Shown: positions 1 to 64,000 of the stretch, piece by piece
How the letters are laid out: each line of letters starts with the position of its first letter
How positions within the stretch are numbered: position 1 is the stretch's first letter
Assembly: GCA_965243115.1 (NCBI GenBank)
Contig: CBDEUD010000003.1
Span: 2,392,325-2,456,324 of the forward strand
Length of the DNA stretch: 64,000 nucleotides
Direction: 5' to 3'
DNA from: Gammaproteobacteria bacterium
GTDB lineage: Bacteria; Pseudomonadota; Gammaproteobacteria; Eutrophobiales; Eutrophobiaceae
Position numbers and translations under genes: made by a program
The notes under the pieces: generated by a model
Database searches by the model: none
Told to the model about the DNA's origin: nothing
The model's input: the letters and a program-made list of their open reading frames with translations, nothing else

Positions 1-26
1 GATTCTTGCATAGAGGGGGAACATAA

Positions 27-2363
27 ATGAACGCAAGCCATCGTTTTTACAAAATATTCAGCATAGTTTTTGTGCTTTTGGTTTCAGTAACATCCGGCAT
101 TGCTTACGCACAGCTTCTGGAAGAAATTGTCGTCACTGCTCAAAAACGAGAGCAAAGGTTGCAGGATGTCGGCTTATCTGTGACGGCTTTCAGCGGTAAC
201 CAGATCAGGGAGCTCGCTTACACCAACAGCATTGATATCGGCCAACAGACCCCCGGGTTGCAGATTACGCAACTTCATGCTTCTACCACTCAGCTCAATA
301 TTCGCGGTGTGTCACAAAACGATTTTGCCGTTCACCTGGAAGGACCCATTGCAACGTATGTCGACAATGCTTATTCCAGCTCCATGGGTACGGCGCATGC
401 ACAGATTTTTGACCTGGAACGTGTGGAGGTATTGCGTGGTCCACAGGGTACACTCTTTGGTCGTAACGCCACCGGGGGATTACTTCATTTTCTGAGCAAA
501 AGACCCACCGAGGAATGGGAGGGGTATGGCGAATTCACGTACGGGAGTTACGATCAAATTAAATTTGAAGGTGCGGTGGGCGGCCCGTTAAGTGACAGGC
601 TTCGAGGAAGGATATCCTTCGCTACCAACAACCACGATGGGATTATGGAAAATCGTATTGGTCCGGACTTGAGAGACGCAGAAACATACTCAGTACGAGG
701 TCAATTGGAGTTTGACGTAACCGATAAATTTCAAGCCTATGTAAAACTGGCCTACTCGGAAGACGATAGCAGGGGCAACACTTACACACATTCGCCATCC
801 ACCTTTATAACCGCATCGGGGCTTGGTGAACTAATTACTGACACTGGTCAACCCCCACTTTTTCTCAGCTTGTTCGATCCACTCGACGGTATGGCCGACC
901 TGATTCTTGGTCCATGTTCCGGCTGTGATGCTTTCGGGTACCGGGAGCCCGACGACGATCCTCACACCGGTTCCTTCGATTTTATTCCATCCTTTGTAAG
1001 GGATATCTTTAATGCCCAGCTTGAGCTGACCTGGGACTTGGAAAATTTTACTGTGACTTCTATAACGGATTACCTTTATGTGAACAGGACATACGGTGAG
1101 GACACTGATGGTTCACCCTTTAACCAGGTAACTTTTGTGGATGTTGAAGACAGAGACCAGATTTCACAGGAGATTCGATTTAATGGCGAGACCGATAAAT
1201 TTACCTGGGTGGCCGGTGCATACTACCTGGATTTTGATGTCTTCTCAGTAGGCACGGTTACTCAGGACGCAGGCCCATTAACAACTTTTGGCTTTGACGG
1301 TTCAATGGGTGCTGTGGCAGGCCCTTTTACATTCCCACCCGCGCCGACGGGGCCATTTCCTCCGTTTGCCGGGCTTCCCTTTGATCACACTGGAACGACA
1401 AAATCAACGTCATGGGCGATTTTTGGGCATGTAGAAACTAAATTGTCAGAGCAGTTTTCCCTCGTAACGGCATTACGTTACACGGAAGATGATAGAGACA
1501 TGGATTTGACCATTGATAATCGTCAGTTGTTCATGAGTCCATTCGCCATCGTGTCGCTCGATCCTTCCAATTCACCTTTTGCGAGTTTGGAATTTGAAAA
1601 TGTGTCAGCCAAGATTCAGCTTGACTGGACACCCAATGAAGATTGGCTCCTGTATGCGGGCTTCACACGGGGACACAAGGCAGGCAACTTTTCCCAACCG
1701 TTCTTTATTCCCGCTGACTTAAGTGAACTGCCCCATGATGAAGAAGTGTTACACAGCTTTGACATAGGTGCGAAAGGGGTAATGCTTGATGGCAGACTGA
1801 GATTGAACGCTAGCATTTTCTATTATGACTACAAGGACTACCAGGCTTTTTTCTTTGAAAATCTGGCTCAGAAGGTGAGTAATTTTGATGCGAATGCCCT
1901 GGGAGCCGAGATCGAATTGGTATTCAATCCAGTGGATGCTCTGGATCTGTCATTTGGTGTATCGCTACTGGATACAGAGGTTGAGGATGTCGGTACACCC
2001 ATTGGTGTTCTCGATAGGGAGTTGCCATTTGCACCGGACGTTTCTTTCAATGGTCTGGCACGTTATACCTGGCCGGTCTTTGGTGGCAATCTATCTGCAC
2101 AGGTTGATTTCAATTACGTCGATGACTTCTGTTTCGGTGTCATCTGTCACCCACTTGAAGAGGAAGATTCCTATATCGTTGCAAATACCCAGTTGAGCTA
2201 CACCACAGATGATAAAAGGTGGCGTTTGGCGGCATTTGTTAAAAATGTGGGTGATGAGGAATATCGCAAAGCGGCTGTTGAATCAAGCTTTGCCGGGTTT
2301 AGTTCTGTTGTTTTTTCAGATCCCAGATGGTATGGGGGAAGTATTGCTTATCAGTGGAAGTAA
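27..2363 (+). CDS. TonB-dependent outer-membrane receptor
   Basis: N-terminal signal peptide (MNASHRFYKIFSIVFVLLVSVTSGIAYAQ). Plug-domain motif EEIVVTAQKREQRLQDVGLSVTAF. 778 aa, beta-barrel-like length, aromatic C-terminus (YQWK). SD-like agaggggga lies upstream. Confidence 0.85.
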   Translation: MNASHRFYKIFSIVFVLLVSVTSGIAYAQLLEEIVVTAQKREQRLQDVGLSVTAFSGNQIRELAYTNSIDIGQQTPGLQITQLHASTTQLNIRGVSQNDFAVHLEGPIATYVDNAYSSSMGTAHAQIFDLERVEVLRGPQGTLFGRNATGGLLHFLSKRPTEEWEGYGEFTYGSYDQIKFEGAVGGPLSDRLRGRISFATNNHDGIMENRIGPDLRDAETYSVRGQLEFDVTDKFQAYVKLAYSEDDSRGNTYTHSPSTFITASGLGELITDTGQPPLFLSLFDPLDGMADLILGPCSGCDAFGYREPDDDPHTGSFDFIPSFVRDIFNAQLELTWDLENFTVTSITDYLYVNRTYGEDTDGSPFNQVTFVDVEDRDQISQEIRFNGETDKFTWVAGAYYLDFDVFSVGTVTQDAGPLTTFGFDGSMGAVAGPFTFPPAPTGPFPPFAGLPFDHTGTTKSTSWAIFGHVETKLSEQFSLVTALRYTEDDRDMDLTIDNRQLFMSPFAIVSLDPSNSPFASLEFENVSAKIQLDWTPNEDWLLYAGFTRGHKAGNFSQPFFIPADLSELPHDEEVLHSFDIGAKGVMLDGRLRLNASIFYYDYKDYQAFFFENLAQKVSNFDANALGAEIELVFNPVDALDLSFGVSLLDTEVEDVGTPIGVLDRELPFAPDVSFNGLARYTWPVFGGNLSAQVDFNYVDDFCFGVICHPLEEEDSYIVANTQLSYTTDDKRWRLAAFVKNVGDEEYRKAAVESSFAGFSSVVFSDPRWYGGSIAYQWK

Positions 2364-2494
2364 GTCAGACTACAGAGCTCCGTTTTCTTTCCATGCGAGT
2401 TTTCTGATTGTCGCGCTCTGTTTAAATGTTACGGTCCTGAGTTTTTGACGGCGCGTTTTAATTCTTTTGGAGGGTCGCTCTATGTACGCCATTC

Positions 2495-3664
2495 GTGCCG
2501 CCTATATTCCCAATGATAAGGGAAATTCCAATGACTAATCACAATAATCATTTTCTGCAAAACGCCTGGTACTGCGCAAGCTGGAGTGACGAGGTCGGCG
2601 AGGGAATGTTCGAGCGTTTGGTCGCCAGGCACCCCCTCTTGTTATACCGGACCGCGGACGGTAATCCCGTCGCTTTGAAGAACATGTGCCCGCACCGGTT
2701 TTCTCCGCTGCACACCGGGAAGCTGGTTGACGATATCATCCAATGTCCCTATCACGGGCTACGTTTCGACAGCTCAGGAGCTTGCGTATATAACCCTCAC
2801 AGTGGCGGCCATATCCCCGAAACGCTATGTGTCCGCACCTATCCCGTCGTCGAGCGTTATGACATGCTCTGGGTATGGCTCGGCGAACCCGAACTAGCCA
2901 ATCCTGATACTATCCCTGATTTCAGTTATCAAACCGATTCAAGCTTTCACAGAATCGGCGGCGTCATCGATGTCAACGCTGGTTATCAAATGATCACTGA
3001 CAACCTGATGGATTTGTCGCACGTAGAGTTCGTTCATAAGGGTGGTCTTGGCACTGACTCCATAACTCGCGGCGAGCTTGAGATCCTTCAGGATGGCACT
3101 ACGGTGTGGGCCAACCGTTGGTGTCCTGACGGTCCACCACCGCCGGCGATGGCTCCAATGCTCGATAACCCCAACCAGGCGTACGATTTTTGGATGAATA
3201 TGCGTTGGGATGCGCCGGCACACATGGTCATCGATGCGGGCCTCGCCCCGAGGGGGAAGCCGCGGGAAAACGGGATTTGGATCTACGGTACCGCCATCCT
3301 GACGCCGAAAGATGAGACCTCGACAACTTATTTTTGGACAGTAACGCGCAATTACGCGACGGATGAGCCGGCTATGGATGCAATGTGGCAGGCGTCTATC
3401 GATATAGCCTTCCTCGAGCAGGACAAACCGACTATTGAAGCACAGCAGGCAATGATAGCGTTGCACGATGCAACAGACATCGACGATGGATTGAGGCCCG
3501 TGGTGCTTGGCTCAGACGCAGGACCGGTGCGTTGCCGCCATGTACTGAAGAAACTACGCGATAGTGATGGGGTGGAGTTACCTGATCCCCGTAATCCCGC
3601 ATTGAGCGAACTCGTCGAAAACTCACGCGGCAGCTACAACGGGCGTGTAACACCGATTGTCTAG
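2495..3664 (+). CDS. Rieske [2Fe-2S] non-heme iron oxygenase, VanA/phthalate-dioxygenase-like alpha subunit
   Basis: Rieske motif CPHRF...CPYHGLRF. N-terminal NAWYCASWSDEV is typical of VanA-type O-demethylase/PDO-family oxygenases. The true start is probably the internal MTNHNN (~2531). Confidence 0.8.
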   Translation: MPPIFPMIREIPMTNHNNHFLQNAWYCASWSDEVGEGMFERLVARHPLLLYRTADGNPVALKNMCPHRFSPLHTGKLVDDIIQCPYHGLRFDSSGACVYNPHSGGHIPETLCVRTYPVVERYDMLWVWLGEPELANPDTIPDFSYQTDSSFHRIGGVIDVNAGYQMITDNLMDLSHVEFVHKGGLGTDSITRGELEILQDGTTVWANRWCPDGPPPPAMAPMLDNPNQAYDFWMNMRWDAPAHMVIDAGLAPRGKPRENGIWIYGTAILTPKDETSTTYFWTVTRNYATDEPAMDAMWQASIDIAFLEQDKPTIEAQQAMIALHDATDIDDGLRPVVLGSDAGPVRCRHVLKKLRDSDGVELPDPRNPALSELVENSRGSYNGRVTPIV

Positions 3665-3817
3665 GCGGCGCTCCAATCCATGCCGGGTCTATAACTCCAA
3701 CCAAGTACACTTTATACAAAAGCAACATATGGGGAGCCGGCCTGATACGGTCAGGTATTTATAGTTTAAAGGTAAAATATTCAGAACTTCAGGTTAATAA
3801 AAGAAGGATAATTAAAG

Positions 3818-4450
3818 ATGGCAATTTTAAGGTTATCAAATGGTGAACTAATTACCGGCTACTCAGAAATTAATGAACTGATTGTGCCAGCGGGGATGGA
3901 AGTAGGCAGGTTTAACTACCCGGATCCCCTTGAAGCCAAAGTTAAGTCAATGGAAAAACCACTAAACCAGGATGGGGCAGAGTTTATATTTAGCGAGCTC
4001 TCTGCAAATGTGGAGAGTGTGGTGAAGGACCTGGACTTTAGTTACAACTATCGTCGCGCCGGCATTTTCGTTCCAGCAAAGGAAAAGGGTGGAACAAGTG
4101 CATTTTCTATGGCTGGTGATGACCAGATGCAAGTTGCATCTGCAGAGATGACCCCAGCTGATCTCGCTAATTATATGGCACCGCACATCTTGCGAGCGAA
4201 TAACTTACATTTCTCATTCCAGGGAGCCTTTATTAAAGGCATGCAATTGGGGTCAGATTTGCAGGCGATGATTTACGTGCTAGCGGGAGAGTGGCAACGG
4301 CTTGATCCAAATATACTATCCTGGGTTGTTTTCCCGAGTGGAGAACCCGTGATTGGGTTAAGTTTTTTTGATCAAAAACCAAACGCTAGCGGCGCACACG
4401 AGACAGACGTATTTCCTGATACTGAAATTTCGGGAACAGTTAAGTTTTGA
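3818..4450 (+). CDS. hypothetical protein (no recognisable family) on a low-GC segment
   Basis: 210-aa ORF with an AAGGAT SD-like sequence upstream. The flanks are AT-rich, in contrast to the window average. Confidence 0.45.
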   Translation: MAILRLSNGELITGYSEINELIVPAGMEVGRFNYPDPLEAKVKSMEKPLNQDGAEFIFSELSANVESVVKDLDFSYNYRRAGIFVPAKEKGGTSAFSMAGDDQMQVASAEMTPADLANYMAPHILRANNLHFSFQGAFIKGMQLGSDLQAMIYVLAGEWQRLDPNILSWVVFPSGEPVIGLSFFDQKPNASGAHETDVFPDTEISGTVKF

Positions 4451-4594
4451 GCGATTTAGATTATTCAAGTTGAAATGATGTTTAACAGGTTTTGAAGTGA
4501 ATATCTTCTACCAAAGCTGCGTCAATAAAGCTTTGTCAGAGCCATATGTTCGTCACGCGGAATCAGTGCTTGGATTAAACATGAGGGCTTCGGT

Positions 4595-5614
4595 ATGGGC
4601 GTGATGTGGGGAGAAAGAGTAGACGGAGGATATAAATCTTCCCTTGTATATCGCTTTTTTAAACCCAAAGATATCACCGGAAACGAGATAAATGGTCTCG
4701 GTGAGTCAGTAAAGCGCCGCCCCACTCCCATATATCACTGGTTTGGAATCCTTAAATTACCGTTTAATCGCGTATGGTGGCAATTGATCGCCTACACAAT
4801 GTTCAGGGGAACAAAGGCGACTGATGCTTATATGAAGACATGCCGAGAGTATGCTGAAAAGCCCTATGATCCTGTTGCAGAAAAAAGGGTCAACAAGTCA
4901 CCTGAAGAATGGACTGCTGACATCAAAAACTACGCCAAAGAGAAAGGTGCTGATCTTGTTGGTACGATGCGTATGCGGGAGGAATGGGTTTTCGAGGGGC
5001 TCGAGGTAAAGGAAAAATGGATCATAATACTGGGTTTGAAGATGAATTTTGATGAGCTTGCCAAGTCACCGGAACCTGAGGGTGTCGAAGCTGTAATAAA
5101 AACCTATGCTGATGGGAATATTCTCGTCCAGGACATCTCCAACTGGTTGCGAAGTAAAGGTTGGAGTGCAAATGGCTATGGTGGCCCCATGGCCAGTGCC
5201 GTGAATATGATACCTGTTGCACTCGCCGCAGGTTTTGGTGAGTTGGGTAAGCATGGCTCTATTATCAATCGCGACTTGGGCTCAAACCTGAGGTTGGCTT
5301 ATGTCCTCACTGACATTCCCCTGGTAGATGAAGATGAGGAAGACGATTTCGGGGCAGACAGTTTTTGTACTGCTTGCCAGATATGTACAAAGGCCTGCCC
5401 CCCTGCAGCAATTTTGTCGGAAAAACAGATGGTGAGAGGTGTAGAGAAATGGTACGTGGATTTTGACAAGTGTGTACCTTTCTTTAATGACCATGGTGGC
5501 TGTGGGGTATGTATTGCAGTTTGTCCCTGGAGTCGACCAAATGTCAGACCGAAACTCTTGTCAAAAATGTTAAAACAGAAATCGAAGCGAGAGATGTCGG
5601 CTTCGCTGCAATGA
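4595..5614 (+). CDS. QueG/reductive-dehalogenase superfamily iron-sulfur protein (epoxyqueuosine-reductase-like, truncated architecture)
   Basis: Two 4Fe-4S motifs, CTACQICTKACP and GGCGVCIAVCPWS. The segment GFGELGKHGSIINRDLGSNLRLAYVLTDIPL aligns by recall with QueG GLGWTGKHSLILNREAGSFFFLGELLVDIPL. The N-terminal WTADIKNYAKEKGADLVG resembles the QueG N-terminus. The C-terminal HEAT-like extension of QueG is absent. Confidence 0.65.
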   Translation: MGVMWGERVDGGYKSSLVYRFFKPKDITGNEINGLGESVKRRPTPIYHWFGILKLPFNRVWWQLIAYTMFRGTKATDAYMKTCREYAEKPYDPVAEKRVNKSPEEWTADIKNYAKEKGADLVGTMRMREEWVFEGLEVKEKWIIILGLKMNFDELAKSPEPEGVEAVIKTYADGNILVQDISNWLRSKGWSANGYGGPMASAVNMIPVALAAGFGELGKHGSIINRDLGSNLRLAYVLTDIPLVDEDEEDDFGADSFCTACQICTKACPPAAILSEKQMVRGVEKWYVDFDKCVPFFNDHGGCGVCIAVCPWSRPNVRPKLLSKMLKQKSKREMSASLQ

Positions 5615-5762
5615 AAGTACTCGCCATAGATGAAGCGAATCTTTCATATGACATGCTGCTTTGGGTGGCGCCCGGCAGTACTTTTGGGTCCGGCTGGCAT
5701 ATTCTGATATCAAACATACGCTGAAGGCGTAGAGATGGATTGCACAAACATGGCGCATCATT

Positions 5763-6944
5763 GTGAGGAGCGAGAAAGTGACCATAAATACCCCTGAATT
5801 TACTGACGAGGAGATTCTCGGTATCCGAGAGGGCATTAACGGTATTAAACGGCCCCTTCCGGCGCGTTGTTATCATGACGAAGAGATCTACCGGTTTGAA
5901 GTCGAACATATCCTGAAGAAAAACTGGTTGTGCGTAGGGCGTTGGGACTACGCGCAAAACCCCGGGGATTATTTCACCCGGACGATGTTCGGTGAATCAA
6001 TCGTCATCGTCAGGGACAAGGATCACAAACTTCACGCACTGATCAATGTCTGCCGGCACCGGTTTTGCCAGGTGCTGGAAGATGGCTCTGGTAACGTCAG
6101 CATGCTTGTGTGCCCTTTCCATGGCTGGACCTATAACCTGAATGGGAGCCTGCGTGCTGTCGGTGTCCGGAAAATAGAAGGCATGGATAAGGACAAATGC
6201 CGATTGCCGTCCCTGCGCCTTGAGGAGTGGCAGGGATTTATCTTTATCAATTTCGATCCGGATGCGCAGGCCCTGGGGCCGCAGCTTGAGGCAGTCAACC
6301 CGATTATGGATCTCTACGGCGTCTCGAAATACCGACATCAGCTCACCCAGGATTTCGATTCTCCGTGGAACTGGAAGCTGAATTTTGAAGCAGGCTATGA
6401 AGGCTACCACCATGCCGGGCTGCACAATGAGCGCTTCAACCATATCGAACCGGCATCCGGCTCGCGGCCGCTCTGGTTTGGTGAGATCTGTGGCTCCTAT
6501 GGGGTGCCCTTTGCTGATGATATCCCCCGGGAGGAGACACGTCCCTTTGGTTTACCGCCGCACATGAAAAGTGAAGATGATCCTGTTGAAATGGATACCT
6601 TCATCGCGGTGTATCCGGCTTTCATGATGTATGTGAACAGTTACCAGGTTTCCTACACGCTCGTGCAACACCAGGGCGTGGACATCAATATCGGGTCGAC
6701 GCCTCAGGCATTTGCACCCTGGGCGCTGGAAGCGCCCAATGCCGGGGAAATCATTGACGAGTTCAAGGAATTCACCGTGGAAGTACAAAAAGAGGACACC
6801 CTTGGCTGCACGATGATGCAGAAAGGTCTCAAGTCCCAAAGCGCCCGGGCTGGTTTCATCCATCCGTTGGAAGTGCAGATGAACCATTATCATAACTGGT
6901 ACCTGGATCAGTTCGAAAAGGTCAGGAATGCCGCTAAGGCGTAG
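5763..6944 (+). CDS. Rieske non-heme iron oxygenase alpha subunit (GbcA/Stc2/CntA-like, candidate N- or O-demethylating monooxygenase)
   Basis: Rieske motif CRHRFCQ...CPFHGWTY. ~390 aa alpha-only architecture with N-terminal EEIYRFEVEHILKKNWLCVGRWDY, typical of this subgroup. Confidence 0.75.
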   Translation: MRSEKVTINTPEFTDEEILGIREGINGIKRPLPARCYHDEEIYRFEVEHILKKNWLCVGRWDYAQNPGDYFTRTMFGESIVIVRDKDHKLHALINVCRHRFCQVLEDGSGNVSMLVCPFHGWTYNLNGSLRAVGVRKIEGMDKDKCRLPSLRLEEWQGFIFINFDPDAQALGPQLEAVNPIMDLYGVSKYRHQLTQDFDSPWNWKLNFEAGYEGYHHAGLHNERFNHIEPASGSRPLWFGEICGSYGVPFADDIPREETRPFGLPPHMKSEDDPVEMDTFIAVYPAFMMYVNSYQVSYTLVQHQGVDINIGSTPQAFAPWALEAPNAGEIIDEFKEFTVEVQKEDTLGCTMMQKGLKSQSARAGFIHPLEVQMNHYHNWYLDQFEKVRNAAKA

Positions 6945-6958
6945 ATGTATAACATCGC

Positions 6959-7507
6959 TCACCCACCTAACCAATCCTGCAGAAACTGCGCCACGCTACG
7001 GTCCACCAGGATACGAAGTCGCGGGGTGTCATCCAGCCTATGGATAATGACCGGCAGGTGCTGCAACCGGGTCAAGGCATAGCGGCCGGAGGGAAAGGCG
7101 CTGTCATGGAGATCGACCGAACACCCTTCCGCCAGTCTGGCCACGGCATCCTCACCGGATATGTCGATGATGCTCCAGGCATCGGTCATATCCGTGACAA
7201 TGGCGGTGGCGTCACCGGCTGCGTCCCGTAATGCGCTTGAAACACTGTCGATATCCGGCGCCGGGTTAACCAGCAACCAGTCATTGGGCGCCAGCCAGTA
7301 TGCTGTCGGCTCGTTGTTTACCTTCTCCTGCGGGCTTTGCGGCAGGGTGCTTCCAATCAGCTTCTCAAACGGGGCCGGATTTATCCCGGCGCGTGGCCGC
7401 ACCTGCAGTCGCAGCTTGCGTGTACCGTCAGGCATGCAATCGATCTCCTTCCGGGTCCCAGGCAACGGGTGTACTGAGCTGTGCTGGATGAACCTGGCCA
7501 TTGTCAT
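6959..7507 (-). CDS. soxG: sarcosine oxidase gamma subunit (SoxG-like)
   Basis: Small ORF immediately downstream of soxA, in the operon position expected for the gamma subunit. The ORF overlaps the soxA 3' end, so the real start is probably the internal MPDGTRK (~7435). Confidence 0.6.
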   Translation of the reverse strand: MTMARFIQHSSVHPLPGTRKEIDCMPDGTRKLRLQVRPRAGINPAPFEKLIGSTLPQSPQEKVNNEPTAYWLAPNDWLLVNPAPDIDSVSSALRDAAGDATAIVTDMTDAWSIIDISGEDAVARLAEGCSVDLHDSAFPSGRYALTRLQHLPVIIHRLDDTPRLRILVDRSVAQFLQDWLGG

Positions 7508-10391
7508 ACACGTTCACCTTCTCACCCAGGCGCTTACTGCCGTCCTGCACCAGGCCGAGACCCACGTAACGTTGCAGGTTGGGACTGTAACAGGCCGAAG
7601 TCACGTAACCCTGGGTAGGTGCGGGTGCGCCCGAATGGTTCACATCGATAACATGCGCACCGGCTGTAAGAACGCCTCCTTCTCCCACAGGTGTAAGACC
7701 CACAAATTCAAAACGTCCGTTACTTACGTTGTGAGGGCGGCTCAGGGAACGCTTGCCCAGGAACTCGCCCTGCTTGCCGTCAGCTACATGGCCCCAGCCG
7801 ACGTCCCTGGGCGTGGTGTTGCCATCGGTATCGCTGCCCACGTGCAGGTATCCCTTCTCGGTCCGCAATATCCCCAGGGTTTCGACGCCGATCGGCACCA
7901 CTTGCAGGTCTTCACCGTGTTGCAGCAAGCGCTCCCACAAGGCCGGCCCCCAATCGGCAGGAACGTTCAGTTCATAGCATAGCTCGCCTGTATAGCTGGC
8001 CCTGAGTACGCGTACGGGTATGTCATCCAGCGTACCGGTGGCGATTGCCATGTGGGGTAACCCGTTGCCGCTGAGGTCAATACCGGACTCCAGCCGTTCA
8101 AGCAACTCTCTCGACCGCGGGCCGGATACGGCGATATTCGCCCACTGGCTGGTAACCGGCGTCAGCAATACGTCCAGGTCCGGCCAGTCGCCCTGCAGCA
8201 GGGCCTCCATCCAGGTGTGGATGCGATTCGCCCCGGCGCTGGTGGTATGCACCAGGTAGTGGTCGTCAGCCAGACGGGCAAAAATACCGTCGTCGATGAT
8301 AACGCCGTTTTCGTTCAGCATGAGACCGTAACGGGCCCGGCCGGTTCCCAGCGAGGTGACGTTGTTGATGTAAACGCGGTCCAGGAATTCAGCGGCGCCC
8401 GGTCCGCGCACTTCGATTTTCCCCAGCGGCGACCCGTCAAAGACGGCTACCAAGGTACGGGCGGCCACGGCCTCCCGGGCAATGGCCTGTTGTTCGCTTT
8501 CACCATTGCGCGGGTAAACCCGGGGACGGCGCCAGGTGCCGTAATCTTCAAATTGCGCGCCCAGTTGTTCGTGGCAGGCAAACAGCGGACTGCGCTGCAC
8601 CGGCGCATAGAAATCGCCCCTGTCACGTCCGGCAATAGCGCCCAGGGTTACCGGCATGTAGAAAGGCCGGAAGGTGGTAGTTCCCACCTGGTCAGGGGTC
8701 CTGTCCGTACGCTCCGCCAGGGCCAGCAGGGCATTCACGTTGCTGGTTTTGCCCTGGTCGACGGACATGCCGGTGGTGGTATAGCGTTTCATATGCTCCA
8801 CTGAGGTATAGTTCTCGGCTACTGCAATATCGATATCCCGCAGGGTCACGTCATACTGGAAATCGATCCACTGGCGGTCCGGGCGTTGTTCACACCCGGC
8901 CAGTTCAATATGCAGGGCGCCAGTGCTCTTCGAGCGCGTCCGGGGACGGACTTGAAGTCCGTCCCCAACGGCAGCGAGACCTGCCACCCGGCCCTGTTCC
9001 AGTGCATCGTCCAGGGACAGGACACCGGCTACCATACCCGCTACGTGCACATGGGGAGGGATCTCGTCCGGCACGAACGCACCCAGCGAGACGTCAAAAC
9101 GCAGCCTGCCGCGGGCCTGGGTGAACAGGTGCACCGCCGGTTGCCAGCCTCCGGACATGGCGACACAGTCACACTGCAACGTTGCCAGGGTTTCCCGGCT
9201 GCCCCGCCTGGCAACGGACACGCTGCGCACGCCTTTATCACCCCGGCAATCCAGCGGGACCGCATTGTGAAACACCGTCATGCCCTGATCACGCAATTCC
9301 CGGGCGCCCCTGCCGGCAAGTGACTTACGCGCATCGATCATGGCAACAACGTCAATACCTGAGTCCATGAGTGCGCCAGCTACGCCGTAGGCACTGTCGT
9401 TGTTGGTCGCAATGACGACGCGCTGACCCGGCGCCACTGCGTAGCGCTTGCAGTACTGTTGTACGGCGCCGGCCAGCATGACGCCCGGCCGGTCGTTGTT
9501 GGCGAAGAGCAGCGGCTGCTCGATGGCGCCGGTGGCGAAGATAATCTCGCGCGCATGGATCTTCCACAACCGCTGTCGCGGTCCTTCGCCCTGTCCTGTC
9601 TCACGCCGGTCGCTCAGCGTCTCGGAAGCGATTACCACGCGGTGGTCGAACCAGGCCGAAGCCGTGGTGTTGGTCAACAGGGTAACGTTGTCCCGCTGTT
9701 GCAAAGTACGGGCGGCGCGTTCCAGCCACACCTTCCCCGGTCTGCCATCGATGTCCTCTTCATTCCAGAGCAGGCTGCCGCCCACGTGGCTGTCCTGTTC
9801 AACGACGATAACCCGCGCCGCTTTCCTGCTCGCAGCCAGCGCCGCGCCCAGGCCGGCAGGGCCGCTGCCCACTACCAGGACATCACAATGCGCGTTATGG
9901 TGAACATAGTGATCGGGGTCATGGCCCACAGGCAGTTTGCCCAGTCCCGACAGGCGGCGGATAACCCCCTCGTACCAGTGCCAGTGCGGCCAGATAAAGG
10001 TCTTGTTGTAAAACCCGGCAGGCCAGAGGAAATGCAGGTAATCCAGACTGCGCCCGATATCAAACTTCACACCGGGCCAGCAGTTTTGACTGCGCGCCAC
10101 CAGTCCATCGTACAGAGGCTGCAACGTTGCCCGTACATTGGGTTCTTCCAGAGCGCCCTGTCCCACCGTCACCAGCGCATTGCACTCTTCAGCGCCGGCA
10201 GCAAGAATACCCCGGGGACGATGATACTTGAAACTGCGCCCCACCACGCGTACGCCGTTGGCCAGTAAGGCCGATGCCAGGGTGTCGCCTTTGAAGCCGC
10301 TGTATTGTTTGCCGTCGAAACTGAATGACAACGGCTTGCCACGGTCGATCCTGCCGCCCGTTTCAAACCGCATGGGTTGGGATGCAGTCAT
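7428..10391 (-). CDS. soxA: heterotetrameric sarcosine oxidase alpha subunit (SoxA-like, with C-terminal GcvT-like folate domain)
   Basis: 987 aa. N-terminus GGRIDRGKPLSFSFDGKQYSGFKGDTLASALLANGVRVVGRSFKYHRPRGI is the classical SoxA signature. Rossmann VLVVGSGPAGLGAALAA. C-terminal aminomethyltransferase-like region. Confidence 0.9.
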   Translation of the reverse strand: MTASQPMRFETGGRIDRGKPLSFSFDGKQYSGFKGDTLASALLANGVRVVGRSFKYHRPRGILAAGAEECNALVTVGQGALEEPNVRATLQPLYDGLVARSQNCWPGVKFDIGRSLDYLHFLWPAGFYNKTFIWPHWHWYEGVIRRLSGLGKLPVGHDPDHYVHHNAHCDVLVVGSGPAGLGAALAASRKAARVIVVEQDSHVGGSLLWNEEDIDGRPGKVWLERAARTLQQRDNVTLLTNTTASAWFDHRVVIASETLSDRRETGQGEGPRQRLWKIHAREIIFATGAIEQPLLFANNDRPGVMLAGAVQQYCKRYAVAPGQRVVIATNNDSAYGVAGALMDSGIDVVAMIDARKSLAGRGARELRDQGMTVFHNAVPLDCRGDKGVRSVSVARRGSRETLATLQCDCVAMSGGWQPAVHLFTQARGRLRFDVSLGAFVPDEIPPHVHVAGMVAGVLSLDDALEQGRVAGLAAVGDGLQVRPRTRSKSTGALHIELAGCEQRPDRQWIDFQYDVTLRDIDIAVAENYTSVEHMKRYTTTGMSVDQGKTSNVNALLALAERTDRTPDQVGTTTFRPFYMPVTLGAIAGRDRGDFYAPVQRSPLFACHEQLGAQFEDYGTWRRPRVYPRNGESEQQAIAREAVAARTLVAVFDGSPLGKIEVRGPGAAEFLDRVYINNVTSLGTGRARYGLMLNENGVIIDDGIFARLADDHYLVHTTSAGANRIHTWMEALLQGDWPDLDVLLTPVTSQWANIAVSGPRSRELLERLESGIDLSGNGLPHMAIATGTLDDIPVRVLRASYTGELCYELNVPADWGPALWERLLQHGEDLQVVPIGVETLGILRTEKGYLHVGSDTDGNTTPRDVGWGHVADGKQGEFLGKRSLSRPHNVSNGRFEFVGLTPVGEGGVLTAGAHVIDVNHSGAPAPTQGYVTSACYSPNLQRYVGLGLVQDGSKRLGEKVNVYDNGQVHPAQLSTPVAWDPEGDRLHA

Positions 10392-10705
10392 ACCGTTTCT
10401 TCCCGGTCCATATCCGGGGCCGCCTTATCGAGACGATACACGGCGAGAATCTCGTGGGTTACCGTATGACGGGCAACATTGAACCACTGCCGGCACCCGT
10501 AACGGTGCTGCCAGCGTTCGAAGTGGACCCCCTTGGGATTATCACGGTAAAACAGGTATTCGGCCCATTCCCGGTCCGACACCTGCTCTGCCGGTTCGGG
10601 CCGGGCTATATGGGCCTGCCCGCCGGAGACAAACTCGTTTTCATCACGTTCACCACAGAAAGGGCAGGAGATCCGGAACATGGCGATCCTTCTAGTGAGC
10701 CACAC
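10388..10705 (-). CDS. soxD: sarcosine oxidase delta subunit (SoxD-like)
   Basis: MFRISCPFCGERDENEFVSGGQAHIARPEP matches the SoxD family. ~97 aa counted from MFRISC. Sits between soxB and soxA. Confidence 0.8.
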   Translation of the reverse strand: MWLTRRIAMFRISCPFCGERDENEFVSGGQAHIARPEPAEQVSDREWAEYLFYRDNPKGVHFERWQHRYGCRQWFNVARHTVTHEILAVYRLDKAAPDMDREETV

Positions 10706-11936
10706 CCGCCGCGGCCGATTCGTCCACCAGGGCGCCGCTTTCGAAACGTTCCAGGGAGAAAGGTTTGATCAGCGCATGGGGCTGGTCCTTGACAATGGTA
10801 GAAGCCATGGTATCGCCGCTCGCCGGGATGGCCTTGTAACCGCCGGTGCCCCAGCCGCAGTTGATATACAGGTTCTGCACCGGCGTCCTGCCCATGATGG
10901 GACTGGTATCGGGCGAGATATCCACGATGCCGGCCCACTGGCGCATGAGCTTTAACCGGCTGAAACGTGGATACAGGGTCAGGAACGCCGCCACGCAGGA
11001 TTCGATGTTATCGTAACTGCCGCGCTGGGCATAGGAATTGTACACGTCGGCGCCAGCGCCCAGGACGATCTCGCCGCGGTCCGACTGGCTCGCATACATG
11101 TGTATGGCGCCGGACACGGTCACCAGATTAAGCGCCGGTTTAATCGGCTCCGATACCATGGCCTGCAGCGCCATGCTGGTGAGCGGCAGGCGGAAACCCG
11201 CCATCTTCGCCAGTACGCTGGTGTGGCCGGCGACGGTGATATGCACTTTTTCCGCGGAAATATCTCCCAGCGAGGTTTGTACCCCGGTAACCATGCCGTG
11301 GCTGATGTTAAAGCCTGTCACGGTACAGTTCTGGATGATATCCACTCCCAGGGCATCGGCGGCGCGGGCATAACCCCAGTTGACCGCATCATGGCGCGAG
11401 ATGCCGCCGCGCCATTGGATAAATCCACCGGCTACGGGAAAGCGCGCATTGATGTCAATGAGCGGTTCAAGTTCTTTGATTTGCTGCGCTGTCAGCATCT
11501 CGGAATCTATACCGTTAAGCTGGATGGCATTGGTCCAGCGCTTCAGCATCTCCATGTCATGATCGCTATGGGCAAGATTCAGCACCCCGCGCTGGCTGAA
11601 CATCACGTTGATATTGAGATCGCGGCTCATGCTTTCGTATAACTTCAGGGAGTGCTCGAAGAACGCGGCGCTCTCGGGATAGAAATAATTGGAACGGGTA
11701 ACCTGGGTATTGCGGCCGCTGTTGCCGCCGCCTATCCAACCGCGTTCCAGCACTGCCACATTAGTAACACCATGCTTTTTTGCCAGGTAATAGGCCGTGG
11801 CAAGACCATGCCCTCCCCCGCCGATAACGACCACGTCATAGGATTTCTTCGGTTCCGGCGAACGCCAGACCGGCTGCCAGCGTTTATGCCCTCTCAGCGC
11901 ATGGTAGAGGATTTTGGCAAAAGAATACTTCTCCAC
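10692..11936 (-). CDS. soxB: sarcosine oxidase beta subunit (SoxB-like FAD flavoprotein)
   Basis: VVVIGGGGHGLATAYYLAKKHGVTNVAVLERGWIGGGNSGRNT is the dinucleotide-binding motif of SoxB/DAO-family proteins. 414 aa. Confidence 0.9.
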   Translation of the reverse strand: MEKYSFAKILYHALRGHKRWQPVWRSPEPKKSYDVVVIGGGGHGLATAYYLAKKHGVTNVAVLERGWIGGGNSGRNTQVTRSNYFYPESAAFFEHSLKLYESMSRDLNINVMFSQRGVLNLAHSDHDMEMLKRWTNAIQLNGIDSEMLTAQQIKELEPLIDINARFPVAGGFIQWRGGISRHDAVNWGYARAADALGVDIIQNCTVTGFNISHGMVTGVQTSLGDISAEKVHITVAGHTSVLAKMAGFRLPLTSMALQAMVSEPIKPALNLVTVSGAIHMYASQSDRGEIVLGAGADVYNSYAQRGSYDNIESCVAAFLTLYPRFSRLKLMRQWAGIVDISPDTSPIMGRTPVQNLYINCGWGTGGYKAIPASGDTMASTIVKDQPHALIKPFSLERFESGALVDESAAAGVAH

Positions 11937-11980
11937 GACTGGTACCTGATGGTCTTAGAATAATATGTTACGGAATCCGG

Positions 11981-13126
11981 TTATTCCATCTCGTTGACAA
12001 CGATATTCTCCCCCGTGTTGCGCAACAACTCAATCCACCTGTCAACGTGTTCCCTGTCCGAGGGAACAGGCGTTATGCCGGTTTCGACTTCGCCGTTCAG
12101 TATGGCCTCGACTACCAGAGAAACCGGGACTGAAACGAGTCTTGCCATGGCAGACCCCCGTTCATCACCGGTGCTGTCCAGGAGATATTGCCGGGCCCAT
12201 ACCTGCCTGCCCGTTTTGTCCCTGGCGCTTAACTCCACACTCAGTACGACCCGGTCCGGTTCCCCTTCGGCATACTGGTGTTGCCGCCATAACTCTTCAC
12301 TCAACCCGGCAAGGCGTTGCTCACCGGCTGCCCCGGTTGCGTTCTCCACCGTGCGGAAAATATCCTCCCAGGCCTTTGCCCAACCCTCAAGCCGCAGTGT
12401 GCCGCGTACGAAGTGTTCAATCGTCCAGTTACTTTCAATCCCGTATTGCCTGATGAACGGCAACGAATCCCGGTTGGGGAAAGCCTCAAAACGTTCTCCG
12501 TTGACCAGGAAAGCATCGATTTCCCTGTAAGGCGTCCCGGTGTTGCGTTCCTCACCCCGGGCAATCCAGCGGGCCGGTGTATTGAGTGCCTTCAGCACAC
12601 CCAGCGGAGACCAGGAAAACTTGTAGGTGAATTCATCCGCCTCAAGCGGAAAACCGCCGCAGTAAGAATGAAATGAGATGATGTTCCCAGGGTCAAATAC
12701 ACCGCTACGCCGGTAGCTGTCCAGCAGTGCATGGGCGAACAGGTGGTCCAGTCCCGGGTCAAGGCCGCACTCATTGACGAAGCATAATTGTTTTGCCCTG
12801 GCTTGCGCATCAAGCATTGCCATCTCTTCAGAAATGTAACTCGAAGTAACAAAGTGCGCACCGGTTTCCAGGCAAAGTCCTGCCGCACGCAGGTGCATGG
12901 GTGCGGGCAACATGGATACCACTACATCACCCGGCTTGACTCTCGATGCCAGCAGCGTCCAATCAAATTCCCTGGCAGCGGTATCAGCGGAGCGTATGCC
13001 TGCAAACGCGGTCTGTGCTTTCGCCAGGGTCCTGTTCCATACGGTGATCGGATAATCCGACAGCGCCAACCTGCGTATACCCGGCACAGATGACAGGCCT
13101 GCTCCAAGCCAGTGAACGTGGTGCAT
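11981..13126 (-). CDS. saccharopine dehydrogenase family oxidoreductase, LYS9-like (saccharopine reductase type)
   Basis: Blocks VTSSYIS, NECGLDPGLDHL, SYCGGFP, YKFSWSPLGVL, FPNRDS and RGTLRLEGW align with yeast Lys9 blocks VTSSYIS, MNEIGLDPGIDHL, SYCGGLP, YKFSWSSRGVL, YPNRDS and RGTLRYQGF (from recall). Confidence 0.8.
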   Translation of the reverse strand: MHHVHWLGAGLSSVPGIRRLALSDYPITVWNRTLAKAQTAFAGIRSADTAAREFDWTLLASRVKPGDVVVSMLPAPMHLRAAGLCLETGAHFVTSSYISEEMAMLDAQARAKQLCFVNECGLDPGLDHLFAHALLDSYRRSGVFDPGNIISFHSYCGGFPLEADEFTYKFSWSPLGVLKALNTPARWIARGEERNTGTPYREIDAFLVNGERFEAFPNRDSLPFIRQYGIESNWTIEHFVRGTLRLEGWAKAWEDIFRTVENATGAAGEQRLAGLSEELWRQHQYAEGEPDRVVLSVELSARDKTGRQVWARQYLLDSTGDERGSAMARLVSVPVSLVVEAILNGEVETGITPVPSDREHVDRWIELLRNTGENIVVNEME

Positions 13127-13141
13127 GTTTCTATCCCATCC

Positions 13142-14200
13142 CTAACCTGTTTCTGTTAATCGGGCTTGCGCCTTTTTATCTTCATAGAACTCCAGCGCCC
13201 GTTGCCAGGTCTTGCCGTCTGGTAATTCCAGCAATGCGCCCAACAGTTGCGCGGAAAAATCTTCACTGCTTTCCTTTGGCAACATCGAAGGCAAATGGTC
13301 TATGGCTATCAGGTCCAGGACGGGTTTGTCTCTGAGGCGTAGCGCCGGCCTTACGAATGTTGTGCAGTCAGTATAAACCGGTAGCGGGTTATAGACACTG
13401 TACGGGTCGCAACTGACGTCGACTACACTGGTGAGCAAGCGCTCTTTCTCCAGCAGGTCATTGGTTATAAACGGTCGGGTGTCTGATTGAAGCAGTACGC
13501 AGTTTATCAGCATATCGTGCTCAAGTATTTCAACAAACGGGCCTCCTTCTACCGTTTCTTCCAGGTCCCACAAGGTAGTTTCCAAACCCAGGCTGTGGCA
13601 GAAGTCCGTAGCGCCGCGACCGGAGCGCCCTTTGGCTCCGACGATTATGACCCGAGGATACATGCCGGACTTCTTCAGCAAATCAGATGCTTCTACCAGC
13701 AGTTGATTCTTGTCGGGATAACTGCGGACAGGTTGCAGCTTCCCAGGTTGCGCCAGCCGGTTCATTACACCCAGGGCGGCACCTGCAAAACCCGCCCAGT
13801 AACCGAATGCGGCGATGCGCCTGCCGTTTTCGTCCAGCAGGTATTCCAGGTCGAGCAACTGCCCGCCATCTTCGGCAAACCTGCACAGCAAAGCCGTCCA
13901 GCCCGTTTGCTGCTTGTAGGCGTGGCCGAAATAGATATGCCTGTGACACAGTGCGGGTAATGGCTCCGGCAATTCCTTGAGGCCGAGAACATAACAGTCT
14001 AGCGGGGCATCCGGCCAGGAAGCGGCCGGAACGATACGGCAACCCGCCTGCCGGTATTGCCGGGTATCGAACACCCGGTTACCGCACTCTTCAACGGACA
14101 CGCTAAAGCCTGCTGCAATCAGTTCCCCCGCCGCGGCAGGGGCCAGCGCAACCCTGCGTTCGAACGGCTTGGATTCGGCGCGCAGCCATAAATGGGGCAT
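13142..14200 (-). CDS. saccharopine dehydrogenase (L-lysine-forming) / LYS1-like, AlaDH-PNT family
   Basis: HLWLRAESKPFERRVALAPAAAGELIAAGFSVSVEE aligns with yeast Lys1 HLRAETKPLEARAALTP..LIAKGF.IYVED. Further matches: LGLKELPE, DLEYLLDENGRRIAAFGYWAGFAGAALGV, IIVGAKGRSGRGA, IDHLPSMLPKESSE. Confidence 0.8.
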   Translation of the reverse strand: MPHLWLRAESKPFERRVALAPAAAGELIAAGFSVSVEECGNRVFDTRQYRQAGCRIVPAASWPDAPLDCYVLGLKELPEPLPALCHRHIYFGHAYKQQTGWTALLCRFAEDGGQLLDLEYLLDENGRRIAAFGYWAGFAGAALGVMNRLAQPGKLQPVRSYPDKNQLLVEASDLLKKSGMYPRVIIVGAKGRSGRGATDFCHSLGLETTLWDLEETVEGGPFVEILEHDMLINCVLLQSDTRPFITNDLLEKERLLTSVVDVSCDPYSVYNPLPVYTDCTTFVRPALRLRDKPVLDLIAIDHLPSMLPKESSEDFSAQLLGALLELPDGKTWQRALEFYEDKKAQARLTETG

Positions 14201-14261
14201 GATTTACGCGGTGGGCTTGAAATCTCGGATTAAGTCAGGATTTCCTTTATCTCATGCGCTA

Positions 14262-14558
14262 CTAATTTGCTGCCTGTACGTGTAATTTAACTCCCAGGGC
14301 CTTGATGATCTTTATCACTGTCGTAAAGGACGGATTGCCCTCCGATGACAACGCCTTGTATAACCCTTGCCGTGTCATCCCGGTGCTTTCTGCCAACCTG
14401 CCCATGCCTTTTGCACGGGCAATATTATTCAACGCGGTACGGATCAGGGCGCCATCACCGGTGTCCTCTTCCATGCATGCATCCAGGTACAAGGCCATGT
14501 CTTCTTCAGTATGAAGATAATCAGTAACATCATACGGGGTCAGTTTTACTTCAGCCAT
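14262..14558 (-). CDS. addiction-module antidote protein (HigA/XRE-like, TIGR02684-type antitoxin)
   Basis: 98 aa. MAEVKLTPYDVTDYLHTEEDMALYLDACMEE...ALNNIARAKGMGRLAESTGMTRQGLYKALSSEGNPSFTTVIKIIKALG is the typical sequence of this antidote family. It overlaps the stop of the upstream toxin ORF. Confidence 0.8.
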   Translation of the reverse strand: MAEVKLTPYDVTDYLHTEEDMALYLDACMEEDTGDGALIRTALNNIARAKGMGRLAESTGMTRQGLYKALSSEGNPSFTTVIKIIKALGVKLHVQAAN

Positions 14559-14737
14559 CTACGTACCTCCCCGGCTATTTCAAGAGCCTGTTCAATAACA
14601 CCTTTACCTACCGCTCGGCAATCACCCAGGTTACCTTGTTGAACATTTTCCAGACGCGCCGCGATTTTCGCTTTTGCTTGCCTGTCCCGCAATCCTCTGA
14701 GCCATTTGCCAAAGACTTCCGTTGTCTGAACCAACAT
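14546..14737 (-). CDS. addiction-module killer protein (RelE/ParE-superfamily, TIGR02683-like), apparently internally deleted
   Basis: N-terminus MLVQTTEVFGKWLRGLRDRQAKAKIAARLENVQQGNLGDCRAVGKGV matches the family, but the protein is only 63 aa. The conserved SELRIDYGPGYRVYF...GGDKSTQ core is missing. Confidence 0.55.
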   Translation of the reverse strand: MLVQTTEVFGKWLRGLRDRQAKAKIAARLENVQQGNLGDCRAVGKGVIEQALEIAGEVRRWLK

Positions 14738-14747
14738 GGCGATATAG

Positions 14748-14763
14748 TAAACTATAGTTTACA
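14748..14763. promoter_or_regulatory. perfect 16-bp palindrome GTAAACTATAGTTTAC, candidate TA-module operator
   Basis: Self-complementary 16-mer 11 bp upstream of the toxin start codon. Autoregulatory operators at this position are typical for type II TA operons. Confidence 0.5.
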
Positions 14764-14814
14764 CTAATGTCAATGCTTTTATGCTGGCAACATGTTTCCC
14801 TGGCACATTCGCAA

Positions 14815-16122
14815 TCAATTCGTCGGCCAACTGAACACCCTCACCGCGCCTTCGGAAACGTCGAGTTCGCACTTCACCATCTCTCCTTTGCGGATGATGG
14901 CCGGCAGCGCCGCACCGTCCCGTTCCAGCAGGGAAATGTCTTCCAGGGGATTGCCGTCCACAACCAGCAGGTCGGCAAACGCCCCTTCCCTGATACAACC
15001 GAGCCTGTCGGGTTCCATCAGGATCTCGGCGTTGACTGCCGTGGCCTGGTGAAGGATCTCAAATGGCGTGAAGACTTGTTTCCTGATAGCAAATTCCGTG
15101 CATTGCCGTACATGTTGCGCGCCCAGCAGGTCCGTACCCAGGCCCATTTTCACACCGGCAGCGCGCATGGTTTCCAGACCATCCATAGCCTGGGCGTAAA
15201 CAAGCTTGACTTTTTCCTGGCCAGCTGGCGGCAGACCATACTTGGCGCCTTCTTCATGAAGTGCGAACAGTACTGCAAAAGTGGGAACGACGTAGGCATT
15301 CCGGCCGGCCACATAGTCCGCGGTTTCCTTGTCAATCAGGGTCGCATGCTCGATACAGCGCACCCCGAACTCCACACAACGCCTGACCGCTTCGGTCGGG
15401 TGGCAATGGGCTGACACGTAGGTTTCCTGACGTGCGCATTCATCCACCGCAGCGCGAATCTCTTCTTCGGTAAACTGTGTGTGGTGCAGTGGATCATTGG
15501 GACTGACTACACCACCAGACCCCATTATCTTTATGCAATGGGAGCCCTTTCTCAATTCGTCGCGTACTGCGCGCCGCATTTCATAAGGATCATCGACAAT
15601 GCGCGTCAGTTTGGTCGAATAGTTGCCACAGGTACAAAGTTGATCCGATGGATCCACTTCCCAGCCCGGGCGCATATCGCCGTGCCCCCCGGTTTGCGAC
15701 ATGATTTTTCCTGCGTAATAAAAACGCGGGGCACGCACCAGTCCATGGTCGATAGCGCGGGAGATTCCGACGTCACCGCCCCCAATATCGCGTATCGTTG
15801 TAAATCCCCGAGCCAGGGTCGCATTGAGAAACACATTGGCATACTGGGCAATATACGTCTCCGGCATCCTGGATAGCGCCGTCGTATCCAGGGTGGGGAT
15901 ACATACATGGATATGATTATCTATCAGACCGGGTATCACGGTGCGACCCCCGGCATCGACCACGTGATCGCTCCGGCTGCCTGTCTCGCTCGTGGAGATT
16001 TCTTTGATCTCGCCATCCGCCAGCAAGATGTTGGAACGGTCCGACAGTTCCGGGCTATGTCCGTCAAATATATGCGCATTTTTTATAAGTATCGATTCAC
16101 TGGTCATCTCTGTCATTCTCAT
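14815..16122 (-). CDS. amidohydrolase-family metal-dependent hydrolase
   Basis: IPGLIDNHIHV metal-binding HxH motif near the N-terminus, 435 aa, with further His/Asp positions. The start overlaps the upstream gene by 4 bp (ATGA). Confidence 0.8.
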   Translation of the reverse strand: MRMTEMTSESILIKNAHIFDGHSPELSDRSNILLADGEIKEISTSETGSRSDHVVDAGGRTVIPGLIDNHIHVCIPTLDTTALSRMPETYIAQYANVFLNATLARGFTTIRDIGGGDVGISRAIDHGLVRAPRFYYAGKIMSQTGGHGDMRPGWEVDPSDQLCTCGNYSTKLTRIVDDPYEMRRAVRDELRKGSHCIKIMGSGGVVSPNDPLHHTQFTEEEIRAAVDECARQETYVSAHCHPTEAVRRCVEFGVRCIEHATLIDKETADYVAGRNAYVVPTFAVLFALHEEGAKYGLPPAGQEKVKLVYAQAMDGLETMRAAGVKMGLGTDLLGAQHVRQCTEFAIRKQVFTPFEILHQATAVNAEILMEPDRLGCIREGAFADLLVVDGNPLEDISLLERDGAALPAIIRKGEMVKCELDVSEGAVRVFSWPTN

Positions 16123-16979
16123 ATTTCGGTCAGTTTGAAATCATAGACTTCTTCAGCACTGATTGCAGCACCCTCACCCAGTTCTGTGCCCAGGTCGGCC
16201 AGGCCTGCCTGTAAACTCTCCGGATCGACATATCCATTCGGCGTATAACAGGGCAAGATCAATTCATAGGTTTTTACCGCATCCTCATGGGAGATATTCA
16301 TTGCATCCTGAAGAATGGAATGGATATCAGCCGGTGAATCGCGGATGACGGCCAAGCTCCGCCGGTAGACGCCGACCAGGCGTTCCACCAAACCGGGATC
16401 TTCCTCCGCGATCTTTTCAGTAGTGGCGATACCGCTGGTCACAAACCTTATCTCGTCTCCCACTAGGCTAAGGATATTCAATCCCAGCCGTTGTACCGTC
16501 ACCGGCGAGACAGCGGAACTGATCAGCGCCGCATCCACAGCGCCTGCGCGCAGCAGGCCGAGACGGATGGCATCATCCCGGGTCGGTTTCAACTCGACAT
16601 CCGTATCGGGATCGAGGCCATGGTTGCGCACGGCGATGCGGTTGAACCAGTATGGCGGGGCAAGCGGCGGGTAGGTCGCGATACGCTTACCGGCAAGCTG
16701 TTCGACGCCGTCCGTCCCTGCAGCGCCATATAACCAGAACATCGGTTTGGTAACGGCAGCCAGATAAACCCTGAAAGAAACGTTTTGAGAAAAAGCCGCG
16801 GCGCCGCAGGCAACCTGGAAATAATCCGCAACCGGAAGCTTGTCATCCGGCGTAAACGTGGTATCGACCAGTCTTACGTCCAGGCCTGCAGATGCATAAA
16901 AACCGCCGCGCCGGGCGACAAAATGGCACAGCAGTTCATGAATATCAAATGCCTTGATACCGCATTCGATGGTTTTCAT
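16119..16979 (-). CDS. NMT1/THI5-like or SsuA-like substrate-binding-fold protein (no signal peptide)
   Basis: 286 aa with a periplasmic-binding-protein type 2-like sequence character. Assigned by general resemblance only. Confidence 0.4.
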   Translation of the reverse strand: MKTIECGIKAFDIHELLCHFVARRGGFYASAGLDVRLVDTTFTPDDKLPVADYFQVACGAAAFSQNVSFRVYLAAVTKPMFWLYGAAGTDGVEQLAGKRIATYPPLAPPYWFNRIAVRNHGLDPDTDVELKPTRDDAIRLGLLRAGAVDAALISSAVSPVTVQRLGLNILSLVGDEIRFVTSGIATTEKIAEEDPGLVERLVGVYRRSLAVIRDSPADIHSILQDAMNISHEDAVKTYELILPCYTPNGYVDPESLQAGLADLGTELGEGAAISAEEVYDFKLTEI

Positions 16980-16991
16980 TTGCTGGTTATG

Positions 16992-17225
16992 TCATTCAAG
17001 AGGCAGGATGTTGTGCGAGTAGTCTTCCGGTTCCAGGGTTGTGAGGTTTGCCCGGGACTGGCGCATCCCGTAAGTTGTCACGGTTTCAGGTTCACAATCG
17101 CGCCAGGTGAAAGAACAATCCAGGCAATGGTACACGGTCCAGACAACCGTGTCGCCATGCAGCCCCTGGCGTTCCACCCGGCAACGGTCGGCTTCTGCAG
17201 CACAGCGGGGACATTGGATATTCAT
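16992..17225 (-). CDS. BsdD/VdcD-like small zinc-ribbon protein (phenolic acid decarboxylase subunit D paralog)
   Basis: CPRC...C..CSFTWRDCEPE matches B. subtilis BsdD (CPRC...CQTCFFTWRSCEPE). ~45% identical to the ORF at 39363-39596 in this same window. Confidence 0.7.
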   Translation of the reverse strand: MNIQCPRCAAEADRCRVERQGLHGDTVVWTVYHCLDCSFTWRDCEPETVTTYGMRQSRANLTTLEPEDYSHNILPLE

Positions 17226-17313
17226 ATAATTGGACTATAATACATAGGTTGAACAGTTAGTTGAAGATCGCTTAACATTTATCCATCCCGTACTTATTTA
17301 TTCTCTGACCCCG

Positions 17314-18621
17314 ATGAAACAACTGATTATCCCGGTTATCCTGCTTTTCCTGGCGCAGCAGGTACACGCTGACGATCCGCCGTTATATCCCTATCCCGCT
17401 CCGGAAGATATTACCCTGGAAGACATCGTTCCCGCAGCGATGGACAATCTCAGCCGGCCGGGATACGTTCCCGGAATGAAGCCGGGGGAAAAGGTCTTGA
17501 TCGTTTCCGATCGTTCCGTGGATCCGCTGGCTGCCGAAGCCTTCTACGTTGCCGCGTGGCGCCTGGGCGCAAGCCAGGTGGATACGATTATGCTGCAAGG
17601 CCGCCTGGACGTGACCGACCCTACTGAACTGGTCCTCGAGATCTTCGAGAAAGATCCGTGGCCGCAATGGGTATGGGACACCGCCGCGGGTTATGACAGG
17701 GTATTGCCGTTGTCCTTTATCAACCCGGTCAACCTGATGCCGGCCGTCAACGTTCCCGGCGTCGGCTGGAAGAACAAATGGGCCCACGATACCGATACCG
17801 TGCTTCACATGCTGTGGAATACGCACCAGCAACGCCAGCGCCTCGCCGCCAACAGGGACTACCCCGATGAACTTGTCTGGGCGCTGATCCGCAAGGGTTA
17901 CGACACCATGCGCAGCGGTAAAAAATTTCACCTGACCGATCCCAACGGCACGGACCTGCGGTGGACGCTGGATGAGCAGATGTGGGAAGGTTATAACGAG
18001 TTATGGGGTGATATCGTCAACAACCACTCGCCGCGAATCCACCTCAGTGACAACCCGGAAATGCAAGGCGTTTTCGTATCGGACCACCTGCATTCCGGCC
18101 GTATCCCTACAATTGAACTGCACATTGATAAAGGCAAGGTCACAGAGGTAAAAGGCGGCGGCAGCATGGGTGATTACCTGCGCACCGCGTTTGAAAAATA
18201 CAAGGACGTCCAGTACCCGCACTTCCCCGGCCCGGGGGTTAACTGGGTGGAGTACCTGGTCTGGGGTTTTTACCCGGTCCCCGGTTACGAACCGCTGCCG
18301 GACATCCCGGAGATGGCCTGGTCCGGCAAGTGGTGGACCTACAACATCGACCTGAAAGCGGGCTTGGTCCATATTGCCGTCGGCACGACGGCCGGCGGAT
18401 TTACCGCGGAATTCACCAGGGAGCACGGCTATCCCGTGCATCACAAGGACTTCGTGATCTACCGGCCGACGTTGACGGTGGACGGGGAAGTAATCATCGA
18501 GCGCGGCCACCTCACGGCGCTGGATGACCCGGAGATCCGCGCCATCGCCGCCAAATACGGCGATCCGGACACGCTGCTGAAACAACCGTGGAGCCCGGAT
18601 CAGGACCCGCGTTTCAGGTAA
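17314..18621 (+). CDS. exported hypothetical protein (signal peptide), family not recognised
   Basis: N-terminal signal MKQLIIPVILLFLAQQVHA. 435 aa. No diagnostic motif that I can name with confidence. Confidence 0.45.
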   Translation: MKQLIIPVILLFLAQQVHADDPPLYPYPAPEDITLEDIVPAAMDNLSRPGYVPGMKPGEKVLIVSDRSVDPLAAEAFYVAAWRLGASQVDTIMLQGRLDVTDPTELVLEIFEKDPWPQWVWDTAAGYDRVLPLSFINPVNLMPAVNVPGVGWKNKWAHDTDTVLHMLWNTHQQRQRLAANRDYPDELVWALIRKGYDTMRSGKKFHLTDPNGTDLRWTLDEQMWEGYNELWGDIVNNHSPRIHLSDNPEMQGVFVSDHLHSGRIPTIELHIDKGKVTEVKGGGSMGDYLRTAFEKYKDVQYPHFPGPGVNWVEYLVWGFYPVPGYEPLPDIPEMAWSGKWWTYNIDLKAGLVHIAVGTTAGGFTAEFTREHGYPVHHKDFVIYRPTLTVDGEVIIERGHLTALDDPEIRAIAAKYGDPDTLLKQPWSPDQDPRFR

Positions 18622-18634
18622 CCGGTTGCCGGGT

Positions 18635-20080
18635 TCACGGCAACATCCTTTCAATGGATTGCACGAACCGGCTGTAGTTGCGGCGACGCCCGCTTGAGCG
18701 GGTGTGGAGTTCGTCCCGCACCTGCCACACGCTGGCTGTTTTCACCAGGCCGGCCGTCTCCCGGAACGACAAACACCGGTCATCCCATTCCAGCCCCAGG
18801 AAATGCAGCAATCGCCGCACTGTCTGTTCCGGTGAGGCCACGAGTTCATCGTAGTCGACCGTAAAGATGTTTTCTGCGAAACAGCTTTGCCAGTGCGCCA
18901 TCAACCGTTCGTGCTGCCGGTAGTAATGGGCAGTGTCTTCCAGGCCGGTGGCATAACTGAGGTTGCCGCCGAGTTGCTGGAAGTATATCGACAGGCAGTT
19001 ATCAACCGCGTTGCGCTTGGTATAGACGATACGCGCGGCCGGAAACAGGGCCTTGACCAGGCCCAGGTGCAGGAAGTTGTCCGGCCGCTTGTCGGTGATG
19101 CGGTCTGCGCCAGGAAACTGCATCCGCAACCTGGACAGGTATTCCTGTCCCAGTTTATCCAGCTTTTCCCGCGCCGCGCCCGCGACTCCGTCCGGGTACG
19201 GTGCCAGCCTCTCCGCCACCAGCCACGGCAGGTAATCCAGTTCACCGGCGGCGGTGATCGACGGATGACCTGCCAGGACCTGCTCGATGAGGGTCGAACC
19301 GGAGCGGAACATGCCGCAGATGAAGATCGGTGTTGCCGTTGAAGCGGTAGTTACCCGCCTGATCCATTCGGGTGTAAACAGTTCGACTATCCGCTCGAAG
19401 CCCTGCTCCGCGGCGCCCCTGTCATAGGGTTGATTGCGCAGCCTGCCCATGTCGTTGGCGGTGCGGTACGCCGCGAAGGCGTCCTCGTACTGCCCGAGAT
19501 CGTCCAACGCCTTGCCCAGTGCAAAACAGAGTCCCTCTCTTGCCAGGGGGTCGTTGCCTGCATCCGCTGCCGCGCGCCTGAGTGATTCGACCAGCCCCCC
19601 GTCAGCGTCCGTTATCGTCCTTGCCCGGGCGAGCCGCGCCAGCGCATCACAGTGTCCGGGATCAATAGCGAGTATCCGTCCATATAATTCCGTTGCCCCT
19701 TGTCTTTCTCCCAATTCCTCAAACAGCCCGGCTAGGTTGAACAGCGCAGGAACATAAGCGGGATCGATGTTGAGGGCGCGCTCGTACATCTCCCTGGCTT
19801 GCGCCGGTTGACGCATCTCGGAATACAACACGCCCATGTTGGAATAGACTTCCTGAACATCGTCAATACCGTGTCTTATGGCCTCCCCGTAGGCGCTCAC
19901 GGCGTCAGCATATCGCTTGCCCTTCTTGTACAGCAACGCCAGGTTGAAATGGGCAACCGCATGCCCGGGCTGCCGTTTCAGCAGGCGCCGGTATTGGCTG
20001 ATTGCCTCATCCGTCCGGCCAAGTCCGTCCAGCAGGCCGGCGCGTTCAAATACCTGTTGGAATTCCGTATGCGATTTCAC
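18635..20080 (-). CDS. TPR-repeat protein with C-terminal sulfotransferase domain
   Basis: N-terminal TPR-like repeats (AHFNLALLYKKGKRYADAVSAYGEAI...). C-terminal PAPS-binding 5'-PSB motif FRSGSTLIEQVL. Confidence 0.8.
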   Translation of the reverse strand: MKSHTEFQQVFERAGLLDGLGRTDEAISQYRRLLKRQPGHAVAHFNLALLYKKGKRYADAVSAYGEAIRHGIDDVQEVYSNMGVLYSEMRQPAQAREMYERALNIDPAYVPALFNLAGLFEELGERQGATELYGRILAIDPGHCDALARLARARTITDADGGLVESLRRAAADAGNDPLAREGLCFALGKALDDLGQYEDAFAAYRTANDMGRLRNQPYDRGAAEQGFERIVELFTPEWIRRVTTASTATPIFICGMFRSGSTLIEQVLAGHPSITAAGELDYLPWLVAERLAPYPDGVAGAAREKLDKLGQEYLSRLRMQFPGADRITDKRPDNFLHLGLVKALFPAARIVYTKRNAVDNCLSIYFQQLGGNLSYATGLEDTAHYYRQHERLMAHWQSCFAENIFTVDYDELVASPEQTVRRLLHFLGLEWDDRCLSFRETAGLVKTASVWQVRDELHTRSSGRRRNYSRFVQSIERMLP

Positions 20081-20109
20081 GAGTTACACATTTCCCGGTA
20101 TTGGGGGCT

Positions 20110-21990
20110 TCAGTCTCTGTTGTTTTCACCATGGACCGGAACCACATCGAACGCCACGCTCATGCGCGCTTCATCCGCTTCAAAGGGCACCGTTCCGTGC
20201 CACATATAAGAGGGAAACAGTACCAATCGCCCGGTAGACGGCTGGATAACCCGGCGCGCCTCACCATAACTGCCGAGATCAATATCCGGTTCACCGAACT
20301 TTATCCCTCCACCGTTAGCCCCGGAGCCGGTGATAGCTGCCGGCACCTGGACATAACAGGCGGAACTGATCCATCCCAGCGGATGCACGTGCATGGTATG
20401 GTAACCATTTCTTTGCAAACGCACCGACCAGGACGCGGCAAAACTGAAACGCTCACAGCGGCGTAACAAGAGGGGATGTTCCGGGTCGCGCGGAAGCCGT
20501 TCGATATAGTCCCGGATGCAATGTTCCAGGCAGGTGACCAGTTCCCCGATCTCCGGTTCACCCCGGTCGAACAGGTCGCCGTGGGTCTGCGTCCCGCCTC
20601 GTAATGTCTGCTCGGGGGGATGGCGTTTGCCAAGGTGCAGGGAGTTGAGGGTGTCGCTTAATTTCCCGTTGAATTGTTCCGCATCGGCGTATCTTGCAGG
20701 CGCAGGCACGTCATAAACCCGGATAAATTTTTCGTAATCGTTGAGGATACCGTCCCGTTCGTCGTCCAGCATGCGCCAGCACAGCCCCAGGTAAGCGATG
20801 GCCCGCTGGTTGAACGGTATCTCCCGTATTGCCTGTTCGGCGTGAGGTAACGCCTCGTCCGGCCGCCGGCAGGCCAGCAATGCCCGCGCGTAGCTGACGC
20901 GATGGTTGGGCACTACTTCCGGCGCGGCCGCCGCGTCCCCATGCATCGCCAGTGCCTCATCCCAACGCTGCTGTCCTTCCAGGGTATAGCCAAGCTGGCT
21001 CTTGAGTTCGCTGGAATCCGGCGTATAGCGCAGCCCCTGTCTCAATACCCGTTCCGCCTCCTCGAATGCCCCCTTCTGATTCAGGGCAACCGCACAGGCC
21101 ATGGCAAGTTGTTCCGAGCCCGGGCGTTTGACCAGAGCCTCATGGTAGGACTTCAGGTGCTCTCCCAGCAGTTCCTGCTCCCACAACAGCGTATTCAGGT
21201 TACGATGGCTGGTGATGTCCTCGGGATTCCGCTTTATTGCGGCTCGGTAGGAGTCCATGGCGCTGCCGATATCCAGGGAATCAACCTGGGTGCTGCCGAG
21301 GTTCTGGTACAGTTCGGCCCGGTCCAGGCCCAGCCGGCGGGCAGCTTGCAAGTGTTTGATCGCATCGGACGGGCGTTGCCTGGCCCGCAGGCAAACACCC
21401 AGGTTGTGGTGCGCCTCGGCATAATCCGGACGCAGTTCGAGGGCCTTTTGGTAATTTTGAATCGCCTGATCGAAATCATCCTGTTGCTTGAATACGTTAC
21501 CGAGGCCCAGGCAGGCGGCGGCATCACCGGGACGGAGTTCCAGGCAACGCCGAAAGGATGTTCCGGCCGTCTCATAGCGTCCCTGTTCCAGGCAGCATAA
21601 GCCCAGGTTCCGCCACGCATCGACGTAACGGGGATGCAATCTCACCGCCTCGGAGTAGCTTTGCGCGGCTTCCTCATGCCTGCCGCTCAGGGACAGCGCA
21701 TTGCCCAGGTTGTTGGCGACCTCGGCCTGCTGCGGAAACCGGCGCAGGGATTCCCGCATAAATTCGATGGCGGTCTGGTATTCCCCGCGCTGCGAGTGGA
21801 GCAACCCCACGAGCTGCAGCGCCGTCGGATGGTCCGGATGCTGCGCCAGAAAGCGGTAATAGAGCGGCTCGGCCGCATCCAGGTTACCGGCTTCATGATC
21901 GGCTATAGCCTGTTGCAGCAAGGGTGGAAACCTGGATGAACTTTTTATCGCCATATATCGGTATGTCCGGCCACATGAACAGCGCGCCAA
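20110..21990 (-). CDS. TPR-repeat protein with C-terminal 2OG-Fe(II) oxygenase-like domain (TIGR02466-like)
   Basis: Multiple TPR units (AEAHHNLGVCL, AELYQNLGSTQ etc.). C-terminus HVHPLGWISSACYVQVP...LVLFPSYMWHGTVPF...RMSVAFDV resembles the small PhyH-like 2OG oxygenase family. Confidence 0.7.
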   Translation of the reverse strand: MARCSCGRTYRYMAIKSSSRFPPLLQQAIADHEAGNLDAAEPLYYRFLAQHPDHPTALQLVGLLHSQRGEYQTAIEFMRESLRRFPQQAEVANNLGNALSLSGRHEEAAQSYSEAVRLHPRYVDAWRNLGLCCLEQGRYETAGTSFRRCLELRPGDAAACLGLGNVFKQQDDFDQAIQNYQKALELRPDYAEAHHNLGVCLRARQRPSDAIKHLQAARRLGLDRAELYQNLGSTQVDSLDIGSAMDSYRAAIKRNPEDITSHRNLNTLLWEQELLGEHLKSYHEALVKRPGSEQLAMACAVALNQKGAFEEAERVLRQGLRYTPDSSELKSQLGYTLEGQQRWDEALAMHGDAAAAPEVVPNHRVSYARALLACRRPDEALPHAEQAIREIPFNQRAIAYLGLCWRMLDDERDGILNDYEKFIRVYDVPAPARYADAEQFNGKLSDTLNSLHLGKRHPPEQTLRGGTQTHGDLFDRGEPEIGELVTCLEHCIRDYIERLPRDPEHPLLLRRCERFSFAASWSVRLQRNGYHTMHVHPLGWISSACYVQVPAAITGSGANGGGIKFGEPDIDLGSYGEARRVIQPSTGRLVLFPSYMWHGTVPFEADEARMSVAFDVVPVHGENNRD

Positions 21991-22001
21991 TCATAACCCA
22001 T

Positions 22002-22030
22002 AAAAAGAAACGGCGGGCATATGCCCACCG
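22002..22030 (-). terminator. rho-independent terminator downstream of the large TonB receptor gene
   Basis: On the minus strand: stem CGGTGGGCAT/ATGCCCGCCG (one mismatch, contains the palindrome GGGCATATGCCC) followed by TTTCTTTTT. Confidence 0.6.
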
Positions 22031-22053
22031 TCCCTTAACCAACCACTACGCCC

Positions 22054-25020
22054 TCAGAACTTCTGGGAGACCCCGAAGAACAGGTAACGGCCCAGGGTAT
22101 CCCACATGCCCGGGATCGTGTTGCCGTTGCCATAGACCGAAACATTGCCGAAGAAACCGCTGACCGGCGGGTCATTATCCAACAGGTTGCTGACCCCCAT
22201 GCTCAACGTGGTTTCACCGATGCCTATAAATCCCGGCGTATAGTCAACGGACATGTCGATATAGTTCTCGGTGCCGGAACTGTAGCGATCATTGGCAAAT
22301 TCATCGACGCCGCTGATATAACGCCAGCTTCCGGCAAATGTCATGTTCCAGGGCGAGGTCCAGACCGCACCGAAGTTGTGCCGCCACTTCGGCCGCGGAC
22401 GGACGCAGGTGCTGGCGTAATAGCCCGCACAGTCTTCAACCACGGCGCCGGGTGTCAACTGTTGCTCGAATTTCTCCAGCCAGGTGCCGCGGAAGGTAAA
22501 CTCCAGGGCGCCGTAATTGCCCGGTTCCATGACATAATTGCCGAAGAAATCCATCCCCGAGGTCTCGAAAAAACCGATGTTGATATTGGTCGAGACGATA
22601 TTGGGCGCGGTCGCGCTGCTGCCGATCCAGAGGTTGCCGTTGGGTCCGCGATTGACCTGTGAGCAGAAGACCGGGTCCCCGGTCAGGCCGCACTGGTTGA
22701 CAATGAACTCCGGCTCCACGTCATCGATCGCGTCCAGGATCTCGATACTCCAGTAATCGATACTGACCGTCAGTCCCGGAATAATGTCTTCAGGAGTAAT
22801 GACCGCGCCGATGGTGAACGTGTTGGCCTTCTCCGGGGCGAGTTCGGTATTGCCGCCGAAAGTGGCATTGTACTGGCCGGCAGGACTCAGGGGTATGTTG
22901 CCGTACTGCTCCGCCGTCACCCCTGAATTCGCGCACTGCGACTGGGATTGTATCGGCGCAGAACCGGCGCAGGGGTCGACCCCGGACCACAGCCCCAGGT
23001 TGCGCGGTTCGAACAGCTCCCTGATGTTCGCGGCCCTGACCGCGCGGGAATAACCGCCGCGTAACTTCAGGCTGTCCACCGGTGTCCATTCCGTCAGGAT
23101 CTTGTAGGTGTCCGTTGTATGTCCCGTGCTGTAATCGGAGTAACGGTAGCCGACGTCGAGAGTCAGTGACTGGAACATGGGCTGGTACTCCACCAGGGGG
23201 ATCCTGGCTTCAACAAAGAACTCGGCGACATCGACCTCGCCATCCACGGGTGGGACCGGACCGCCCTGGCCGGCGCCGTCACCGGTCCGGTAGCCCAGGT
23301 CGGGGTTAAACTCCATTTTCTCGTCCCGGTATTCACCTCCGAACACGACTTGTACGCCGTCCGTCGCCATGGGACTGACAAGCCCGTAGTTGGTCAGGTC
23401 GCCGGATACGTAGGCGACGTACTGGTCCTGGTCCAGGTTGCCCGAAGCGAACAGGGGTATCTGCAGGTAGTCGAGCGCTTCCTGCGTCACGCCGCCCGCC
23501 TGGAAGACGTTCCAGGGTGCGCAAGTGGGGTCGGTGCCGTCTACGACGGATTGGCAGGTCGGCACGCCATCGACGTTGACTACATCCAGCGCCCTTATGA
23601 TGCGGGTGGTGGACAGGTCGTTGTTGTACAACTTGCTCAGGCGCGTGCGCGAGATGTTGACAAACGCATCGTAACTCCAGTTATCGTTAATATCCCCCTT
23701 GATACCACCCAGGCCTCGATACGAGGTATGGGTTATGTCGTCATTGCGAAACCCGCCTTCGACATTGCGGCGGCCGATATATATCGGCAATACGTCTGCC
23801 GGGTCCGTGCAACCGATGGCGGCGAACTGCTGCGCCGACAGGAAGGCGTTGCTGCAGTTCAGCGTGGAAGTCACGAAAAATGCGCCCGATGGCGCGATCT
23901 GTGCATTGGTGCGGTCGTCCATGAACTGGAATTCCACGTACCCTTCCAGGTGTTCGTTGACCTCGTAGTTGCCGAACAGTCCGGCCGTGTAGCGCTCATC
24001 CGGACGCTGAAAGTGATTTGGCGGGGCGTAGTTGTAGAATGAGAAATCCCAGGGGACAAATTCATTGCCTGCGACCGTGTAGTAGAAGGTGCCGTCGAAG
24101 GGTGTAAACAGGCCGGTCGGCAGCGTTGCGGAACCGGCGCAGGTATCGCCCGTTCCTCCCCCACTCAGCGCACAGGCGCTGAAATCACGTTCCGACTGGG
24201 TAAGCGCATTGGTTTCACGATAGCCGAGGTAGCCGGTAATGTTGCCCCTGCCGTCGCCCGTGTTGACGCCGAAAGTCACGTTCACGTCGTGCCCTTCGCC
24301 ATCAAAGACGCTGTCGGGGGCCTGTTCGAAACCCCTGGCTTCAACTGCGGCCTGGACATCCTCGTTGCCTGAATCGTGCTGGTACCCGGAATACTGGTAG
24401 TCGATCTGGATCCCTTCAAAGTCCTTTTTCATGATAAAGTTGACCACGCCTGACATCGCATCGGATCCATAGGTAGCAGAGGCGCCGCCGGTCAGCACCT
24501 CGATCCGTTCGATCAGCGCCCCCGGCACCTGGTTGATGTCCGGGGCGAGCGCGGTTACGTCACCGAACCCCATGCGGTGCCCGTTGGTCAGAACCAGCGT
24601 GCGGTCCGATCCCAGGCCGCGCAGGTCTATCGTCGCCGACCCGGTGGCGCCGTTGGATTCGTTGGCGGTCAATTCCGGCACTATCGACGGCAGGTCATTG
24701 ATCAGGTCTTCGACACGGGTAATGCCGCGGAAGCTGAGCTCTTCCGACTTGACCGTGGTTACCGGGCTGGACGTAACCAGGTTGGGGTCAGCGGCAATGC
24801 GTGATCCCGTGACGACTACCTCCTCCAGGGTTTCCTGCTGCGCCTGCTGGGCGCTTGCAGGGGTGGAAGCGCTGACGGCGGTTGCCGCTATGGCAACGGT
24901 TGACATTGCCCGGTTTACCGCCAATGAGAGTGGATTTCTTCGAAACATTTTGACTTCCCCTACTGCTGAATTTATTGCAAATTTTGATTTGTTGCGGAAT
25001 AAAGACATTGAAATTATCAC
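22054..25020 (-). CDS. TonB-dependent outer-membrane receptor (large, 988 aa)
   Basis: Signal peptide. Plug motif ETLEEVVVTGSRIA...DLINDLP. C-terminal beta-barrel ending ...FFGVSQKF, the canonical terminal Phe. Confidence 0.85.
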   Translation of the reverse strand: MIISMSLFRNKSKFAINSAVGEVKMFRRNPLSLAVNRAMSTVAIAATAVSASTPASAQQAQQETLEEVVVTGSRIAADPNLVTSSPVTTVKSEELSFRGITRVEDLINDLPSIVPELTANESNGATGSATIDLRGLGSDRTLVLTNGHRMGFGDVTALAPDINQVPGALIERIEVLTGGASATYGSDAMSGVVNFIMKKDFEGIQIDYQYSGYQHDSGNEDVQAAVEARGFEQAPDSVFDGEGHDVNVTFGVNTGDGRGNITGYLGYRETNALTQSERDFSACALSGGGTGDTCAGSATLPTGLFTPFDGTFYYTVAGNEFVPWDFSFYNYAPPNHFQRPDERYTAGLFGNYEVNEHLEGYVEFQFMDDRTNAQIAPSGAFFVTSTLNCSNAFLSAQQFAAIGCTDPADVLPIYIGRRNVEGGFRNDDITHTSYRGLGGIKGDINDNWSYDAFVNISRTRLSKLYNNDLSTTRIIRALDVVNVDGVPTCQSVVDGTDPTCAPWNVFQAGGVTQEALDYLQIPLFASGNLDQDQYVAYVSGDLTNYGLVSPMATDGVQVVFGGEYRDEKMEFNPDLGYRTGDGAGQGGPVPPVDGEVDVAEFFVEARIPLVEYQPMFQSLTLDVGYRYSDYSTGHTTDTYKILTEWTPVDSLKLRGGYSRAVRAANIRELFEPRNLGLWSGVDPCAGSAPIQSQSQCANSGVTAEQYGNIPLSPAGQYNATFGGNTELAPEKANTFTIGAVITPEDIIPGLTVSIDYWSIEILDAIDDVEPEFIVNQCGLTGDPVFCSQVNRGPNGNLWIGSSATAPNIVSTNINIGFFETSGMDFFGNYVMEPGNYGALEFTFRGTWLEKFEQQLTPGAVVEDCAGYYASTCVRPRPKWRHNFGAVWTSPWNMTFAGSWRYISGVDEFANDRYSSGTENYIDMSVDYTPGFIGIGETTLSMGVSNLLDNDPPVSGFFGNVSVYGNGNTIPGMWDTLGRYLFFGVSQKF

Positions 25021-25078
25021 GCAATACTCATTTTTTTTTCATGAAATCCTCATAAGTATAGTACATCAAGATATAAAA

Positions 25079-25135
25079 GATATATGAATATTTATTCATA
25101 ATTAATGTCGATATATATGAATATTTATTCATAAT
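25079..25135. promoter_or_regulatory. two direct copies of a 23-bp unit, each containing the palindrome ATGAATA-TT-TATTCAT, in the TonB receptor promoter region
   Basis: gatatatgaatatttattcataat at 25079-25102 and again at 25112-25135. Lies in the AT-rich region immediately upstream of the TonB receptor start codon. Confidence 0.55.
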
Positions 25136-25177
25136 GGATGTTGTTACTTAAATACAATATAGCCCGGACAAGAGGCT

Positions 25178-27163
25178 TTATTTGACTCGTGCCACACCTA
25201 CTTTAACCAGTGGACCGAGCGTGTCTTTCAACGGACCCAGCCATGGTTCGTAATGGCGCCAGTGATCGATACCGTCACGAAAGATGGGAGAGCGCACCTG
25301 CTCCGAACTCGCAGTGCTGACGTCACGGTCATTTTTGTAAAATTGCAGGCACGACTCCTCGTAGGGCAGTTCGCAGTATTGCAGCAGCCTGCGTACTTCG
25401 GCCTCGGTATCCGTGACCAGTGATTCGTAAATAATGCGGTGTACCCGCCCCGGGAGTACCACATCGAAATGGGCCATCAGTTCCACGTAATCCCGGTAAT
25501 AGCGCCCGATATCCTGCAGGTCGTAACTGAAATTCTGCGCACGCGCAAAATGTTCCTTGAATAACGACAAACCGCATGCCAGAGGGTGGCGCCGCACGTC
25601 GATGATACGCGCATTCGGCAATATCAGGTGGACAAACCCCACGTGGATGAAATTGTTGGGCATCTTGTCGATGAAGAACGGGGCGCCACGTTTGCGCTGA
25701 ACGCGAGTCTGCCCAATATATGTATCACCAAGCTCACGCAGCGTGTCTTCTTCCAGATTTTCCAACACTTCCGGATATCTCGTTTCATTCGGGGCCGGTT
25801 TCCATTCTTCAAGTGACATCGTAATTGCCGCGATATCGGGGAGTTCCATGGTGCCTTCGACGCTGGAGTGGCTTGACAGGATCTGTTCTACCAGTGTCGA
25901 ACCGGTGCGCGGCAGACCCAGGATGAATATGGGTTCTGGCGTACTCGCACCGGACGAGGAGCGGCCGGCAAAAAACCCGGGTGTGAACAGCGCGATGCAA
26001 CGGCGCACGTAATCAGAGAGTTCATCGGCATTGTAGCGCCTGTGTTTCCGGCACAGCCGGTTGCCATCGGCATAATGCCGAAAGGAATCGGCAAATTCAG
26101 CTTTATCTTCCAGGGCCTTGCCAATCGCGAAGTTAAAATGTATTCGATCCTCATCGTTGAGACCTGGCCTTGCCAGTTGCGTATGCATGGCTTCAAGTTC
26201 CGGCCGGGTAAATTCCAATGTCTTCAAGCTCGCCAGACCCCAGTACGGTTCGCCGAAATGCGGCGCCTGTGCAATAGCCTTGCGATAAGCGTTGGCGGAT
26301 TCCGTGCGGCGGCCAACCGTTTTCAGCATATGCCCCAGACTGGTCCAGACCGTGATTTGGCCCGGATCCTCATCAACAAGGTTTTCACAAATCTCGATGG
26401 CCTCCCCGTATTCACGCAGCCGCGCCAGAATGGCTGCCTTCAGCTTACGCAATTCCGCATTGTCCGGATCTGCCGCGAGCAACCGGTCGGCCTCCTGCAA
26501 GGCGTCAGGGGCCTTGTTCAGGCGCAACAGTACTACGGCGTAATTGTGACGTGCGCGCCGGTAACCGGGAGCGAGTTGCAGGCATCGTTCAAGCAAGGTC
26601 TCCGCCTCTCTCATCCTGTTATTACGCTCGGCAACATCCGCCAGCAGGCACAGGGCGACGATGTCGGCAGGGTGTTGTTCGATGTGATTGCGCAACCGGG
26701 TTTCAGCTTCTGCAACGCGGCCCTCTTTGAGAGCGGCAGCAGGTTCCCGCAAGTGCGGGTCATTTGTCGAATAACGTACATACGCGCTGAAAGCCTCATC
26801 CGCACCATCCCTGTCTTCCAGCGCGGTAAGAAGATCCGCCAGCGCCAGCCAGGCGTCTGAAAAATCCGGTTTTACGGTCACGGCGCGGCGCATCGATTGC
26901 ACCGCGCTTTCGTTCTGCTTCAGTTCGCGCAGCGCAAGACCTAACTGCAGGTGAACCAGTGGCGCGTCCGGAGAACTTGCGGACAACTTTGTCAGTATCT
27001 CGACCGCCGCATCCAGGTTGCCTGCCAGGCGGCTCGCGATGCCCCGGAACAACGAGGCCATCCGGTGCCCGGGAACGGCAGTCAGGAACTCGGCCGCCAG
27101 GGCCTCGGCCCGGACGGGATCAGACCGTAACAACTGCTCTATCTGCCGGAGCCTGGCATTCAT
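25178..27163 (-). CDS. TPR-repeat protein with sulfotransferase domain (paralog of 18635-20080)
   Basis: PAPS-binding motif LGLPRTGSTLVEQIL. Long N-terminal TPR region. The C-terminal region is similar to the other sulfotransferase. Confidence 0.8.
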   Translation of the reverse strand: MNARLRQIEQLLRSDPVRAEALAAEFLTAVPGHRMASLFRGIASRLAGNLDAAVEILTKLSASSPDAPLVHLQLGLALRELKQNESAVQSMRRAVTVKPDFSDAWLALADLLTALEDRDGADEAFSAYVRYSTNDPHLREPAAALKEGRVAEAETRLRNHIEQHPADIVALCLLADVAERNNRMREAETLLERCLQLAPGYRRARHNYAVVLLRLNKAPDALQEADRLLAADPDNAELRKLKAAILARLREYGEAIEICENLVDEDPGQITVWTSLGHMLKTVGRRTESANAYRKAIAQAPHFGEPYWGLASLKTLEFTRPELEAMHTQLARPGLNDEDRIHFNFAIGKALEDKAEFADSFRHYADGNRLCRKHRRYNADELSDYVRRCIALFTPGFFAGRSSSGASTPEPIFILGLPRTGSTLVEQILSSHSSVEGTMELPDIAAITMSLEEWKPAPNETRYPEVLENLEEDTLRELGDTYIGQTRVQRKRGAPFFIDKMPNNFIHVGFVHLILPNARIIDVRRHPLACGLSLFKEHFARAQNFSYDLQDIGRYYRDYVELMAHFDVVLPGRVHRIIYESLVTDTEAEVRRLLQYCELPYEESCLQFYKNDRDVSTASSEQVRSPIFRDGIDHWRHYEPWLGPLKDTLGPLVKVGVARVK

Positions 27164-28134
27164 TTCATTTTCGTCCTTTCCGCGACCATCACCCAGGCTG
27201 ACGGCACGGAGTGTTGACCGAAATTCAGAATATCACGCACGCGGATTGAAAATGCCCGGGCCGTCAACTGGGCTATTGCCCGCTCCAGTCCCGGTTCATC
27301 AAGCGCGGCTTGCAACATGGTTGCCATGCGGCCCGAATACGTGTCGAGCTCCTTTTCCATGAGCTCAATCCAGGTGAACACTTCAGCAGGCTCATAGGTC
27401 TTGAAACGGCGGTATATATGGGCCACATCGGTATACAGGCGGTACAACGTGCCGTCCGCCACACCCTTGCCCCAGCGCTGCAAAATCTTCTCTGCCGCAA
27501 CTACCGAGCCGGCGAATTTCTCATCTGCGCGGCGAAACAGGTCTTTGCCGTCATGCCCTTGCTGCACTGACGTAGCGGCTTTGAACAGCCGCTCGAAGCA
27601 ATGCAGCAGGTCGGCGTTTCGAAAACCGTCGATCGCCTCGAGATTGACAGCGCATTCCCGGTAAATTCCGCCCCCGCGCAGGTGTAACACCGCTGCGATC
27701 AGCCCGCCGCGCCCCACTACCCGGGCCGCTTCGGCGAAGACATCCAGCCCCGCATATTCCATGCCGAACTGGCTTGTCACAAGATCAAACGCACCATCCT
27801 GAAAAGGCAATTGCGCCGCATCCGCGGCGATGCCGCACAGGACGGGATCGCGATTGCGCATTTCCTCAAGTGCAGCGGGTGATTCATCGACTCCGGAAAT
27901 ATGCAGTTCGCAGTCCGGGTCCAGGCTTTTCCTTGATACCAGGGCAAAGCGCGTAACGGCGCCGTTTCCGCAGGCGATATCCAGCATTCTCGGCGCCGCC
28001 TGAAACGAGGGGAAAACCTTCCCGAACAACTGTAGCCAGAACCGTTCGAGTACCTCATCCTGGGGGCCGCCGTCCTTGTGCGCAGCCGCCGACCGGGTAT
28101 TGCGCCAGTATGCATCCCAGTCACTTACCGTCAT
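27160..28134 (-). CDS. class I SAM-dependent methyltransferase
   Basis: Motif I MLDIACGNGAVT. The stop overlaps the sulfotransferase start by 4 bp, consistent with translational coupling. Confidence 0.7.
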   Translation of the reverse strand: MTVSDWDAYWRNTRSAAAHKDGGPQDEVLERFWLQLFGKVFPSFQAAPRMLDIACGNGAVTRFALVSRKSLDPDCELHISGVDESPAALEEMRNRDPVLCGIAADAAQLPFQDGAFDLVTSQFGMEYAGLDVFAEAARVVGRGGLIAAVLHLRGGGIYRECAVNLEAIDGFRNADLLHCFERLFKAATSVQQGHDGKDLFRRADEKFAGSVVAAEKILQRWGKGVADGTLYRLYTDVAHIYRRFKTYEPAEVFTWIELMEKELDTYSGRMATMLQAALDEPGLERAIAQLTARAFSIRVRDILNFGQHSVPSAWVMVAERTKMK

Positions 28135-28145
28135 GCCGGCCGTTT

Positions 28146-29948
28146 TCAGGATCCCCGGGACGCTATCCAGTTCACGATCTTCCGCTCCAGCAGGGTCAGG
28201 GGCATGGAACCGTCGGCCAGTACCTGGCGATGAAAGGCCTTGACGTCAAAGCTATCGCCCAGCTCAGCCTCGGCCCTCCGCCGCAATTCCGTGATCCTGA
28301 GTTGGCCGACCTTGTAGGCCAGCGCCTGGCCCGGCATGGCCATATAGCGCTCAACTTCCGCGATCGCATTTGTGCGGGTGATAGGGCAGTTGGACTCCAT
28401 CCAGTCGATCGCCTGCTCCCGGGTCCAGCCGAGGGCATGCAGGCCGGTATCGACGACCAGGCGGTTGGCGCGCCATATGTCGTTGGTCAGCGCGCCTATC
28501 CGCTGGTATGGGTCCGTGTACAAACCCAGTTCCTCACCCAGGGTCTCTGCATACAAGGCCCAGCCTTCCACAAAGGCGGTCTGTCCGCCAAAGCGGCGAA
28601 ATGCCGGCAGGTCCTCCTGTTCCTGGGCCAGGGCGATCTGGAAGTGGTGGCCGGGCACCGCCTCATGGATAAACAACGATTCACGCTCCCAATTGGAACG
28701 TGACCCGACGTCATGCGTATTCACATAAAACACCGCCGGACGACTACCGTCGGGGGCCGGCGGCATGTAATGGGCGGCGGCGGCTGAAGCGGCGCGAAAT
28801 TCTTCGATGGGTTTGATGACATATTCCGCTTCGGGAATCAGGTCGAACAGGCGGGGTAACCGTTCTTCAACATCGGTTTTTATGTCGCGATAGCTTTGCA
28901 CCAGTTTTTCGGGCTCATCATAATAAAATTGCGGATCCTCGCGCATGAACCGGAAGAACGCCTTCATGTCACCCTCGAACCCGATCGTGTTTTTAATGGA
29001 CTCCATCTCTTTATACAATGCTGCCGCCTGTGTCTTCCCGATCTCATGAATTTGCTCCGGCGTCAGGTCGGTAGTCGTATGGAATTTTGCCAGGTATGCA
29101 TACCATTTATCTCCACCCGCCAGAGCGCCTATACCGTGCGAATCCCGGGCGTACCGCAGATAGTCTTCCGCCATAAAATCGTGCAGGCGTCTATAGGCCG
29201 GAACGAGCTTATCCGAAATCATGTCAGCGTAAGCAACGCTCAGGCGTTCGCGCTCCTGTTCCGGTACGCCGTCAGGAATATTCCTGACCGGCTGGTAAAA
29301 GACGCTGTCCTTTACATCATCGACTACGTGGCCATCCAGCAACGGCAGGACGCGTTCCACCAGAAGACCCGGAAGCACCACGCCTTCGCTGATGCCGGTT
29401 CGCATATTGCCGATAGCCCGGTCGACCCAGGGTATGAATCCGTCAAGCCGCTTAAGCCAGTTGTCATAATCTTCAACCGTGTTGAAAGGCTGTGCCGACG
29501 TGCCGGTCCCGAGCAGGGCGACAAAGCTGGGTATGCTGAAAAATTGCGTCACCGGTATGAGGGTTTCGAGACGTGCGTGACCGTCACGAAATTCTTCGAC
29601 GGCCATCAGGCGGTCATACTCGAAGATGTCATAGCTGAGCTGGTCCCGGCTGCTTAACCGCTCGCGATCAATAGCCTGTAACTTATCCAGGAACCCCTGT
29701 TCCAGGGCCAGGGAGTCGCGCAAATATTGTTCCGACAAATCATCCGGAAAACGATCGTTAAATCGATAATCCCCTTCAAACATCGCAGTGATCGGGTTCA
29801 GTTCGAAATTGGCATCGCGGTATTCATCAAACAAGGCATGTAACTGCATGTTCTTCCCTTCGGTTTGATCGTCAGGCGCGCGTTCGCACGCCGTGATGAA
29901 TATCAGCAGCAACGGCAACAGAGTGGCTTTGAGGTTTTGTTGATACAT
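28146..29948 (-). CDS. DUF885-family lipoprotein (putative metallopeptidase-like)
   Basis: Lipobox LLIFITAC. The HEAVPGHHFQ motif is characteristic of DUF885. Confidence 0.7.
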   Translation of the reverse strand: MYQQNLKATLLPLLLIFITACERAPDDQTEGKNMQLHALFDEYRDANFELNPITAMFEGDYRFNDRFPDDLSEQYLRDSLALEQGFLDKLQAIDRERLSSRDQLSYDIFEYDRLMAVEEFRDGHARLETLIPVTQFFSIPSFVALLGTGTSAQPFNTVEDYDNWLKRLDGFIPWVDRAIGNMRTGISEGVVLPGLLVERVLPLLDGHVVDDVKDSVFYQPVRNIPDGVPEQERERLSVAYADMISDKLVPAYRRLHDFMAEDYLRYARDSHGIGALAGGDKWYAYLAKFHTTTDLTPEQIHEIGKTQAAALYKEMESIKNTIGFEGDMKAFFRFMREDPQFYYDEPEKLVQSYRDIKTDVEERLPRLFDLIPEAEYVIKPIEEFRAASAAAAHYMPPAPDGSRPAVFYVNTHDVGSRSNWERESLFIHEAVPGHHFQIALAQEQEDLPAFRRFGGQTAFVEGWALYAETLGEELGLYTDPYQRIGALTNDIWRANRLVVDTGLHALGWTREQAIDWMESNCPITRTNAIAEVERYMAMPGQALAYKVGQLRITELRRRAEAELGDSFDVKAFHRQVLADGSMPLTLLERKIVNWIASRGS

Positions 29949-29993
29949 ATAAACGATTCCTGAAACAAACGTGAGTAAAAATATCCCTGTTTC

Positions 29994-31169
29994 TCATTGC
30001 GTCCCGGAGGCAAATTCAGCCGATAGCAACAGGCCCATTTTGCGCCGGTAGCGGCTGTTCTGTTCCGGATTATCGGCCAGGCTGATGGCTTTACGCAGGT
30101 TTTTCTCAGCCTGTTTGTCATTACCGAGACGGCTGTGTATGGTCCCCTGTAAAAAGTAGAACCGGTGCTCCTTGTCATAGAGCCGGATGGCTGCGCGGGT
30201 ATGTTCAAGGGCAAGCAGGTACTCACGTCCGGCGAATGCCTCAAGCCCCATGCGATACCGGTAATAGGGATTTATTTCACGGTAGTACGCCACCCTCTTC
30301 TGCAGGGCCTGTGCCGTTTCCCGTTCACCCAGTTGCTCGTAGAGACGGGCGGCATTACTGGCAGCCGTCAGGTCGGAAGGATCATGCTGTAACGCCAACC
30401 GGTATGCCAGTTCCGCTGCTTCCAGTCTTCCGTAGCGCCGGTACACCGCGCCGAGGTTCGACCAGAAATAGGAAACACCGGGCTCAATGCTCAATGCCTT
30501 GACGATATAGCGAACGGCCTGCGCATGATTTTCCTGCTTCAGGTACTCCATGGCGCGGTTGTTGTAATGTTGCGCCAGGGCCAGGGAGTCGGAAATTTTT
30601 CTTTGCCTGTAACTGGTGTCATATTCCTCCATGGCTATGTCGATAACCTTATCCAGTTTATCAGGTAATCTTACTATCGCATTGATATGTTTGTACATTA
30701 TCAAGGTATTACTATCTGACATATCCCACGCGTAGGGGACATCAACTTCATTGTAATCGACCTTCAGTCCCACTTCCCTCATCAACGCGACAACAAAATT
30801 CGTGAACGCCAGGCAATTGGCGCGCCCATGGGAAAATACTTCCTGTACGGTATACGTCGCGGCGGCATCGTATTTCAGTCCCGGTGCTCCCGGCTGTAAA
30901 ACAGCTCTCAGCAGTTCCCTTAGTTTTACGTGGTCCGCAGCGCCCGGCGGGACTGCCCGGCGAGCAAACGCCGCCATCTCCGGTGACAGGTCCATCACCG
31001 GCTCGTCGGGCATCACCAGGGGCGCAGCGTCTTCACCAAACACGGGTTTGCCGCTGAGCAGCCATGCCTGTTGTGCGGCAGTTACCGGCCGATCCGCAAT
31101 CGGGGTATTGACTGCACAGCCGGAAAGCCACATCAGCAAAATAATGATGGCCGTATTAAATCTGGTCAT
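29994..31169 (-). CDS. transglutaminase-like domain lipoprotein with C-terminal TPR repeats
   Basis: Lipobox LMWLSGCAV. Catalytic-Cys context GRANCLAFTNFVVALMREVGL (GxCxxFA). TPR-like units in the C-terminal half. Confidence 0.7.
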   Translation of the reverse strand: MTRFNTAIIILLMWLSGCAVNTPIADRPVTAAQQAWLLSGKPVFGEDAAPLVMPDEPVMDLSPEMAAFARRAVPPGAADHVKLRELLRAVLQPGAPGLKYDAAATYTVQEVFSHGRANCLAFTNFVVALMREVGLKVDYNEVDVPYAWDMSDSNTLIMYKHINAIVRLPDKLDKVIDIAMEEYDTSYRQRKISDSLALAQHYNNRAMEYLKQENHAQAVRYIVKALSIEPGVSYFWSNLGAVYRRYGRLEAAELAYRLALQHDPSDLTAASNAARLYEQLGERETAQALQKRVAYYREINPYYRYRMGLEAFAGREYLLALEHTRAAIRLYDKEHRFYFLQGTIHSRLGNDKQAEKNLRKAISLADNPEQNSRYRRKMGLLLSAEFASGTQ

Positions 31170-31279
31170 TGGTACGCGTTAAACGATTACCGCCCGGTAA
31201 GTTATTATTTTAGCTTCTTCCTGCCACGCTGTGTATGAATCCCGGGCATAGCTGGTGGACAATTCATTAAATCTGTAAT

Positions 31280-32833
31280 TTGTTATGCTATCTTCCAACT
31301 AAACCAACAAATTCAGGCGTTATGTCAACTTCCGTCTCTATCGGCCGGCCGGCTGCAAAATCCGGAACTCATCCGCGTGGACTTTACACGCTGTTCTTTA
31401 CCGAGATGTGGGAGCGCTTCAGTTACTACGGCATGCGCGCATTGCTGGTGCTGTTCATGACCGCGGCCGTCACTGAGGGCGGCCTCGGCTTTGACGATGT
31501 GACTGCCACGGCGATTTACGGCCTGTACACGGCAGCGGTCTACGTGGCCGCGTTGCCGGGCGGCTGGATTGCCGACCGGTTGCTGGGCGCGCAGCGCGCC
31601 GTCTGGTACGGCGGAATGGTCATAATGCTCGGGCATTTCACCCTGGCGGTCCCTGCCCTGCCGGCATTTTATCTCGGCCTGGTATTTGTGGTGCTCGGCA
31701 CCGGGCTGCTGAAACCCAATATCAGCGCCATAGTGGGTGAACTGTATCCCGGTGGCGGTTCCGCCCGGGACGCCGGTTATACGATCTTCTACATGGGGAT
31801 AAACCTTGGCGCCATGATCGGCCCGCTCATCTGCAGCACACTGGGTGAAAGCGACCGCTTCGGCTGGCACTACGGTTTCGCCGCAGCCGGCATCGGCATG
31901 TTGTTCGGTTTGATACAGTTTCGCCTTACCCGCCACCACCTGGGTGATGCCGCACGTTATCCCGACTACCTGCGTCCGGACGGCAGCAGCAAGTCGCCGC
32001 CAAAATACGGCTGGCTTCTGGTCGGCATGGGCGTTGGATTGGTGGCTTTCATCACGGCCATGGCCCTGGGCGGCGTCATCACCGTTGATGCCCTGTCACT
32101 CGCAAAAGTATCCACCTATATCATTGCCGCCATAGCTGCGTTGTACTTCGCGGCAGTGTACGCGTTCGGCAAACTCAGCCTGGTCGAAAAGAAGTGCGTC
32201 GCCGTCATTATCATCCTGGTCATTGCCGAGGCCGTGTTCTGGTCGGGTTTTGAACAGGCCGGGTCATCTCTCAACCTGTTTGCACAGCGCTACACGGAGC
32301 GGATGGTGTTCGGCTTTGAAATACCCGCCGGCTGGTTCCAGAGCCTGAACCCAATGTTCATTCTGATACTTGCGCCGTTTTTTGCGGCGCTCTGGGTGCA
32401 TCTCGGCCGGCGCAACCTGGACCCGTCCATACCGGCGAAATTCGGCCTCGGGCTGATCCAGCTCGGCCTCGGTTTCCTGGTCATGTTCGTGGCATCGAAG
32501 TTTGTGGTCAGCGGGGAATCGGTATTGCCTACCTGGTTGTTCCTTACCTACCTGTTGCACACTACCGGCGAATTGTGCCTGAGTCCGGTAGGCTTGAGTT
32601 CGATCAGCAAACTGGCGCCTAAACGCTTTGTCAGCCAGATGATGGGAATCTGGTTTCTCGGCAGCGCGCTCGGCAATATCATAGCCGGGCTTGTGGCGGG
32701 CCGCTTTAACCCGGAGTCGCTGCACGATATGCCCAACCTGTATCTGCAAATCATTTCAATAACCGTTTTTGCCGGCGTGCTGTTGCTGCTTTTTACAAAA
32801 CCGATCAAGAAACTGATGGGAGAGAATTCTTGA
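31280..32833 (+). CDS. POT/PTR2-family proton-dependent di/tripeptide transporter
   Basis: PTR2 signature FTEMWERFSYYGMRALLVLFM. ~14 predicted TM segments. 517 aa. Confidence 0.9.
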   Translation: MLCYLPTKPTNSGVMSTSVSIGRPAAKSGTHPRGLYTLFFTEMWERFSYYGMRALLVLFMTAAVTEGGLGFDDVTATAIYGLYTAAVYVAALPGGWIADRLLGAQRAVWYGGMVIMLGHFTLAVPALPAFYLGLVFVVLGTGLLKPNISAIVGELYPGGGSARDAGYTIFYMGINLGAMIGPLICSTLGESDRFGWHYGFAAAGIGMLFGLIQFRLTRHHLGDAARYPDYLRPDGSSKSPPKYGWLLVGMGVGLVAFITAMALGGVITVDALSLAKVSTYIIAAIAALYFAAVYAFGKLSLVEKKCVAVIIILVIAEAVFWSGFEQAGSSLNLFAQRYTERMVFGFEIPAGWFQSLNPMFILILAPFFAALWVHLGRRNLDPSIPAKFGLGLIQLGLGFLVMFVASKFVVSGESVLPTWLFLTYLLHTTGELCLSPVGLSSISKLAPKRFVSQMMGIWFLGSALGNIIAGLVAGRFNPESLHDMPNLYLQIISITVFAGVLLLLFTKPIKKLMGENS

Positions 32834-32894
32834 AGGTAAAAACCGGAACCTTTCCGCACGTCCTCACAGCGGCCCTTGCCATGGCGAAATATAA

Positions 32895-34820
32895 ATGCCG
32901 GATATAAGGTCTGTTTGCCGTGCAGTAATCGTGCTGCTTTGTCTTGCAGGATGCCAGAACAATGATTCCGGCCGCTCTGAAGTCAAATCCGCTGAAGCTG
33001 ATGAACAGGTTGCTGATGAGCCCGGGCAAACCGCGCAAGGATTTGTCGCAACCGTTAACAGGCAACTGGAAGAGTTGCACAAGGAAAATGCCGCTGCCGC
33101 CTGGGTGCGGGTGACGTATATCACACCTGACACGGCGTTGATTGCAGCCAAATCACAGGAACGTCTGCTGGAGTTTCACAGCAAGTCCGTTAAACAAAGC
33201 AGAAAATTTACCGGCAGACCCATGGGTGACGATACTGCCCGCGCAATCAGGCTGTTGGTTCAGGGCACATCCATGCCGGCGCCTGACGATGCTGCGAAAC
33301 GGGCCGAACTGGCGGAAATCGCAACCCGCATGGAGGGGCAATACGGTGAAGGGAAATACTGCCCGGAAGGGCCTGATACCTGCAAGGACCTGCCGGAACT
33401 GGAGCGTATATTGGGAGATAAAAAACACGATTTCGCAGCACAGTTGGACGCCTGGGTCGGTTGGCGCACCATTTCGCCGAAAATGCGCAAGGATTACCGG
33501 CGTTTTGTAGAACTGACCAATGAAGGCGCCCGCGAACTCGGTTTCTCCGATCTCGGTGAAATGTGGCGCTCCGGATACGACATGCCGGCAGCGGAGTTCG
33601 AGCAGGATACGGAGCGTCTCTGGAGCCAGGTCAAGCCTCTTTATAACGAGTTGCATTGTTATGTGCGCGACAAGCTTGCCGATTTTTATGGTGAAGACAA
33701 AGTGTCGCGTACTGGCCGTATCCCCGCGCACCTGCTTGGCAACATGTGGGCCCAGGAATGGGCGGGAATTTATGACATCGTGGAACCGTACCCGGGTGTT
33801 GCCGATGTTGATGTAACTCCGTCCCTGAAGCGGCAACAGGCAGAACTGGAAAGCAGGTTCCAGGATAAATTCGGGGACAGGGTTGAAGCGAAGCGCCAGG
33901 CCGAAGCTGAAATGGCCGTCAAGATGGTTAAAATGGCAGAGGATTTTTATACGTCACTGGGCATGCAGCCATTGCCTGAGAATTTCTGGGAACGGTCCAT
34001 GCTTCTGAAACCGCGGGATCGTCAGGTGGTATGCCACGCCAGCGCCTGGACCATGGACGGCAAGGAAGACGTGCGTATCAAACAATGTATTGAGGCTACA
34101 GGTGAACAGTTGTGGACGGTATTCCATGAACTCGGCCACGTTTACTATGACTTGCTGTATAAAAATCAACCGCTCCTGTTTCAGGGCGGCGCCCATGACG
34201 GTTTTCATGAGGCAGTAGGCGACACCGTCAACCTGTCCATGACCCCCGAGTACCTGTACAAGCTCGAGCTGATCAGACAGACCAGCCAGGCCTCGCAGGC
34301 GCTGATCAATCAACAGATGAACCTGGCGCTGGACAAGGTCGCCTTCCTGCCGTTTGCAATGATGATAGACCGGTGGCGTTGGGCGGTGTTCGACGGGCGT
34401 ATCAAACCGAGTGATTATAATACGGCCTGGTGGGAGCTGCGCCGGAAGTACCAGGGTATCGAATCACCGGTAGAACGCACCGAGGCAGATTTCGATCCGG
34501 GAGCAAAATACCATATACCCGGGAACACGCCGTACATACGTTATTTTCTCTCGTTTGTAATTCAGTTCCAGTTTCACAAGGCGCTATGCGCTATCGCCGG
34601 TTTCAACGGACCGTTGCATCAATGCTCTATTTACGGTAACAAAATTGCCGGTAAACGATTCATGGACATGCTGGAACTTGGCGCCAGCCGGCCCTGGCAG
34701 GACGCGTTCGAGACACTGGCCGGCACGCGCCGGATGGATGCCTCCGCAATTATCGAATACTTTCAGCCCCTGACAAGCTGGCTCGGGGAGCAAAACCGGG
34801 ATCGGCAGTGCGGCTGGTAA
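32895..34820 (+). CDS. peptidyl-dipeptidase A (angiotensin-converting-enzyme-like, peptidase family M2), secreted/lipoprotein
   Basis: FHELGHVYYDLLYKNQPLLFQGGAHDGFHEAVGDTVNLS aligns with ACE [39 protein letters not shown] (HEXXH...HEAxGD). N-terminal signal/lipobox LLCLAGC. Confidence 0.85.
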   Translation: MPDIRSVCRAVIVLLCLAGCQNNDSGRSEVKSAEADEQVADEPGQTAQGFVATVNRQLEELHKENAAAAWVRVTYITPDTALIAAKSQERLLEFHSKSVKQSRKFTGRPMGDDTARAIRLLVQGTSMPAPDDAAKRAELAEIATRMEGQYGEGKYCPEGPDTCKDLPELERILGDKKHDFAAQLDAWVGWRTISPKMRKDYRRFVELTNEGARELGFSDLGEMWRSGYDMPAAEFEQDTERLWSQVKPLYNELHCYVRDKLADFYGEDKVSRTGRIPAHLLGNMWAQEWAGIYDIVEPYPGVADVDVTPSLKRQQAELESRFQDKFGDRVEAKRQAEAEMAVKMVKMAEDFYTSLGMQPLPENFWERSMLLKPRDRQVVCHASAWTMDGKEDVRIKQCIEATGEQLWTVFHELGHVYYDLLYKNQPLLFQGGAHDGFHEAVGDTVNLSMTPEYLYKLELIRQTSQASQALINQQMNLALDKVAFLPFAMMIDRWRWAVFDGRIKPSDYNTAWWELRRKYQGIESPVERTEADFDPGAKYHIPGNTPYIRYFLSFVIQFQFHKALCAIAGFNGPLHQCSIYGNKIAGKRFMDMLELGASRPWQDAFETLAGTRRMDASAIIEYFQPLTSWLGEQNRDRQCGW

Positions 34821-34914
34821 GCAGCAACCGATGGAACGGTGAAAATAACCGGGGAACCTGCAAGTTGCAGGAGGCATTTGCGACGCCCCTGTAATGGACG
34901 GGGATGTAAAAAAG

Positions 34915-34938
34915 GGGCGGAGTGACTGTCTCCAGTCA
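34915..34938. terminator. bidirectional stem-loop between convergent genes
   Basis: Perfect 10-bp inverted repeat GGAGTGACTG-tctc-CAGTCACTCC, flanked by an A-run upstream and gctttggtt downstream. Lies between the stops of the M2 peptidase (+) and the molybdoenzyme (-). Confidence 0.55.
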
Positions 34939-34966
34939 CTCCCACCCCGCTTTGGTTACTACTTGA

Positions 34967-37135
34967 CTAAGCTACTCGCTCGACCTGCACCAGGCTGTCG
35001 AACACCCTCGGGGCATGGCCCATATCGGCAAAGTCCGCGGACGATACGACGTTGGCGGTACCCTTGTTCAGCTGCCGCCAGTAGCCCAGGGATGAAACCA
35101 CCAGACCCGAACCGACGTCGTCTGTGACCTTGGCCACCACTTCGAACGCGCCGCGGTCGTTGAAGACCCGCACCTGGTCGCCTTCACTGATGCCCCGCGC
35201 CTCGGCGTCGGCTTCGCTGATCATGACGAACTGATCGCCCTGCCGTTTGATCTTGTTATCCATGTTGGCGTAACAGGAATTCAGGAAGCCGTGACTCTTC
35301 GGGGCGATAATATTCAGCGGGTATTTTTCCGCCAGGCCCGGGTTGCTCTGGGGCGATTCCTTTGACGGCACGTAATCAGGCAGGTTGTCCAGCGGCTCGC
35401 TGTTGCCGGGCTGCATCTCCTCGTACATCTGCCGGAACGGCGCGATGATGAAATTGCCGTTTGACGCGGATTCCGAGAAAAATTCGCACTTGCCGGACGG
35501 CGTGGGGAAATTGCCCTCCTTATGCGGCGCCCGCTCATGAGGTTCGCCAATCTTGACGCGTGCAAAACCGTTATCACGCAGGTAATCCACACTGAGGCCC
35601 TCACAGGCCGGCGAATCCCAGTCAACGAAATGCTCAAGGCACTCGGAATCGGACCACTTGAAGCGGTCTTCCTCAAAGCCCATGCGCTGCGCCAGACGGT
35701 TGAAGATCTCGTTATTGGACAAGACCTCGCCGGGTGGTTCGGAACACTTGGTGTTGTAGGTAAGATAGTTGTGCCCCCAGGACAGGATGATATCCTCCAT
35801 TTCCGCGCCCATGGCGGCAGGCAGGACGATATCCGCGTAGGCCGCGGTATCGGAGATGAAATGCTCGGCCGAGACCATGAACAGGTCTTCCCGCTCCAGT
35901 CCCTTGATGATCTTGTCGCCTTCCGGCGCCTGGGTTACCGGGTTGGAGTTCCAGCACATCAGGGACATGATCGGCGGGTCCAGGTCCATCTCGCCGGTCA
36001 GCGCCCGGCCGATCTGCAGGTTGTTGATGACCCGCGTACCTTCCGGAATAAGCTGGGGCTGCGAGATCACGTCCAGTTTGTAGGGATGTTCCCAGAACGT
36101 CATCTGGTAGATACCGCCGCCCACACCGCGCCAGGCGCCGGTCAGTGACGGCAGGCAACTGATGGCGCGTATCGCCTGGCCGCCGCCCCAGTTCCTCTCC
36201 ACGGCAACGCCGATACGGATGGCGGCCGGGTTGGTGGCAGCATACTCGCGGGCCAGGGTGCGAATATCATCGGCAGGGATACCGGTGATCTCTTCAGCCC
36301 ACTCCGGCGTGCGCGTGGCGGCCCGTTCCACCAGTTCCTTGAAACCGACGGTGTAGTTATCGACGTAATCCTGGTCAACCAGGTTCTCTTCAATGATGAC
36401 ATTCATCATGGCCATGGCCAGGGCGCCGTCGGTGCCGGGACGTATTGTAATGTGCCAGTCGGCCTGCCTCGCGGTGCGTGACCGGTAGGGATCAATCACC
36501 ACCAGTTTGGCTCCCCTGTCTCTGGCATCCTTGACAAAATGCCAGGCGTGCAGGTTGGTGCTGACGCTGTTGCAACCCCAGAGGATGATGTACTTGGAAT
36601 GGGCGAAGCTTTCCGGGTCAACGCCGCTGGTGGGGCCGTTGGTCAATACCCAGGCCGTTGCCGACCCTTCGCCGCAGAAGGTGCGTTCGCAAACCGTCGC
36701 GCCCAATCTGTTAAAGAAAGCATCGCCGCCGTTCAAACCATGTATCAGTCCCTGGTGTCCCAGGTAGCTGTAGGGAACGATGGCCTGGGGGCCATATTCG
36801 TCGATGATGTCTTTCCAGCGGCTGATCACTTCGTTGAGCGCATCATCCCAGGAGATGCGTTCGAATTGCTTGCTGCCCTTCGGGCCCGTCCGGCGCAGCG
36901 GATGGAGCACGCGATCGGGATGGTAATGGCGTTTCTCGTAATCATCGAGTTTTACGCACAAACCCCCGCGCGTCATGGGATGTTCCGGGTTGCCGTGAAC
37001 TCCGGTGAGTTTGCCGTCTTCGACTTCGAAGACCATGGAACAGGTATCGGGACAATCATGCGGGCAACCGCCGTAATAGGTTTCTTTCATTTGTGCAGCC
37101 ATGGAACACCCCCTTCTTGAATAATTTGCAGACAC
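34967..37135 (-). CDS. molybdopterin (bis-MGD) oxidoreductase family protein with N-terminal 4Fe-4S motif, cytoplasmic
   Basis: CPHDCPDTC...C cluster motif. 722 aa with the typical DMSO-reductase-superfamily domain order. No Tat signal. Confidence 0.8.
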   Translation of the reverse strand: MSANYSRRGCSMAAQMKETYYGGCPHDCPDTCSMVFEVEDGKLTGVHGNPEHPMTRGGLCVKLDDYEKRHYHPDRVLHPLRRTGPKGSKQFERISWDDALNEVISRWKDIIDEYGPQAIVPYSYLGHQGLIHGLNGGDAFFNRLGATVCERTFCGEGSATAWVLTNGPTSGVDPESFAHSKYIILWGCNSVSTNLHAWHFVKDARDRGAKLVVIDPYRSRTARQADWHITIRPGTDGALAMAMMNVIIEENLVDQDYVDNYTVGFKELVERAATRTPEWAEEITGIPADDIRTLAREYAATNPAAIRIGVAVERNWGGGQAIRAISCLPSLTGAWRGVGGGIYQMTFWEHPYKLDVISQPQLIPEGTRVINNLQIGRALTGEMDLDPPIMSLMCWNSNPVTQAPEGDKIIKGLEREDLFMVSAEHFISDTAAYADIVLPAAMGAEMEDIILSWGHNYLTYNTKCSEPPGEVLSNNEIFNRLAQRMGFEEDRFKWSDSECLEHFVDWDSPACEGLSVDYLRDNGFARVKIGEPHERAPHKEGNFPTPSGKCEFFSESASNGNFIIAPFRQMYEEMQPGNSEPLDNLPDYVPSKESPQSNPGLAEKYPLNIIAPKSHGFLNSCYANMDNKIKRQGDQFVMISEADAEARGISEGDQVRVFNDRGAFEVVAKVTDDVGSGLVVSSLGYWRQLNKGTANVVSSADFADMGHAPRVFDSLVQVERVA

Positions 37136-37269
37136 CCGGAATCGTCAAAAACCGGATATAGATTTGCAGTATAGTATAAATAACGGAAGTGCGCGGATAT
37201 TTCTCATTTGATTTTATGCGGTATTTGTGAATATTCTTAACAGTACTGAAACAGGAAACATCAGTTCCC

Positions 37270-37839
37270 ATGAAACGAATCATTATCGGCATGTCCGGGG
37301 CCAGCGGCCTGCCCTACGGGGTGCGCCTGGTGCAAGTGCTGGCCGATTTACCGGACATCGAAACCCACCTGGTCATGACCAATGCGGCCAAGTTGAACAT
37401 AGGTATTGAAACGGACCACAGTGTCGATGACGTAGAAGCTCTGGCAGACGTAGTACACAATATCCGGGACATCGCAGCCACCATTTCCAGCGGCTCATTC
37501 CGGACCGACGGCATGATCGTCGCTCCCTGCTCCATGCGAACGTTGTCGGCCATTACCAACTCCTATGCCGAAAACCTGCTGGTGCGGGCCGCCGACGTGG
37601 TCCTCAAGGAACGCCGGCGCCTGGTAATCATGCCGCGCGAGACCCCGCTGCACACGGGGCACTGCAAGTTATTCTACGAGGCGTCCGTTCTGGGGGCGAT
37701 CATCGCTCCGCCCATCCCGGCATTCTATAACCGCCCTGAGAGTATCGATGATATCGTCAACGCCAGTGTCGGCCGGGTGCTGGACCTGTTTGATATAGAA
37801 CCCGGAATCGTAAAGCGCTGGAAAGGCGTCAGAAACTGA
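37270..37839 (+). CDS. ubiX: UbiX/Pad1-family flavin prenyltransferase (VdcB/BsdB-like)
   Basis: MKRIIIGMSGASGLPYGVRLVQVL at the N-terminus is the UbiX FMN-binding signature. 189 aa. Confidence 0.9.
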   Translation: MKRIIIGMSGASGLPYGVRLVQVLADLPDIETHLVMTNAAKLNIGIETDHSVDDVEALADVVHNIRDIAATISSGSFRTDGMIVAPCSMRTLSAITNSYAENLLVRAADVVLKERRRLVIMPRETPLHTGHCKLFYEASVLGAIIAPPIPAFYNRPESIDDIVNASVGRVLDLFDIEPGIVKRWKGVRN

Positions 37840-37855
37840 GCCTGCTTCCGCTCAG
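37836..37855. terminator. small hairpin CTGAGC-N8-GCTCAG spanning the convergent stop codons of ubiX and the flavoprotein gene
   Basis: 6-bp inverted repeat. The only intergenic sequence between these convergent genes is 12 bp, so this is weak as a terminator. Confidence 0.3.
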
Positions 37856-39291
37856 GCAAACAGGCCGCCGGGATCCAGGGCCTGTTTAAGCCTGCCGCGC
37901 AGTTCGGCCATGCCGGCGTTATCGTAGCCGGCCAGCGCCCGATCCAGGTAGCCGGTGCTGATGTGGCTGACGCCATAGCCCCGCTGCGCCATCGTATCGA
38001 CAAGTGTCTCAAGGCATGCGGCTGCCCTGGGCTCGGCGTCACGCTGGTAGGTCAAATAGACACGCTGGATGACGGAGCGCCAGCCGACGGCAAATTCCGT
38101 CAGGTAGTCGAACCCGCTGCTGCGCACCGTGTCGCCGACCAGCTTGTTCATCTTCAGGACCTGCCGGCCGTCGATAGGACTGACAAAACCGGCATACAGG
38201 TGCGCCTGGCCCGACCAGTTGTTGAGATTGCTGAACTCCGCGGAGGGCCGGCCGCGCATCATGCTCTCCCTGGCGGCCAGCACCGGGTTGCCTGCCCGCG
38301 TCTTCAGGTCGAGCACCGCAGCGCCCTGGATACCTGAAAAGGCTCCTTTTACCATGGGCCATAATACATCGACGTTAGGAGGGGTGTTGTATAACGCGCC
38401 GTACAGGGTCCATAGCCCCAGGCCATGATCCGCCCTCAACCTGTCCAGGTCGACAGTATTTCCGCTGATGTAATCCTGCCGGGAACTGAACGGACTCGCA
38501 TCCAGCGCGGGATTACTGATAACTACCGTGTTCGGTATGATCACGTTGACCTTGAATGAACGCAGTATCTCCACCGCCTGGGCCAGGTCGCCGTTACTCT
38601 CCAGGGTAACGGCAAAAGGCTGGTAGGCAGGCGGCGCCGGCATCAGCCATACCCCCATTTTTGTCACCACACCCAGGCTGGACTGGGTAAACAGGCCGTC
38701 CAGGTAGGGACCGTAGGCGTATTTCGCCAGTTGCCAGGTATTGCTCTTCGGCATGGCGCCCATGCCCAGCCTTACCAGTTCGCCGCCGGCCAGCATGACC
38801 TCCATCCCGCACTGCATCATCGTGTGGTCCCCGTAGGCGGTATACCCGAACTCCCGGGCGGTGATGCTGCCGGCTACGGAATTCAGGCCGTTCCTGTCGC
38901 AATCCACCCACAGGCCGGTATTGTTTTCCTCCAGGTACGCATTCAACTGCGCGTAACTCACGCCCGGTTCCACCAGGGCATAGGCGGCTTTAGCGTTAAC
39001 CTCCACGATGTTGTTCATGCGGGACTGGTCGATGACCAGGATAGCCTTCTCCGTAGCGCCGCTGACCATGGCGCCGTTTGCGGCGCTGTTGGGTAATACC
39101 CACAGGGAGACCGCGCTTTCTGCGGCGGCCGCCAGCACTGACCTTAACTGTTCAATGTCTTCGGGAAGGACTACGCCGGCGGGCGTCTTGCCAAGCCGCG
39201 CGTACCCCCCCTTGGCGATAGCGTCGTTGCCGGACAAAACGGCATCACTGCCCAGTTGATCCCTCAGTTTATTAATCAGTTTTATTGACAT
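37852..39291 (-). CDS. FAD-linked oxidase, vanillyl-alcohol oxidase/p-cresol methylhydroxylase (VAO/PCMH) family, cytoplasmic paralog
   Basis: Clear paralog of the 41484-43154 ORF (EPGVSY..L..YL...LW.D....G.SV.G...E.G.GYT.YGDH). No signal peptide. 479 aa. Confidence 0.75.
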   Translation of the reverse strand: MSIKLINKLRDQLGSDAVLSGNDAIAKGGYARLGKTPAGVVLPEDIEQLRSVLAAAAESAVSLWVLPNSAANGAMVSGATEKAILVIDQSRMNNIVEVNAKAAYALVEPGVSYAQLNAYLEENNTGLWVDCDRNGLNSVAGSITAREFGYTAYGDHTMMQCGMEVMLAGGELVRLGMGAMPKSNTWQLAKYAYGPYLDGLFTQSSLGVVTKMGVWLMPAPPAYQPFAVTLESNGDLAQAVEILRSFKVNVIIPNTVVISNPALDASPFSSRQDYISGNTVDLDRLRADHGLGLWTLYGALYNTPPNVDVLWPMVKGAFSGIQGAAVLDLKTRAGNPVLAARESMMRGRPSAEFSNLNNWSGQAHLYAGFVSPIDGRQVLKMNKLVGDTVRSSGFDYLTEFAVGWRSVIQRVYLTYQRDAEPRAAACLETLVDTMAQRGYGVSHISTGYLDRALAGYDNAGMAELRGRLKQALDPGGLFA

Positions 39292-39362
39292 TATACATTA
39301 AAAATATATCTCAACATACTGTTTAAAAAAATTTAATTTTTTCATTTTCTATTCCCTAATCC

Positions 39363-39596
39363 CTATCCCCTATCCGCAGGCGGAATATTTTGCTTGTACT
39401 TCTCCGGATGGTCCGGATCGGCGCGGAACCACGCCTCCCGCTCGGCGTAATCAATCGATTCCGCGGGTTCGCTGTCGCGCCAGGTGAACGAACAGCGCCG
39501 GCAATAATATACGGTCCAGACCACTTCACCCCCTTCCCTGCCCTGGTATTCGGTGCGCAGGTGTTCCTGCGCTGATTGGCAACGGGGGCAGTTCAC
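39363..39596 (-). CDS. phenolic acid decarboxylase subunit D (BsdD/VdcD-like)
   Basis: MNCPRCQS...CRRCSFTWRDSEPAE zinc-ribbon motif. Immediately downstream of, and overlapping, the UbiD-family gene. Confidence 0.75.
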   Translation of the reverse strand: MNCPRCQSAQEHLRTEYQGREGGEVVWTVYYCRRCSFTWRDSEPAESIDYAEREAWFRADPDHPEKYKQNIPPADRG

Positions 39597-41077
39597 CGGT
39601 TTTCCGCCTCTTTCTGCAGCCGCATGATGTATTTGGCCAGGTCATCGATTTCGGCGCCTGCGGGAGGCGATACGATCTTGGCATCTCCGCCGATGGGATC
39701 GGGCGGCATGAAACTGGTGGCGTCGATGATCAGGCGGTGGCCCTTCCCCGGGATCTCCGCGGCCGGGTCGATGATCACCATGGGCATATTGGGAATGACG
39801 ATGATATCGCTGGCGCGGGTGCGCGTGGACAAGGCCCACATTACCTGGTTGAGGTCAAAGGGATCGACGTCGTCATCCACCATGATCAGGTTCTTCAGGT
39901 ACATCAGGCCGTGGGGCGTGCCCAGGGCCCGCATGGCCACCGATTTGGCAAATCCGGCGAACCGGTTCTTCACCGATATGATCCCGGTCAGGCCGTGCTG
40001 GTACAGGGCGTTCACCGCGACGACTTCGGGAAAGTTTTCCTTCAACTGGGCATAGATCGGGGCGCAGGTGCTGAGCCCGATCAGGGTATCGTGCTCGGTC
40101 CAGCCCTTGCCGATATAAATACTCTCGAAAATGGGGTCGGCACGGTGCGAAACGGCGGTCACGCGGAACAGGGGGACATGGCGAATACCGCTGTAGCTGC
40201 CCGGGAATTCGCCGAACGGCCCTTCCAGGCAGCGCCGGTTGTTCATAAGCTCAGCTTCAATCACCATTTCCGCGCCGGCAAGCACATCCAGGCCGTTGCC
40301 GGATTGGGTCAGTTCAATGGGGCTGCCCATCATCTGCGAGGCGTAGGCAAATTCCGATTCATCGTAATTTACCGGGGTGGCCGCGAACATGGCCATGGCG
40401 GGGTGGTTGCCGAGCATCACGGCGATCTTCAGCGGGACATCGTCCTGTTCCGCCATACGTATCTGCTGCGCCATATCGTGATTCGGGACAGACAACAAGG
40501 TGAACTGGTCCGGTCCCTGTACCTGGATGCGATAGATCCCCACGTTCTGCTTGGCAAAATTGTCCGGGTCGCGGGGGTCGCGGCTGACGATGTTGGCCTT
40601 GGCGATATAGAACCCGCCGTCCAGGGCATTGATGCGGTACAGCGGCAACAGGCCATACAGGTTGATATCCGTTTCGACCCTGTTTTCATGCACCGGCGCG
40701 TGTTCCTGTTTCACCCTGCTGATCAGCGGTTTGTCGGAACCCCAGCGCCCCGCCAGGTCGTAGAAAAGTTCCTTGATGCTGGTGCCTTTCGGCTTGCCCA
40801 GCAGCAGGGCTATATTGGAAAAACTGCCGTGTACTCCCACGACCAGTCTTTTGCCCGGGTAACCGCGGATCTTGTCGAATACGATCGCCGGGCCGGTCAT
40901 GGCGTCGCGCCCTGCCGCGACGACAACCTTGCGGATATCGGGTTCGGGCAGCACGGTTTCGGGCCAGGTAATGCACTGGCCGTACTCAGCCAGCAGTTCG
41001 AGATAGTCTCTTAAATTATGTATCCGCTCGGCTATGGCCCGGGCCTCGGGTGATAACGTGACGGTTTCCATGTCCAT
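39593..41077 (-). CDS. UbiD-family (prFMN-dependent) aromatic acid decarboxylase, VdcC/BsdC-like
   Basis: 494 aa. UbiD-family sequence character throughout. Flanked by the D subunit downstream and ubiX nearby. Confidence 0.85.
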   Translation of the reverse strand: MDMETVTLSPEARAIAERIHNLRDYLELLAEYGQCITWPETVLPEPDIRKVVVAAGRDAMTGPAIVFDKIRGYPGKRLVVGVHGSFSNIALLLGKPKGTSIKELFYDLAGRWGSDKPLISRVKQEHAPVHENRVETDINLYGLLPLYRINALDGGFYIAKANIVSRDPRDPDNFAKQNVGIYRIQVQGPDQFTLLSVPNHDMAQQIRMAEQDDVPLKIAVMLGNHPAMAMFAATPVNYDESEFAYASQMMGSPIELTQSGNGLDVLAGAEMVIEAELMNNRRCLEGPFGEFPGSYSGIRHVPLFRVTAVSHRADPIFESIYIGKGWTEHDTLIGLSTCAPIYAQLKENFPEVVAVNALYQHGLTGIISVKNRFAGFAKSVAMRALGTPHGLMYLKNLIMVDDDVDPFDLNQVMWALSTRTRASDIIVIPNMPMVIIDPAAEIPGKGHRLIIDATSFMPPDPIGGDAKIVSPPAGAEIDDLAKYIMRLQKEAENR

Positions 41078-41460
41078 CAGTGATCTCCTCCCGTGATATA
41101 GTCAGTCAGCAGGTCCAGTTGGGCGTCGTCGATTTCACTGTGGCGAAACGGCGGCATCAGTTTGAAGCCCTCCCGCACCACCAGTTTTACATAGTCCGGC
41201 TGCAGGTTATCCCTGTCAAGCAGCGGCGCCTGCTCTGCACTCATCCTCTCCTCCAGGCGCATGGTGCCCGGGTGGCCGGGCCCGGCACCGTGGCAGGCGA
41301 TGCAATACAAATCGAACAAGGCCTTGCCATCCAGATCGCTCATCTGCATGTCCGTATGTCCTTGTGCAGGTTCGCCTGTCCCCGCAGTTTCATCGTTACC
41401 ACACCCTGCCAGCAACAGCAGGACTGCCAGGAAGGTTGCGTATCGGTATCCGGTCATCAT
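41077..41460 (-). CDS. c-type cytochrome lipoprotein (PchC-like partner of the flavoprotein)
   Basis: Lipobox LLLLAGCGN. Heme-binding site CIACHG. 127 aa, directly downstream of the Tat-exported PCMH-family flavoprotein. Confidence 0.7.
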   Translation of the reverse strand: MMTGYRYATFLAVLLLLAGCGNDETAGTGEPAQGHTDMQMSDLDGKALFDLYCIACHGAGPGHPGTMRLEERMSAEQAPLLDRDNLQPDYVKLVVREGFKLMPPFRHSEIDDAQLDLLTDYITGGDH

Positions 41461-41483
41461 GAACGTTCAACGCATTGCGATTT

Positions 41484-43154
41484 TTAAGCCGGCCAGATAC
41501 CGCTCTTCCCCGGAGACAGGATCCCGGCCGGATCCAGCGCCTGCTTCAACCGGTGGTGCAGTTTCCACAATGCTCCGTCATTCCAGTTATAGGTGCCGGC
41601 AATCTCGTCCATGAAATTCAGGTGGGTGCGATACTCCCCGTAGCCCTGTTCGGCAAAATCGTTGACCAGGTGTCCGAAACATTCGTGGGCGCGGCGCCGC
41701 TCATCGTCATCCAGGCGATCGAAGATGAGCTGGAAGATGTTCAGGAGTTCCCGCCAACCCACCAGGAATTCACCGATATAGTCGAAGCCGTATTCGTTCG
41801 CCCGGTCCCTTATCAGGGTGAACTGTTTCATGGAATCCTCGCCGGTTACCGGTGAACGGGGTGAGAAATCGATATGCGCGCCGCTGCCTACCCAGTTCAT
41901 CAGGCTGAACTCGGTCATGTTCGGCACGCCTTGCATCAGCTTGACCCGGTAGCGCCAGGCCGGATCGCCGGGCCGGTCGCCCTCGAAGAAGAACTTTGCG
42001 CCGGGAATACTGCGGAACGCCTCTTCCAGGACTTTCCAGTTGTTGTCCATGATCGGTTCCGGCCCGTACAGCGCGCCGTAGAAATTCCACATGCCGATAT
42101 TCAGGTCGTCCGCCATCTTCTGGCGATGGCGCATCGGCATGGGGCCTTTGCCGCTGTAATACTGTTTCCTGGTTGCGTTGGGGGCCGCTTCCCAGATCAG
42201 GCCCACCGTGGTTGCAGCATTGGGGATCAGCATGTTGAGCCGCAACGGGCCCACGATCTCGGTAATCTGGTAAAGATCCTCCTCACGGGGGAAAGTCACC
42301 AGGTAAGGACGGTAACCCGGGGGTTCCGGCATCAACCAGATTCCCACCTTGGTGATGATGCCGAAATTCGACTGGGTGAACATGCCTTCAACCCATGGCC
42401 CGCAGCCGTACTTGTACAGGCTGGACGTGGTTGAACCTGACAGGGCGCCCATGCCGGTATCGACGACGGTGCCGTCTGCCAGCACCACCTGCATGCCGCA
42501 ATTCATCAGCAGGTGGTCGCCGTAGGGCGTGTAGCCGGCGCCGTGTTCCGACAGGTTGCCGAGGACGCTGCCCCAGCCGGGGGCTGCCGGGTCGATCCAC
42601 AGTTTGCTGCCGCGTTGTTGCAGGTAATTGTACAATTCAAAGTAGCTGACTCCCGGTTCGACCACTGCGTAACCGTGTTCCTCATTGACCTCGATGATGC
42701 GTTTCATCCGGTTCAGATCGAGAACAAAAAAACCGGGCTTCCTGGGCGCCGGACCGCCGTAGGCATAATTCTTGCCGGTGGAAACGGTCCACAGGGGGAT
42801 TTGGTAACTGCGGGCAATTTTCAGGATGGCCTGGATCTCTTCAACGGTCCTGGGCGCCACCGCAGCGGACGGCATGTTCGCCTCATCGGGCAAAGTGGAA
42901 TAGACGTCCCGGTAAGTCCTCAAATCCCCTTCGTCGTCAGTGAAAACCCACTTGTCACCGATGGCATGGCGCAATTCCGCAACGGCCCGGTTGAACTCGG
43001 CAGGCGTCAGAGACTCCGGCAGGGGTTTTTCAAATCCCTCTTCCGTCTCCGCCGCAGCGGTGTCCACAGCCAGGGGCACACCGGCAGCCAGGAATGACGA
43101 TTTCAGGAATTTCCGTCTCGTTACCATAAAACAGCCCTGACAGGAATACTGCAA
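41484..43154 (-). CDS. Tat-exported VAO/PCMH-family flavoprotein subunit (p-cresol methylhydroxylase / 4-alkylphenol hydroxylase PchF-like)
   Basis: Twin-arginine signal TRRKFLKSSFLAAGVPLAVDTAAAE. FAD-binding PCMH-type domain. 556 aa. Confidence 0.75.
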   Translation of the reverse strand: MQYSCQGCFMVTRRKFLKSSFLAAGVPLAVDTAAAETEEGFEKPLPESLTPAEFNRAVAELRHAIGDKWVFTDDEGDLRTYRDVYSTLPDEANMPSAAVAPRTVEEIQAILKIARSYQIPLWTVSTGKNYAYGGPAPRKPGFFVLDLNRMKRIIEVNEEHGYAVVEPGVSYFELYNYLQQRGSKLWIDPAAPGWGSVLGNLSEHGAGYTPYGDHLLMNCGMQVVLADGTVVDTGMGALSGSTTSSLYKYGCGPWVEGMFTQSNFGIITKVGIWLMPEPPGYRPYLVTFPREEDLYQITEIVGPLRLNMLIPNAATTVGLIWEAAPNATRKQYYSGKGPMPMRHRQKMADDLNIGMWNFYGALYGPEPIMDNNWKVLEEAFRSIPGAKFFFEGDRPGDPAWRYRVKLMQGVPNMTEFSLMNWVGSGAHIDFSPRSPVTGEDSMKQFTLIRDRANEYGFDYIGEFLVGWRELLNIFQLIFDRLDDDERRRAHECFGHLVNDFAEQGYGEYRTHLNFMDEIAGTYNWNDGALWKLHHRLKQALDPAGILSPGKSGIWPA

Positions 43155-43186
43155 AATTGATTTAACATGAAATTACGCTAAATTCA

Positions 43187-43274
43187 GGACAACCATAAAT
43201 TTAAAACATTTCTTAATTTATGGTTGTCCCAAATTAGGTTTAGTCTCAATTTATGGTTGTCCCAAATTAGGTTT
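43187..43274. promoter_or_regulatory. compound repeat: a 15-bp perfect inverted repeat plus two direct 27-bp repeats, candidate operator
   Basis: GGACAACCATAAATT (43187-43201) and its reverse complement AATTTATGGTTGTCC (43215-43229). The 27-mer aatttatggttgtcccaaattaggttt occurs at 43215-43241 and again at 43248-43274 (33-bp period). Confidence 0.6.
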
Positions 43275-43284
43275 CTGTGGTTAA

Positions 43285-44028
43285 TTAATCCAGGTTGAGT
43301 TTCAGGTGTGAGCCGTCACACCAGGGTTTGGTCTTGGAGTATTTGCAGCCGCACAGGGCCACGTGCTGGAACTCGTCCAGTTGGAATTGCATGGGTACGC
43401 GCCTCGTTTCCTTGTGGGAACCGTCACAGAACGGCTGGTTTTTGGAGCGGCCGCAGGCGCACCAGTAATACTCGCCCTTGTCCAGGTTCATGAGGTAGGG
43501 TGAATTCCGGCTGCCGTCCAGGAATTTGGACTTTACCCAACCCTCCTCGTACGGGCTCACCATGTTCAGCTTCAGTTCCATGGACTGGAACAGCCAGCGC
43601 CCGTCCTGTTTTACACACCGGCAGTCGTACGTGCCGCCGATCCAGTGGGATTCCGCCTCGTCGGTATGCGGGTTGGGCACGGTTGCCGATTCCCACAGGT
43701 ACCAGAAAACCGTGGCGCTGAGGCCGTCGGGAGCGATATCAATCAACGGTGAAATCATGTAATGCAATGACCACCAGATCTTCTCGCCGGCGATCCCGTG
43801 CAGGCCTTTTGCGAGTCTGTCCCGGCCATGATATTTGCCGAAGCCCTTGCATTCCCAGGTGCCGTCTTCGGCAAAACACGGACCGATGACTTCGGGATCA
43901 TTGCCGCGGTCACAACCCCTGGCGTACGTAACGATCAGGCGCTGTATCGCCTCCACGTCCTCGAGGTGGGTCAACTTGGCATCCAGTCTTTCCAGCAGTC
44001 CCTTTATTTCAGCAAGTTCTTCGCTCAT
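43285..44028 (-). CDS. NTF2/SnoaL-like domain fused to tandem CDGSH-type [2Fe-2S] domains
   Basis: N-terminal ~160 aa has NTF2-like fold character. C-terminus carries two CDGSH motifs, CACGRSKNQPFCDGSH and CGCKYSKTKPWCDGSH. Confidence 0.7.
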   Translation of the reverse strand: MSEELAEIKGLLERLDAKLTHLEDVEAIQRLIVTYARGCDRGNDPEVIGPCFAEDGTWECKGFGKYHGRDRLAKGLHGIAGEKIWWSLHYMISPLIDIAPDGLSATVFWYLWESATVPNPHTDEAESHWIGGTYDCRCVKQDGRWLFQSMELKLNMVSPYEEGWVKSKFLDGSRNSPYLMNLDKGEYYWCACGRSKNQPFCDGSHKETRRVPMQFQLDEFQHVALCGCKYSKTKPWCDGSHLKLNLD

Positions 44029-44054
44029 AGCAATTCCCTGGCCCCTGCCCCCTG

Positions 44055-45299
44055 TCAGGCTACCCGCCTGGATTTCTGTTTGCGTCCTTCAAGCTCTGCT
44101 GCGTAAGCCTTGTAACGGGTTATCAGCCAGCGGTTGAATTGCGGCAGGGTTGCCTCTTTCGGGGCATAACGGCCCCGGGGTGCAAACCGTGAGCGCAGCC
44201 CTTTGTGAACGGCGGTGTTGGCGCCGGTATCCTGGTCGTTCAGGGTTTCCAGGCCGATGACCACGGATTTGAAAATAATATCGAAATTATCCATGCGCAG
44301 GGTGGATTTGGGATAGATGAAACCGACACGGATGGTCATGGCGTTGGCCCCCTGGGGCAGGATGCAATAATAGAAACAACCGTCCGGCACACAGCCGAAG
44401 AACAGGTTGGGCAGGATACAGGCAAACATCACCCGCTTGCGTTCGTTCTCGGTCAGCCCTTCGATGACCGGGAACAGGCAATGGAATGCAGCGGTGAAAT
44501 TACCGTCCAGTTCCAGGAAACCGGTAGGATGATAGACGGCGCCGTCATCGAAATCGTCCCATTCGGCAAACGTGGCCAGCTTGGAAGGGGCAAAATCGTG
44601 GGGACCCTTGTGCAGGTACCAGGTGTGATGAGGTTCAATGGCGTTTTCGTGCATGAACTTCCAGTTCCACGGACTTGGCCCCCAGTCTACCGTCGGCACG
44701 CCGCCCATCTCTGCCAGGTTATGGTTTTCAACTTCTTTTGTGAGTCGTTTCAGACGCGGGGCCAGGGGTTTCGCCTTGCCGTCCATGTTGATGAAGATGA
44801 AGCCGTTCCACAGTTCGGTACGTAACGTGGGCAGGCAATATTTTTTTTGTAATTCACCCAGGCTGGCGTGTGCATCCATTTCCGGGGCGCTGACCAGCTT
44901 GCCCGTTTCATCGTAGGACCAGCCGTGGAAGGGACAGGTAAAGACACGGGTATTGCCTGTTTCCTCGCCCAGCACGTGTCCGCGGTGCTGGCATACGGCG
45001 GACATGACACGCACACCACCGTCGTCCTTGCGTTGCACCAGCAGCGGGTCTTCATTGATCGAGACGGAGACGTAATCGCCCGGACGGGGTATGGTGCCGA
45101 TGTGTCCCACACAGATCCACTCCCGGTCCCAGACAGCCCGCTTTTCAAATTCAAACCATTCTTCGGAGGTATACACTTCCGGCGGCATGGAGACGCAGTC
45201 CTTCAATTCAACATTGGACTCGTCAAGCCGTCCGAGGATTTCATACAGGTGTTCAGTCAACCTGACATCAGGTAAGGTGTGCGTGACATAATCGGCCAT
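44055..45299 (-). CDS. Rieske non-heme iron oxygenase alpha subunit
   Basis: Rieske motif CQHRGHV...CPFHGWSY. 414 aa. Only 26 bp upstream of the NTF2-CDGSH gene on the same strand. Confidence 0.8.
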   Translation of the reverse strand: MADYVTHTLPDVRLTEHLYEILGRLDESNVELKDCVSMPPEVYTSEEWFEFEKRAVWDREWICVGHIGTIPRPGDYVSVSINEDPLLVQRKDDGGVRVMSAVCQHRGHVLGEETGNTRVFTCPFHGWSYDETGKLVSAPEMDAHASLGELQKKYCLPTLRTELWNGFIFINMDGKAKPLAPRLKRLTKEVENHNLAEMGGVPTVDWGPSPWNWKFMHENAIEPHHTWYLHKGPHDFAPSKLATFAEWDDFDDGAVYHPTGFLELDGNFTAAFHCLFPVIEGLTENERKRVMFACILPNLFFGCVPDGCFYYCILPQGANAMTIRVGFIYPKSTLRMDNFDIIFKSVVIGLETLNDQDTGANTAVHKGLRSRFAPRGRYAPKEATLPQFNRWLITRYKAYAAELEGRKQKSRRVA

Positions 45300-45448
45300 G
45301 ATAACTCCCCCTGGTAAATACGGGATTATGTGAAATAAATTATGCGGTTAGTTCCGCTTTGGCAGGTAATAATATACATTAAATCGTTCAATATTGAAAA
45401 AAACCGGCGTGCGGTTAATTCCTTACCATCAGCGAGCAGGAGAATATC

Positions 45449-45679
45449 ATGAGCAGCATCACGGAAAAGAAAAAAACCATCAGCGATTTCATCGTGCAAT
45501 GCAACAACTATGCCGACGGTCAGATCAGGAAATACCGGATGCGGCTGGAACAGGCCGATGCCATGGATGTCCTTGAAATCGAGTCAAAAATTTACCACTG
45601 GAAGGTATATAAATCGTTCAACGAGTACACCATTGAAGAACTGAAAACGGACGAACTGGATCACTGGTTTGATGAGTAG
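45449..45679 (+). CDS. small hypothetical protein (76 aa), low-GC orphan
   Basis: Strong SD (gcaggagaatatc ATG). Lys/Glu-rich. No family recognised. Confidence 0.4.
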   Translation: MSSITEKKKTISDFIVQCNNYADGQIRKYRMRLEQADAMDVLEIESKIYHWKVYKSFNEYTIEELKTDELDHWFDE

Positions 45680-45751
45680 GTGCCGGGATCAATAGCGGAA
45701 TCAAGGAATCAACGGGGTCTGACCCCATTGATTCCATTGATTTGCCGGTCC

Positions 45752-47179
45752 CTAGCCCAATGGGCGTGACAGGAAGTCCCAGAAAATATAAAAGAAGATC
45801 GTCGACAGCACCAGGGTCAGCAACATGACCGGCAGGCCTTTCCGGAACCAGAGGCCGGGGGTGATGCGCAGGCTCGGATCGTTCTCGTTTCTTGCCAGGC
45901 GCTCCGATATCGTCACGATGAACACGTTTGCGGTCGAACCGATATGGGTACCGTTGCCGCCCATGCCGACGCCGATGGCCAGTCCCCACCACAGCGGCGT
46001 CACGTTTATCCCCACCGTCTCCATGCTCAGAATGATCGGGATCATGGCCGCGGTGAAGGGAATGTTGTCGATGGCCGCGGACATAATGGCTCCCACCCAC
46101 ATCAGGATGATGGTCGCCATCAGCAGGTCCTGTTGCACGAAGGGCGTAATATACTGGCCGATGTACATGAGGAACTGGCTGTGTTCCACGCCCCCCACCA
46201 GCATGAACAGGGAAATGAAGAACACCAGCAAGGTGATTTCCACGTGCTCGAAGGTATTGTCCATGATGATGTTACGGGAAACATACATCAACGATACCAT
46301 GCCGATGGCCGCGACAAACCAGGGCTCCCAGTGAAACCTGTGGTGGAGCATGAAGAGCACGACCATGACCCCGAGGATGATAAGCGAAGCGTTCCACACC
46401 CTCGGGTTTTTCACCTCTGTCGAATAGTCGGATACGTCTGCCGGCGTCTCGGCCAGTTCCTCCTTGAACAGGTATTTCAGGAGGATCAGCACGCCTATCC
46501 AGGCGATGAAAACCGGCGGCACCATGTGGTAGGCAAAATCGTTAAACGAGATATTGGCCGCGGAACCGATCATCAGGTTCGGGGGGTCGCCCACCAGGGT
46601 AGCGACACCGCCGGTATCCGATAACAAGGCAGCCGCCAGCAGGTAGGGTATCGGGGTAATCTTCTGCGCCCGGGCAATCAGGATGATCAGCGGTCCGAAT
46701 ATCACTACCGTGGTCACGTTGTCCAGCAGCAGGGATAATACGGTGACACAGGTGCCTATCAGGGCCAGCAACAGGTACAAGCGGCCCTTGCTGAAATTGG
46801 CGATGCGGTAGGCCAGCATGTCGAAGCCGCCGGTCGGGATCATCATGGCAATCACCGACATCATGGCGCCCAGCAGGAAGACCACGTTCCAGTCCACCGC
46901 CTCCACCGCCAGCGACGGGTTGTAAAAACCGTAGATCTGGCCCACGATCACCATGACCATGGCGCCGCCGGCTGCCACTTTCATGCGTTCCAGTCCATGC
47001 AGCATCTCGGTGAAGATACCGATAAACGTCACTGCCAGGACGATGCCCGAAACCAGCATCGCCTCGTTGAACACCAACGGTGCATCCATTGTTACTGCCT
47101 GTCCAGGGGTGGTCTCCGCACAGGCGAGCATGGGGAACAGTCCGAGCAACAATACACCGAAAACACTTTTTATACTCAT
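45752..47179 (-). CDS. ArsB/NhaD-superfamily ion transporter (NhaD-type Na+/H+ antiporter-like)
   Basis: 475 aa polytopic membrane protein with an N-terminal signal-like segment. Motifs LDNVTTVVIFGPL and LVGDPPNLMIGS are typical of NhaD/ArsB permeases. Confidence 0.65.
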   Translation of the reverse strand: MSIKSVFGVLLLGLFPMLACAETTPGQAVTMDAPLVFNEAMLVSGIVLAVTFIGIFTEMLHGLERMKVAAGGAMVMVIVGQIYGFYNPSLAVEAVDWNVVFLLGAMMSVIAMMIPTGGFDMLAYRIANFSKGRLYLLLALIGTCVTVLSLLLDNVTTVVIFGPLIILIARAQKITPIPYLLAAALLSDTGGVATLVGDPPNLMIGSAANISFNDFAYHMVPPVFIAWIGVLILLKYLFKEELAETPADVSDYSTEVKNPRVWNASLIILGVMVVLFMLHHRFHWEPWFVAAIGMVSLMYVSRNIIMDNTFEHVEITLLVFFISLFMLVGGVEHSQFLMYIGQYITPFVQQDLLMATIILMWVGAIMSAAIDNIPFTAAMIPIILSMETVGINVTPLWWGLAIGVGMGGNGTHIGSTANVFIVTISERLARNENDPSLRITPGLWFRKGLPVMLLTLVLSTIFFYIFWDFLSRPLG

Positions 47180-47384
47180 TGTAACTCCTTGATATTATTA
47201 ATTTTTAACCTATTTTTAACGTTGTGGTTGAGGCGGCATCACACAAAGTTCAAGATTATAATTCGTGATTTTTATATTATCAATATTACATGATTCTTAC
47301 GCCGGCATGATTTTTTCGGCTGCAACGTTATCCATACGCTTCGGCCACTGGTGCATTACCCGGGTTAAGCTATAATAAGCCGCT

Positions 47385-48014
47385 ATGATGACCAGGCAAT
47401 CACTTAACATGGCCCTCATGGTAGCAGGCGTGGTTGTGCTGGCGACCGTTATCGGCATGCTTGCAGCCATGCACCCGCAGGATGAGACGGAACCCGGCAT
47501 CCCGGGGCTGCTCTGGCCTGGATCGAAAACCCTGACGGCATTCGCAGCCGTCGATCATAATAACAATCCGTTCACCCTGACCGACCTGGAGGGAAAATGG
47601 TCGTTCCTGTTCTTCGGTTTCACGCACTGCCCCGATATTTGCCCGATCACCCTGGCTGTCATGGACAAGGTACACAGGCAACTGGAACAGGCACAGCACG
47701 TTCAAACCGTTTTCGTGTCGGTCGACCCCGAACGGGATACGCCGGCACGCCTGGCTCAATACGTCAGTTCCTTCAACCCGTCATTTATCGGCCTTGGGGG
47801 TTCGGTTGAGCAGATTGCAAACCTGACGGGCCAGATCGGCCTCCCCTTTTTCCTGGATAAAACGGAGAGTAAGGAAAACTACCTGGTGGACCACGGTGCG
47901 TCATTATTCCTGGTCGATCCTCTTGGCCGGCTGGTGGCGATATTTTCGACTCCTCACGACAACCGCAGCATCACTGACAGGTTCAACCGGATCCGTCGAC
48001 TCATTGAGGGTTAG
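47385..48014 (+). CDS. SCO1/SenC-family copper chaperone (thioredoxin fold)
   Basis: FFGFTHCPDICP CxxxC copper-binding motif. N-terminal TM anchor. 209 aa. Confidence 0.85.
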   Translation: MMTRQSLNMALMVAGVVVLATVIGMLAAMHPQDETEPGIPGLLWPGSKTLTAFAAVDHNNNPFTLTDLEGKWSFLFFGFTHCPDICPITLAVMDKVHRQLEQAQHVQTVFVSVDPERDTPARLAQYVSSFNPSFIGLGGSVEQIANLTGQIGLPFFLDKTESKENYLVDHGASLFLVDPLGRLVAIFSTPHDNRSITDRFNRIRRLIEG

Positions 48015-48029
48015 CCGGCGTCTTCCTTA

Positions 48030-48863
48030 ATGCCAGGATTTTTTACCCTGACCCCCAATAGGCTGCACCACCTGCTCTCCAGGCTGATGTACAAGGTTAC
48101 CCGCTGCCCGTGGCGTCCCTGGAAAAATACCCTGATCCGGTTGTTCATCGGGAAATACAGGGTCGATATGAGCCTTGCGGAAAAATCCTCAGCCGATGAA
48201 TATACGACCTTCAATGATTTCTTCACCCGCGGCCTCAAACCCGGAACGCGCCCCGTATCCGGGGGGAGCAATGGCCTCATCTCGCCCGTTGACGGCAGCA
48301 CCGGCGCGGCCGGGACTCTTGATGACAACCGGCTGGTCCAGGCCAAGGGCAAATATTACTCACTTGCTGAACTGGTCCATGGAGACGAGGATCACGTCGG
48401 GTATTATCGAAACGGCAACTTCATCACGCTTTACCTGTCGCCCCGGGATTACCACCGGGTTCATATTCCCGCAGACGGAGAACTGGCCTTCATGTCATAC
48501 ATACCGGGCCGGCTATTCTCCGTCGGTCCCGCGCACACGCGCCGCGTCGACAGGCTGTTTGCCCGCAATGAGCGTGTCATCACCACTTTCCGATCGGAGC
48601 TGGGCATGTTCTCCGTAATTTTCATTGGCGCGATCTTCGTCGGTTCAGTGGAAACGACCTGGCATGGGCAGGTTACGCCCGCCGACAAACGGGAATATGC
48701 GAACTGGCAGTACGAGCCGGGTATCAGCTTCGCCCGGGGAGATGAAATCGGCCGTTTCAACATGGGTTCAACGGTGATCCTGCTGACGGAACCCGGTAAG
48801 ATCAACTGGGTCGTAACCGGCGGACAGGTCTCCATGGGCCAGGTGATAGGGATCAGGGGCTAG
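48030..48863 (+). CDS. psd: phosphatidylserine decarboxylase proenzyme
   Basis: Self-cleavage site FNMGSTVILL (LGST-type). 277 aa. 15 bp downstream of the SCO1 gene. Confidence 0.85.
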   Translation: MPGFFTLTPNRLHHLLSRLMYKVTRCPWRPWKNTLIRLFIGKYRVDMSLAEKSSADEYTTFNDFFTRGLKPGTRPVSGGSNGLISPVDGSTGAAGTLDDNRLVQAKGKYYSLAELVHGDEDHVGYYRNGNFITLYLSPRDYHRVHIPADGELAFMSYIPGRLFSVGPAHTRRVDRLFARNERVITTFRSELGMFSVIFIGAIFVGSVETTWHGQVTPADKREYANWQYEPGISFARGDEIGRFNMGSTVILLTEPGKINWVVTGGQVSMGQVIGIRG

Positions 48864-49174
48864 CGGCCGGCCCTTGATCCCTGGCCCCTGGTCCCTCTAT
48901 AAATAAAACCGGGAAATGCGAAGACCACGAACAAAAAGAAGGTGACCGCATAAAACTCCCAGTCCTGCGCGTGGGTTTCCCCCTGCATTTTTTTCTCGAC
49001 CCCCAGGGCAAGGAACCCGGCAAGAAAATACAGCAGCAACCACTCAAGCAAACACATCCACACCGCTTTTCTCTCCGGCCTGACAAACAGCAGGAAACGT
49101 CCGTAAAACCAGGGAACGTTAGCCAGGATAACGGATATGACGATCAACAACCAGGTGACGTTGCCCGCAGACAT
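48860..49174 (-). CDS. small integral membrane protein (DUF2818-like) downstream of nuoN
   Basis: Three hydrophobic helices. 13 bp after the nuoN stop on the same strand. Confidence 0.45.
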   Translation of the reverse strand: MSAGNVTWLLIVISVILANVPWFYGRFLLFVRPERKAVWMCLLEWLLLYFLAGFLALGVEKKMQGETHAQDWEFYAVTFFLFVVFAFPGFIYRGTRGQGSRAGR

Positions 49175-49187
49175 CAGCAGGAACGGG

Positions 49188-50642
49188 CTAGCCCATCAGT
49201 ACCGTGGTACAGATTCGTATGAGTTCTCCGGGGACGAATCCGAGTATCAGCAAGGCCAGGCCGTTGAAACTGATCATCAATCTTACCTGCATGCCGGCCC
49301 CGATCGCCGGCATGGTGTCCGGTTGATCAAAGTACATCAGTTTAACAATACGCAAATAATAGTAGGCCCCTACCACTGAAAAGATAACTGCCAGGATGGC
49401 CAGCCAGATATAACCGATTGCGATTACTTCCTTGATAACGAACCACTTCGCCCAGAATCCCAGGAACGGGGGAACGCCGGCCAGGGAGAACATGAACAGC
49501 AACATGATAAAGGCAAACCAGGGGTTGAATTCGGCAAATCCCTTGAAGTCAGTCAATTGATCGGCTTCATGGTCTGCGCTCCCGGATAAAATAATGAAGC
49601 CGAATGCGCCCAGGCTCATGATGACGTAGGAGATGACATAGAACAACGCCGCTGCATAGGTGGCGCCGGCGCCGGTCTCGAGACCCGGCAGAATACCCAG
49701 GATCAGGAACCCGGCATGGGCGATGGCGGAATATGCCAGCATACGTTTTATATTGGTCTGGGAGATGGCGATGATATTGCCTGCCGCCATGGACAGCACG
49801 GACAGGATGATCAGCATGCCCTGCCAATCGACATGCAACGGTTGCAGACCGTCGATAAGCAGGCGTACCGCCATGGCAAAAGCAGCTACTTTCGGCGCGC
49901 TGGCCAGGAACAGGGTAACCGCGGTCGGTGAACCCTCGTATACATCCGGCAGCCAGGTATGGAACGGGACCGCGCCCAGCTTGAACGCGATCCCGACAAC
50001 AACGAAGACCAGGCCGAAGGTTAACGCAATCCTGCTGCCGGAGTGGGAACTGATGTAACCGGCAAGTTCCGGCAATACCAGGGTGCCGGAGAGGCCGTAT
50101 AAAATTGAAATGCCGTACAACAGCAACCCGGACGCCAGCGCCCCCAGGACAAAATACTTCATGGCTGCCTCGGAGGCCGTGCCTGATTCCCTGTTCATGG
50201 CTACCATGGCGTACAGGGACAGCGACATGAGTTCCAGGCCGAGGTATACGGTCAGCATGCTGTATGCCGATATCATGACCAGCATCCCCAGTACGGCAAA
50301 CAACCCGATCACGAAATATTCGCCCTGCAACTGCCCGCGCGCCTTGAAATAGTGGTACGAGAACAGGAACACGATTACCGATGCGGCGCAAACGGTCACC
50401 TTCAACACCGTGCTCAGCGGATCGAGGATGAAGTGCTGGTTGAATACCGAAATGCGCGCATCCGGATTGAGGCAGATTACGAGAATGATCACGACCACCA
50501 GGGAGACCTGCGCCAGCCAGTAGGTCAGCGGCTTGTTCTCGTCTGTTGAAAACACGTCACATACCAGGACCAGGCAGGCAAGCGCCAGCAGCGCGAGTTC
50601 CGGGATGACATACATCATTTCAGCAGTGATCGGCATCATCAT
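49188..50642 (-). CDS. nuoN: NADH-quinone oxidoreductase subunit N
   Basis: 484 aa antiporter-like membrane subunit. Last gene of the nuo operon. Confidence 0.9.
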   Translation of the reverse strand: MMMPITAEMMYVIPELALLALACLVLVCDVFSTDENKPLTYWLAQVSLVVVIILVICLNPDARISVFNQHFILDPLSTVLKVTVCAASVIVFLFSYHYFKARGQLQGEYFVIGLFAVLGMLVMISAYSMLTVYLGLELMSLSLYAMVAMNRESGTASEAAMKYFVLGALASGLLLYGISILYGLSGTLVLPELAGYISSHSGSRIALTFGLVFVVVGIAFKLGAVPFHTWLPDVYEGSPTAVTLFLASAPKVAAFAMAVRLLIDGLQPLHVDWQGMLIILSVLSMAAGNIIAISQTNIKRMLAYSAIAHAGFLILGILPGLETGAGATYAAALFYVISYVIMSLGAFGFIILSGSADHEADQLTDFKGFAEFNPWFAFIMLLFMFSLAGVPPFLGFWAKWFVIKEVIAIGYIWLAILAVIFSVVGAYYYLRIVKLMYFDQPDTMPAIGAGMQVRLMISFNGLALLILGFVPGELIRICTTVLMG

Positions 50643-52156
50643 ATGATCTTGGATTGTGAGATATGTTGCGCCAGGTGGTTGAGCGTGGTTTCCATCAATT
50701 CAAGCAGCGGCGCCGGCCACAGGCCCAGCAATAACACGGCGCCGGCAAGCAACGCCAGGAACAGGGTCTCGCGCAGGGAAACGTCCTGCAAACCGGCCAC
50801 CCGTTCATTCGCCACGCCGCCGAAGATTACGCGTTTATACATCCATAACGTATAGGCGGCGCCCAGAACCAGTACGGTTGCAGCCGCAACGGCAATCCAG
50901 GCATTGGCATGAAAGCTGCTCAGGATGACCAGGAATTCCCCGACAAATCCCGACGTGCCGGGTAACCCGGCATTGGCCATGGCGAACAGCATCATGAACG
51001 AGGCAAATACCGGCATGGTATTGGCCACTCCGCCGTAATCGGTTATCTGCCGGCTGTGCACCCGGTCGTACATTACCCCGACGCACAGGAACAGGGCGGC
51101 CGAGATCAGGCCGTGCGATATCATCTGCATCATACCCCCAGCCAGTCCCATTACCGCGTCGGTGCCCGGCCCGGACTGGTTTATAAGGGAAAACACGATA
51201 AAAAATCCCAGCGTGACAAACCCCATATGGGAAACGGATGAATAGGCGATCAGTTTTTTCATGTCCTGCTGCACCAGGGCGACAAAGCCGATATAGACGA
51301 TAGCGATCAGCGACAATACGATCATGAAGTTCGCCAATGCCGCGCTGGCGTCCGGTGTGATGGGCAGGCTGAAACGGATAAAGCCGTATCCTCCCATCTT
51401 CAACATGATGGCCGCCAGGATTACGGAACCGCCCGTAGGCGCCTCAACGTGCGCATCGGGCAACCAGGTATGCACCGGCCACATGGGGACCTTTACCGCA
51501 AAGGCAAGCAGGAACGCAATAAATATCCATTTCTGCGCCTCAAGCGACAGCGGCAACCGGTACAGGTCAAGGATATAGAAACTTCCCATTTTCGAGTACA
51601 GGTACAGCAGTGCCACGAGCATGAATACCGAGCCCAGGAAGGTGTACAGAAAAAACTTGATGGTGGCATAAACGCGCCTCGGGCCACCCCATACGCCGAT
51701 GATCAGGAACATGGGGATCAACATGGCTTCCCAGAAAAAATAGAACAGTATCGCATCCATGGACACGAACACCCCGTTCATCAACCCTTCCAGGATGAGA
51801 AAGGACGCCAGGTACTGGGACAGCCTGGCCTCGATAACCACCCAGCCGGCAATCACCACCAGGACGGTGGTAAACGTCGTCAACATGATCAGGGGCACGG
51901 AGATACCGTCGACCCCCAGGTGATAATTTATGTTGAACGTGCTTATCCATTCGGAGTATTCAACAAACTGCATCAGCACCGTTGCGGTGTCGAAGCGCAG
52001 GTATAACAGGATCGACAACAACAGCGCGCACAGGGACACCAGCAGGGCAAACAGTTTGACCGAATCCCGCATCCTGTCTCCGGCGCAGAGGACAACCGCT
52101 CCGCCCAGTATGGGCGCCCAGACCAGTAAACTCAGAATAGGCAGGGATTGGAGCAT
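50639..52156 (-). CDS. nuoM: NADH-quinone oxidoreductase subunit M
   Basis: 505 aa, Mrp-antiporter-like. Overlaps nuoN by 4 bp. Confidence 0.9.
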   Translation of the reverse strand: MLQSLPILSLLVWAPILGGAVVLCAGDRMRDSVKLFALLVSLCALLLSILLYLRFDTATVLMQFVEYSEWISTFNINYHLGVDGISVPLIMLTTFTTVLVVIAGWVVIEARLSQYLASFLILEGLMNGVFVSMDAILFYFFWEAMLIPMFLIIGVWGGPRRVYATIKFFLYTFLGSVFMLVALLYLYSKMGSFYILDLYRLPLSLEAQKWIFIAFLLAFAVKVPMWPVHTWLPDAHVEAPTGGSVILAAIMLKMGGYGFIRFSLPITPDASAALANFMIVLSLIAIVYIGFVALVQQDMKKLIAYSSVSHMGFVTLGFFIVFSLINQSGPGTDAVMGLAGGMMQMISHGLISAALFLCVGVMYDRVHSRQITDYGGVANTMPVFASFMMLFAMANAGLPGTSGFVGEFLVILSSFHANAWIAVAAATVLVLGAAYTLWMYKRVIFGGVANERVAGLQDVSLRETLFLALLAGAVLLLGLWPAPLLELMETTLNHLAQHISQSKII

Positions 52157-52166
52157 ACCGGCGGGT

Positions 52167-54146
52167 TCACATGAGTTGGTGGACGAAAACCGCCAGGAGC
52201 AACAACAGCCCGATAATCATGGCAAAGGCGTAATGGTACAGGTAGCCGGTCTGCAGGTTCCTGATCAATGCTGAAAACCAGCGCACCACACGGGCTGAAC
52301 CGTTGACCAGGAAACCATCTATGATACGTTCGTCGCCCCATTGCCAGAGCGCCATGCCGGCGTTGCGGGCGCCGCCGGCAAATACGGCCTGGTAGAGTTC
52401 GTCAAAGTAGTATTTCCTGACAAACAGCCGGTAAGGCAGGGCGAGAAGTCCGGCGATTTTACCCGGCCAGCCCGGAAACCTGACATAAAACAGCCAGGCA
52501 ACGCAGATCCCCGCCAGCGCCAGCCATACGGGCGCATGCTTGTACGAGTTCACGACAAAGTCCAGGGCGCCGGAATAATGCGAAGCAATTTCCTGCAGAC
52601 CCGCAGCATGCTGCGCGGATACGTGGATCGCATCCATGTAATAATCGCCCAATACCATGGGACCCGCCAGGAAACCGCCGATAGCCAGGGATGGGATGGC
52701 GAGGATGAACAACGGCACGGTAACGACTCCCGGCGACTCCTGCAAATGCTCCCAGGTATGCCGGTCCATGCGCTCCTTGCCGTGGAACGTCATAAAAAAC
52801 AGGCGGAACGTGTACAGCGCGGTGATAAAAACGCCGCTCAGCACGGCCAGGTAGGCAAACCCCGCGCCCGGGAGTTGCGAGTAATGCACCGCCTCGATTA
52901 TGGCATCCTTCGAGAAAAACCCCGACGTCATCGGAAATCCGACCAGCGCCAGCGACCCGATCAGCGCAGTGAACCACGTCACCGGCATATAACGGTACAA
53001 CCCACCCATTTTGCGCATGTCCTGCTCATGGTGGAGTGCGATAATCACGGAACCCGCGGCCAGGAACAGCAAGGCCTTGAAAAAGGCATGCGTCACCAGG
53101 TGAAAGATGGCAATGGAGTAGGCGGAAGCGCCAAGCGCCACGGTCATGTAGCCTAACTGGGACAGGGTCGAATAGGCGACAACCCGTTTGATGTCGTTCT
53201 GGACCAGTCCCAGCAGGCCCATGAAAAACGCCGTCAGCGCGCCGATCAGCAGGATCATGCTGAGCGCAACCTCGGACAACTCGAACAGGGGCGACATGCG
53301 CGCCACCATGAAAATGCCTGCCGTTACCATCGTCGCCGCGTGAATCAATGCGGATATGGGCGTCGGGCCCTCCATGGAATCCGGCAGCCACACGTGCAGG
53401 GGAACCTGGGCGGATTTTCCCATGGCGCCGATGAACAGGCAGATGCAGATGAAACTCAGAACAGACCATTCCAGTCCCGGGATCAGGGATATGGTGGTAC
53501 CCGTGAGCGCCTGTGCCTGGCCGAACACCTGCAGGTAATCCAGGGAATTGAAATACGTCAGGACCGCGGCAATGCCGATGAGGAAACCGAAATCGCCCAC
53601 CCGGTTGACGAGAAACGCCTTGAGGCCGGCAAAGTTGGCCGACTCGCGCTTGAACCAGAAACCTATCAGCAGGTAGGACACCAGTCCGACCGCTTCCCAG
53701 CCGAAAAACAACTGGACGAAGTTGTTGGACATCACCAGCATCAGCATGGCAAAAGTGAACAGGGAGATATAACTGAAAAAACGCTGGTATCCCGGGTCGT
53801 CATGCATGTAGCCGATGGTATAGATATGGATCATCCAGGACACGAAACTGACGACTACCATCATCGTCACCGATAGCTGGTCCACCAGGAATCCCATGGT
53901 GAAATGCAACTCGCCGACAGAAAGCCAGGTATATACATCGGCGTTATACACTTCACCGCCGTCAAACATGAGATGCTTGTAGGCAAGCAGGGACAGCAGC
54001 GTGGAAATACCCACGCCGATGATCGTCACCCAGTGCGCGCCGCGCCTGCCGATGACATTCCCGGCCAGGCCGGCGATGACCGCTCCGAGTAACGGCGCGA
54101 GCACGATGGCAAGATAGATATGGTCCGGATTAAACACCGGCATCAT
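52167..54146 (-). CDS. nuoL: NADH-quinone oxidoreductase subunit L
   Basis: 659 aa with the long C-terminal helix-containing extension typical of NuoL. Confidence 0.9.
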
Positions 54147-54448
54147 CCCTTCAGGCTATCCAGGTCCACCACGTTGATGGTATTCCGGTTGCGGAATAAA
54201 ACGACCAGGATCGCCAGGCCGATGGCGGCTTCGGCCGCCGCGACCGTCAGAATAAAGAAGACAAAGACCTGGCCGTGAATGTCACCGAGAAAATGGGAAA
54301 ACCCGATAAAGTTCAGGTTCACGGAGAGCAGCATCAATTCGATGCACATCAACAGGATAATGACATTTTTCCTGTTGATGAAAATGCCCGCCACGCTGAT
54401 GCAGAACAGTAACGCGGCCAGTATAAGGACGTCGCTGAGTTCAATCAT
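54143..54448 (-). CDS. nuoK: NADH-quinone oxidoreductase subunit K
   Basis: [41 protein letters not shown] is the classical NuoK sequence. The ORF-track extension to 54481 ([11 protein letters not shown]) is probably not translated. Confidence 0.85.
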
Positions 54449-55064
54449 CTGACTTTTCCGCCGCGTTCTCCGCGCTTGCATCCATGTTGACGAGCCGCAC
54501 CCGCGCTTCCCGTTCCACGCTGACCTGTTTCCCCGGTTTCGGCGTACGTTGCGTGCGCGGTTTACGCATGGTCAAGCTGATCGCGGCAATAATCGCGACC
54601 AGCAGGATCGCGCCGGCAACTTCGAAGGGGTAGATATATTCGGTGAACAGGACCTTGCCGAGCAACCGGGTATTGCCGATGCCGGCCTCAACCTGGCCGG
54701 CGACCGGACCCGTATCGGGCAGGAAACGGGTAGTCCCCACTATCAGTCCCATGGCTACCAGCATCAGCAGGGCTACCAGTAACCCCACGGGTAAAAACCG
54801 GGAGAACCCTTCCCTGAGTGTTGAAACGTTAATATCCAGCATCATCACCACGAACAGGAACAGCACCATCACCGCGCCGACGTATACCAGCACCAGCGCG
54901 ATTGCCAGAAATTCCGCCTGTAATATCAACCAGATAGCCGCACTGCAAAAAAAAGACAGGATCAGGAACAGCGCGGAATGCACCGGGTTGCGCACGGAAA
55001 TGACCAGGCATGCCGACGCCACCAGCAAAGCGGCGAAAATGTAAAATATTGACAGTTCCAACAT
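54441..55064 (-). CDS. nuoJ: NADH-quinone oxidoreductase subunit J
   Basis: 207 aa. [39 protein letters not shown]. Confidence 0.9.
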
Positions 55065-55086
55065 GGGTGTTTTTTTGGTTCCGGTC

Positions 55087-55110
55087 GGGGACAGATTTAA
55101 ATCTGTCCCC
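55087..55110. other. perfect 24-bp palindrome GGGGACAGATTT-AAATCTGTCCCC in the nuoI-nuoJ intercistronic gap
   Basis: Seen directly. Lies within an 80-bp gap of an otherwise tightly packed operon. Candidate mRNA stem-loop. Confidence 0.5.
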
Positions 55111-55144
55111 TGTCTGTCTCTCTTTGGCTGTAAAAATTAATCCG

Positions 55145-55633
55145 TTACCGGTATACCGCTTCCGTTGCGCGGTCCCGGGCAATCTGCTGTTCAGCCATAT
55201 CCCCGACCTCCAGCAATCTTTCCTTCGTCATCAGCAGGTCGGAGCGCTGTTCGCCGTGATACTCGTAGATGCGCGTCTCGACAATGGAATCGACCGGGCA
55301 TGATTCCTCGCAGAACCCGCAAAAAATGCATTTCGCCAGATCTATGTCATACAGGGTGGTGCGCCGGGTGCCGTCATCCCGCTGCTCCGATTCGATGGTA
55401 ATGGCCACTGCCGGACAGACCGCTTCACACAGCTTGCAGGCGATACAGCGTTCCTCTCCGTTGGGATAACGGCGCAGGGCATGAAGCCCCCTGAAGCGCG
55501 GCGACTGGGGAGTCTTCTCCTCGGGATACTGAACCGTAATCTTGCGCCTGAACAGGTAACGCCCGGTCAAACGCAGCCCCTTGAATAACTCCCACAATAA
55601 AAAACTCTGCAAATAACTTTTAATTTTCATCAT
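55145..55633 (-). CDS. nuoI: NADH-quinone oxidoreductase subunit I (2x[4Fe-4S])
   Basis: [12 protein letters not shown] and [12 protein letters not shown] ferredoxin motifs. 162 aa. Confidence 0.9.
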
Positions 55634-56751
55634 ATATCAAACCAGGGGCCAACTTCTCCGACGACCATGCCGGAAATCACTACAATCCAGATGATGGTGA
55701 TGGGAAGGAACACCTTCCAGCCAAGACGCATAATCTGGTCGTAGCGGTAACGGGGAAACGTTGCCCTGAGCCACAGGAACAGGAACAGAAACACCGATGT
55801 CTTCAACAGCAACCAGAACAGGTTCGGCTCAGAGAGATAAGACATGTTTCCGAACAGCGGCATACCCTGGAAGGGCGACAGCCAGCCGCCGCAGAACAGC
55901 ACCGCGGTCAGCACGGCAATCAATACCATGTTGGCATATTCCGCCATGAAAAAAATGGAAAATGCCATACCGCCGTACTCGACGTGGAATCCTGCCACAA
56001 GTTCGGATTCACCCTCCGCAACGTCGAACGGCGCCCGGTTGGTCTCCGCCACGCCGGAAATAAAATAAACCAGGAAAATGGGCAACAGGGGCAGCCAGTA
56101 CCAGTGCAGGATACTGCCGCTTTGCGCGGCCGTGATCTGGCCCAGGTTCAGGCTGCCGGCGGCAATCAGCACACACACCAGCGCAAAACCCATGGCGATC
56201 TCGTAGGAAACGATCTGGGCGGCGGAGCGCATCGCACCCAGGAACGCGTACTTGGAATTCGACGCCCAGCCGGCCACGATAATGCCGTAAACCGCCAGTG
56301 AAGTGAGGGCCAGAATATACAGCAACCCTGCGTTGATATCGGCGAGCACCAGGGTATCGCCGAACGGTATCACCGCCCACGCCGCCAGGGAAGGCGCCAT
56401 GGCGAGTACCGGCGCCATCACGAACAGGCGCTTGTTCGCGCCGGTCGGTATGATGATCTCCTTGAACAGCAACTTGACTACATCGGCGATGGGCTGGCCC
56501 AGACCCCAGAAGCGAAACCCGAAGAAACCGACCCGGTTCGGCCCCAGCCGGCACTGTATGTAGCCGATGATCTTGCGCTCGGCATACGTCAGGTAAGCGA
56601 CACACAGGAGCAAGGGGAGCAATATCGCCAGGATTTTTACCAGCACTTCCAGGGTATAAAGCGTGTAAGCCGTATACCCTTCCGGCACGATCCAGCCGAC
56701 CATGGGAGCGAGCACGCGATCGCTGATGATATTGAACAGGTTCTCAATCAT
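55630..56751 (-). CDS. nuoH: NADH-quinone oxidoreductase subunit H
   Basis: 373 aa. [22 protein letters not shown] signature. Confidence 0.9.
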
Positions 56752-56769
56752 GGCCGTTAACTTCCAGGT

Positions 56770-59139
56770 TCAGGCGCCCGTTACGGAAACCGGACCCGAC
56801 AAGGGTCCCAACCCGGCATTGCCTGCGTGCCCGCCATGGATCAATACACAGTTGTCCGCCACCGTGTCATCGACCAGTAGCGGCATCTGCAGGTTATTTT
56901 CCCGGCAGGACACATTGATACTGTGCCGCTGCAGCACGCCCAGCCTGCGCGCCGTTTTTCCGTTTATACGGGCAAAGCCGTCGGCAACGTCAGTGGTCTG
57001 CTGCAGTGCCGGGGCATGGCGCACCAGTGAGTCGACCGAATTCATGGGGATATAACCGACGCGCTGCAAAGCGTCACTGCCTGACGGGATCGTCCCGGGC
57101 GTGTTCCATACCGCCAGGTTATGCGCCTGGATTTGCCCCATCGCGTCTGCGGCTTCCGCACTGACCTCTTCGAAACCGCTATAACCGAAACCGGTTTGTC
57201 CCATTTTTCTTGCCAGTAAACTGATTATTTCCCAAGCCTGCAGGGCACTGCCGGGAGGCGGTATCACCGCGTCAAAACTTTGCCTGCGCCCCTCCATGTT
57301 CAGGTAGGAACCGGTATTTTCCGCATACATCGCCATCGGCAGCAGCACGTCGGCATACGCGGCCGCGGTCCTGTACCCTGTGACCGCAACCACGCAGCCC
57401 GCCCCGGCCATTGCCGCACGCGCCAGGTTTCCATCAAAACAATCCAGCTCCGGTTCGACGTCCACCAGCAGATAGGCCCCCATCTGTTCAGTCAGCATGG
57501 CAGCCGCGTCAAGGCCGCCGGCAGCGGCTTGTACCATTCCGGGCAACCGGTGCGGCACGGCCCCGGCCAGCCACGCCCCGGCGCTGTTGGCCCCGTTCTC
57601 CAGGTAACCGAATGCGCCCGACCCCCGTTGCGCCAGCATCCCGGACAAATAGCGCAGCAAGGCCAACTGTGGATGGGAAATACCCAGGCTGCCGATGAAC
57701 ACGGCCGGCCTGTCTGCCTCGACCAGGGCGCTTGCAATCTTTTTATGAGGTGGCTTCGGTCTTAATCCAGCCAGCAAGCCGGCAAGTTCGGCATCCGTAC
57801 CGGTCATGGCAACGGCAGCCTTCAGAACGGTTGCCAGCTCGGATACGAGGTCAGCGGGTGATACGACACTTTTGTGGGCAACATCAAAATTGAAATCGAA
57901 GTCCACCGGGTTGAGCGCCATCACTTCAGCGCCCGCCAGTACGGCCTTGCGCAGCCGGTGGTTGAAGATTGGCTGGTCCTTGCGCGCATAGCTCCCGACG
58001 AGCAAAACCGCATCGAGTTGCTCAACGCCGGCAAGAGACAAGCCAAGCCCGGGGTATGCCGGCGCGGCTTCCTGGTCACTGAAGTCAGACTGCCGCAATC
58101 GATGGTCGATGTTGTGGGACCCCAGTCCCCGCACGAATTTCTGTGCCAGGTAATGTTCCTCGGAAGTGGCCGAGGGGGAAACCAGGGCCCCGGTTTTCCC
58201 TGCCCCGTGCCGTTCGATCACGGCGCGCAGCTTACCTGCCGCACGCTCAATTGCCGTATTCCAATCGACCTCCCGCCAGTCGTTCCCATCCCGGACCATG
58301 GGAGCCGTAACGCGCTCACCACTGTTCAGCCCTTCATAGCTGAAACGATCGCGGTCCGACAGCCAGACCTCGTTGATAGCTTCATTTTCCGCGGGAACAA
58401 CACGTTTGACCCGGTCATCTTTTACATGAAAATGCAGGTTTGAACCCACCGGGTCGTGGCCGGCGATACCGTTGTGCTGGCTCATCTCCCAGGTACGCGC
58501 ACTGTAGCGGAACGGCTTGGAGGTAAGCGCTCCCACCGGACACAGGTCAATCACGTTGCCGGACAATTCGGAGGTCATGCTGTTTTCAATATAGGTGCCG
58601 ATCTCCATGAACTCGCTGCGGCCGGTTGCGCCCAGCTCGCGCAAACCTGCGATCTCCTCGCCGAAGCGCACACAGCGGGTACAGTGGATGCAGCGGGTCA
58701 TGTCCGTCTGCACCAGGGGGCCGATGTTCTTGTCCTTTACGACCCGCTTTTTTTCCTGGTAGCGGGACACGTCCCTGCCGTAACCCATGGCCAGGTCCTG
58801 CAACTCGCACTCCCCGCCCTGGTCGCAGATAGGGCAGTCCAGGGGATGGTTGATGAGCAGGAATTCCATCACCGATTTCTGTGCATCCAGCGCAAGTTCC
58901 GACCTGGTATGGACTTTCATGCCATCCATCACCGGCGTGGCGCAGGCGGGCAGCGGCTTGGGCGCCTTTTCCACCTCCACCAGGCACATCCGGCAATTGG
59001 CCGCGACGCTCAGCTTGTCGTGGTAACAGAAACGCGGCACGTAGTTGCCGACGCGGTCGGTCACTTCGATCAGCATCTGCCCGGGACTGGCTTCTACTTC
59101 CTTACCGTCTATCTCAATTTTTATGAGGTTATCAGACAT
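56770..59139 (-). CDS. nuoG: NADH-quinone oxidoreductase subunit G
   Basis: 789 aa. N-terminal 2Fe-2S/4Fe-4S cysteine clusters (CYHDKLSVAANCRMCLVEV). Molybdopterin-like C-terminal domain. Confidence 0.9.
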   Translation of the reverse strand: MSDNLIKIEIDGKEVEASPGQMLIEVTDRVGNYVPRFCYHDKLSVAANCRMCLVEVEKAPKPLPACATPVMDGMKVHTRSELALDAQKSVMEFLLINHPLDCPICDQGGECELQDLAMGYGRDVSRYQEKKRVVKDKNIGPLVQTDMTRCIHCTRCVRFGEEIAGLRELGATGRSEFMEIGTYIENSMTSELSGNVIDLCPVGALTSKPFRYSARTWEMSQHNGIAGHDPVGSNLHFHVKDDRVKRVVPAENEAINEVWLSDRDRFSYEGLNSGERVTAPMVRDGNDWREVDWNTAIERAAGKLRAVIERHGAGKTGALVSPSATSEEHYLAQKFVRGLGSHNIDHRLRQSDFSDQEAAPAYPGLGLSLAGVEQLDAVLLVGSYARKDQPIFNHRLRKAVLAGAEVMALNPVDFDFNFDVAHKSVVSPADLVSELATVLKAAVAMTGTDAELAGLLAGLRPKPPHKKIASALVEADRPAVFIGSLGISHPQLALLRYLSGMLAQRGSGAFGYLENGANSAGAWLAGAVPHRLPGMVQAAAGGLDAAAMLTEQMGAYLLVDVEPELDCFDGNLARAAMAGAGCVVAVTGYRTAAAYADVLLPMAMYAENTGSYLNMEGRRQSFDAVIPPPGSALQAWEIISLLARKMGQTGFGYSGFEEVSAEAADAMGQIQAHNLAVWNTPGTIPSGSDALQRVGYIPMNSVDSLVRHAPALQQTTDVADGFARINGKTARRLGVLQRHSINVSCRENNLQMPLLVDDTVADNCVLIHGGHAGNAGLGPLSGPVSVTGA

Positions 59140-59163
59140 TAAAATATTTGTTATCCGTGATAG

Positions 59164-59263
59164 GTAGGGATGGTATTTTCAAGACCGTCGGCAGCCATGG
59201 ATGGCTGACGATGAGCGTACAGGGACGTATTCACAGCGTGTCTTGAAAATACCATCCCTACCT
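59164..59263. repeat. ~100-bp palindromic element (23-bp perfect inverted-repeat arms, 54-nt loop) in the nuoF-nuoG intergenic gap
   Basis: GGTAGGGATGGTATTTTCAAGAC at 59164-59186 and its exact reverse complement GTCTTGAAAATACCATCCCTACC at 59241-59263. The loop contains a second imperfect IR (gtcggcagccatggatggctgac). Confidence 0.6.
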
Positions 59264-59289
59264 ACCAAGTCTCTATAAATTCTACTGTT

Positions 59290-60579
59290 TCAGCCATTTA
59301 CAATGCTGCGGCCATTATTGTTTATCATATATTCGAACTCGTGCCGGTAGTGTTTCATGAAACTCTGCACCGGCCATGCTGCGGCATCGCCCAGGGCGCA
59401 GATGGTGCGGCCCTCTATCTTGTTGGCCACGTCGACCAGCTTGTCCAGGTCTTCCATCCGGCCCTGGCCATCGGTAATGCGTGACAGCATGCGGTACAAC
59501 CAGCCGGTGCCCTCGCGGCACGGGGTGCACTGGCCGCAGGATTCCTCAAAATAAAAGCGTGAGATGCGCCGCAGCATCCCGACCATGCAGGTGGTCTCAT
59601 CCATGACGACGACTGCACCGGAACCGATGGAAGACCCCGCGGCGCGCAGGGAATCATAATCCATATTGGTTTCCAGCATGACGTCGCCGGGCACCACGGG
59701 CACCGATGAACCACCGGGGATGACCGCTTTCAGTTGCCGCCCCTGCCATACGCCGCCGGCCATTTCCAGCAGTTCGCGGAACGGCATGCCCAGCGGCACC
59801 TCGAAATTACCCGGGTTTTCCACGTGGCCGCTTACGGAAAAGCACTTGGTGCCGCCGCTGTTCTCCACGCCCAGGTCGGCAAACCATTGCGCTCCTTTAC
59901 GTATAATCGAGGGCGCGGAGCAGAAACTTTCCGTATTGTTGACCGTGGTGGGCCTGCCGTATAAACCGTACTGCGCGGGAAACGGCGGCTTGAACCGGGG
60001 TTTGCCGGGTTTGCCTTCCAGGGATTCGAGCAGCGCCATCTCTTCACCACAAATATAGGCGCCGGCGCCCAGCACCGAATAAATATCGATATCTATGCCC
60101 GAACCGAGGATATCCCGGCCCAGGTAACCCGCGTCGTATGCTTCCTTCAAGGCATCCTCAAAACGCCGGTACGGCTCATCCATGAACTCGCCGCGGATAT
60201 AGTTATAACCCACGGCAGCGCCCATGGCGTAACAGGCGATGGCCATGCCCTCCACCAGGGAGTGGGGATTGAACCGGAGGATATCCCGGTCCTTGCAGGT
60301 GCCCGGTTCGCTTTCATCGGAGTTGCAGACCACGTATTTCGGGTTCGGCGCGTCGGGGTTCATGAAACTCCATTTCAGGCCCGTGGGAAACCCGGCGCCG
60401 CCGCGCCCGCGCAGGCCCGATCCCTTGATTTGTTCGGTTACGTCCCGGGGCGGGATCTTTTCGTCAAGAATCTTTTTCCAGGCCTGGTAGCCTTCCACCC
60501 GGTGGTAATTTTCCAGGGTCCAGGGCTGCTCATACCTGAGCGTGGCGTAGCAGACCGAATTGACGGCTTCCCGGTTCAT
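59290..60579 (-). CDS. nuoF: NADH-quinone oxidoreductase subunit F
   Basis: 429 aa. [20 protein letters not shown]-binding signature. C-terminal 4Fe-4S Cys motif. Confidence 0.9.
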
Positions 60580-61064
60580 CAGTCCAGCCCGTCCAGCACC
60601 TCGTCCACCCGTTCAGGCGTCAGGTTCACGTAGTACTTATGGTCGACCATCATCATGGGCGCGCCGCAGCAGGCCGCCAGGCATTCCTCTTCCTGTTTCA
60701 GGTAAATGCGGTTGTCGCTCGTCGACTCACCGGTTTTTATACCCAGTTTCCCTTCGATATGGGCGACGATATCGTCCGCGCCGCGCAACATGCAGGAGAT
60801 GTTGGTGCATACCGACACGCTGTGCCGGCCGCAGGGTTCGGTTTCCAGCATGGAATAAAAACTGCCCACCTCATATACCGCGATACGCGGCATCTCCAGG
60901 TACTCAGCCACCGCATCCATCAGTTCCGTGGTCAGGTAACCGCCGTTTTCATGCTGCGCCTCGCGCAGCGCCGCCAGCACGGCCGACTGCTTCCGGTCTG
61001 CCGGGAAAATTGCGGTCCAGCGGTCGATTTCCGCGCATACGTGGCTGGGTAACCGGGTGCCCAT
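60579..61064 (-). CDS. nuoE: NADH-quinone oxidoreductase subunit E
   Basis: 161 aa. Thioredoxin-like 2Fe-2S protein with [14 protein letters not shown]...CLAACCGAP. Confidence 0.9.
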
Positions 61065-61066
61065 TG

Positions 61067-62320
61067 TTACCTGTCGACCTCGCCGAACACGATATCCTGA
61101 GTCCCCAGTACCGCTACAACGTCAGCCAGCATGTGCCCCCGGACCATCTCGTTCAGGGACGAGAGGTGGACAAACCCGGGGGCGCGTACTTTCAGGCGGT
61201 ACGGCTTATTCGCGCCGTCCGAGACCAGGTATATGCCGAACTCGCCCTTGGGGTGTTCTACACACGCATACACCTCTCCCTCCGGTACGCAGTAACCCTC
61301 GGTAAACAGCTTGAAGTGGTGGATCAGCGCCTCCATGTCCTCTTTCATCGTTTCCCTTTTCGGGGGAACCAGTTTGTGATCATCCACGATCACCGGGCCC
61401 GGATTATTGCGCAGCCAGTCCACGCACTGCCGGATGAGCGCATTCGACTGGCGCATCTCCTCGACGCGTACCAGGTACCGGTCGTAACAATCCCCGTTGA
61501 CGCCGACCGGGATGGCAAAGTCCAGTTGATCGTAGACTTCATAGGGCTGTTTTTTGCGCAGGTCCCATTCCACGCCCGAACCGCGCAGCATGGGGCCGGT
61601 GAAGCCCAGTTCTATCGCCCGTTCCGGCGAGACAACGCCGATACCCACCGTGCGCTGTTTCCAGATGCGGTTGTCGGTGAGCAGGGTTTCATACTCGTCG
61701 ATGCGATCGGGGAAACGGTCGGTAAAATCGGCAATGAAATCGAGCAGGGAGCCCCGGCGATTGCTGTTTATTTTCGCTACTTCCGCTTTCGAGCGGTTGC
61801 CCGTCACCTGGTAGCGCGGCATTTCCGCCGGCAGGTCCCGGTACACGCCTCCGGGCCGGTAGTAGGTCGCATGCATCCTCGTGCCGGATACCGCCTCATA
61901 GCAGTCCATCAGGTCTTCCCGTTCCCGGAAGCAATACAGGAACATGCTCATGGCGCCGATATCCAGGCCGTGGGCGCCCAGCCACATGAGGTGATTCAGG
62001 ACACGGGTAATCTCGTCAAACATGACCCGGATATAGCGGGCCCGCAGCGGCGGCGTTACTCCCAGTAATTTTTCAATGGCCAGGACATACGCGTGCTCGT
62101 TGCACATCATGGACACGTAATCGAGGCGGTCCATGTAGCCGATACTCTGGTTGTAGGGTTTGCTCTCCGCCAGCTTTTCCGTGGCCCGGTGCAGCAGGCC
62201 GATATGGGGGTCGGCGCGTTCGATCACCTCTCCGTCCATCTCCAGGACCAGGCGCAACACGCCATGAGCCGCCGGGTGCTGCGGGCCGAAGTTCATCGTC
62301 ATGTTGTGGATTTCAGGCAT
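61067..62320 (-). CDS. nuoD: NADH-quinone oxidoreductase subunit D (separate from C)
   Basis: 417 aa. [31 protein letters not shown], the 49-kDa subunit signature. Confidence 0.9.
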
Positions 62321-62380
62321 TGCTGGTTTTTAGTTTCCAGTTTTTAGTTGCTGGTTATCGGGTCGGACTCCAGGCTGCTC

Positions 62381-63037
62381 TTACGGTTTGGTGTAGCGGT
62401 TGTCATGCCTGATTGTTTTAGGAACCAGTACGCGGTTTTTGATGGTAACCGGCTGGTAGACCACCCGTCCCTGCTCCTCGTCGTAACGGACCTCCACGTT
62501 GCCCTCCAGCGGAAAATCCTTGCGGAACGGGTGACCCCTGAAACCGTAATCCGTCAGTATGCGTCTCAGGTCGGGATGTCCGTCGAACAGGATCCCGAAC
62601 AGGTCAAAGGCCTCCCGTTCAAACCAGTTGGCGCCGGCCCAGATGGGGGTGACGGAATCGATCCTGGGCGGCATGCCGGAGATAAAACTGCGCAGTCTCA
62701 GGCGCCGGTTGAGTTTCAGCGACAGCAGATGATAGACCACCGCGAAGCGATCCTCGAGGTCCTGGGTGTCGATATAGACACCCTGGCTGACGCCGCGGCT
62801 GAAGCCGGTCCGGGTCGTGTCCTGGGTTTCCCAGTCCGCCTTGCCGAAGGACAGGTAATCGACCCCGCACAGGTCGGTTAACTGGTTAAACGCCAGGGAC
62901 TCATCATCCCTCAGGATATGACAGACTTCCGTTATATCAGCGGCGTTGACCTCTATGGTCACCTGGGCTGTTTCGAGTTTGTCCCGGACAATCTTTGCGC
63001 CGAGGCACTCGCGCAAGTCGTTGAGAAGCTGTTCCAT
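62381..63037 (-). CDS. nuoC: NADH-quinone oxidoreductase subunit C
   Basis: 218 aa, 30-kDa subunit family. Separate ORF, with a 60-bp gap before nuoD. Confidence 0.85.
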
Positions 63038-63051
63038 GTGAGAAAGCTGTC

Positions 63052-63537
63052 CTACCTTCTTATTGTATTGGTGCTGGTACGCTTGATCTTTTTCTGTAAT
63101 TGCAGCACACCGAACAGCAGGGCTTCAGCGGTAGGGGGACAACCCGGCACATAGATATCCACCGGGACGATACGGTCACATCCGCGTACGACGGAGTAGG
63201 AATAATGGTAATACCCGCCGCCGTTGGCACAGGACCCCATGGAGATGACCCACTTGGGGTCCGGCATCTGGTCATAGACCCGGCGTAGCGCCGGCGCCAT
63301 CTTGTTGACCAGCGTTCCCGCAACGATCATGACGTCGGACTGCCTGGGGCTGGGCCGGAATATCACGCCGAAGCGATCCAGGTCATAGCGGGAAGCGCCC
63401 GCATGCATCATCTCGACCGCGCAGCAGGCAAGGCCGAACGTCATCGGCCACAGGGAGCCGGTGCGCGCCCAGTTCACCAGGTTGTCGACCGTGGTGGTAA
63501 CGATGCCCTGGTGGTGAATCTGTTCTTCAGGATTCAT
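63052..63537 (-). CDS. nuoB: NADH-quinone oxidoreductase subunit B
   Basis: 161 aa. Cluster-N2 motif [10 protein letters not shown]...GSCANGGG...PGCPP. Confidence 0.9.
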
Positions 63538-63541
63538 TCCA

Positions 63542-63898
63542 CTACTCCCATTCCAGGGCGCCCTTGCGCCACTCGTAGATGAAGCCGACGACCAGCACCG
63601 CCAGGAACAGCATCATGGCCCAGAAACCGACCATGCCCACGTCGCGCAGGGCGACCGCCCAGGGAAAGAAGAAGGCGATTTCCAGGTCAAAGATGATGAA
63701 CAGGATGGCGATGAGGTAATAGCGCACGTCGAATTGCATCCTGGCGTCTTCGAATGCATCAAAGCCGCATTCGTACGGGGACTGCTTCGCGCTGTCGGGC
63801 TTATTGGGTCCGAGGAAATAGCCCAGCACGAACAAAATACCGCCGAAAACAAGCCCAACGATAAGAAATATTAATATTGGCAGGTAACTCTCAAGCAT
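63542..63898 (-). CDS. nuoA: NADH-quinone oxidoreductase subunit A
   Basis: 118 aa, three TM helices. First gene of the operon, with an AT-rich promoter region at 63899-64000. Confidence 0.9.
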
Positions 63899-64000
63899 GG
63901 GGAGAGATTATACCCGTATCACGCAGATAAAAAAATGTAAACTCGATTTAACTGTCATGAAAAGTATGCATATGCTACCTTCAATTATGAATAAACAATC

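What the first reader, a model, noticed from the sequence alone, without database searches (positions are those of the whole stretch)
34967..45299. Composite phenolic/aromatic catabolic island
Within ~10 kb, with components on both strands, the island encodes a reversible non-oxidative phenolic-acid decarboxylase system: UbiX on the plus strand, and the UbiD-family enzyme with its D subunit on the minus strand. It also encodes a Tat-exported PCMH-type flavoprotein with a lipoprotein cytochrome c (a flavocytochrome like p-cresol, 4-ethylphenol or eugenol hydroxylases) and a second, cytoplasmic VAO-family paralog. A cytoplasmic 4Fe-4S molybdoenzyme and a Rieske oxygenase with an unusual partner complete the set. 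The combination suggests conversion of para-alkyl or para-hydroxybenzyl phenols (lignin- or algal-derived) through 4-hydroxybenzoate or vanillate-type acids. No transcriptional regulator and no ring-cleavage dioxygenase are present in the window, so the pathway endpoints lie elsewhere.
Basis: partly seen in the sequence, partly recalled or inferred. Interest (0 to 1): 0.55.

Follow-up and report, generated by a model that had tools for sequence, protein, structure and literature searches.

The report
Conserved phenol side-chain trimming operon
This is a real, widely conserved bacterial gene cluster that most likely oxidises and then clips the side chain off para-hydroxybenzyl phenols; here it is joined to an undescribed Rieske oxygenase whose partner fuses a lyase-like domain to two iron-sulfur domains, and the neighbouring molybdenum enzyme is probably only a neighbour.

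Summary
The region is three units, not one island.

1. A widespread operon, found here as flavoprotein, cytochrome c, VdcC, VdcD and a divergent VAO paralog, with UbiX convergent at the 3' end. The flavoprotein is not PCMH-like. It is 54% identical to the vanillyl-alcohol dehydrogenase (VAD) of Marinicaulis flavus. In metagenomes the same operon usually reads ubiX-VAD-cytc-ALDH-vdcC-vdcD-paralog. That order supports a route from alcohol to aldehyde to acid to decarboxylated phenol.

2. A strict gene pair: a Rieske alpha subunit plus an LdpA-like NTF2 domain fused to two intact CDGSH [2Fe-2S] motifs. The pair is adjacent in 44 of 51 genomes across several phyla and is uncharacterised. Among VAD-Vdc operons, this pair and the aldehyde dehydrogenase are mutually exclusive.

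3. The molybdoenzyme belongs to a large, highly conserved cytoplasmic family that sits in unrelated contexts elsewhere. It is absent from two of the closest relatives, so it is probably a passenger.

The substrate, the role of the Rieske pair and the role of the divergent paralog remain inferred. The closest genomes appear to be sponge-associated Gammaproteobacteria MAGs.

The parts
44055..45299 (-). Rieske non-heme-iron oxygenase alpha subunit (414 aa)
43285..44028 (-). Partner protein: N-terminal LdpA-like NTF2 (SnoaL_4) domain fused to two CDGSH (NEET-type 3Cys-1His [2Fe-2S]) motifs
41484..43127 (-). Tat-exported VAD-clade 4-phenol dehydrogenase flavoprotein (547 aa from the ATG at 43127)
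   Evidence: FAD_binding_4 and FAD-oxidase_C. MVTRRKFLK twin-arginine motif. 659 bits and 54% identity to M. flavus VAD 8S7P. The GKNYAYGG, AAPGWGS (Pro151), GAHIDFSP (flavinylation His) and YGEYRTH motifs are kept.
41077..41460 (-). Lipoprotein mono-haem cytochrome c, presumed electron acceptor of the flavoprotein
   Evidence: Cytochrome_CBB3 and Cytochrom_C. Lipobox LLLAGC and CIACH. A homologous cytochrome c gene starts less than 700 nt after the VAD gene in 58 of 68 metagenome loci.
39593..41077 (-). VdcC, the prFMN-dependent hydroxyarylic acid decarboxylase catalytic subunit
   Evidence: NF041204 VdcC scores 656.9 against a cut-off of 650. Best PDB match is 7ae4, phenolic acid decarboxylase, 448 bits. 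The start overlaps the cytochrome c stop by 1 nt.
39363..39596 (-). VdcD, small zinc-ribbon-like subunit (CxxC...CxxC)
   Evidence: NF041205 VdcD scores 59.8 against a cut-off of 30. It overlaps vdcC by 4 nt. The ortholog in L001 carries Pfam EcdD_BsdD_detox.
37852..39291 (-). Divergent, signal-less VAO/PCMH paralog (36% identical to the flavoprotein); role unknown
   Evidence: FAD_binding_4 only. It lacks the equivalents of Tyr108, Tyr503/Arg504 and Pro151. The flavinylation His is not conserved among its orthologs. A paralog of this kind follows vdcD in 18 of 27 well-flanked VAD operons.
37270..37839 (+). UbiX flavin prenyltransferase (prFMN supply for VdcC), convergent, with its stop 12 nt from the paralog's stop
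   Evidence: NF004685 scores 263 against a cut-off of 188. The VdcB-specific model NF041206 scores 244, below its cut-off of 290. In other lineages ubiX is the first gene of the operon, in 13 of 27 loci.
34967..37102 (-). Cytoplasmic [4Fe-4S] Mo/W-bisPGD enzyme (711 aa from M12). Adjacent, probably not part of the pathway.
   Evidence: Pfam domains. All NCBIfam equivalogs are far below cut-off, for example NasC at 175 against 1100. Best PDB matches are acetylene hydratase and FdhF at about 187 bits. The family has more than 7,900 members and is 74-76% identical in Methylophaga and Methylococcales. Its contexts elsewhere are unrelated. It is absent in L010 and L024.
34919..34942 (-). Terminator-like hairpin (10-bp stem plus T-run) just after the molybdoenzyme stop
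   Evidence: The total number of terminator-like sites in the region is not above the shuffle expectation.
45371..45400 (-). Sigma-70-like promoter match upstream of the Rieske gene
   Evidence: 9 of 12 matches. Weak, and not above chance for the region.

Best explanation
The seven minus-strand genes from 45299 down to 37852, together with ubiX, form a catabolic or detoxifying module for para-hydroxybenzyl-type phenols.

Proposed steps:
1. In the periplasm, the Tat-exported, histidyl-FAD, VAD-type flavoprotein oxidises a 4-hydroxybenzyl alcohol, ether or allyl compound through a p-quinone methide to the aldehyde. It passes the electrons to the membrane-anchored lipoprotein cytochrome c and on to the respiratory chain.
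2. The aldehyde is oxidised to the 4-hydroxy-aromatic acid. The enzyme for this step is not encoded here. Most related operons carry a dedicated aldehyde dehydrogenase.
3. VdcCD, loaded with prFMN made by UbiX, removes the carboxyl group and gives phenol, guaiacol or an analogue.
4. The Rieske alpha subunit with its NTF2-CDGSH partner then oxygenates that phenol. My proposal is that the alpha subunit makes a cis-dihydrodiol or keto tautomer. The LdpA/LinA/scytalone-dehydratase-like NTF2 domain (His-Asp dyad plus two oxyanion-hole tyrosines) then catalyses the aromatising elimination to a catechol-type product. The two CDGSH [2Fe-2S] clusters relay electrons to the Rieske centre.
5. Ring cleavage is encoded elsewhere in this genome.

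The molybdoenzyme is an unrelated neighbour.

Status of the evidence:
- Shown by sequence and comparative data: family membership, export signals, gene coupling and conserved co-location.
- Inferred: the substrates, the order of steps, the role of the Rieske pair and the electron-carrier role of the CDGSH domains.
For: Flavoprotein:
- It is the closest relative of the characterised VAD (659 bits, 54% identity). [quoted passage not shown]
- A cytochrome c gene follows VAD genes in 58 of 68 loci.

Operon:
- ubiX-VAD-cytc-(ALDH)-vdcC-vdcD-paralog recurs in metagenomes. Of 27 well-flanked loci, 26 have the cytochrome c, 19 vdcC, 18 vdcD, 18 the paralog and 13 ubiX.
- The gene in the gap is an aldehyde dehydrogenase, with Pfam Aldedh at 511 bits, and it is present in 20 vdcC-positive loci.

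Rieske pair:
- The pair is adjacent in 44 of 51 genomes.
- Where it occurs without VAD and Vdc, it sits next to an intradiol dioxygenase (L079) or near a LigB-type dioxygenase (L004).
- In Binatia it sits between vdcCD and the VAD genes, with HpaB and an extradiol dioxygenase nearby.
- The catalytic residues of NTF2 lyases and dehydratases are invariant.
- No cis-diol dehydrogenase and no canonical reductase appear in six annotated loci.
- In NTF2-only relatives, a Rieske ferredoxin gene directly follows the NTF2 gene, which is the position the CDGSH domains occupy here.
Against: - There is no biochemical data for any protein in this window.
- No aldehyde dehydrogenase is encoded in the window or in any operon that carries the pair. 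Step 2 is therefore a gap here, and the pair could instead fill that step.
- The alphaproteobacterial and actinobacterial members of the fusion family keep a separate Rieske ferredoxin next to the alpha gene. The CDGSH domains are thus not simply a ferredoxin replacement.
- The alpha subunit's best structural matches include alpha3-only N-demethylase-type enzymes such as CntA and 3n0q, so the substrate need not be a plain phenol.
- The Tat signal on the flavoprotein is confined to this clade.
- The divergent paralog has no assigned role.
- The loci that carry the pair represent only about three lineages, so the co-occurrence counts are not independent.
Confidence: 0.5

Rival explanations
1. 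The Rieske alpha subunit and its NTF2-CDGSH partner replace the missing aldehyde dehydrogenase. They oxidise or otherwise process the aromatic aldehyde made by the flavocytochrome, for example by C-H hydroxylation of the formyl group to the acid, and so feed VdcCD rather than acting after it.
For: The distribution among vdcC-containing operons is strictly complementary. In the VAD-seeded set, 20 loci have the ALDH without the pair, 3 have the pair without the ALDH, and none have both. All 25 loci from the NTF2-seeded set that carry the pair lack the ALDH, as does the window. LdpA, the nearest characterised relative of the NTF2 domain, acts on p-hydroxyphenyl compounds through quinone-methide chemistry.
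Against: The pair also occurs without VAD or Vdc in most Alphaproteobacteria and other genomes, next to ring-cleavage dioxygenases. I know of no Rieske oxygenase that works as an aldehyde oxidase (my own knowledge). The loci with the pair represent only about three lineages. Generic aldehyde dehydrogenases encoded elsewhere could fill the gap.
Confidence: 0.2
2. One reading: one integrated 10-kb island in which the molybdoenzyme is a pathway enzyme, for example a hydroxylase or transhydroxylase acting on the phenolic product.
For: In this clade the molybdoenzyme and ubiX come and go together. The molybdoenzyme is present in 7 of 9 loci with ubiX, and L011 is cut off at the locus end. One unrelated 3.7-kb contig (L124) has a 69% homolog directly upstream of a VAD gene.
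Against: - It is absent from L010 and L024, which are about 90% identical and lose homology exactly at the paralog's stop codon.
- It is found in 0 of 27 well-flanked VAD operons.
- It is absent from the Binatia loci.
- Homologs at 75% and 82% identity lie among ammonium-transporter and PLP-enzyme genes, or among ModA-like, ABC-transporter and GGT genes.
- The family has more than 7,900 members and is 74-76% identical across orders, which suggests a housekeeping role.
Confidence: 0.12
3. The module serves detoxification rather than growth. It converts toxic phenolic alcohols, aldehydes and acids, possibly host-derived and possibly halogenated in a sponge, to less harmful products without mineralising them.
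For: No ring-cleavage genes are found in the 64-kb window. The VdcD ortholog falls in the Pfam family EcdD_BsdD_detox. The closest genomes carry MAG names that also appear in papers on sponge symbionts. A reductive-dehalogenase homolog flanked by Rieske oxygenases lies at 2495-6944 in the same window.
Against: Coupling to a cytochrome c suggests energy conservation. Related loci carry HpaB-type hydroxylases and, in Binatia, an extradiol dioxygenase and a hydrolase. The module is also found in soil and freshwater lineages.
Confidence: 0.15

Closest known systems
Vanillyl-alcohol dehydrogenase (VAD) of Marinicaulis flavus (PDB 8S7N-8S7W; Guerriere et al., ACS Catal 2025, PMC7617285)
   Same: 54% identity and 659 bits over the full length. 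The window protein keeps the flavinylation His, the Tyr/Tyr-Arg phenolate triad and the N5 proline that suppresses O2 reactivity.
   Different: The window protein has a Tat signal, which is absent from the crystallised construct and from many orthologs. It has Ala-Pro rather than Asp-Pro at the N5 pair. Its gene is followed by a cognate lipoprotein cytochrome c. The paper reports no activity with bovine cytochrome c and leaves the natural acceptor open.
p-Cresol methylhydroxylase (PchCF) and eugenol hydroxylase flavocytochromes c
   Same: A periplasmic 4-phenol-oxidising flavoprotein with a c-type cytochrome encoded by an adjacent gene, and the same quinone-methide chemistry.
   Different: The score is lower (461 bits). 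By the paper's description, PCMH uses a tyrosyl-FAD link, whereas the VAO/VAD histidine is present here. VAD is reported as inactive on p-cresol. The pch operon of Pseudomonas carries an aldehyde dehydrogenase and feeds protocatechuate, with no decarboxylase (my own knowledge).
VdcBCD / BsdBCD / EcdBCD non-oxidative hydroxyarylic acid decarboxylases
   Same: The C and D subunits pass the curated NCBIfam cut-offs and UbiX passes its family cut-off. vdcC and vdcD are translationally coupled.
   Different: There is no BCD gene order. ubiX is convergent at the far end of the cluster and misses the VdcB-specific cut-off. The genes are embedded in a flavocytochrome operon, an arrangement I did not find described in the searched literature.
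LdpA diarylpropane lyase (NTF2-like; PDB 8ABT-8ABW; PMC9942872), with LinA and scytalone dehydratase
   Different: The Glu of LdpA motif II is Ile here. LdpA's C-terminal arm is replaced by two CDGSH domains. The gene is obligately paired with a Rieske alpha gene, and LdpA has no such partner.
Classical multicomponent Rieske dioxygenases (NDO, BPDO, TPADO: alpha3beta3 plus ferredoxin plus reductase)
   Same: The alpha subunit has an intact Rieske centre and a 2-His-1-carboxylate site. An NTF2-fold protein is encoded directly after the alpha gene, where beta subunits are normally encoded.
Bacterial two-CDGSH (MiNT/CISD3-like) NEET proteins
   Same: Two complete C-x-C-x2-(S/T)-x3-P-x-C-D-G-(S/A/T)-H motifs. 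Best PDB matches are 3tbn and 6avj.
   Different: The domains are fused to an enzyme-like NTF2 domain and genomically tied to an oxygenase. A survey of CDGSH domain architectures lists Rieske_2, Fer4_19 and Glu_synthase partners but no SnoaL or NTF2 partner.

Membership tests
Non-oxidative hydroxyarylic acid decarboxylase (VdcBCD type) | UbiD-family C subunit matching the curated VdcC model | tested here: met
   NF041204 scores 656.9 against a cut-off of 650; UbiD_N, UbiD and UbiD_C domains are present.
Non-oxidative hydroxyarylic acid decarboxylase (VdcBCD type) | Small D subunit encoded next to C | tested here: met
   NF041205 scores 59.8 against a cut-off of 30; 4-nt overlap with vdcC.
Non-oxidative hydroxyarylic acid decarboxylase (VdcBCD type) | B subunit (UbiX-type prenyltransferase) specific to Vdc and in a B-C-D operon | tested here: not met
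   The UbiX family model is met (263 against 188). The VdcB model scores 244, below its cut-off of 290. The gene is convergent at the other end of the cluster.
Non-oxidative hydroxyarylic acid decarboxylase (VdcBCD type) | Decarboxylation of 4-hydroxybenzoate or vanillate | not testable with these tools
   Needs an enzyme assay.
VAO/PCMH 4-phenol oxidoreductases, VAD clade | FAD_binding_4 and FAD-oxidase_C domains with the Tyr/Tyr-Arg phenolate-binding triad | tested here: met
   the GKNYAYGG and YGEYRTH motifs align to VAD.
VAO/PCMH 4-phenol oxidoreductases, VAD clade | Histidine at the flavinylation site together with proline at the N5 site | tested here: met
   GAHIDFSP and AAPGWGS align to VAD GGHVGFSP and DP151GWGS. 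The criteria are taken from PMC7617285.
VAO/PCMH 4-phenol oxidoreductases, VAD clade | Flavin-interacting aspartate next to the N5 residue | tested here: not met
   Ala precedes the Pro here, where VAD has Asp150. That this is the position meant in the paper is my inference.
p-Cresol methylhydroxylase proper | Closest similarity to PchF, with tyrosyl-FAD linkage and p-cresol activity | tested here: inconclusive
   PCMH scores 461 bits against 659 for VAD. The VAO-type His is present. The Tyr384-equivalent position was not examined, and activity cannot be tested.
Flavocytochrome c (flavoprotein plus cognate cytochrome c) | Exported c-type cytochrome encoded adjacent to the flavoprotein, with both proteins periplasmic | tested here: met
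   23-nt gap between the genes; lipobox and CIACH; Tat motif on the flavoprotein. The adjacency holds in 58 of 68 loci. Physical complex formation was not tested.
Rieske non-heme iron oxygenase, alpha subunit | CxH...CxxH Rieske motif and (D/E)x2Hx4H...D mononuclear-iron site | tested here: met
Rieske oxygenase beta subunit | NTF2-fold protein encoded after alpha and most similar to known beta subunits | tested here: inconclusive
LdpA diarylpropane lyase | Motif I His-Asp dyad plus tyrosine oxyanion hole | tested here: met
   D40, H89, Y35 and Y134 align with NaLdpA D40, H97, Y35 and Y147 and are invariant in 76 sequences.
LdpA diarylpropane lyase | Motif II Glu-Tyr-Gln triad (Glu143 essential) | tested here: not met
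   Glu143 aligns with Ile130. The protein is therefore not filed as an LdpA.
CDGSH / NEET [2Fe-2S] proteins | 3Cys-1His CDGSH motif | tested here: met
   Two motifs (C190/C192/C201/H205 and C226/C228/C237/H241) are conserved across the family. Pfam zf-CDGSH scores 73 bits. Cluster binding was not tested.
Assimilatory nitrate reductase (NasA/NasC) or DmsA/YnfE, for the molybdoenzyme | Reaches the curated equivalog or subfamily score | tested here: not met
   NasC scores 175 against 1100, NasA 121 against 1000 and dmsA_ynfE 311 against 778. Only membership of the Mo/W-bisPGD superfamily is established.

The most novel reading that the evidence does not exclude
Two linked novelties remain open.

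(a) The Rieske alpha subunit and the NTF2-CDGSH protein form a new kind of Rieske oxygenase system. In it, a catalytically competent LdpA/LinA-like lyase or dehydratase domain takes the place of the beta subunit and carries its own NEET-type [2Fe-2S] relay. This would give a bifunctional oxygenase-eliminase and the first enzymatic electron-transfer role for bacterial CDGSH domains.

(b) The ubiX-VAD-cytc-(ALDH or Rieske pair)-vdcCD-paralog operon defines an undescribed respiratory 'side-chain excision' route. It would run from p-hydroxybenzyl compounds to simple phenols, and it would identify the missing natural electron acceptor of the VAD clade.
Probability: 0.3. Interest if true: 0.75.

Novelty: new variant of a known kind. 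Interest (0 to 1): 0.57.

Why it matters
- It gives a genomic context and a candidate natural electron acceptor (an adjacent, usually exported cytochrome c) to the recently described VAD clade of 4-phenol dehydrogenases. The physiological partner and role of that clade were left open.
- It points to a widespread operon that links benzylic oxidation directly to prFMN-dependent decarboxylation. This route removes the whole side chain of lignin-type or host-type phenols and is relevant to lignin valorisation and to guaiacol and phenol formation in nature.
- It flags an uncharacterised family of about 250 members. In it, a lyase-like NTF2 domain fused to two NEET clusters is locked to a Rieske oxygenase. 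This could extend the known architectures and electron-transfer partners of Rieske enzymes and give bacterial CDGSH proteins a concrete function.
- It shows that the molybdoenzyme should not be used to infer the pathway.

Tried and rejected
- An exact look-up of the window's NTF2-CDGSH protein found nothing on record.
- The AFDB50 fold library was unavailable.
- Rfam and tRNA scans found nothing. Promoter and terminator scans were not above the shuffle expectation. GC content is uniform. There is therefore no sign of a mobile island.
- Literature searches for CDGSH together with Rieske, SnoaL, NTF2 or ring-hydroxylating found no description of the fusion. A search for flavocytochrome together with UbiD operons found nothing relevant. 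The OxD clade could not be resolved.
- A plasmid tblastn found only NTF2-only or CDGSH-only matches and no full fusion.
- Molybdoenzyme as a pathway member: rejected.
- NTF2 domain as an ordinary beta subunit: not supported by sequence or fold ranking.
- Divergent VAO paralog as a substitute for the aldehyde dehydrogenase: rejected as a simple swap, because the paralog and the ALDH co-occur in the same operons.
- CDGSH domains as a plain replacement of the Rieske ferredoxin: weakened, because alphaproteobacterial and actinobacterial members keep both.
- P0355, a 306-aa Rieske-CDGSH chimera on a 2-kb contig, was not used as fusion evidence. It looks like a deletion or an assembly artefact.
- PCMH identity for the flavoprotein was replaced by VAD-clade identity.

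Full report
**Observation.** Reading the minus strand from 45299 downwards, the genes are:
- a Rieske alpha subunit (44055-45299);
- a 247-aa protein with a SnoaL_4 domain and two CDGSH motifs (43285-44028);
- a flavoprotein with FAD_binding_4 and FAD-oxidase_C domains (41484-43154), whose plausible start at 43127 gives MVTRRKFLK, a consensus Tat motif;
- a 127-aa cytochrome c (41077-41460) with the lipobox LLLAGC and one CIACH site;
- VdcC (39593-41077; NF041204 scores 656.9 against a cut-off of 650);
- VdcD (39363-39596; NF041205 scores 59.8 against 30);
- a signal-less VAO-family paralog (37852-39291).

The cytochrome c and vdcC genes overlap by 1 nt, and vdcC and vdcD by 4 nt. UbiX (37270-37839, plus strand; NF004685 scores 263 against 188) is convergent, with its stop 12 nt from the paralog's stop. 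A cytoplasmic [4Fe-4S] molybdopterin enzyme (34967-37135, minus strand) is divergent from ubiX.

The flanks are an ACE-like M2 peptidase and a POT transporter on one side. On the other side lie a CitMHS transporter, SCO1, phosphatidylserine decarboxylase and the nuo operon. GC content is uniform and there are no tRNA genes.

**The flavocytochrome.** The flavoprotein's best solved relative is not PCMH (461 bits). It is an 'Oxidoreductase', PDB 8S7P and its series (659 bits). The literature identifies this as the vanillyl-alcohol dehydrogenase (VAD) of Marinicaulis flavus (PMC7617285). According to that paper, VAD:
- barely reacts with O2 because of a proline at the flavin N5;
- carries histidyl-FAD;
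- has an unknown natural acceptor, and bovine cytochrome c does not work.

The window protein is 54% identical to VAD. It keeps Pro151 (AAPGWGS), the histidine (GAHIDFSP) and the phenolate triad (GKNYAYGG, YGEYRTH). The residue before the proline is Ala rather than Asp, which reads as an even more dehydrogenase-like signature; this is my inference from the paper's description.

**Comparative genomics seeded on the NTF2-CDGSH protein.** The fusion forms a family of about 258 proteins. A scan of one genome per species returned 70 loci. I compared the window's proteins against them with tblastn.
- 53 loci hold the full fusion.
- In 44 of the 51 with enough upstream sequence, the orthologous Rieske alpha gene (45% identity or more) ends less than 400 nt upstream on the same strand. 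Most exceptions have another Rieske gene there.
- This holds in Gammaproteobacteria, Binatia, Alphaproteobacteria (Novosphingobium), an actinobacterium and a planctomycete bin.
- The flavoprotein, cytochrome c, vdcC, vdcD and paralog genes accompany the pair in the window's own clade, in a second gammaproteobacterial group (L022-L026) and, in a different order, in Binatia.
- The molybdoenzyme and ubiX are present in only some close relatives.

At the DNA level, L009 (about 90% identity) is collinear from 31348 to 53826 except for the M2 peptidase. L010 and L024 are equally close but lose homology exactly at the paralog's stop (37852). They continue with DUF1028, RidA, HpaB and M20 genes, as L001 and L008 do. 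Several carry bin names (APA_bin, SB0675_bin) that also occur in papers on sponge symbionts, so a sponge-associated source is likely but not proven.

**Comparative genomics seeded on the flavoprotein.** A metagenome scan with a VAD alignment gave 80 loci at 49-85% identity.
- A homologous cytochrome c gene starts within 700 nt after the VAD gene in 58 of 68 loci.
- Of the 27 loci with long flanks, 26 have the cytochrome c, 19 vdcC, 18 vdcD, 18 a second VAO-like paralog and 13 ubiX (on the same strand, as the first gene).
- Only 3 have the NTF2-CDGSH protein and its Rieske partner, and none has the molybdoenzyme.

The core unit is therefore ubiX-VAD-cytc-vdcC-vdcD-paralog. The Rieske pair is an addition in a few lineages.

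In many of these operons a gene of about 480 aa sits between the cytochrome c gene and vdcC, or after the paralog. It is an aldehyde dehydrogenase (Pfam Aldedh, 511 bits), with orthologs in 20 vdcC-positive loci. It strongly supports a linear route from alcohol to aldehyde to acid to decarboxylated phenol.

**A complementary distribution.** Among vdcC-containing loci, the aldehyde dehydrogenase and the Rieske/NTF2-CDGSH pair never co-occur.
- In the VAD-seeded set, 20 loci have the ALDH only, 3 have the pair only and 3 have neither. Two of those 3 are truncated contigs.
- All 25 pair-carrying loci from the NTF2-seeded set, and the window itself, lack the ALDH.

The loci with the pair represent only about three lineages, so this is suggestive rather than conclusive. 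It does raise the rival possibility that the pair handles the aldehyde.

**The unusual partner.** Both CDGSH motifs are complete and conserved. The AF2 model is confident (pLDDT 94.6).
- phmmer finds LdpA at E 5.5e-11 and finds no beta subunit.
- In that alignment, Tyr35, Asp40, His89 and Tyr134 match NaLdpA Tyr35, Asp40, His97 and Tyr147. These are the acid-base dyad and oxyanion hole shown by mutagenesis to be essential (PMC9942872). All four are invariant in 76 family members and in CDGSH-less homologs.
- LdpA's Glu143 is Ile here, so the protein is not an LdpA.

The domain therefore looks like a working eliminase of the LinA, scytalone dehydratase or LdpA type rather than a purely structural beta subunit.

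In CDGSH-less relatives the gene order is alpha, a small 123-aa protein, NTF2, then a Rieske ferredoxin. The ferredoxin gene directly follows the NTF2 gene, which is where the CDGSH domains sit in the fusion. However, alphaproteobacterial and actinobacterial members of the fusion family also keep a Rieske ferredoxin upstream of the alpha gene. The CDGSH domains are thus not a simple substitute.

No canonical reductase and no cis-diol dehydrogenase were seen in six annotated loci. Elsewhere the pair lies next to an intradiol dioxygenase or near a LigB-type dioxygenase.

The alpha subunit has intact metal sites and a confident model. It is about equally close to alpha3-only enzymes (3n0q, CntA) and to alpha3beta3 enzymes (NagG, NDO). 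It reaches no curated equivalog, and its roughly 510 homologs carry only generic names. No paper in the searched library links CDGSH with SnoaL, NTF2 or Rieske oxygenases.

**The second VAO paralog.** It is 36% identical to the flavoprotein. It has Asn for the Tyr108-equivalent, Ser-His for Tyr-Arg and Asn for Pro151. Its orthologs in all three lineages show the same losses, and the flavinylation histidine is not conserved. It is a conserved member of the operon with no assignable chemistry. It co-occurs with the aldehyde dehydrogenase, so it is not simply that enzyme's replacement.

**The molybdoenzyme.** It has the Fe4S4, Molybdopterin and Molydop_binding domains and no signal peptide.
- It scores far below every curated equivalog, including NasC, NasA and DmsA.
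- Its best solved relatives are acetylene hydratase and FdhF, at about 187 bits.
- It belongs to a family with more than 7,900 hits, 707-711 aa long and 74-76% identical in Methylophaga and Methylococcales.
- A Methylophaga homolog and an 82% homolog from another symbiont-type genome lie in unrelated neighbourhoods.

Together with its absence from L010, L024, Binatia and all well-flanked VAD operons, this makes it a probable passenger. Two facts keep a small doubt alive: its linkage with ubiX inside the clade, and one short contig (L124) with a homolog next to a VAD gene.

**Mechanism proposed.**
1. Periplasmic benzylic oxidation by the Tat-exported VAD-type flavoprotein, with electrons passing to the lipoprotein cytochrome c.
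2. Oxidation of the aldehyde to the acid. This is done by a dedicated ALDH in most lineages and is unassigned here.
3. Decarboxylation by VdcCD, with prFMN supplied by UbiX.
4. Oxygenation of the resulting phenol by the Rieske alpha subunit, with the NTF2 dyad catalysing an aromatising elimination and the CDGSH clusters relaying electrons.
5. Ring cleavage elsewhere in the genome.

Family membership, export signals and the conserved linkage of these genes rest on sequence and comparative evidence. The chemistry of steps 1 and 3 is inferred from characterised homologs, and steps 2, 4 and 5 are inference.

**Novelty and verdict.** All the enzyme families are known. What is new is:
- the conserved operon that ties a VAD-type flavocytochrome to VdcBCD;
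- the candidate natural acceptor for the VAD clade;
- the Rieske/NTF2-CDGSH pair.

I rate this a new variant of a known kind, with interest 0.57.

Noticed in passing
window 27-6944 (+): A separate cluster: TonB-dependent receptor (27-2363), VanA-type Rieske oxygenase (2495-3664), a protein with no family (3818-4450), a 339-aa reductive-dehalogenase homolog (4595-5614) and another Rieske alpha subunit (5763-6944). The dehalogenase homolog scores 109 bits on TIGR02486 against a cut-off of 160, and matches PceA at 87 bits and NpRdhA 4RAS at 71 bits. This may be an aerobic catabolic dehalogenase system for halophenolics, which would be notable given the likely sponge-symbiont source.
   Followed up: partly
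window 7428-14200 (-): Sarcosine oxidase alpha-like (GCV_T, SO_alpha_A3) and beta-like (DAO) genes, followed by saccharopine dehydrogenase and AlaDh/PNT-like genes. These point to methylated-amine and amino-acid catabolism.
   Followed up: no
window 18635-27163 (-): Two TPR-sulfotransferase fusion proteins (18635-20080 and 25178-27163) and a TPR plus 2OG-Fe(II) oxygenase protein (20110-21990) surround a TonB-dependent receptor (22054-25020). This is a eukaryote-like-repeat-rich region of unknown role.
   Followed up: no
window 32895-34820 (+): An angiotensin-converting-enzyme-like M2 peptidase (Peptidase_M2, 725 bits). The gene is missing from the otherwise collinear closest relative L009, so it is a recent insertion or deletion.
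   Followed up: partly
window 41484-43154; loci L022, L023, L026, L006, L033, L036: The Tat signal on the VAD-type flavoprotein is confined to the window's own clade. Orthologs at 55-76% identity in other lineages have no room for a signal peptide, while their cytochrome c partners still have one. How those flavoproteins meet their cytochrome is unexplained.
   Followed up: partly
L124 1-3712: A 3.7-kb metagenome contig has a 69% homolog of the window's molybdoenzyme directly upstream, on the same strand, of a 56% VAD gene followed by a cytochrome c gene. This is the only such adjacency outside the window's clade.
   Followed up: no
P0355 (306 aa, 2-kb Logan contig): An ORF joins the first ~230 residues of an orthologous Rieske alpha subunit directly to the twin CDGSH region, skipping the alpha C-terminus and the NTF2 domain. 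It may be a deletion variant or an assembly artefact.
   Followed up: partly
L006/L037 10795-12918 (Binataceae): The Binatia version of the cluster carries a second, distant UbiD paralog (26% identical to VdcC) and a 201-aa protein with no Pfam family between the NTF2-CDGSH gene and the VAD gene. HpaB, an extradiol dioxygenase and a hydrolase lie upstream.
   Followed up: partly
L083 525-2914 and 6983-9122; L062-L076: CDGSH-less relatives form a recurrent four-gene Rieske system: alpha, a conserved ~120-aa protein of unknown function, NTF2 and a Rieske ferredoxin. The small protein has no counterpart in the window.
   Followed up: partly
window 17314-18621 (+) and 3818-4450 (+): Long ORFs of 435 aa and 210 aa have no Pfam or NCBIfam match.
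   Followed up: no
L001, L008, L010, L024 about 16000-20000: The DUF1028-RidA-HpaB-M20 block that replaces ubiX and the molybdoenzyme is 98-99% identical in protein between L001, L008 and L010. The adjacent phenolic cluster is only about 82-90% identical at the DNA level to the window. This suggests recent exchange of this flank.
   Followed up: no

What the first reader, a model, noticed from the sequence alone, without database searches (positions are those of the whole stretch)
43285..45299. Rieske oxygenase paired with an NTF2-like::tandem-CDGSH fusion protein, a possible new beta-subunit/electron-carrier arrangement
The Rieske alpha gene is followed after 26 bp, on the same strand, by a 247-aa protein. 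Its N-terminal ~160 aa are NTF2/SnoaL-like, the fold of ring-hydroxylating dioxygenase beta subunits. Its C-terminal ~70 aa carry two CDGSH [2Fe-2S] motifs (CACGRSKNQPFCDGSH and CGCKYSKTKPWCDGSH). No conventional ferredoxin or reductase for any of the three Rieske oxygenases is present in the window. A beta-like subunit fused to mitoNEET-type clusters could deliver electrons directly to the Rieske centre. I do not know of a described Rieske system with this architecture.
Basis: partly seen in the sequence, partly recalled or inferred. Interest (0 to 1): 0.65.

Follow-up and report, generated by a model that had tools for sequence, protein, structure and literature searches.

The report
Oxygenase paired with iron-sulfur helper protein
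A bacterial oxygen-inserting (Rieske) enzyme is encoded, here and in dozens of distant bacteria, directly next to a helper protein that joins a small enzyme-like barrel domain to two mitoNEET-type iron-sulfur clusters; I found no description of this pairing, and it may give bacterial CDGSH proteins their first clear job.

Summary
Window 44055-45299(-) encodes an intact Rieske oxygenase alpha subunit. Twenty-six bases downstream, 43285-44028(-) encodes a 247-aa SnoaL_4 (NTF2-fold) domain fused to two complete CDGSH [2Fe-2S] motifs.

The pairing is not chance. Of 54 genomic loci with the full-length fusion, 47 have the orthologous alpha directly upstream, often with overlapping stop and start codons. 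Only one evaluable locus has no Rieske gene nearby.

The N-terminal domain is not an orthodox oxygenase beta subunit. It has no Ring_hydroxyl_B match. Its nearest relatives by sequence and fold are the trimeric enzymes LdpA, LinA, scytalone dehydratase and BaiE, and it keeps their Asp-His dyad and tyrosine pair. Related Rieske-linked NTF2 partners lack CDGSH or carry a second NTF2 domain, so NTF2 is the constant partner and CDGSH an add-on.

No ferredoxin or reductase gene lies in the window or in 30 related loci. Thirteen alphaproteobacterial or actinobacterial loci carry a Rieske-type ferredoxin next to alpha. Only there does the first CDGSH motif decay.

Best reading: a dedicated partner subunit whose CDGSH pair relays electrons to alpha, with an NTF2 pocket that probably still binds or processes a phenolic ligand. 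This is a new variant of a known kind, it is untested biochemically, and my literature searches found no description of it.

The parts
45371..45400 (-). Promoter-like -35/-10 pair upstream of the alpha gene. A terminator-like hairpin of the preceding gene lies at 45402-45416.
   Evidence: Consensus scan only, 9 of 12 matches, not above shuffled expectation. Weak evidence.
44055..45299 (-). Rieske non-heme-iron oxygenase alpha subunit, 414 aa. Rieske ligands are C103, H105, C122 and H125. The iron site is H225, H230 and D357, with E222 in the place of the bridging carboxylate.
44029..44054 (-). 26-nt intergenic spacer between the alpha and partner genes
   Evidence: Sequence. In related loci the spacer ranges from a 4-nt overlap to 408 nt.
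43519..44028 (-). N-terminal SnoaL_4 (NTF2-fold) domain of the partner protein, residues 1-170. It keeps Tyr35, Asp40, His89 and Tyr134, which align with LdpA Tyr35, Asp40, His97 and Tyr147.
43288..43503 (-). C-terminal tandem-CDGSH module, residues 176-247, predicted to bind two [2Fe-2S] clusters through 3 Cys + 1 His each
   Evidence: Pfam zf-CDGSH in two stretches. Profile hit to tandem CISD 3tbn E 3e-25 and CISD3 6avj E 8e-19. All eight ligands are invariant in 26 diverse members. High-confidence AF2 model with fixed domain orientation, pTM 0.89.
43414..43461 (-). CDGSH motif 1: CACGRSKNQPFCDGSH (residues 190-205)
   Evidence: Translation
43306..43353 (-). CDGSH motif 2: CGCKYSKTKPWCDGSH (residues 226-241)
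   Evidence: Translation
43183..43266 (.). Intergenic repeat element: the 19-mer TTTGGGACAACCATAAATT in two direct copies and one inverted copy. It lies between the partner gene and the next gene and may act as a hairpin or terminator.
   Evidence: Three matches against 0.03 expected; these are the only copies in the window.
41484..43154 (-). Context gene: VAO/PCMH-type FAD oxidase, 556 aa, whose N-terminus looks like a twin-arginine export signal (my reading, not tested)
   Evidence: Pfam FAD_binding_4 + FAD-oxidase_C. Same position in 16 close loci, and present in Binataceae loci.
41077..41460 (-). Context gene: c-type cytochrome, 127 aa, with a lipoprotein-like signal (my reading). Probable partner of the flavoprotein.
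   Evidence: Pfam Cytochrome_CBB3; synteny
39363..41077 (-). Context genes: hydroxyarylic acid decarboxylase subunits VdcC (39593-41077) and VdcD (39363-39596)
   Evidence: NCBIfam VdcC 656.9 bits (cut-off 650) and VdcD E 1.7e-16; synteny
37852..39291 (-). Context gene: second VAO-type FAD oxidase, 479 aa
   Evidence: Pfam FAD_binding_4; synteny

Best explanation
The two genes encode the core of a non-canonical Rieske oxygenase.

Shown:
- The alpha subunit has a complete Rieske centre and a complete 2-His-1-carboxylate iron site.
- The protein encoded next to it is a dedicated, co-inherited partner made of an LdpA/LinA-type SnoaL_4 NTF2 domain and a tandem CDGSH module with all eight cluster ligands.

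Inferred:
1. The two proteins form a stoichiometric complex. The NTF2 domain sits in the gene position of a beta subunit, and its nearest relatives are trimers, which would match an alpha3 oxygenase.
2. The two CDGSH [2Fe-2S] clusters act as a built-in electron relay or entry point for the alpha Rieske centre. They would be fed by a donor encoded elsewhere, for example reduced flavin from a flavin reductase (as shown for mitoNEET) or a general ferredoxin. In Alphaproteobacteria and Actinobacteria an adjacent Rieske-type ferredoxin supplements or takes over this job.
3. The NTF2 domain is more than scaffolding. It keeps the Asp-His dyad and the two tyrosines that hold a phenolate in LdpA, so it probably binds or chemically processes the phenolic substrate or the oxygenated product. 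Possible reactions are an aromatising dehydration or the breakdown of an unstable intermediate.

In this window the module sits in a phenolic-catabolism cluster: a PCMH-like flavocytochrome, the VdcCD decarboxylase and a second VAO-type oxidase. The likely substrate is therefore a simple phenol, such as the decarboxylation product of a hydroxybenzoate.
For: Architecture and intact ligands.

Family size: 277 homologues, of which more than 100 clusters at 90% identity have both domains.

Synteny across 54 fusion loci:
- 44 have the orthologous alpha (51-94% identity) directly upstream on the same strand.
- 3 more have it on truncated or frameshifted loci.
- 3 have a second alpha subfamily directly upstream.
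- 2 have Rieske genes within 4 kb.
- 1 is cut by a contig end.
- 1 has none.

Translational coupling: stop and start codons overlap by 1 or 4 nt in six loci. The same is seen in L063.

Co-inheritance: alpha and partner pairwise distances correlate at r=0.94.

NTF2 is the constant partner, with variable additions:
- alpha - 113-aa protein - NTF2 (L055-L060)
- alpha - NTF2 - NTF2 (L068)
- alpha - NTF2::NTF2 fusion (L063)

Electron-relay reading:
- No Rieske-type ferredoxin (tblastn) and no convincing plant-type ferredoxin (motif scan) lies in 30 Gamma/Binatia/Delta loci or in the window, and all 30 keep both CDGSH motifs. No ferredoxin or reductase gene is conserved among the neighbours.
- 13 Alpha/Actino loci carry an HcaC/AndAb-like Rieske ferredoxin divergent from alpha. 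Only there is CDGSH motif 1 degenerate: 5 of 13 against 0 of 30, Fisher p=0.0013, though all five lie in one clade.
- CDGSH clusters are proven one-electron carriers reducible by FMNH2 from flavin reductase and NADH (PMC9490426).
- There is a precedent for tandem CDGSH fused to a redox enzyme domain (type 5 CISD, PMC3174974).

Retained pocket:
- Asp40 and His89 are invariant, and Tyr35 and Tyr134 nearly so, down to 19% identity.
- They align with the catalytically essential LdpA residues.
- AF2 gives a rigid two-domain model, pLDDT 95.4, pTM 0.89.

Phenolic context. Extradiol or intradiol dioxygenase and HpaB genes lie next to the module in other lineages.
Against: - No physical interaction was tested or could be modelled.
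- The nearest solved relatives of alpha (3n0q, CntA) are entries deposited as the oxygenase subunit alone; from my own knowledge they work without any small subunit. A structural partner is therefore not obviously needed.
- The NTF2 domain fails the beta-subunit family tests.
- Absence of a nearby ferredoxin is weak evidence, because the CDGSH-less sister loci L055-L060 also have none.
- Eight loci have both a Rieske ferredoxin and two intact CDGSH motifs, so CDGSH is not simply a ferredoxin substitute.
- The mitoNEET potential is about -30 mV. Oxygenase Rieske centres sit near the low end of the Rieske range, about -150 mV. Transfer would be uphill unless these clusters are tuned lower.
- No reductase is conserved near any locus.
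Confidence: 0.45

Rival explanations
1. Sequential-enzyme reading. The NTF2-CDGSH protein is a separate, free-standing enzyme of the LdpA/LinA/scytalone-dehydratase type. It acts on the product of the Rieske oxygenase, for example by dehydrating a phenol-derived cis-diol or hydroxy-cyclohexenone to a catechol or hydroquinone, or by eliminating a leaving group. The CDGSH clusters would be structural or regulatory for that enzyme and would not feed electrons to alpha.
For: - Nearest relatives by sequence and fold are catalytic trimers.
- The Asp-His dyad and Tyr pair essential in LdpA are invariant here.
- Solved structures nearest to alpha are deposited as the oxygenase subunit alone; from my own knowledge these enzymes need no small subunit.
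- CDGSH-less versions exist, so the NTF2 function does not depend on clusters.
- SnoaL_4 proteins of the same superfamily work without Rieske partners.
Against: - LdpA's second catalytic motif (Glu143) is replaced by Ile130.
- Neighbours other than alpha change completely between lineages, whereas alpha never does. Overlapping stop and start codons are more typical of subunits than of consecutive pathway steps.
- No known NTF2 enzyme needs Fe-S clusters.
- Loss of CDGSH motif 1 tracks with the presence of a ferredoxin, which points to electron supply.
Confidence: 0.22
2. Sensor or repair reading. The CDGSH module is not an electron wire. It is either a labile cluster donor that repairs or loads the alpha Rieske centre, or a redox, O2 or NO sensor that gates the oxygenase. 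Both roles are proposed for eukaryotic NEET proteins. The NTF2 domain docks it to alpha.
For: - MitoNEET-type clusters are redox- and NO-responsive (PMC9490426).
- The potential mismatch with oxygenase Rieske centres.
- Both CDGSH motifs are kept intact in eight loci that already have a dedicated ferredoxin.
Against: - Motif 1 decays specifically where a ferredoxin is present, which is easier to explain by redundancy in electron supply.
- Two clusters held rigidly against the NTF2 domain (pTM 0.89) look like a relay.
- No evidence bears directly on cluster transfer.
Confidence: 0.13
3. Orthodox reading. The N-terminal domain is a true homologue of ring-hydroxylating dioxygenase beta subunits (Ring_hydroxyl_B) with a purely structural role, and it has simply acquired CDGSH clusters.
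For: - NTF2 fold.
- The gene lies immediately downstream of alpha.
- Canonical alpha3beta3 enzymes (NagG, NDO, TPADO, BphA) are almost as close to alpha as the beta-less ones.
- In alphaproteobacterial loci the trio alpha / NTF2 / Rieske ferredoxin mirrors class IIB oxygenase gene sets.
Against: - No Ring_hydroxyl_B match at E<=10.
- Invariant enzyme-type pocket residues are unexplained by a purely structural role.
Confidence: 0.08
4. Coincidental neighbours with no functional link.
For: None, beyond the absence of experimental data.
Against: The adjacency is conserved in about 50 loci from at least five phylum- or class-level groups, while all other neighbours vary.
Confidence: 0.01

Closest known systems
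Canonical alpha3beta3 Rieske oxygenases (naphthalene, biphenyl and terephthalate dioxygenases; salicylate 5-hydroxylase NagGH)
   Same: - Alpha has a Rieske domain and a Ring_hydroxyl_A catalytic domain.
- A small NTF2-fold protein is encoded immediately downstream of alpha.
- Some loci add a Rieske-type ferredoxin, as in class IIB systems.
   Different: - The small protein is not Ring_hydroxyl_B but SnoaL_4.
- It keeps an enzyme-type Asp-His/Tyr pocket.
- It carries two CDGSH clusters, which I found reported for no oxygenase subunit.
Rieske monooxygenases solved as the oxygenase subunit alone, of the CntA / GbcA / 3N0Q type
   Same: - The best NCBIfam partial hit is GbcA.
- Similar length, about 410 aa.
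   Different: - From my own knowledge, those enzymes work as alpha3 with a separate reductase and have no NTF2 partner.
- Here an NTF2 partner is co-inherited in nearly every locus.
LdpA diarylpropane lyase and the related SnoaL_4 enzymes LinA, scytalone dehydratase and BaiE
   Same: - Best sequence and fold matches to the N-terminal domain.
- The Tyr35/Asp40/His/Tyr pocket residues are conserved.
- Homology extends into the start of LdpA's C-terminal arm.
   Different: - LdpA's second motif (Glu143) is absent.
- Those enzymes are cofactor-less, free-standing homotrimers not linked to Rieske genes.
- Here the C-terminal arm is replaced by a CDGSH module.
Tandem-motif CDGSH proteins: type 6 CISD (e.g. 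Magnetospirillum MmCISD, 3TBN) and human CISD3/MiNT
   Same: - Two CxC-x8-CDGSH motifs about 20 residues apart.
- Profile E 3e-25 to 3tbn and 8e-19 to 6avj.
- The type definition is in PMC3174974.
   Different: - Those are stand-alone proteins of about 80-130 aa.
- From my own knowledge, the bacterial ones have no assigned function.
- This one is fused to an NTF2 domain and tied to an oxygenase.
Type 5 CISD (tandem CDGSH fused to a glutamate-synthase FMN-binding domain) and type 7 CISD (fused to DUF1271)
   Same: A precedent for a CDGSH module fused to another domain in bacteria, in type 5 a redox enzyme domain (PMC3174974). Some family members are even mis-named 'glutamate synthase'.
   Different: The fusion partner and the order differ. 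Here the NTF2 domain is N-terminal. This fusion is not among the seven described types.

Membership tests
Rieske non-heme-iron oxygenase alpha subunit (Ring_hydroxyl_A class) | Rieske [2Fe-2S] motif CxH...CxxH | tested here: met
   C103, H105, C122 and H125 are invariant in 81 homologues. Pfam Rieske E 1.4e-20.
Rieske non-heme-iron oxygenase alpha subunit (Ring_hydroxyl_A class) | Mononuclear iron 2-His-1-carboxylate site, plus a carboxylate bridging to the Rieske centre | tested here: met
   H225, H230 and D357 are invariant. E222 lies three residues before H225, in the place of the bridging Asp. The assignment is by motif position and established knowledge of NDO.
Rieske non-heme-iron oxygenase alpha subunit (Ring_hydroxyl_A class) | Catalytic-domain fold | tested here: met
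   [not shown]
Ring-hydroxylating dioxygenase beta subunit (Pfam Ring_hydroxyl_B) | Match to the family profile | tested here: not met
   No hit at E<=0.01 or E<=10. No beta chain among 49 PDB profile hits at E<=1.
Ring-hydroxylating dioxygenase beta subunit (Pfam Ring_hydroxyl_B) | NTF2 fold | tested here: met
   [not shown]
Ring-hydroxylating dioxygenase beta subunit (Pfam Ring_hydroxyl_B) | Closest structural relatives are beta subunits | tested here: not met
   [not shown]
Ring-hydroxylating dioxygenase beta subunit (Pfam Ring_hydroxyl_B) | Encoded directly downstream of alpha | tested here: met
   Here and in 44 or more loci
Ring-hydroxylating dioxygenase beta subunit (Pfam Ring_hydroxyl_B) | Forms the beta3 base of an alpha3beta3 hexamer | not testable with these tools
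It needs a multimer model or biochemistry.
SnoaL_4 NTF2 enzymes (LdpA / LinA / BaiE / scytalone dehydratase) | Match to the SnoaL_4 profile above the curated cut-off | tested here: met
   81.8 bits against a cut-off of 24
SnoaL_4 NTF2 enzymes (LdpA / LinA / BaiE / scytalone dehydratase) | Asp-His catalytic dyad | tested here: met
   Asp40 and His89 align with LdpA Asp40 and His97 (roles from PMC9942872). Both are invariant.
SnoaL_4 NTF2 enzymes (LdpA / LinA / BaiE / scytalone dehydratase) | Tyrosine oxyanion hole | tested here: met
   Tyr35 and Tyr134 align with LdpA Tyr35 and Tyr147. Tyr35 is invariant and Tyr134 at least 90% conserved.
SnoaL_4 NTF2 enzymes (LdpA / LinA / BaiE / scytalone dehydratase) | LdpA-specific second motif (Glu143) needed for deformylation | tested here: not met
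   Ile130 aligns with Glu143. The protein is therefore not an LdpA orthologue.
SnoaL_4 NTF2 enzymes (LdpA / LinA / BaiE / scytalone dehydratase) | Homotrimer with catalytic activity | not testable with these tools
   Needs the purified protein
Tandem-motif CDGSH iron-sulfur domain (type 6 CISD) | Two complete CDGSH motifs (3 Cys + 1 His each) about 20 residues apart | tested here: met
   Residues 190-205 and 226-241, with 20 residues between them. The definition is in PMC3174974.
Tandem-motif CDGSH iron-sulfur domain (type 6 CISD) | Sequence similarity to solved tandem CISDs | tested here: met
   3tbn E 3e-25; 6avj E 8e-19
Tandem-motif CDGSH iron-sulfur domain (type 6 CISD) | Binds two redox-active [2Fe-2S] clusters | not testable with these tools
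   Needs UV-vis, EPR or Moessbauer spectroscopy on the protein
Type 5 CISD (CDGSH + glutamate synthase FMN domain) | [quoted passage not shown] | tested here: not met
   Only SnoaL_4 and zf-CDGSH were found

The most novel reading that the evidence does not exclude
A new class of Rieske oxygenase in which an enzyme-derived NTF2 subunit carries a built-in pair of mitoNEET-type clusters. These would wire the alpha3 core directly to a generic cellular reductant such as free reduced flavin, a flavin reductase or a quinol. That would make a dedicated ferredoxin unnecessary. The same subunit's Asp-His/Tyr pocket would process the phenolic product. This would be the first defined enzymatic role for a bacterial CDGSH protein, and a bifunctional 'electron wire plus second active site' subunit.
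Probability: 0.25. Interest if true: 0.8.

Novelty: new variant of a known kind. Interest (0 to 1): 0.6.

Why it matters
From my own knowledge, CDGSH (NEET) proteins are widespread in bacteria and none has an established physiological partner. This conserved gene pair offers a concrete, testable one.

For Rieske oxygenases it would add a component architecture outside the current class I-III (and Kweon) schemes. It would show that the 'small subunit' slot can be filled by a different NTF2 lineage that still looks catalytic.

There is also a practical side. Rieske oxygenases are limited in biocatalysis by their multi-protein electron chains, so a self-wired variant would be useful. The module also marks phenolic-catabolism clusters in uncultured sponge symbionts, Binatia and soil bacteria. 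Cultured Novosphingobium strains carry it and could be used for genetics.

Tried and rejected
1. **Complex prediction.** I built a paired alpha + linker + partner alignment from 20 loci (A3).
2. **Foldseek against AFDB50** was not available.
3. **Literature.** No paper holds CDGSH with 'Rieske oxygenase' or with SnoaL. The broader search gave only a general Fe-S review. 'Rieske' + 'SnoaL-like' gave nothing relevant.
4. **Ring_hydroxyl_B membership** was rejected.
5. **Conserved ferredoxin or reductase among neighbours.** Clustering of 887 ORFs from 62 loci found only alpha and the partner conserved across lineages.
6. **Triple-SnoaL_4 proteins (620-720 aa)** were considered as a covalent 'beta3' analogue. 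Their genes lie beside DUF8021 or PQQ dehydrogenase genes, not Rieske genes, so they do not bear on the question.
7. **P0235 and P0120.** P0235 joins the alpha N-terminal half to the CDGSH tail, and P0120 joins NMT1 to the CDGSH tail. Both sit on 1-2 kb contigs and look like assembly chimeras or deletions. They were not used as evidence of natural alpha-CDGSH fusion.
8. **Fold of alpha as a discriminator.** Alphas deposited without a small subunit and alpha3beta3 relatives score almost equally, so this was not decisive.
Full report
**1. What is in the sequence**

The ORF list shows two adjacent genes on the minus strand. One is 44055-45299 (414 aa) and the other is 43285-44028 (247 aa). They are separated by 26 nt.

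Pfam assigns Rieske (E 1.4e-20) and Ring_hydroxyl_A (E 1.1e-24) to the first. To the second it assigns SnoaL_4 (residues 21-150, E 5.5e-23) and two zf-CDGSH stretches (E 2.1e-20).

In an alignment of 81 alpha homologues, the four Rieske ligands (C103, H105, C122, H125) are invariant. So are the iron-site residues H225, H230 and D357, with E222 in the bridging position. The oxygenase therefore looks catalytically competent.

The window does hold three Rieske oxygenase genes: 2495-3664 of the VanA_C type, 5763-6944, and this one. I found no conventional ferredoxin or reductase. I checked this by Pfam or NCBIfam scans of the ORFs of at least 200 aa that I took to be genes (two of them match no family), by a motif scan of all ORFs of at least 60 aa, and by tblastn with a Rieske ferredoxin.

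**2. The pairing is conserved**

A search of 5.8 billion proteins found 277 homologues of the 247-aa protein. More than 100 clusters at 90% identity keep both domains, at 49-93% identity to the query. Their source names are only generic: 'CDGSH-type Zn-finger protein', 'nuclear transport factor 2 family protein', and once 'glutamate synthase'.

A scan of one genome per species returned 62 loci. They come from Gammaproteobacteria MAGs (several from sponge bins), Binatia and Binataceae, 'delta proteobacteria', Stellaceae, Sphingomonas and Novosphingobium (including cultured strains), other Alphaproteobacteria and an actinobacterium.

I ran tblastn of the window's proteins against these loci. The 54 loci with a full-length fusion break down as follows:

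| Situation | Loci |
|---|---|
| Orthologous alpha (51-94% identity) immediately upstream, same strand | 44 |
| Same, on truncated or frameshifted loci | 3 |
| A second alpha subfamily (25-28% identity to the window's alpha) immediately upstream: L015, L019, L031 | 3 |
| Rieske genes within 4 kb: L035, L050 | 2 |
| Cut by a contig end: L018 | 1 |
| No Rieske gene: L020 | 1 |

- In six loci the alpha stop codon and the partner start codon overlap by 1 or 4 nt.
- Pairwise distances of alpha and partner correlate at r=0.94 over the 44 loci.
- Clustering all ORFs of the 62 loci shows that only these two genes are conserved across lineages. The other neighbours change with lineage:
  - VAO/PCMH plus cytochrome c, VdcCD, HpaB and an extradiol dioxygenase in Gamma and Binataceae loci.
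  - A molybdenum hydroxylase, an intradiol dioxygenase, PhyH and MMPL in 'delta' loci.
  - TauD, an amidase, an isochorismatase, MFS and MarR in sphingomonads.

**3. What the N-terminal domain is**

It is an NTF2-fold domain, but it is not a member of the oxygenase beta-subunit family.

- Pfam gives no Ring_hydroxyl_B hit at E<=0.01 or even at E<=10.
- A family profile searched against all PDB sequences finds LdpA (8abt/8abu/8abv, E about 6e-9), LinA, BaiE and a putative scytalone dehydratase. It finds no beta chain among 49 hits at E<=1.
- The AF2 model is confident (pLDDT 95.4, pTM 0.89).

LdpA is a cofactor-less trimeric lyase acting on a lignin-derived bis-phenol. Its essential residues are the His97-Asp40 dyad, Tyr35 and Tyr147 (which hold the phenolate), and Glu143 (PMC9942872).

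The residue-level alignment puts the window's Tyr35, Asp40, His89 and Tyr134 on LdpA Tyr35, Asp40, His97 and Tyr147. Ile130 replaces Glu143. Asp40 and His89 are invariant. Tyr35 is invariant and Tyr134 at least 90% conserved in 95 family members. All four persist in distant Rieske-linked NTF2 partners down to 19% identity.

The genomic link to the oxygenase nevertheless stands.

**4. NTF2 is the constant partner and CDGSH is an add-on**

Homologues of the NTF2 domain at 39-50% identity occur in other arrangements, still beside Rieske alpha genes:

- alpha, then a 113-aa protein with no Pfam or NCBIfam match, then NTF2 without CDGSH (L055-L060).
- alpha, then two separate NTF2 genes (L068).
- alpha, then an NTF2-NTF2 fusion with a 4-nt overlap to alpha (L063).

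A search of 1.84 billion representatives with the NTF2 domain alone gave 16 hits at E<=1e-30. These are mostly stand-alone proteins of 148-194 aa, and the fusion family collapses to essentially one representative.

More distant triple-SnoaL_4 proteins are not Rieske-linked.

**5. What the CDGSH module is**

It matches the tandem-motif (type 6) CISD fold: 3tbn at E 3e-25 and human CISD3 at E 8e-19. Its two motifs are 20 residues apart, as in the published definition (PMC3174974).

That paper lists fusions to a glutamate-synthase FMN domain (type 5) and to DUF1271 (type 7). It lists no NTF2 fusion.

All eight ligands are invariant in 26 diverse members.

**6. Evidence bearing on electron transfer**

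For:
- No ferredoxin or reductase gene is conserved near the module.
- Thirty Gamma/Binatia/Delta loci, and the window, have no Rieske-type ferredoxin by tblastn and no convincing plant-type ferredoxin by motif scan. All thirty keep both motifs.
- Thirteen alphaproteobacterial or actinobacterial loci have an HcaC/AndAb-like Rieske ferredoxin divergently transcribed right next to alpha.
- Only among those thirteen is CDGSH motif 1 degenerate. The ligands are lost in L045, L051 and L054, and the motif is shortened in L047 and L049. That is 5 of 13 against 0 of 30 (Fisher p=0.0013), but all five lie in one sphingomonad clade, so this is at most a few events.
- MitoNEET clusters carry electrons from FMNH2, made by flavin reductase and NADH, to acceptors (PMC9490426).

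Against:
- Eight loci keep both motifs together with the ferredoxin.
- The CDGSH-less loci L055-L060 also lack any ferredoxin, so absence of the gene proves little.
- The mitoNEET potential is about -30 mV. Rieske centres span -150 to +400 mV, and from established knowledge the oxygenase centres sit at the low end. Transfer would be uphill unless these clusters are tuned.

**7. Most likely mechanism**

Shown:
- An intact oxygenase alpha.
- A dedicated, co-inherited partner made of an LdpA/LinA-type NTF2 domain and a complete tandem-CDGSH module.

Inferred:
- A stoichiometric alpha-partner complex.
- CDGSH clusters acting as electron relay or entry point, fed by a donor encoded elsewhere and partly redundant with a Rieske ferredoxin where one is present.
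- An NTF2 pocket that still binds or processes a phenolic ligand.

In this window the module heads a co-directional cluster. The cluster holds a PCMH-like flavoprotein and c-type cytochrome whose N-termini look like export signals (my reading), the VdcCD hydroxyarylic-acid decarboxylase, and a second VAO-type oxidase. The same order is found in 16 close relatives.

A simple phenol released by decarboxylation is therefore a reasonable substrate guess. Catechol-cleaving dioxygenases lie next to the module in other lineages, which fits a catechol-type product. The substrate assignment is speculative.

I give the composite explanation 0.45. The rivals are a free-standing downstream enzyme (0.22), a sensor or repair module (0.13), an orthodox beta subunit (0.08) and coincidence (0.01).

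**8. Novelty**

No paper in the searched library connects CDGSH with Rieske oxygenases or SnoaL domains. No curated NCBIfam model covers the protein; the only hit is a sub-threshold one to TIGR02246. Source annotations are generic.

Both halves belong to known families, and the whole is plainly a Rieske oxygenase system. I therefore rate it a new variant of a known kind, with moderate to high interest. The strength of the case rests on comparative genomics, and no physical or biochemical step has been tested.

**9. Limits**

- The complex could not be modelled.
- High-GC loci made my simple ORF calls noisy, so neighbour inventories may miss small genes.
- The correlation between the ferredoxin and motif decay is phylogenetically clustered.

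Noticed in passing
window 2495-6944: A reductive-dehalogenase-like gene (4595-5614; NCBIfam RDH subfamily E 3e-31, 4Fe-4S dicluster) sits between two Rieske oxygenase genes: 2495-3664 (VanA_C type) and 5763-6944 (GbcA-like). A 210-aa ORF with no family match lies at 3818-4450. Close relatives of the window are sponge-symbiont MAGs, so this may be an aerobic debromination and catabolism cluster for sponge bromophenolics.
   Followed up: partly
window 43183-43266: The 19-mer TTTGGGACAACCATAAATT occurs as two direct copies and one inverted copy between the partner gene and the VAO gene, and nowhere else in the window (3 matches against 0.03 expected). It may be a hairpin or terminator, or a small repeat element.
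   Followed up: partly
L037, L039-L042, L044-L047, L049, L051, L053, L054 (about 100-400 bp upstream of alpha, opposite strand): A Rieske-type ferredoxin of about 104-113 aa (HcaC/AndAb-like) is divergently transcribed from the alpha gene, only in alphaproteobacterial and actinobacterial loci. In five of these loci (L045, L047, L049, L051, L054) the first CDGSH motif of the partner is degenerate.
   Followed up: yes
L060:7627-7971; also L015, L019, L031, L042, L050, L055-L061: A protein family of about 113 aa with no Pfam or NCBIfam match always accompanies a second Rieske alpha subfamily ('type 2', 25-33% identical to the window's alpha). It is often found with an EthD-domain protein. It is absent from the window.
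   Followed up: partly
L063:6221-7273 and L068:1385-2397: Other partner architectures lie next to related alpha genes: an NTF2-NTF2 fusion of 350 aa, and two separate NTF2 genes.
   Followed up: partly
L064-L067 (proteins P0247, P0251, P0262): Proteins of 620-720 aa made of three tandem SnoaL_4 domains (27-32% identical to the window's NTF2 domain) lie beside DUF8021 and PQQ-dehydrogenase genes, not Rieske genes. They may be covalently linked versions of the usual NTF2 trimer.
   Followed up: partly
proteins P0235 and P0120 (contigs of 1-2 kb): Two odd proteins join the CDGSH tail of this family to the N-terminal half of alpha (P0235) or to an NMT1 domain (P0120). They are probably assembly chimeras or deletions rather than natural fusions.
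   Followed up: partly
window 37852-43154: A phenolic-catabolism set lies downstream of the pair: a PCMH-like flavoprotein whose N-terminus looks like a twin-arginine signal, a c-type cytochrome with a lipoprotein-like signal (both signals are my reading), VdcC and VdcD, and a second VAO-type oxidase. No VdcB/UbiX-type gene was recognised among the ORFs of at least 200 aa that I scanned.
   Followed up: partly
window 18635-34820: Genes typical of host-associated (sponge) symbionts: two TPR-sulfotransferase fusions (18635-20080, 25178-27163), a TPR-2OG-Fe(II) oxygenase (20110-21990), a DUF885 protein (28146-29948) and an angiotensin-converting-enzyme-like M2 peptidase (32895-34820).
   Followed up: no
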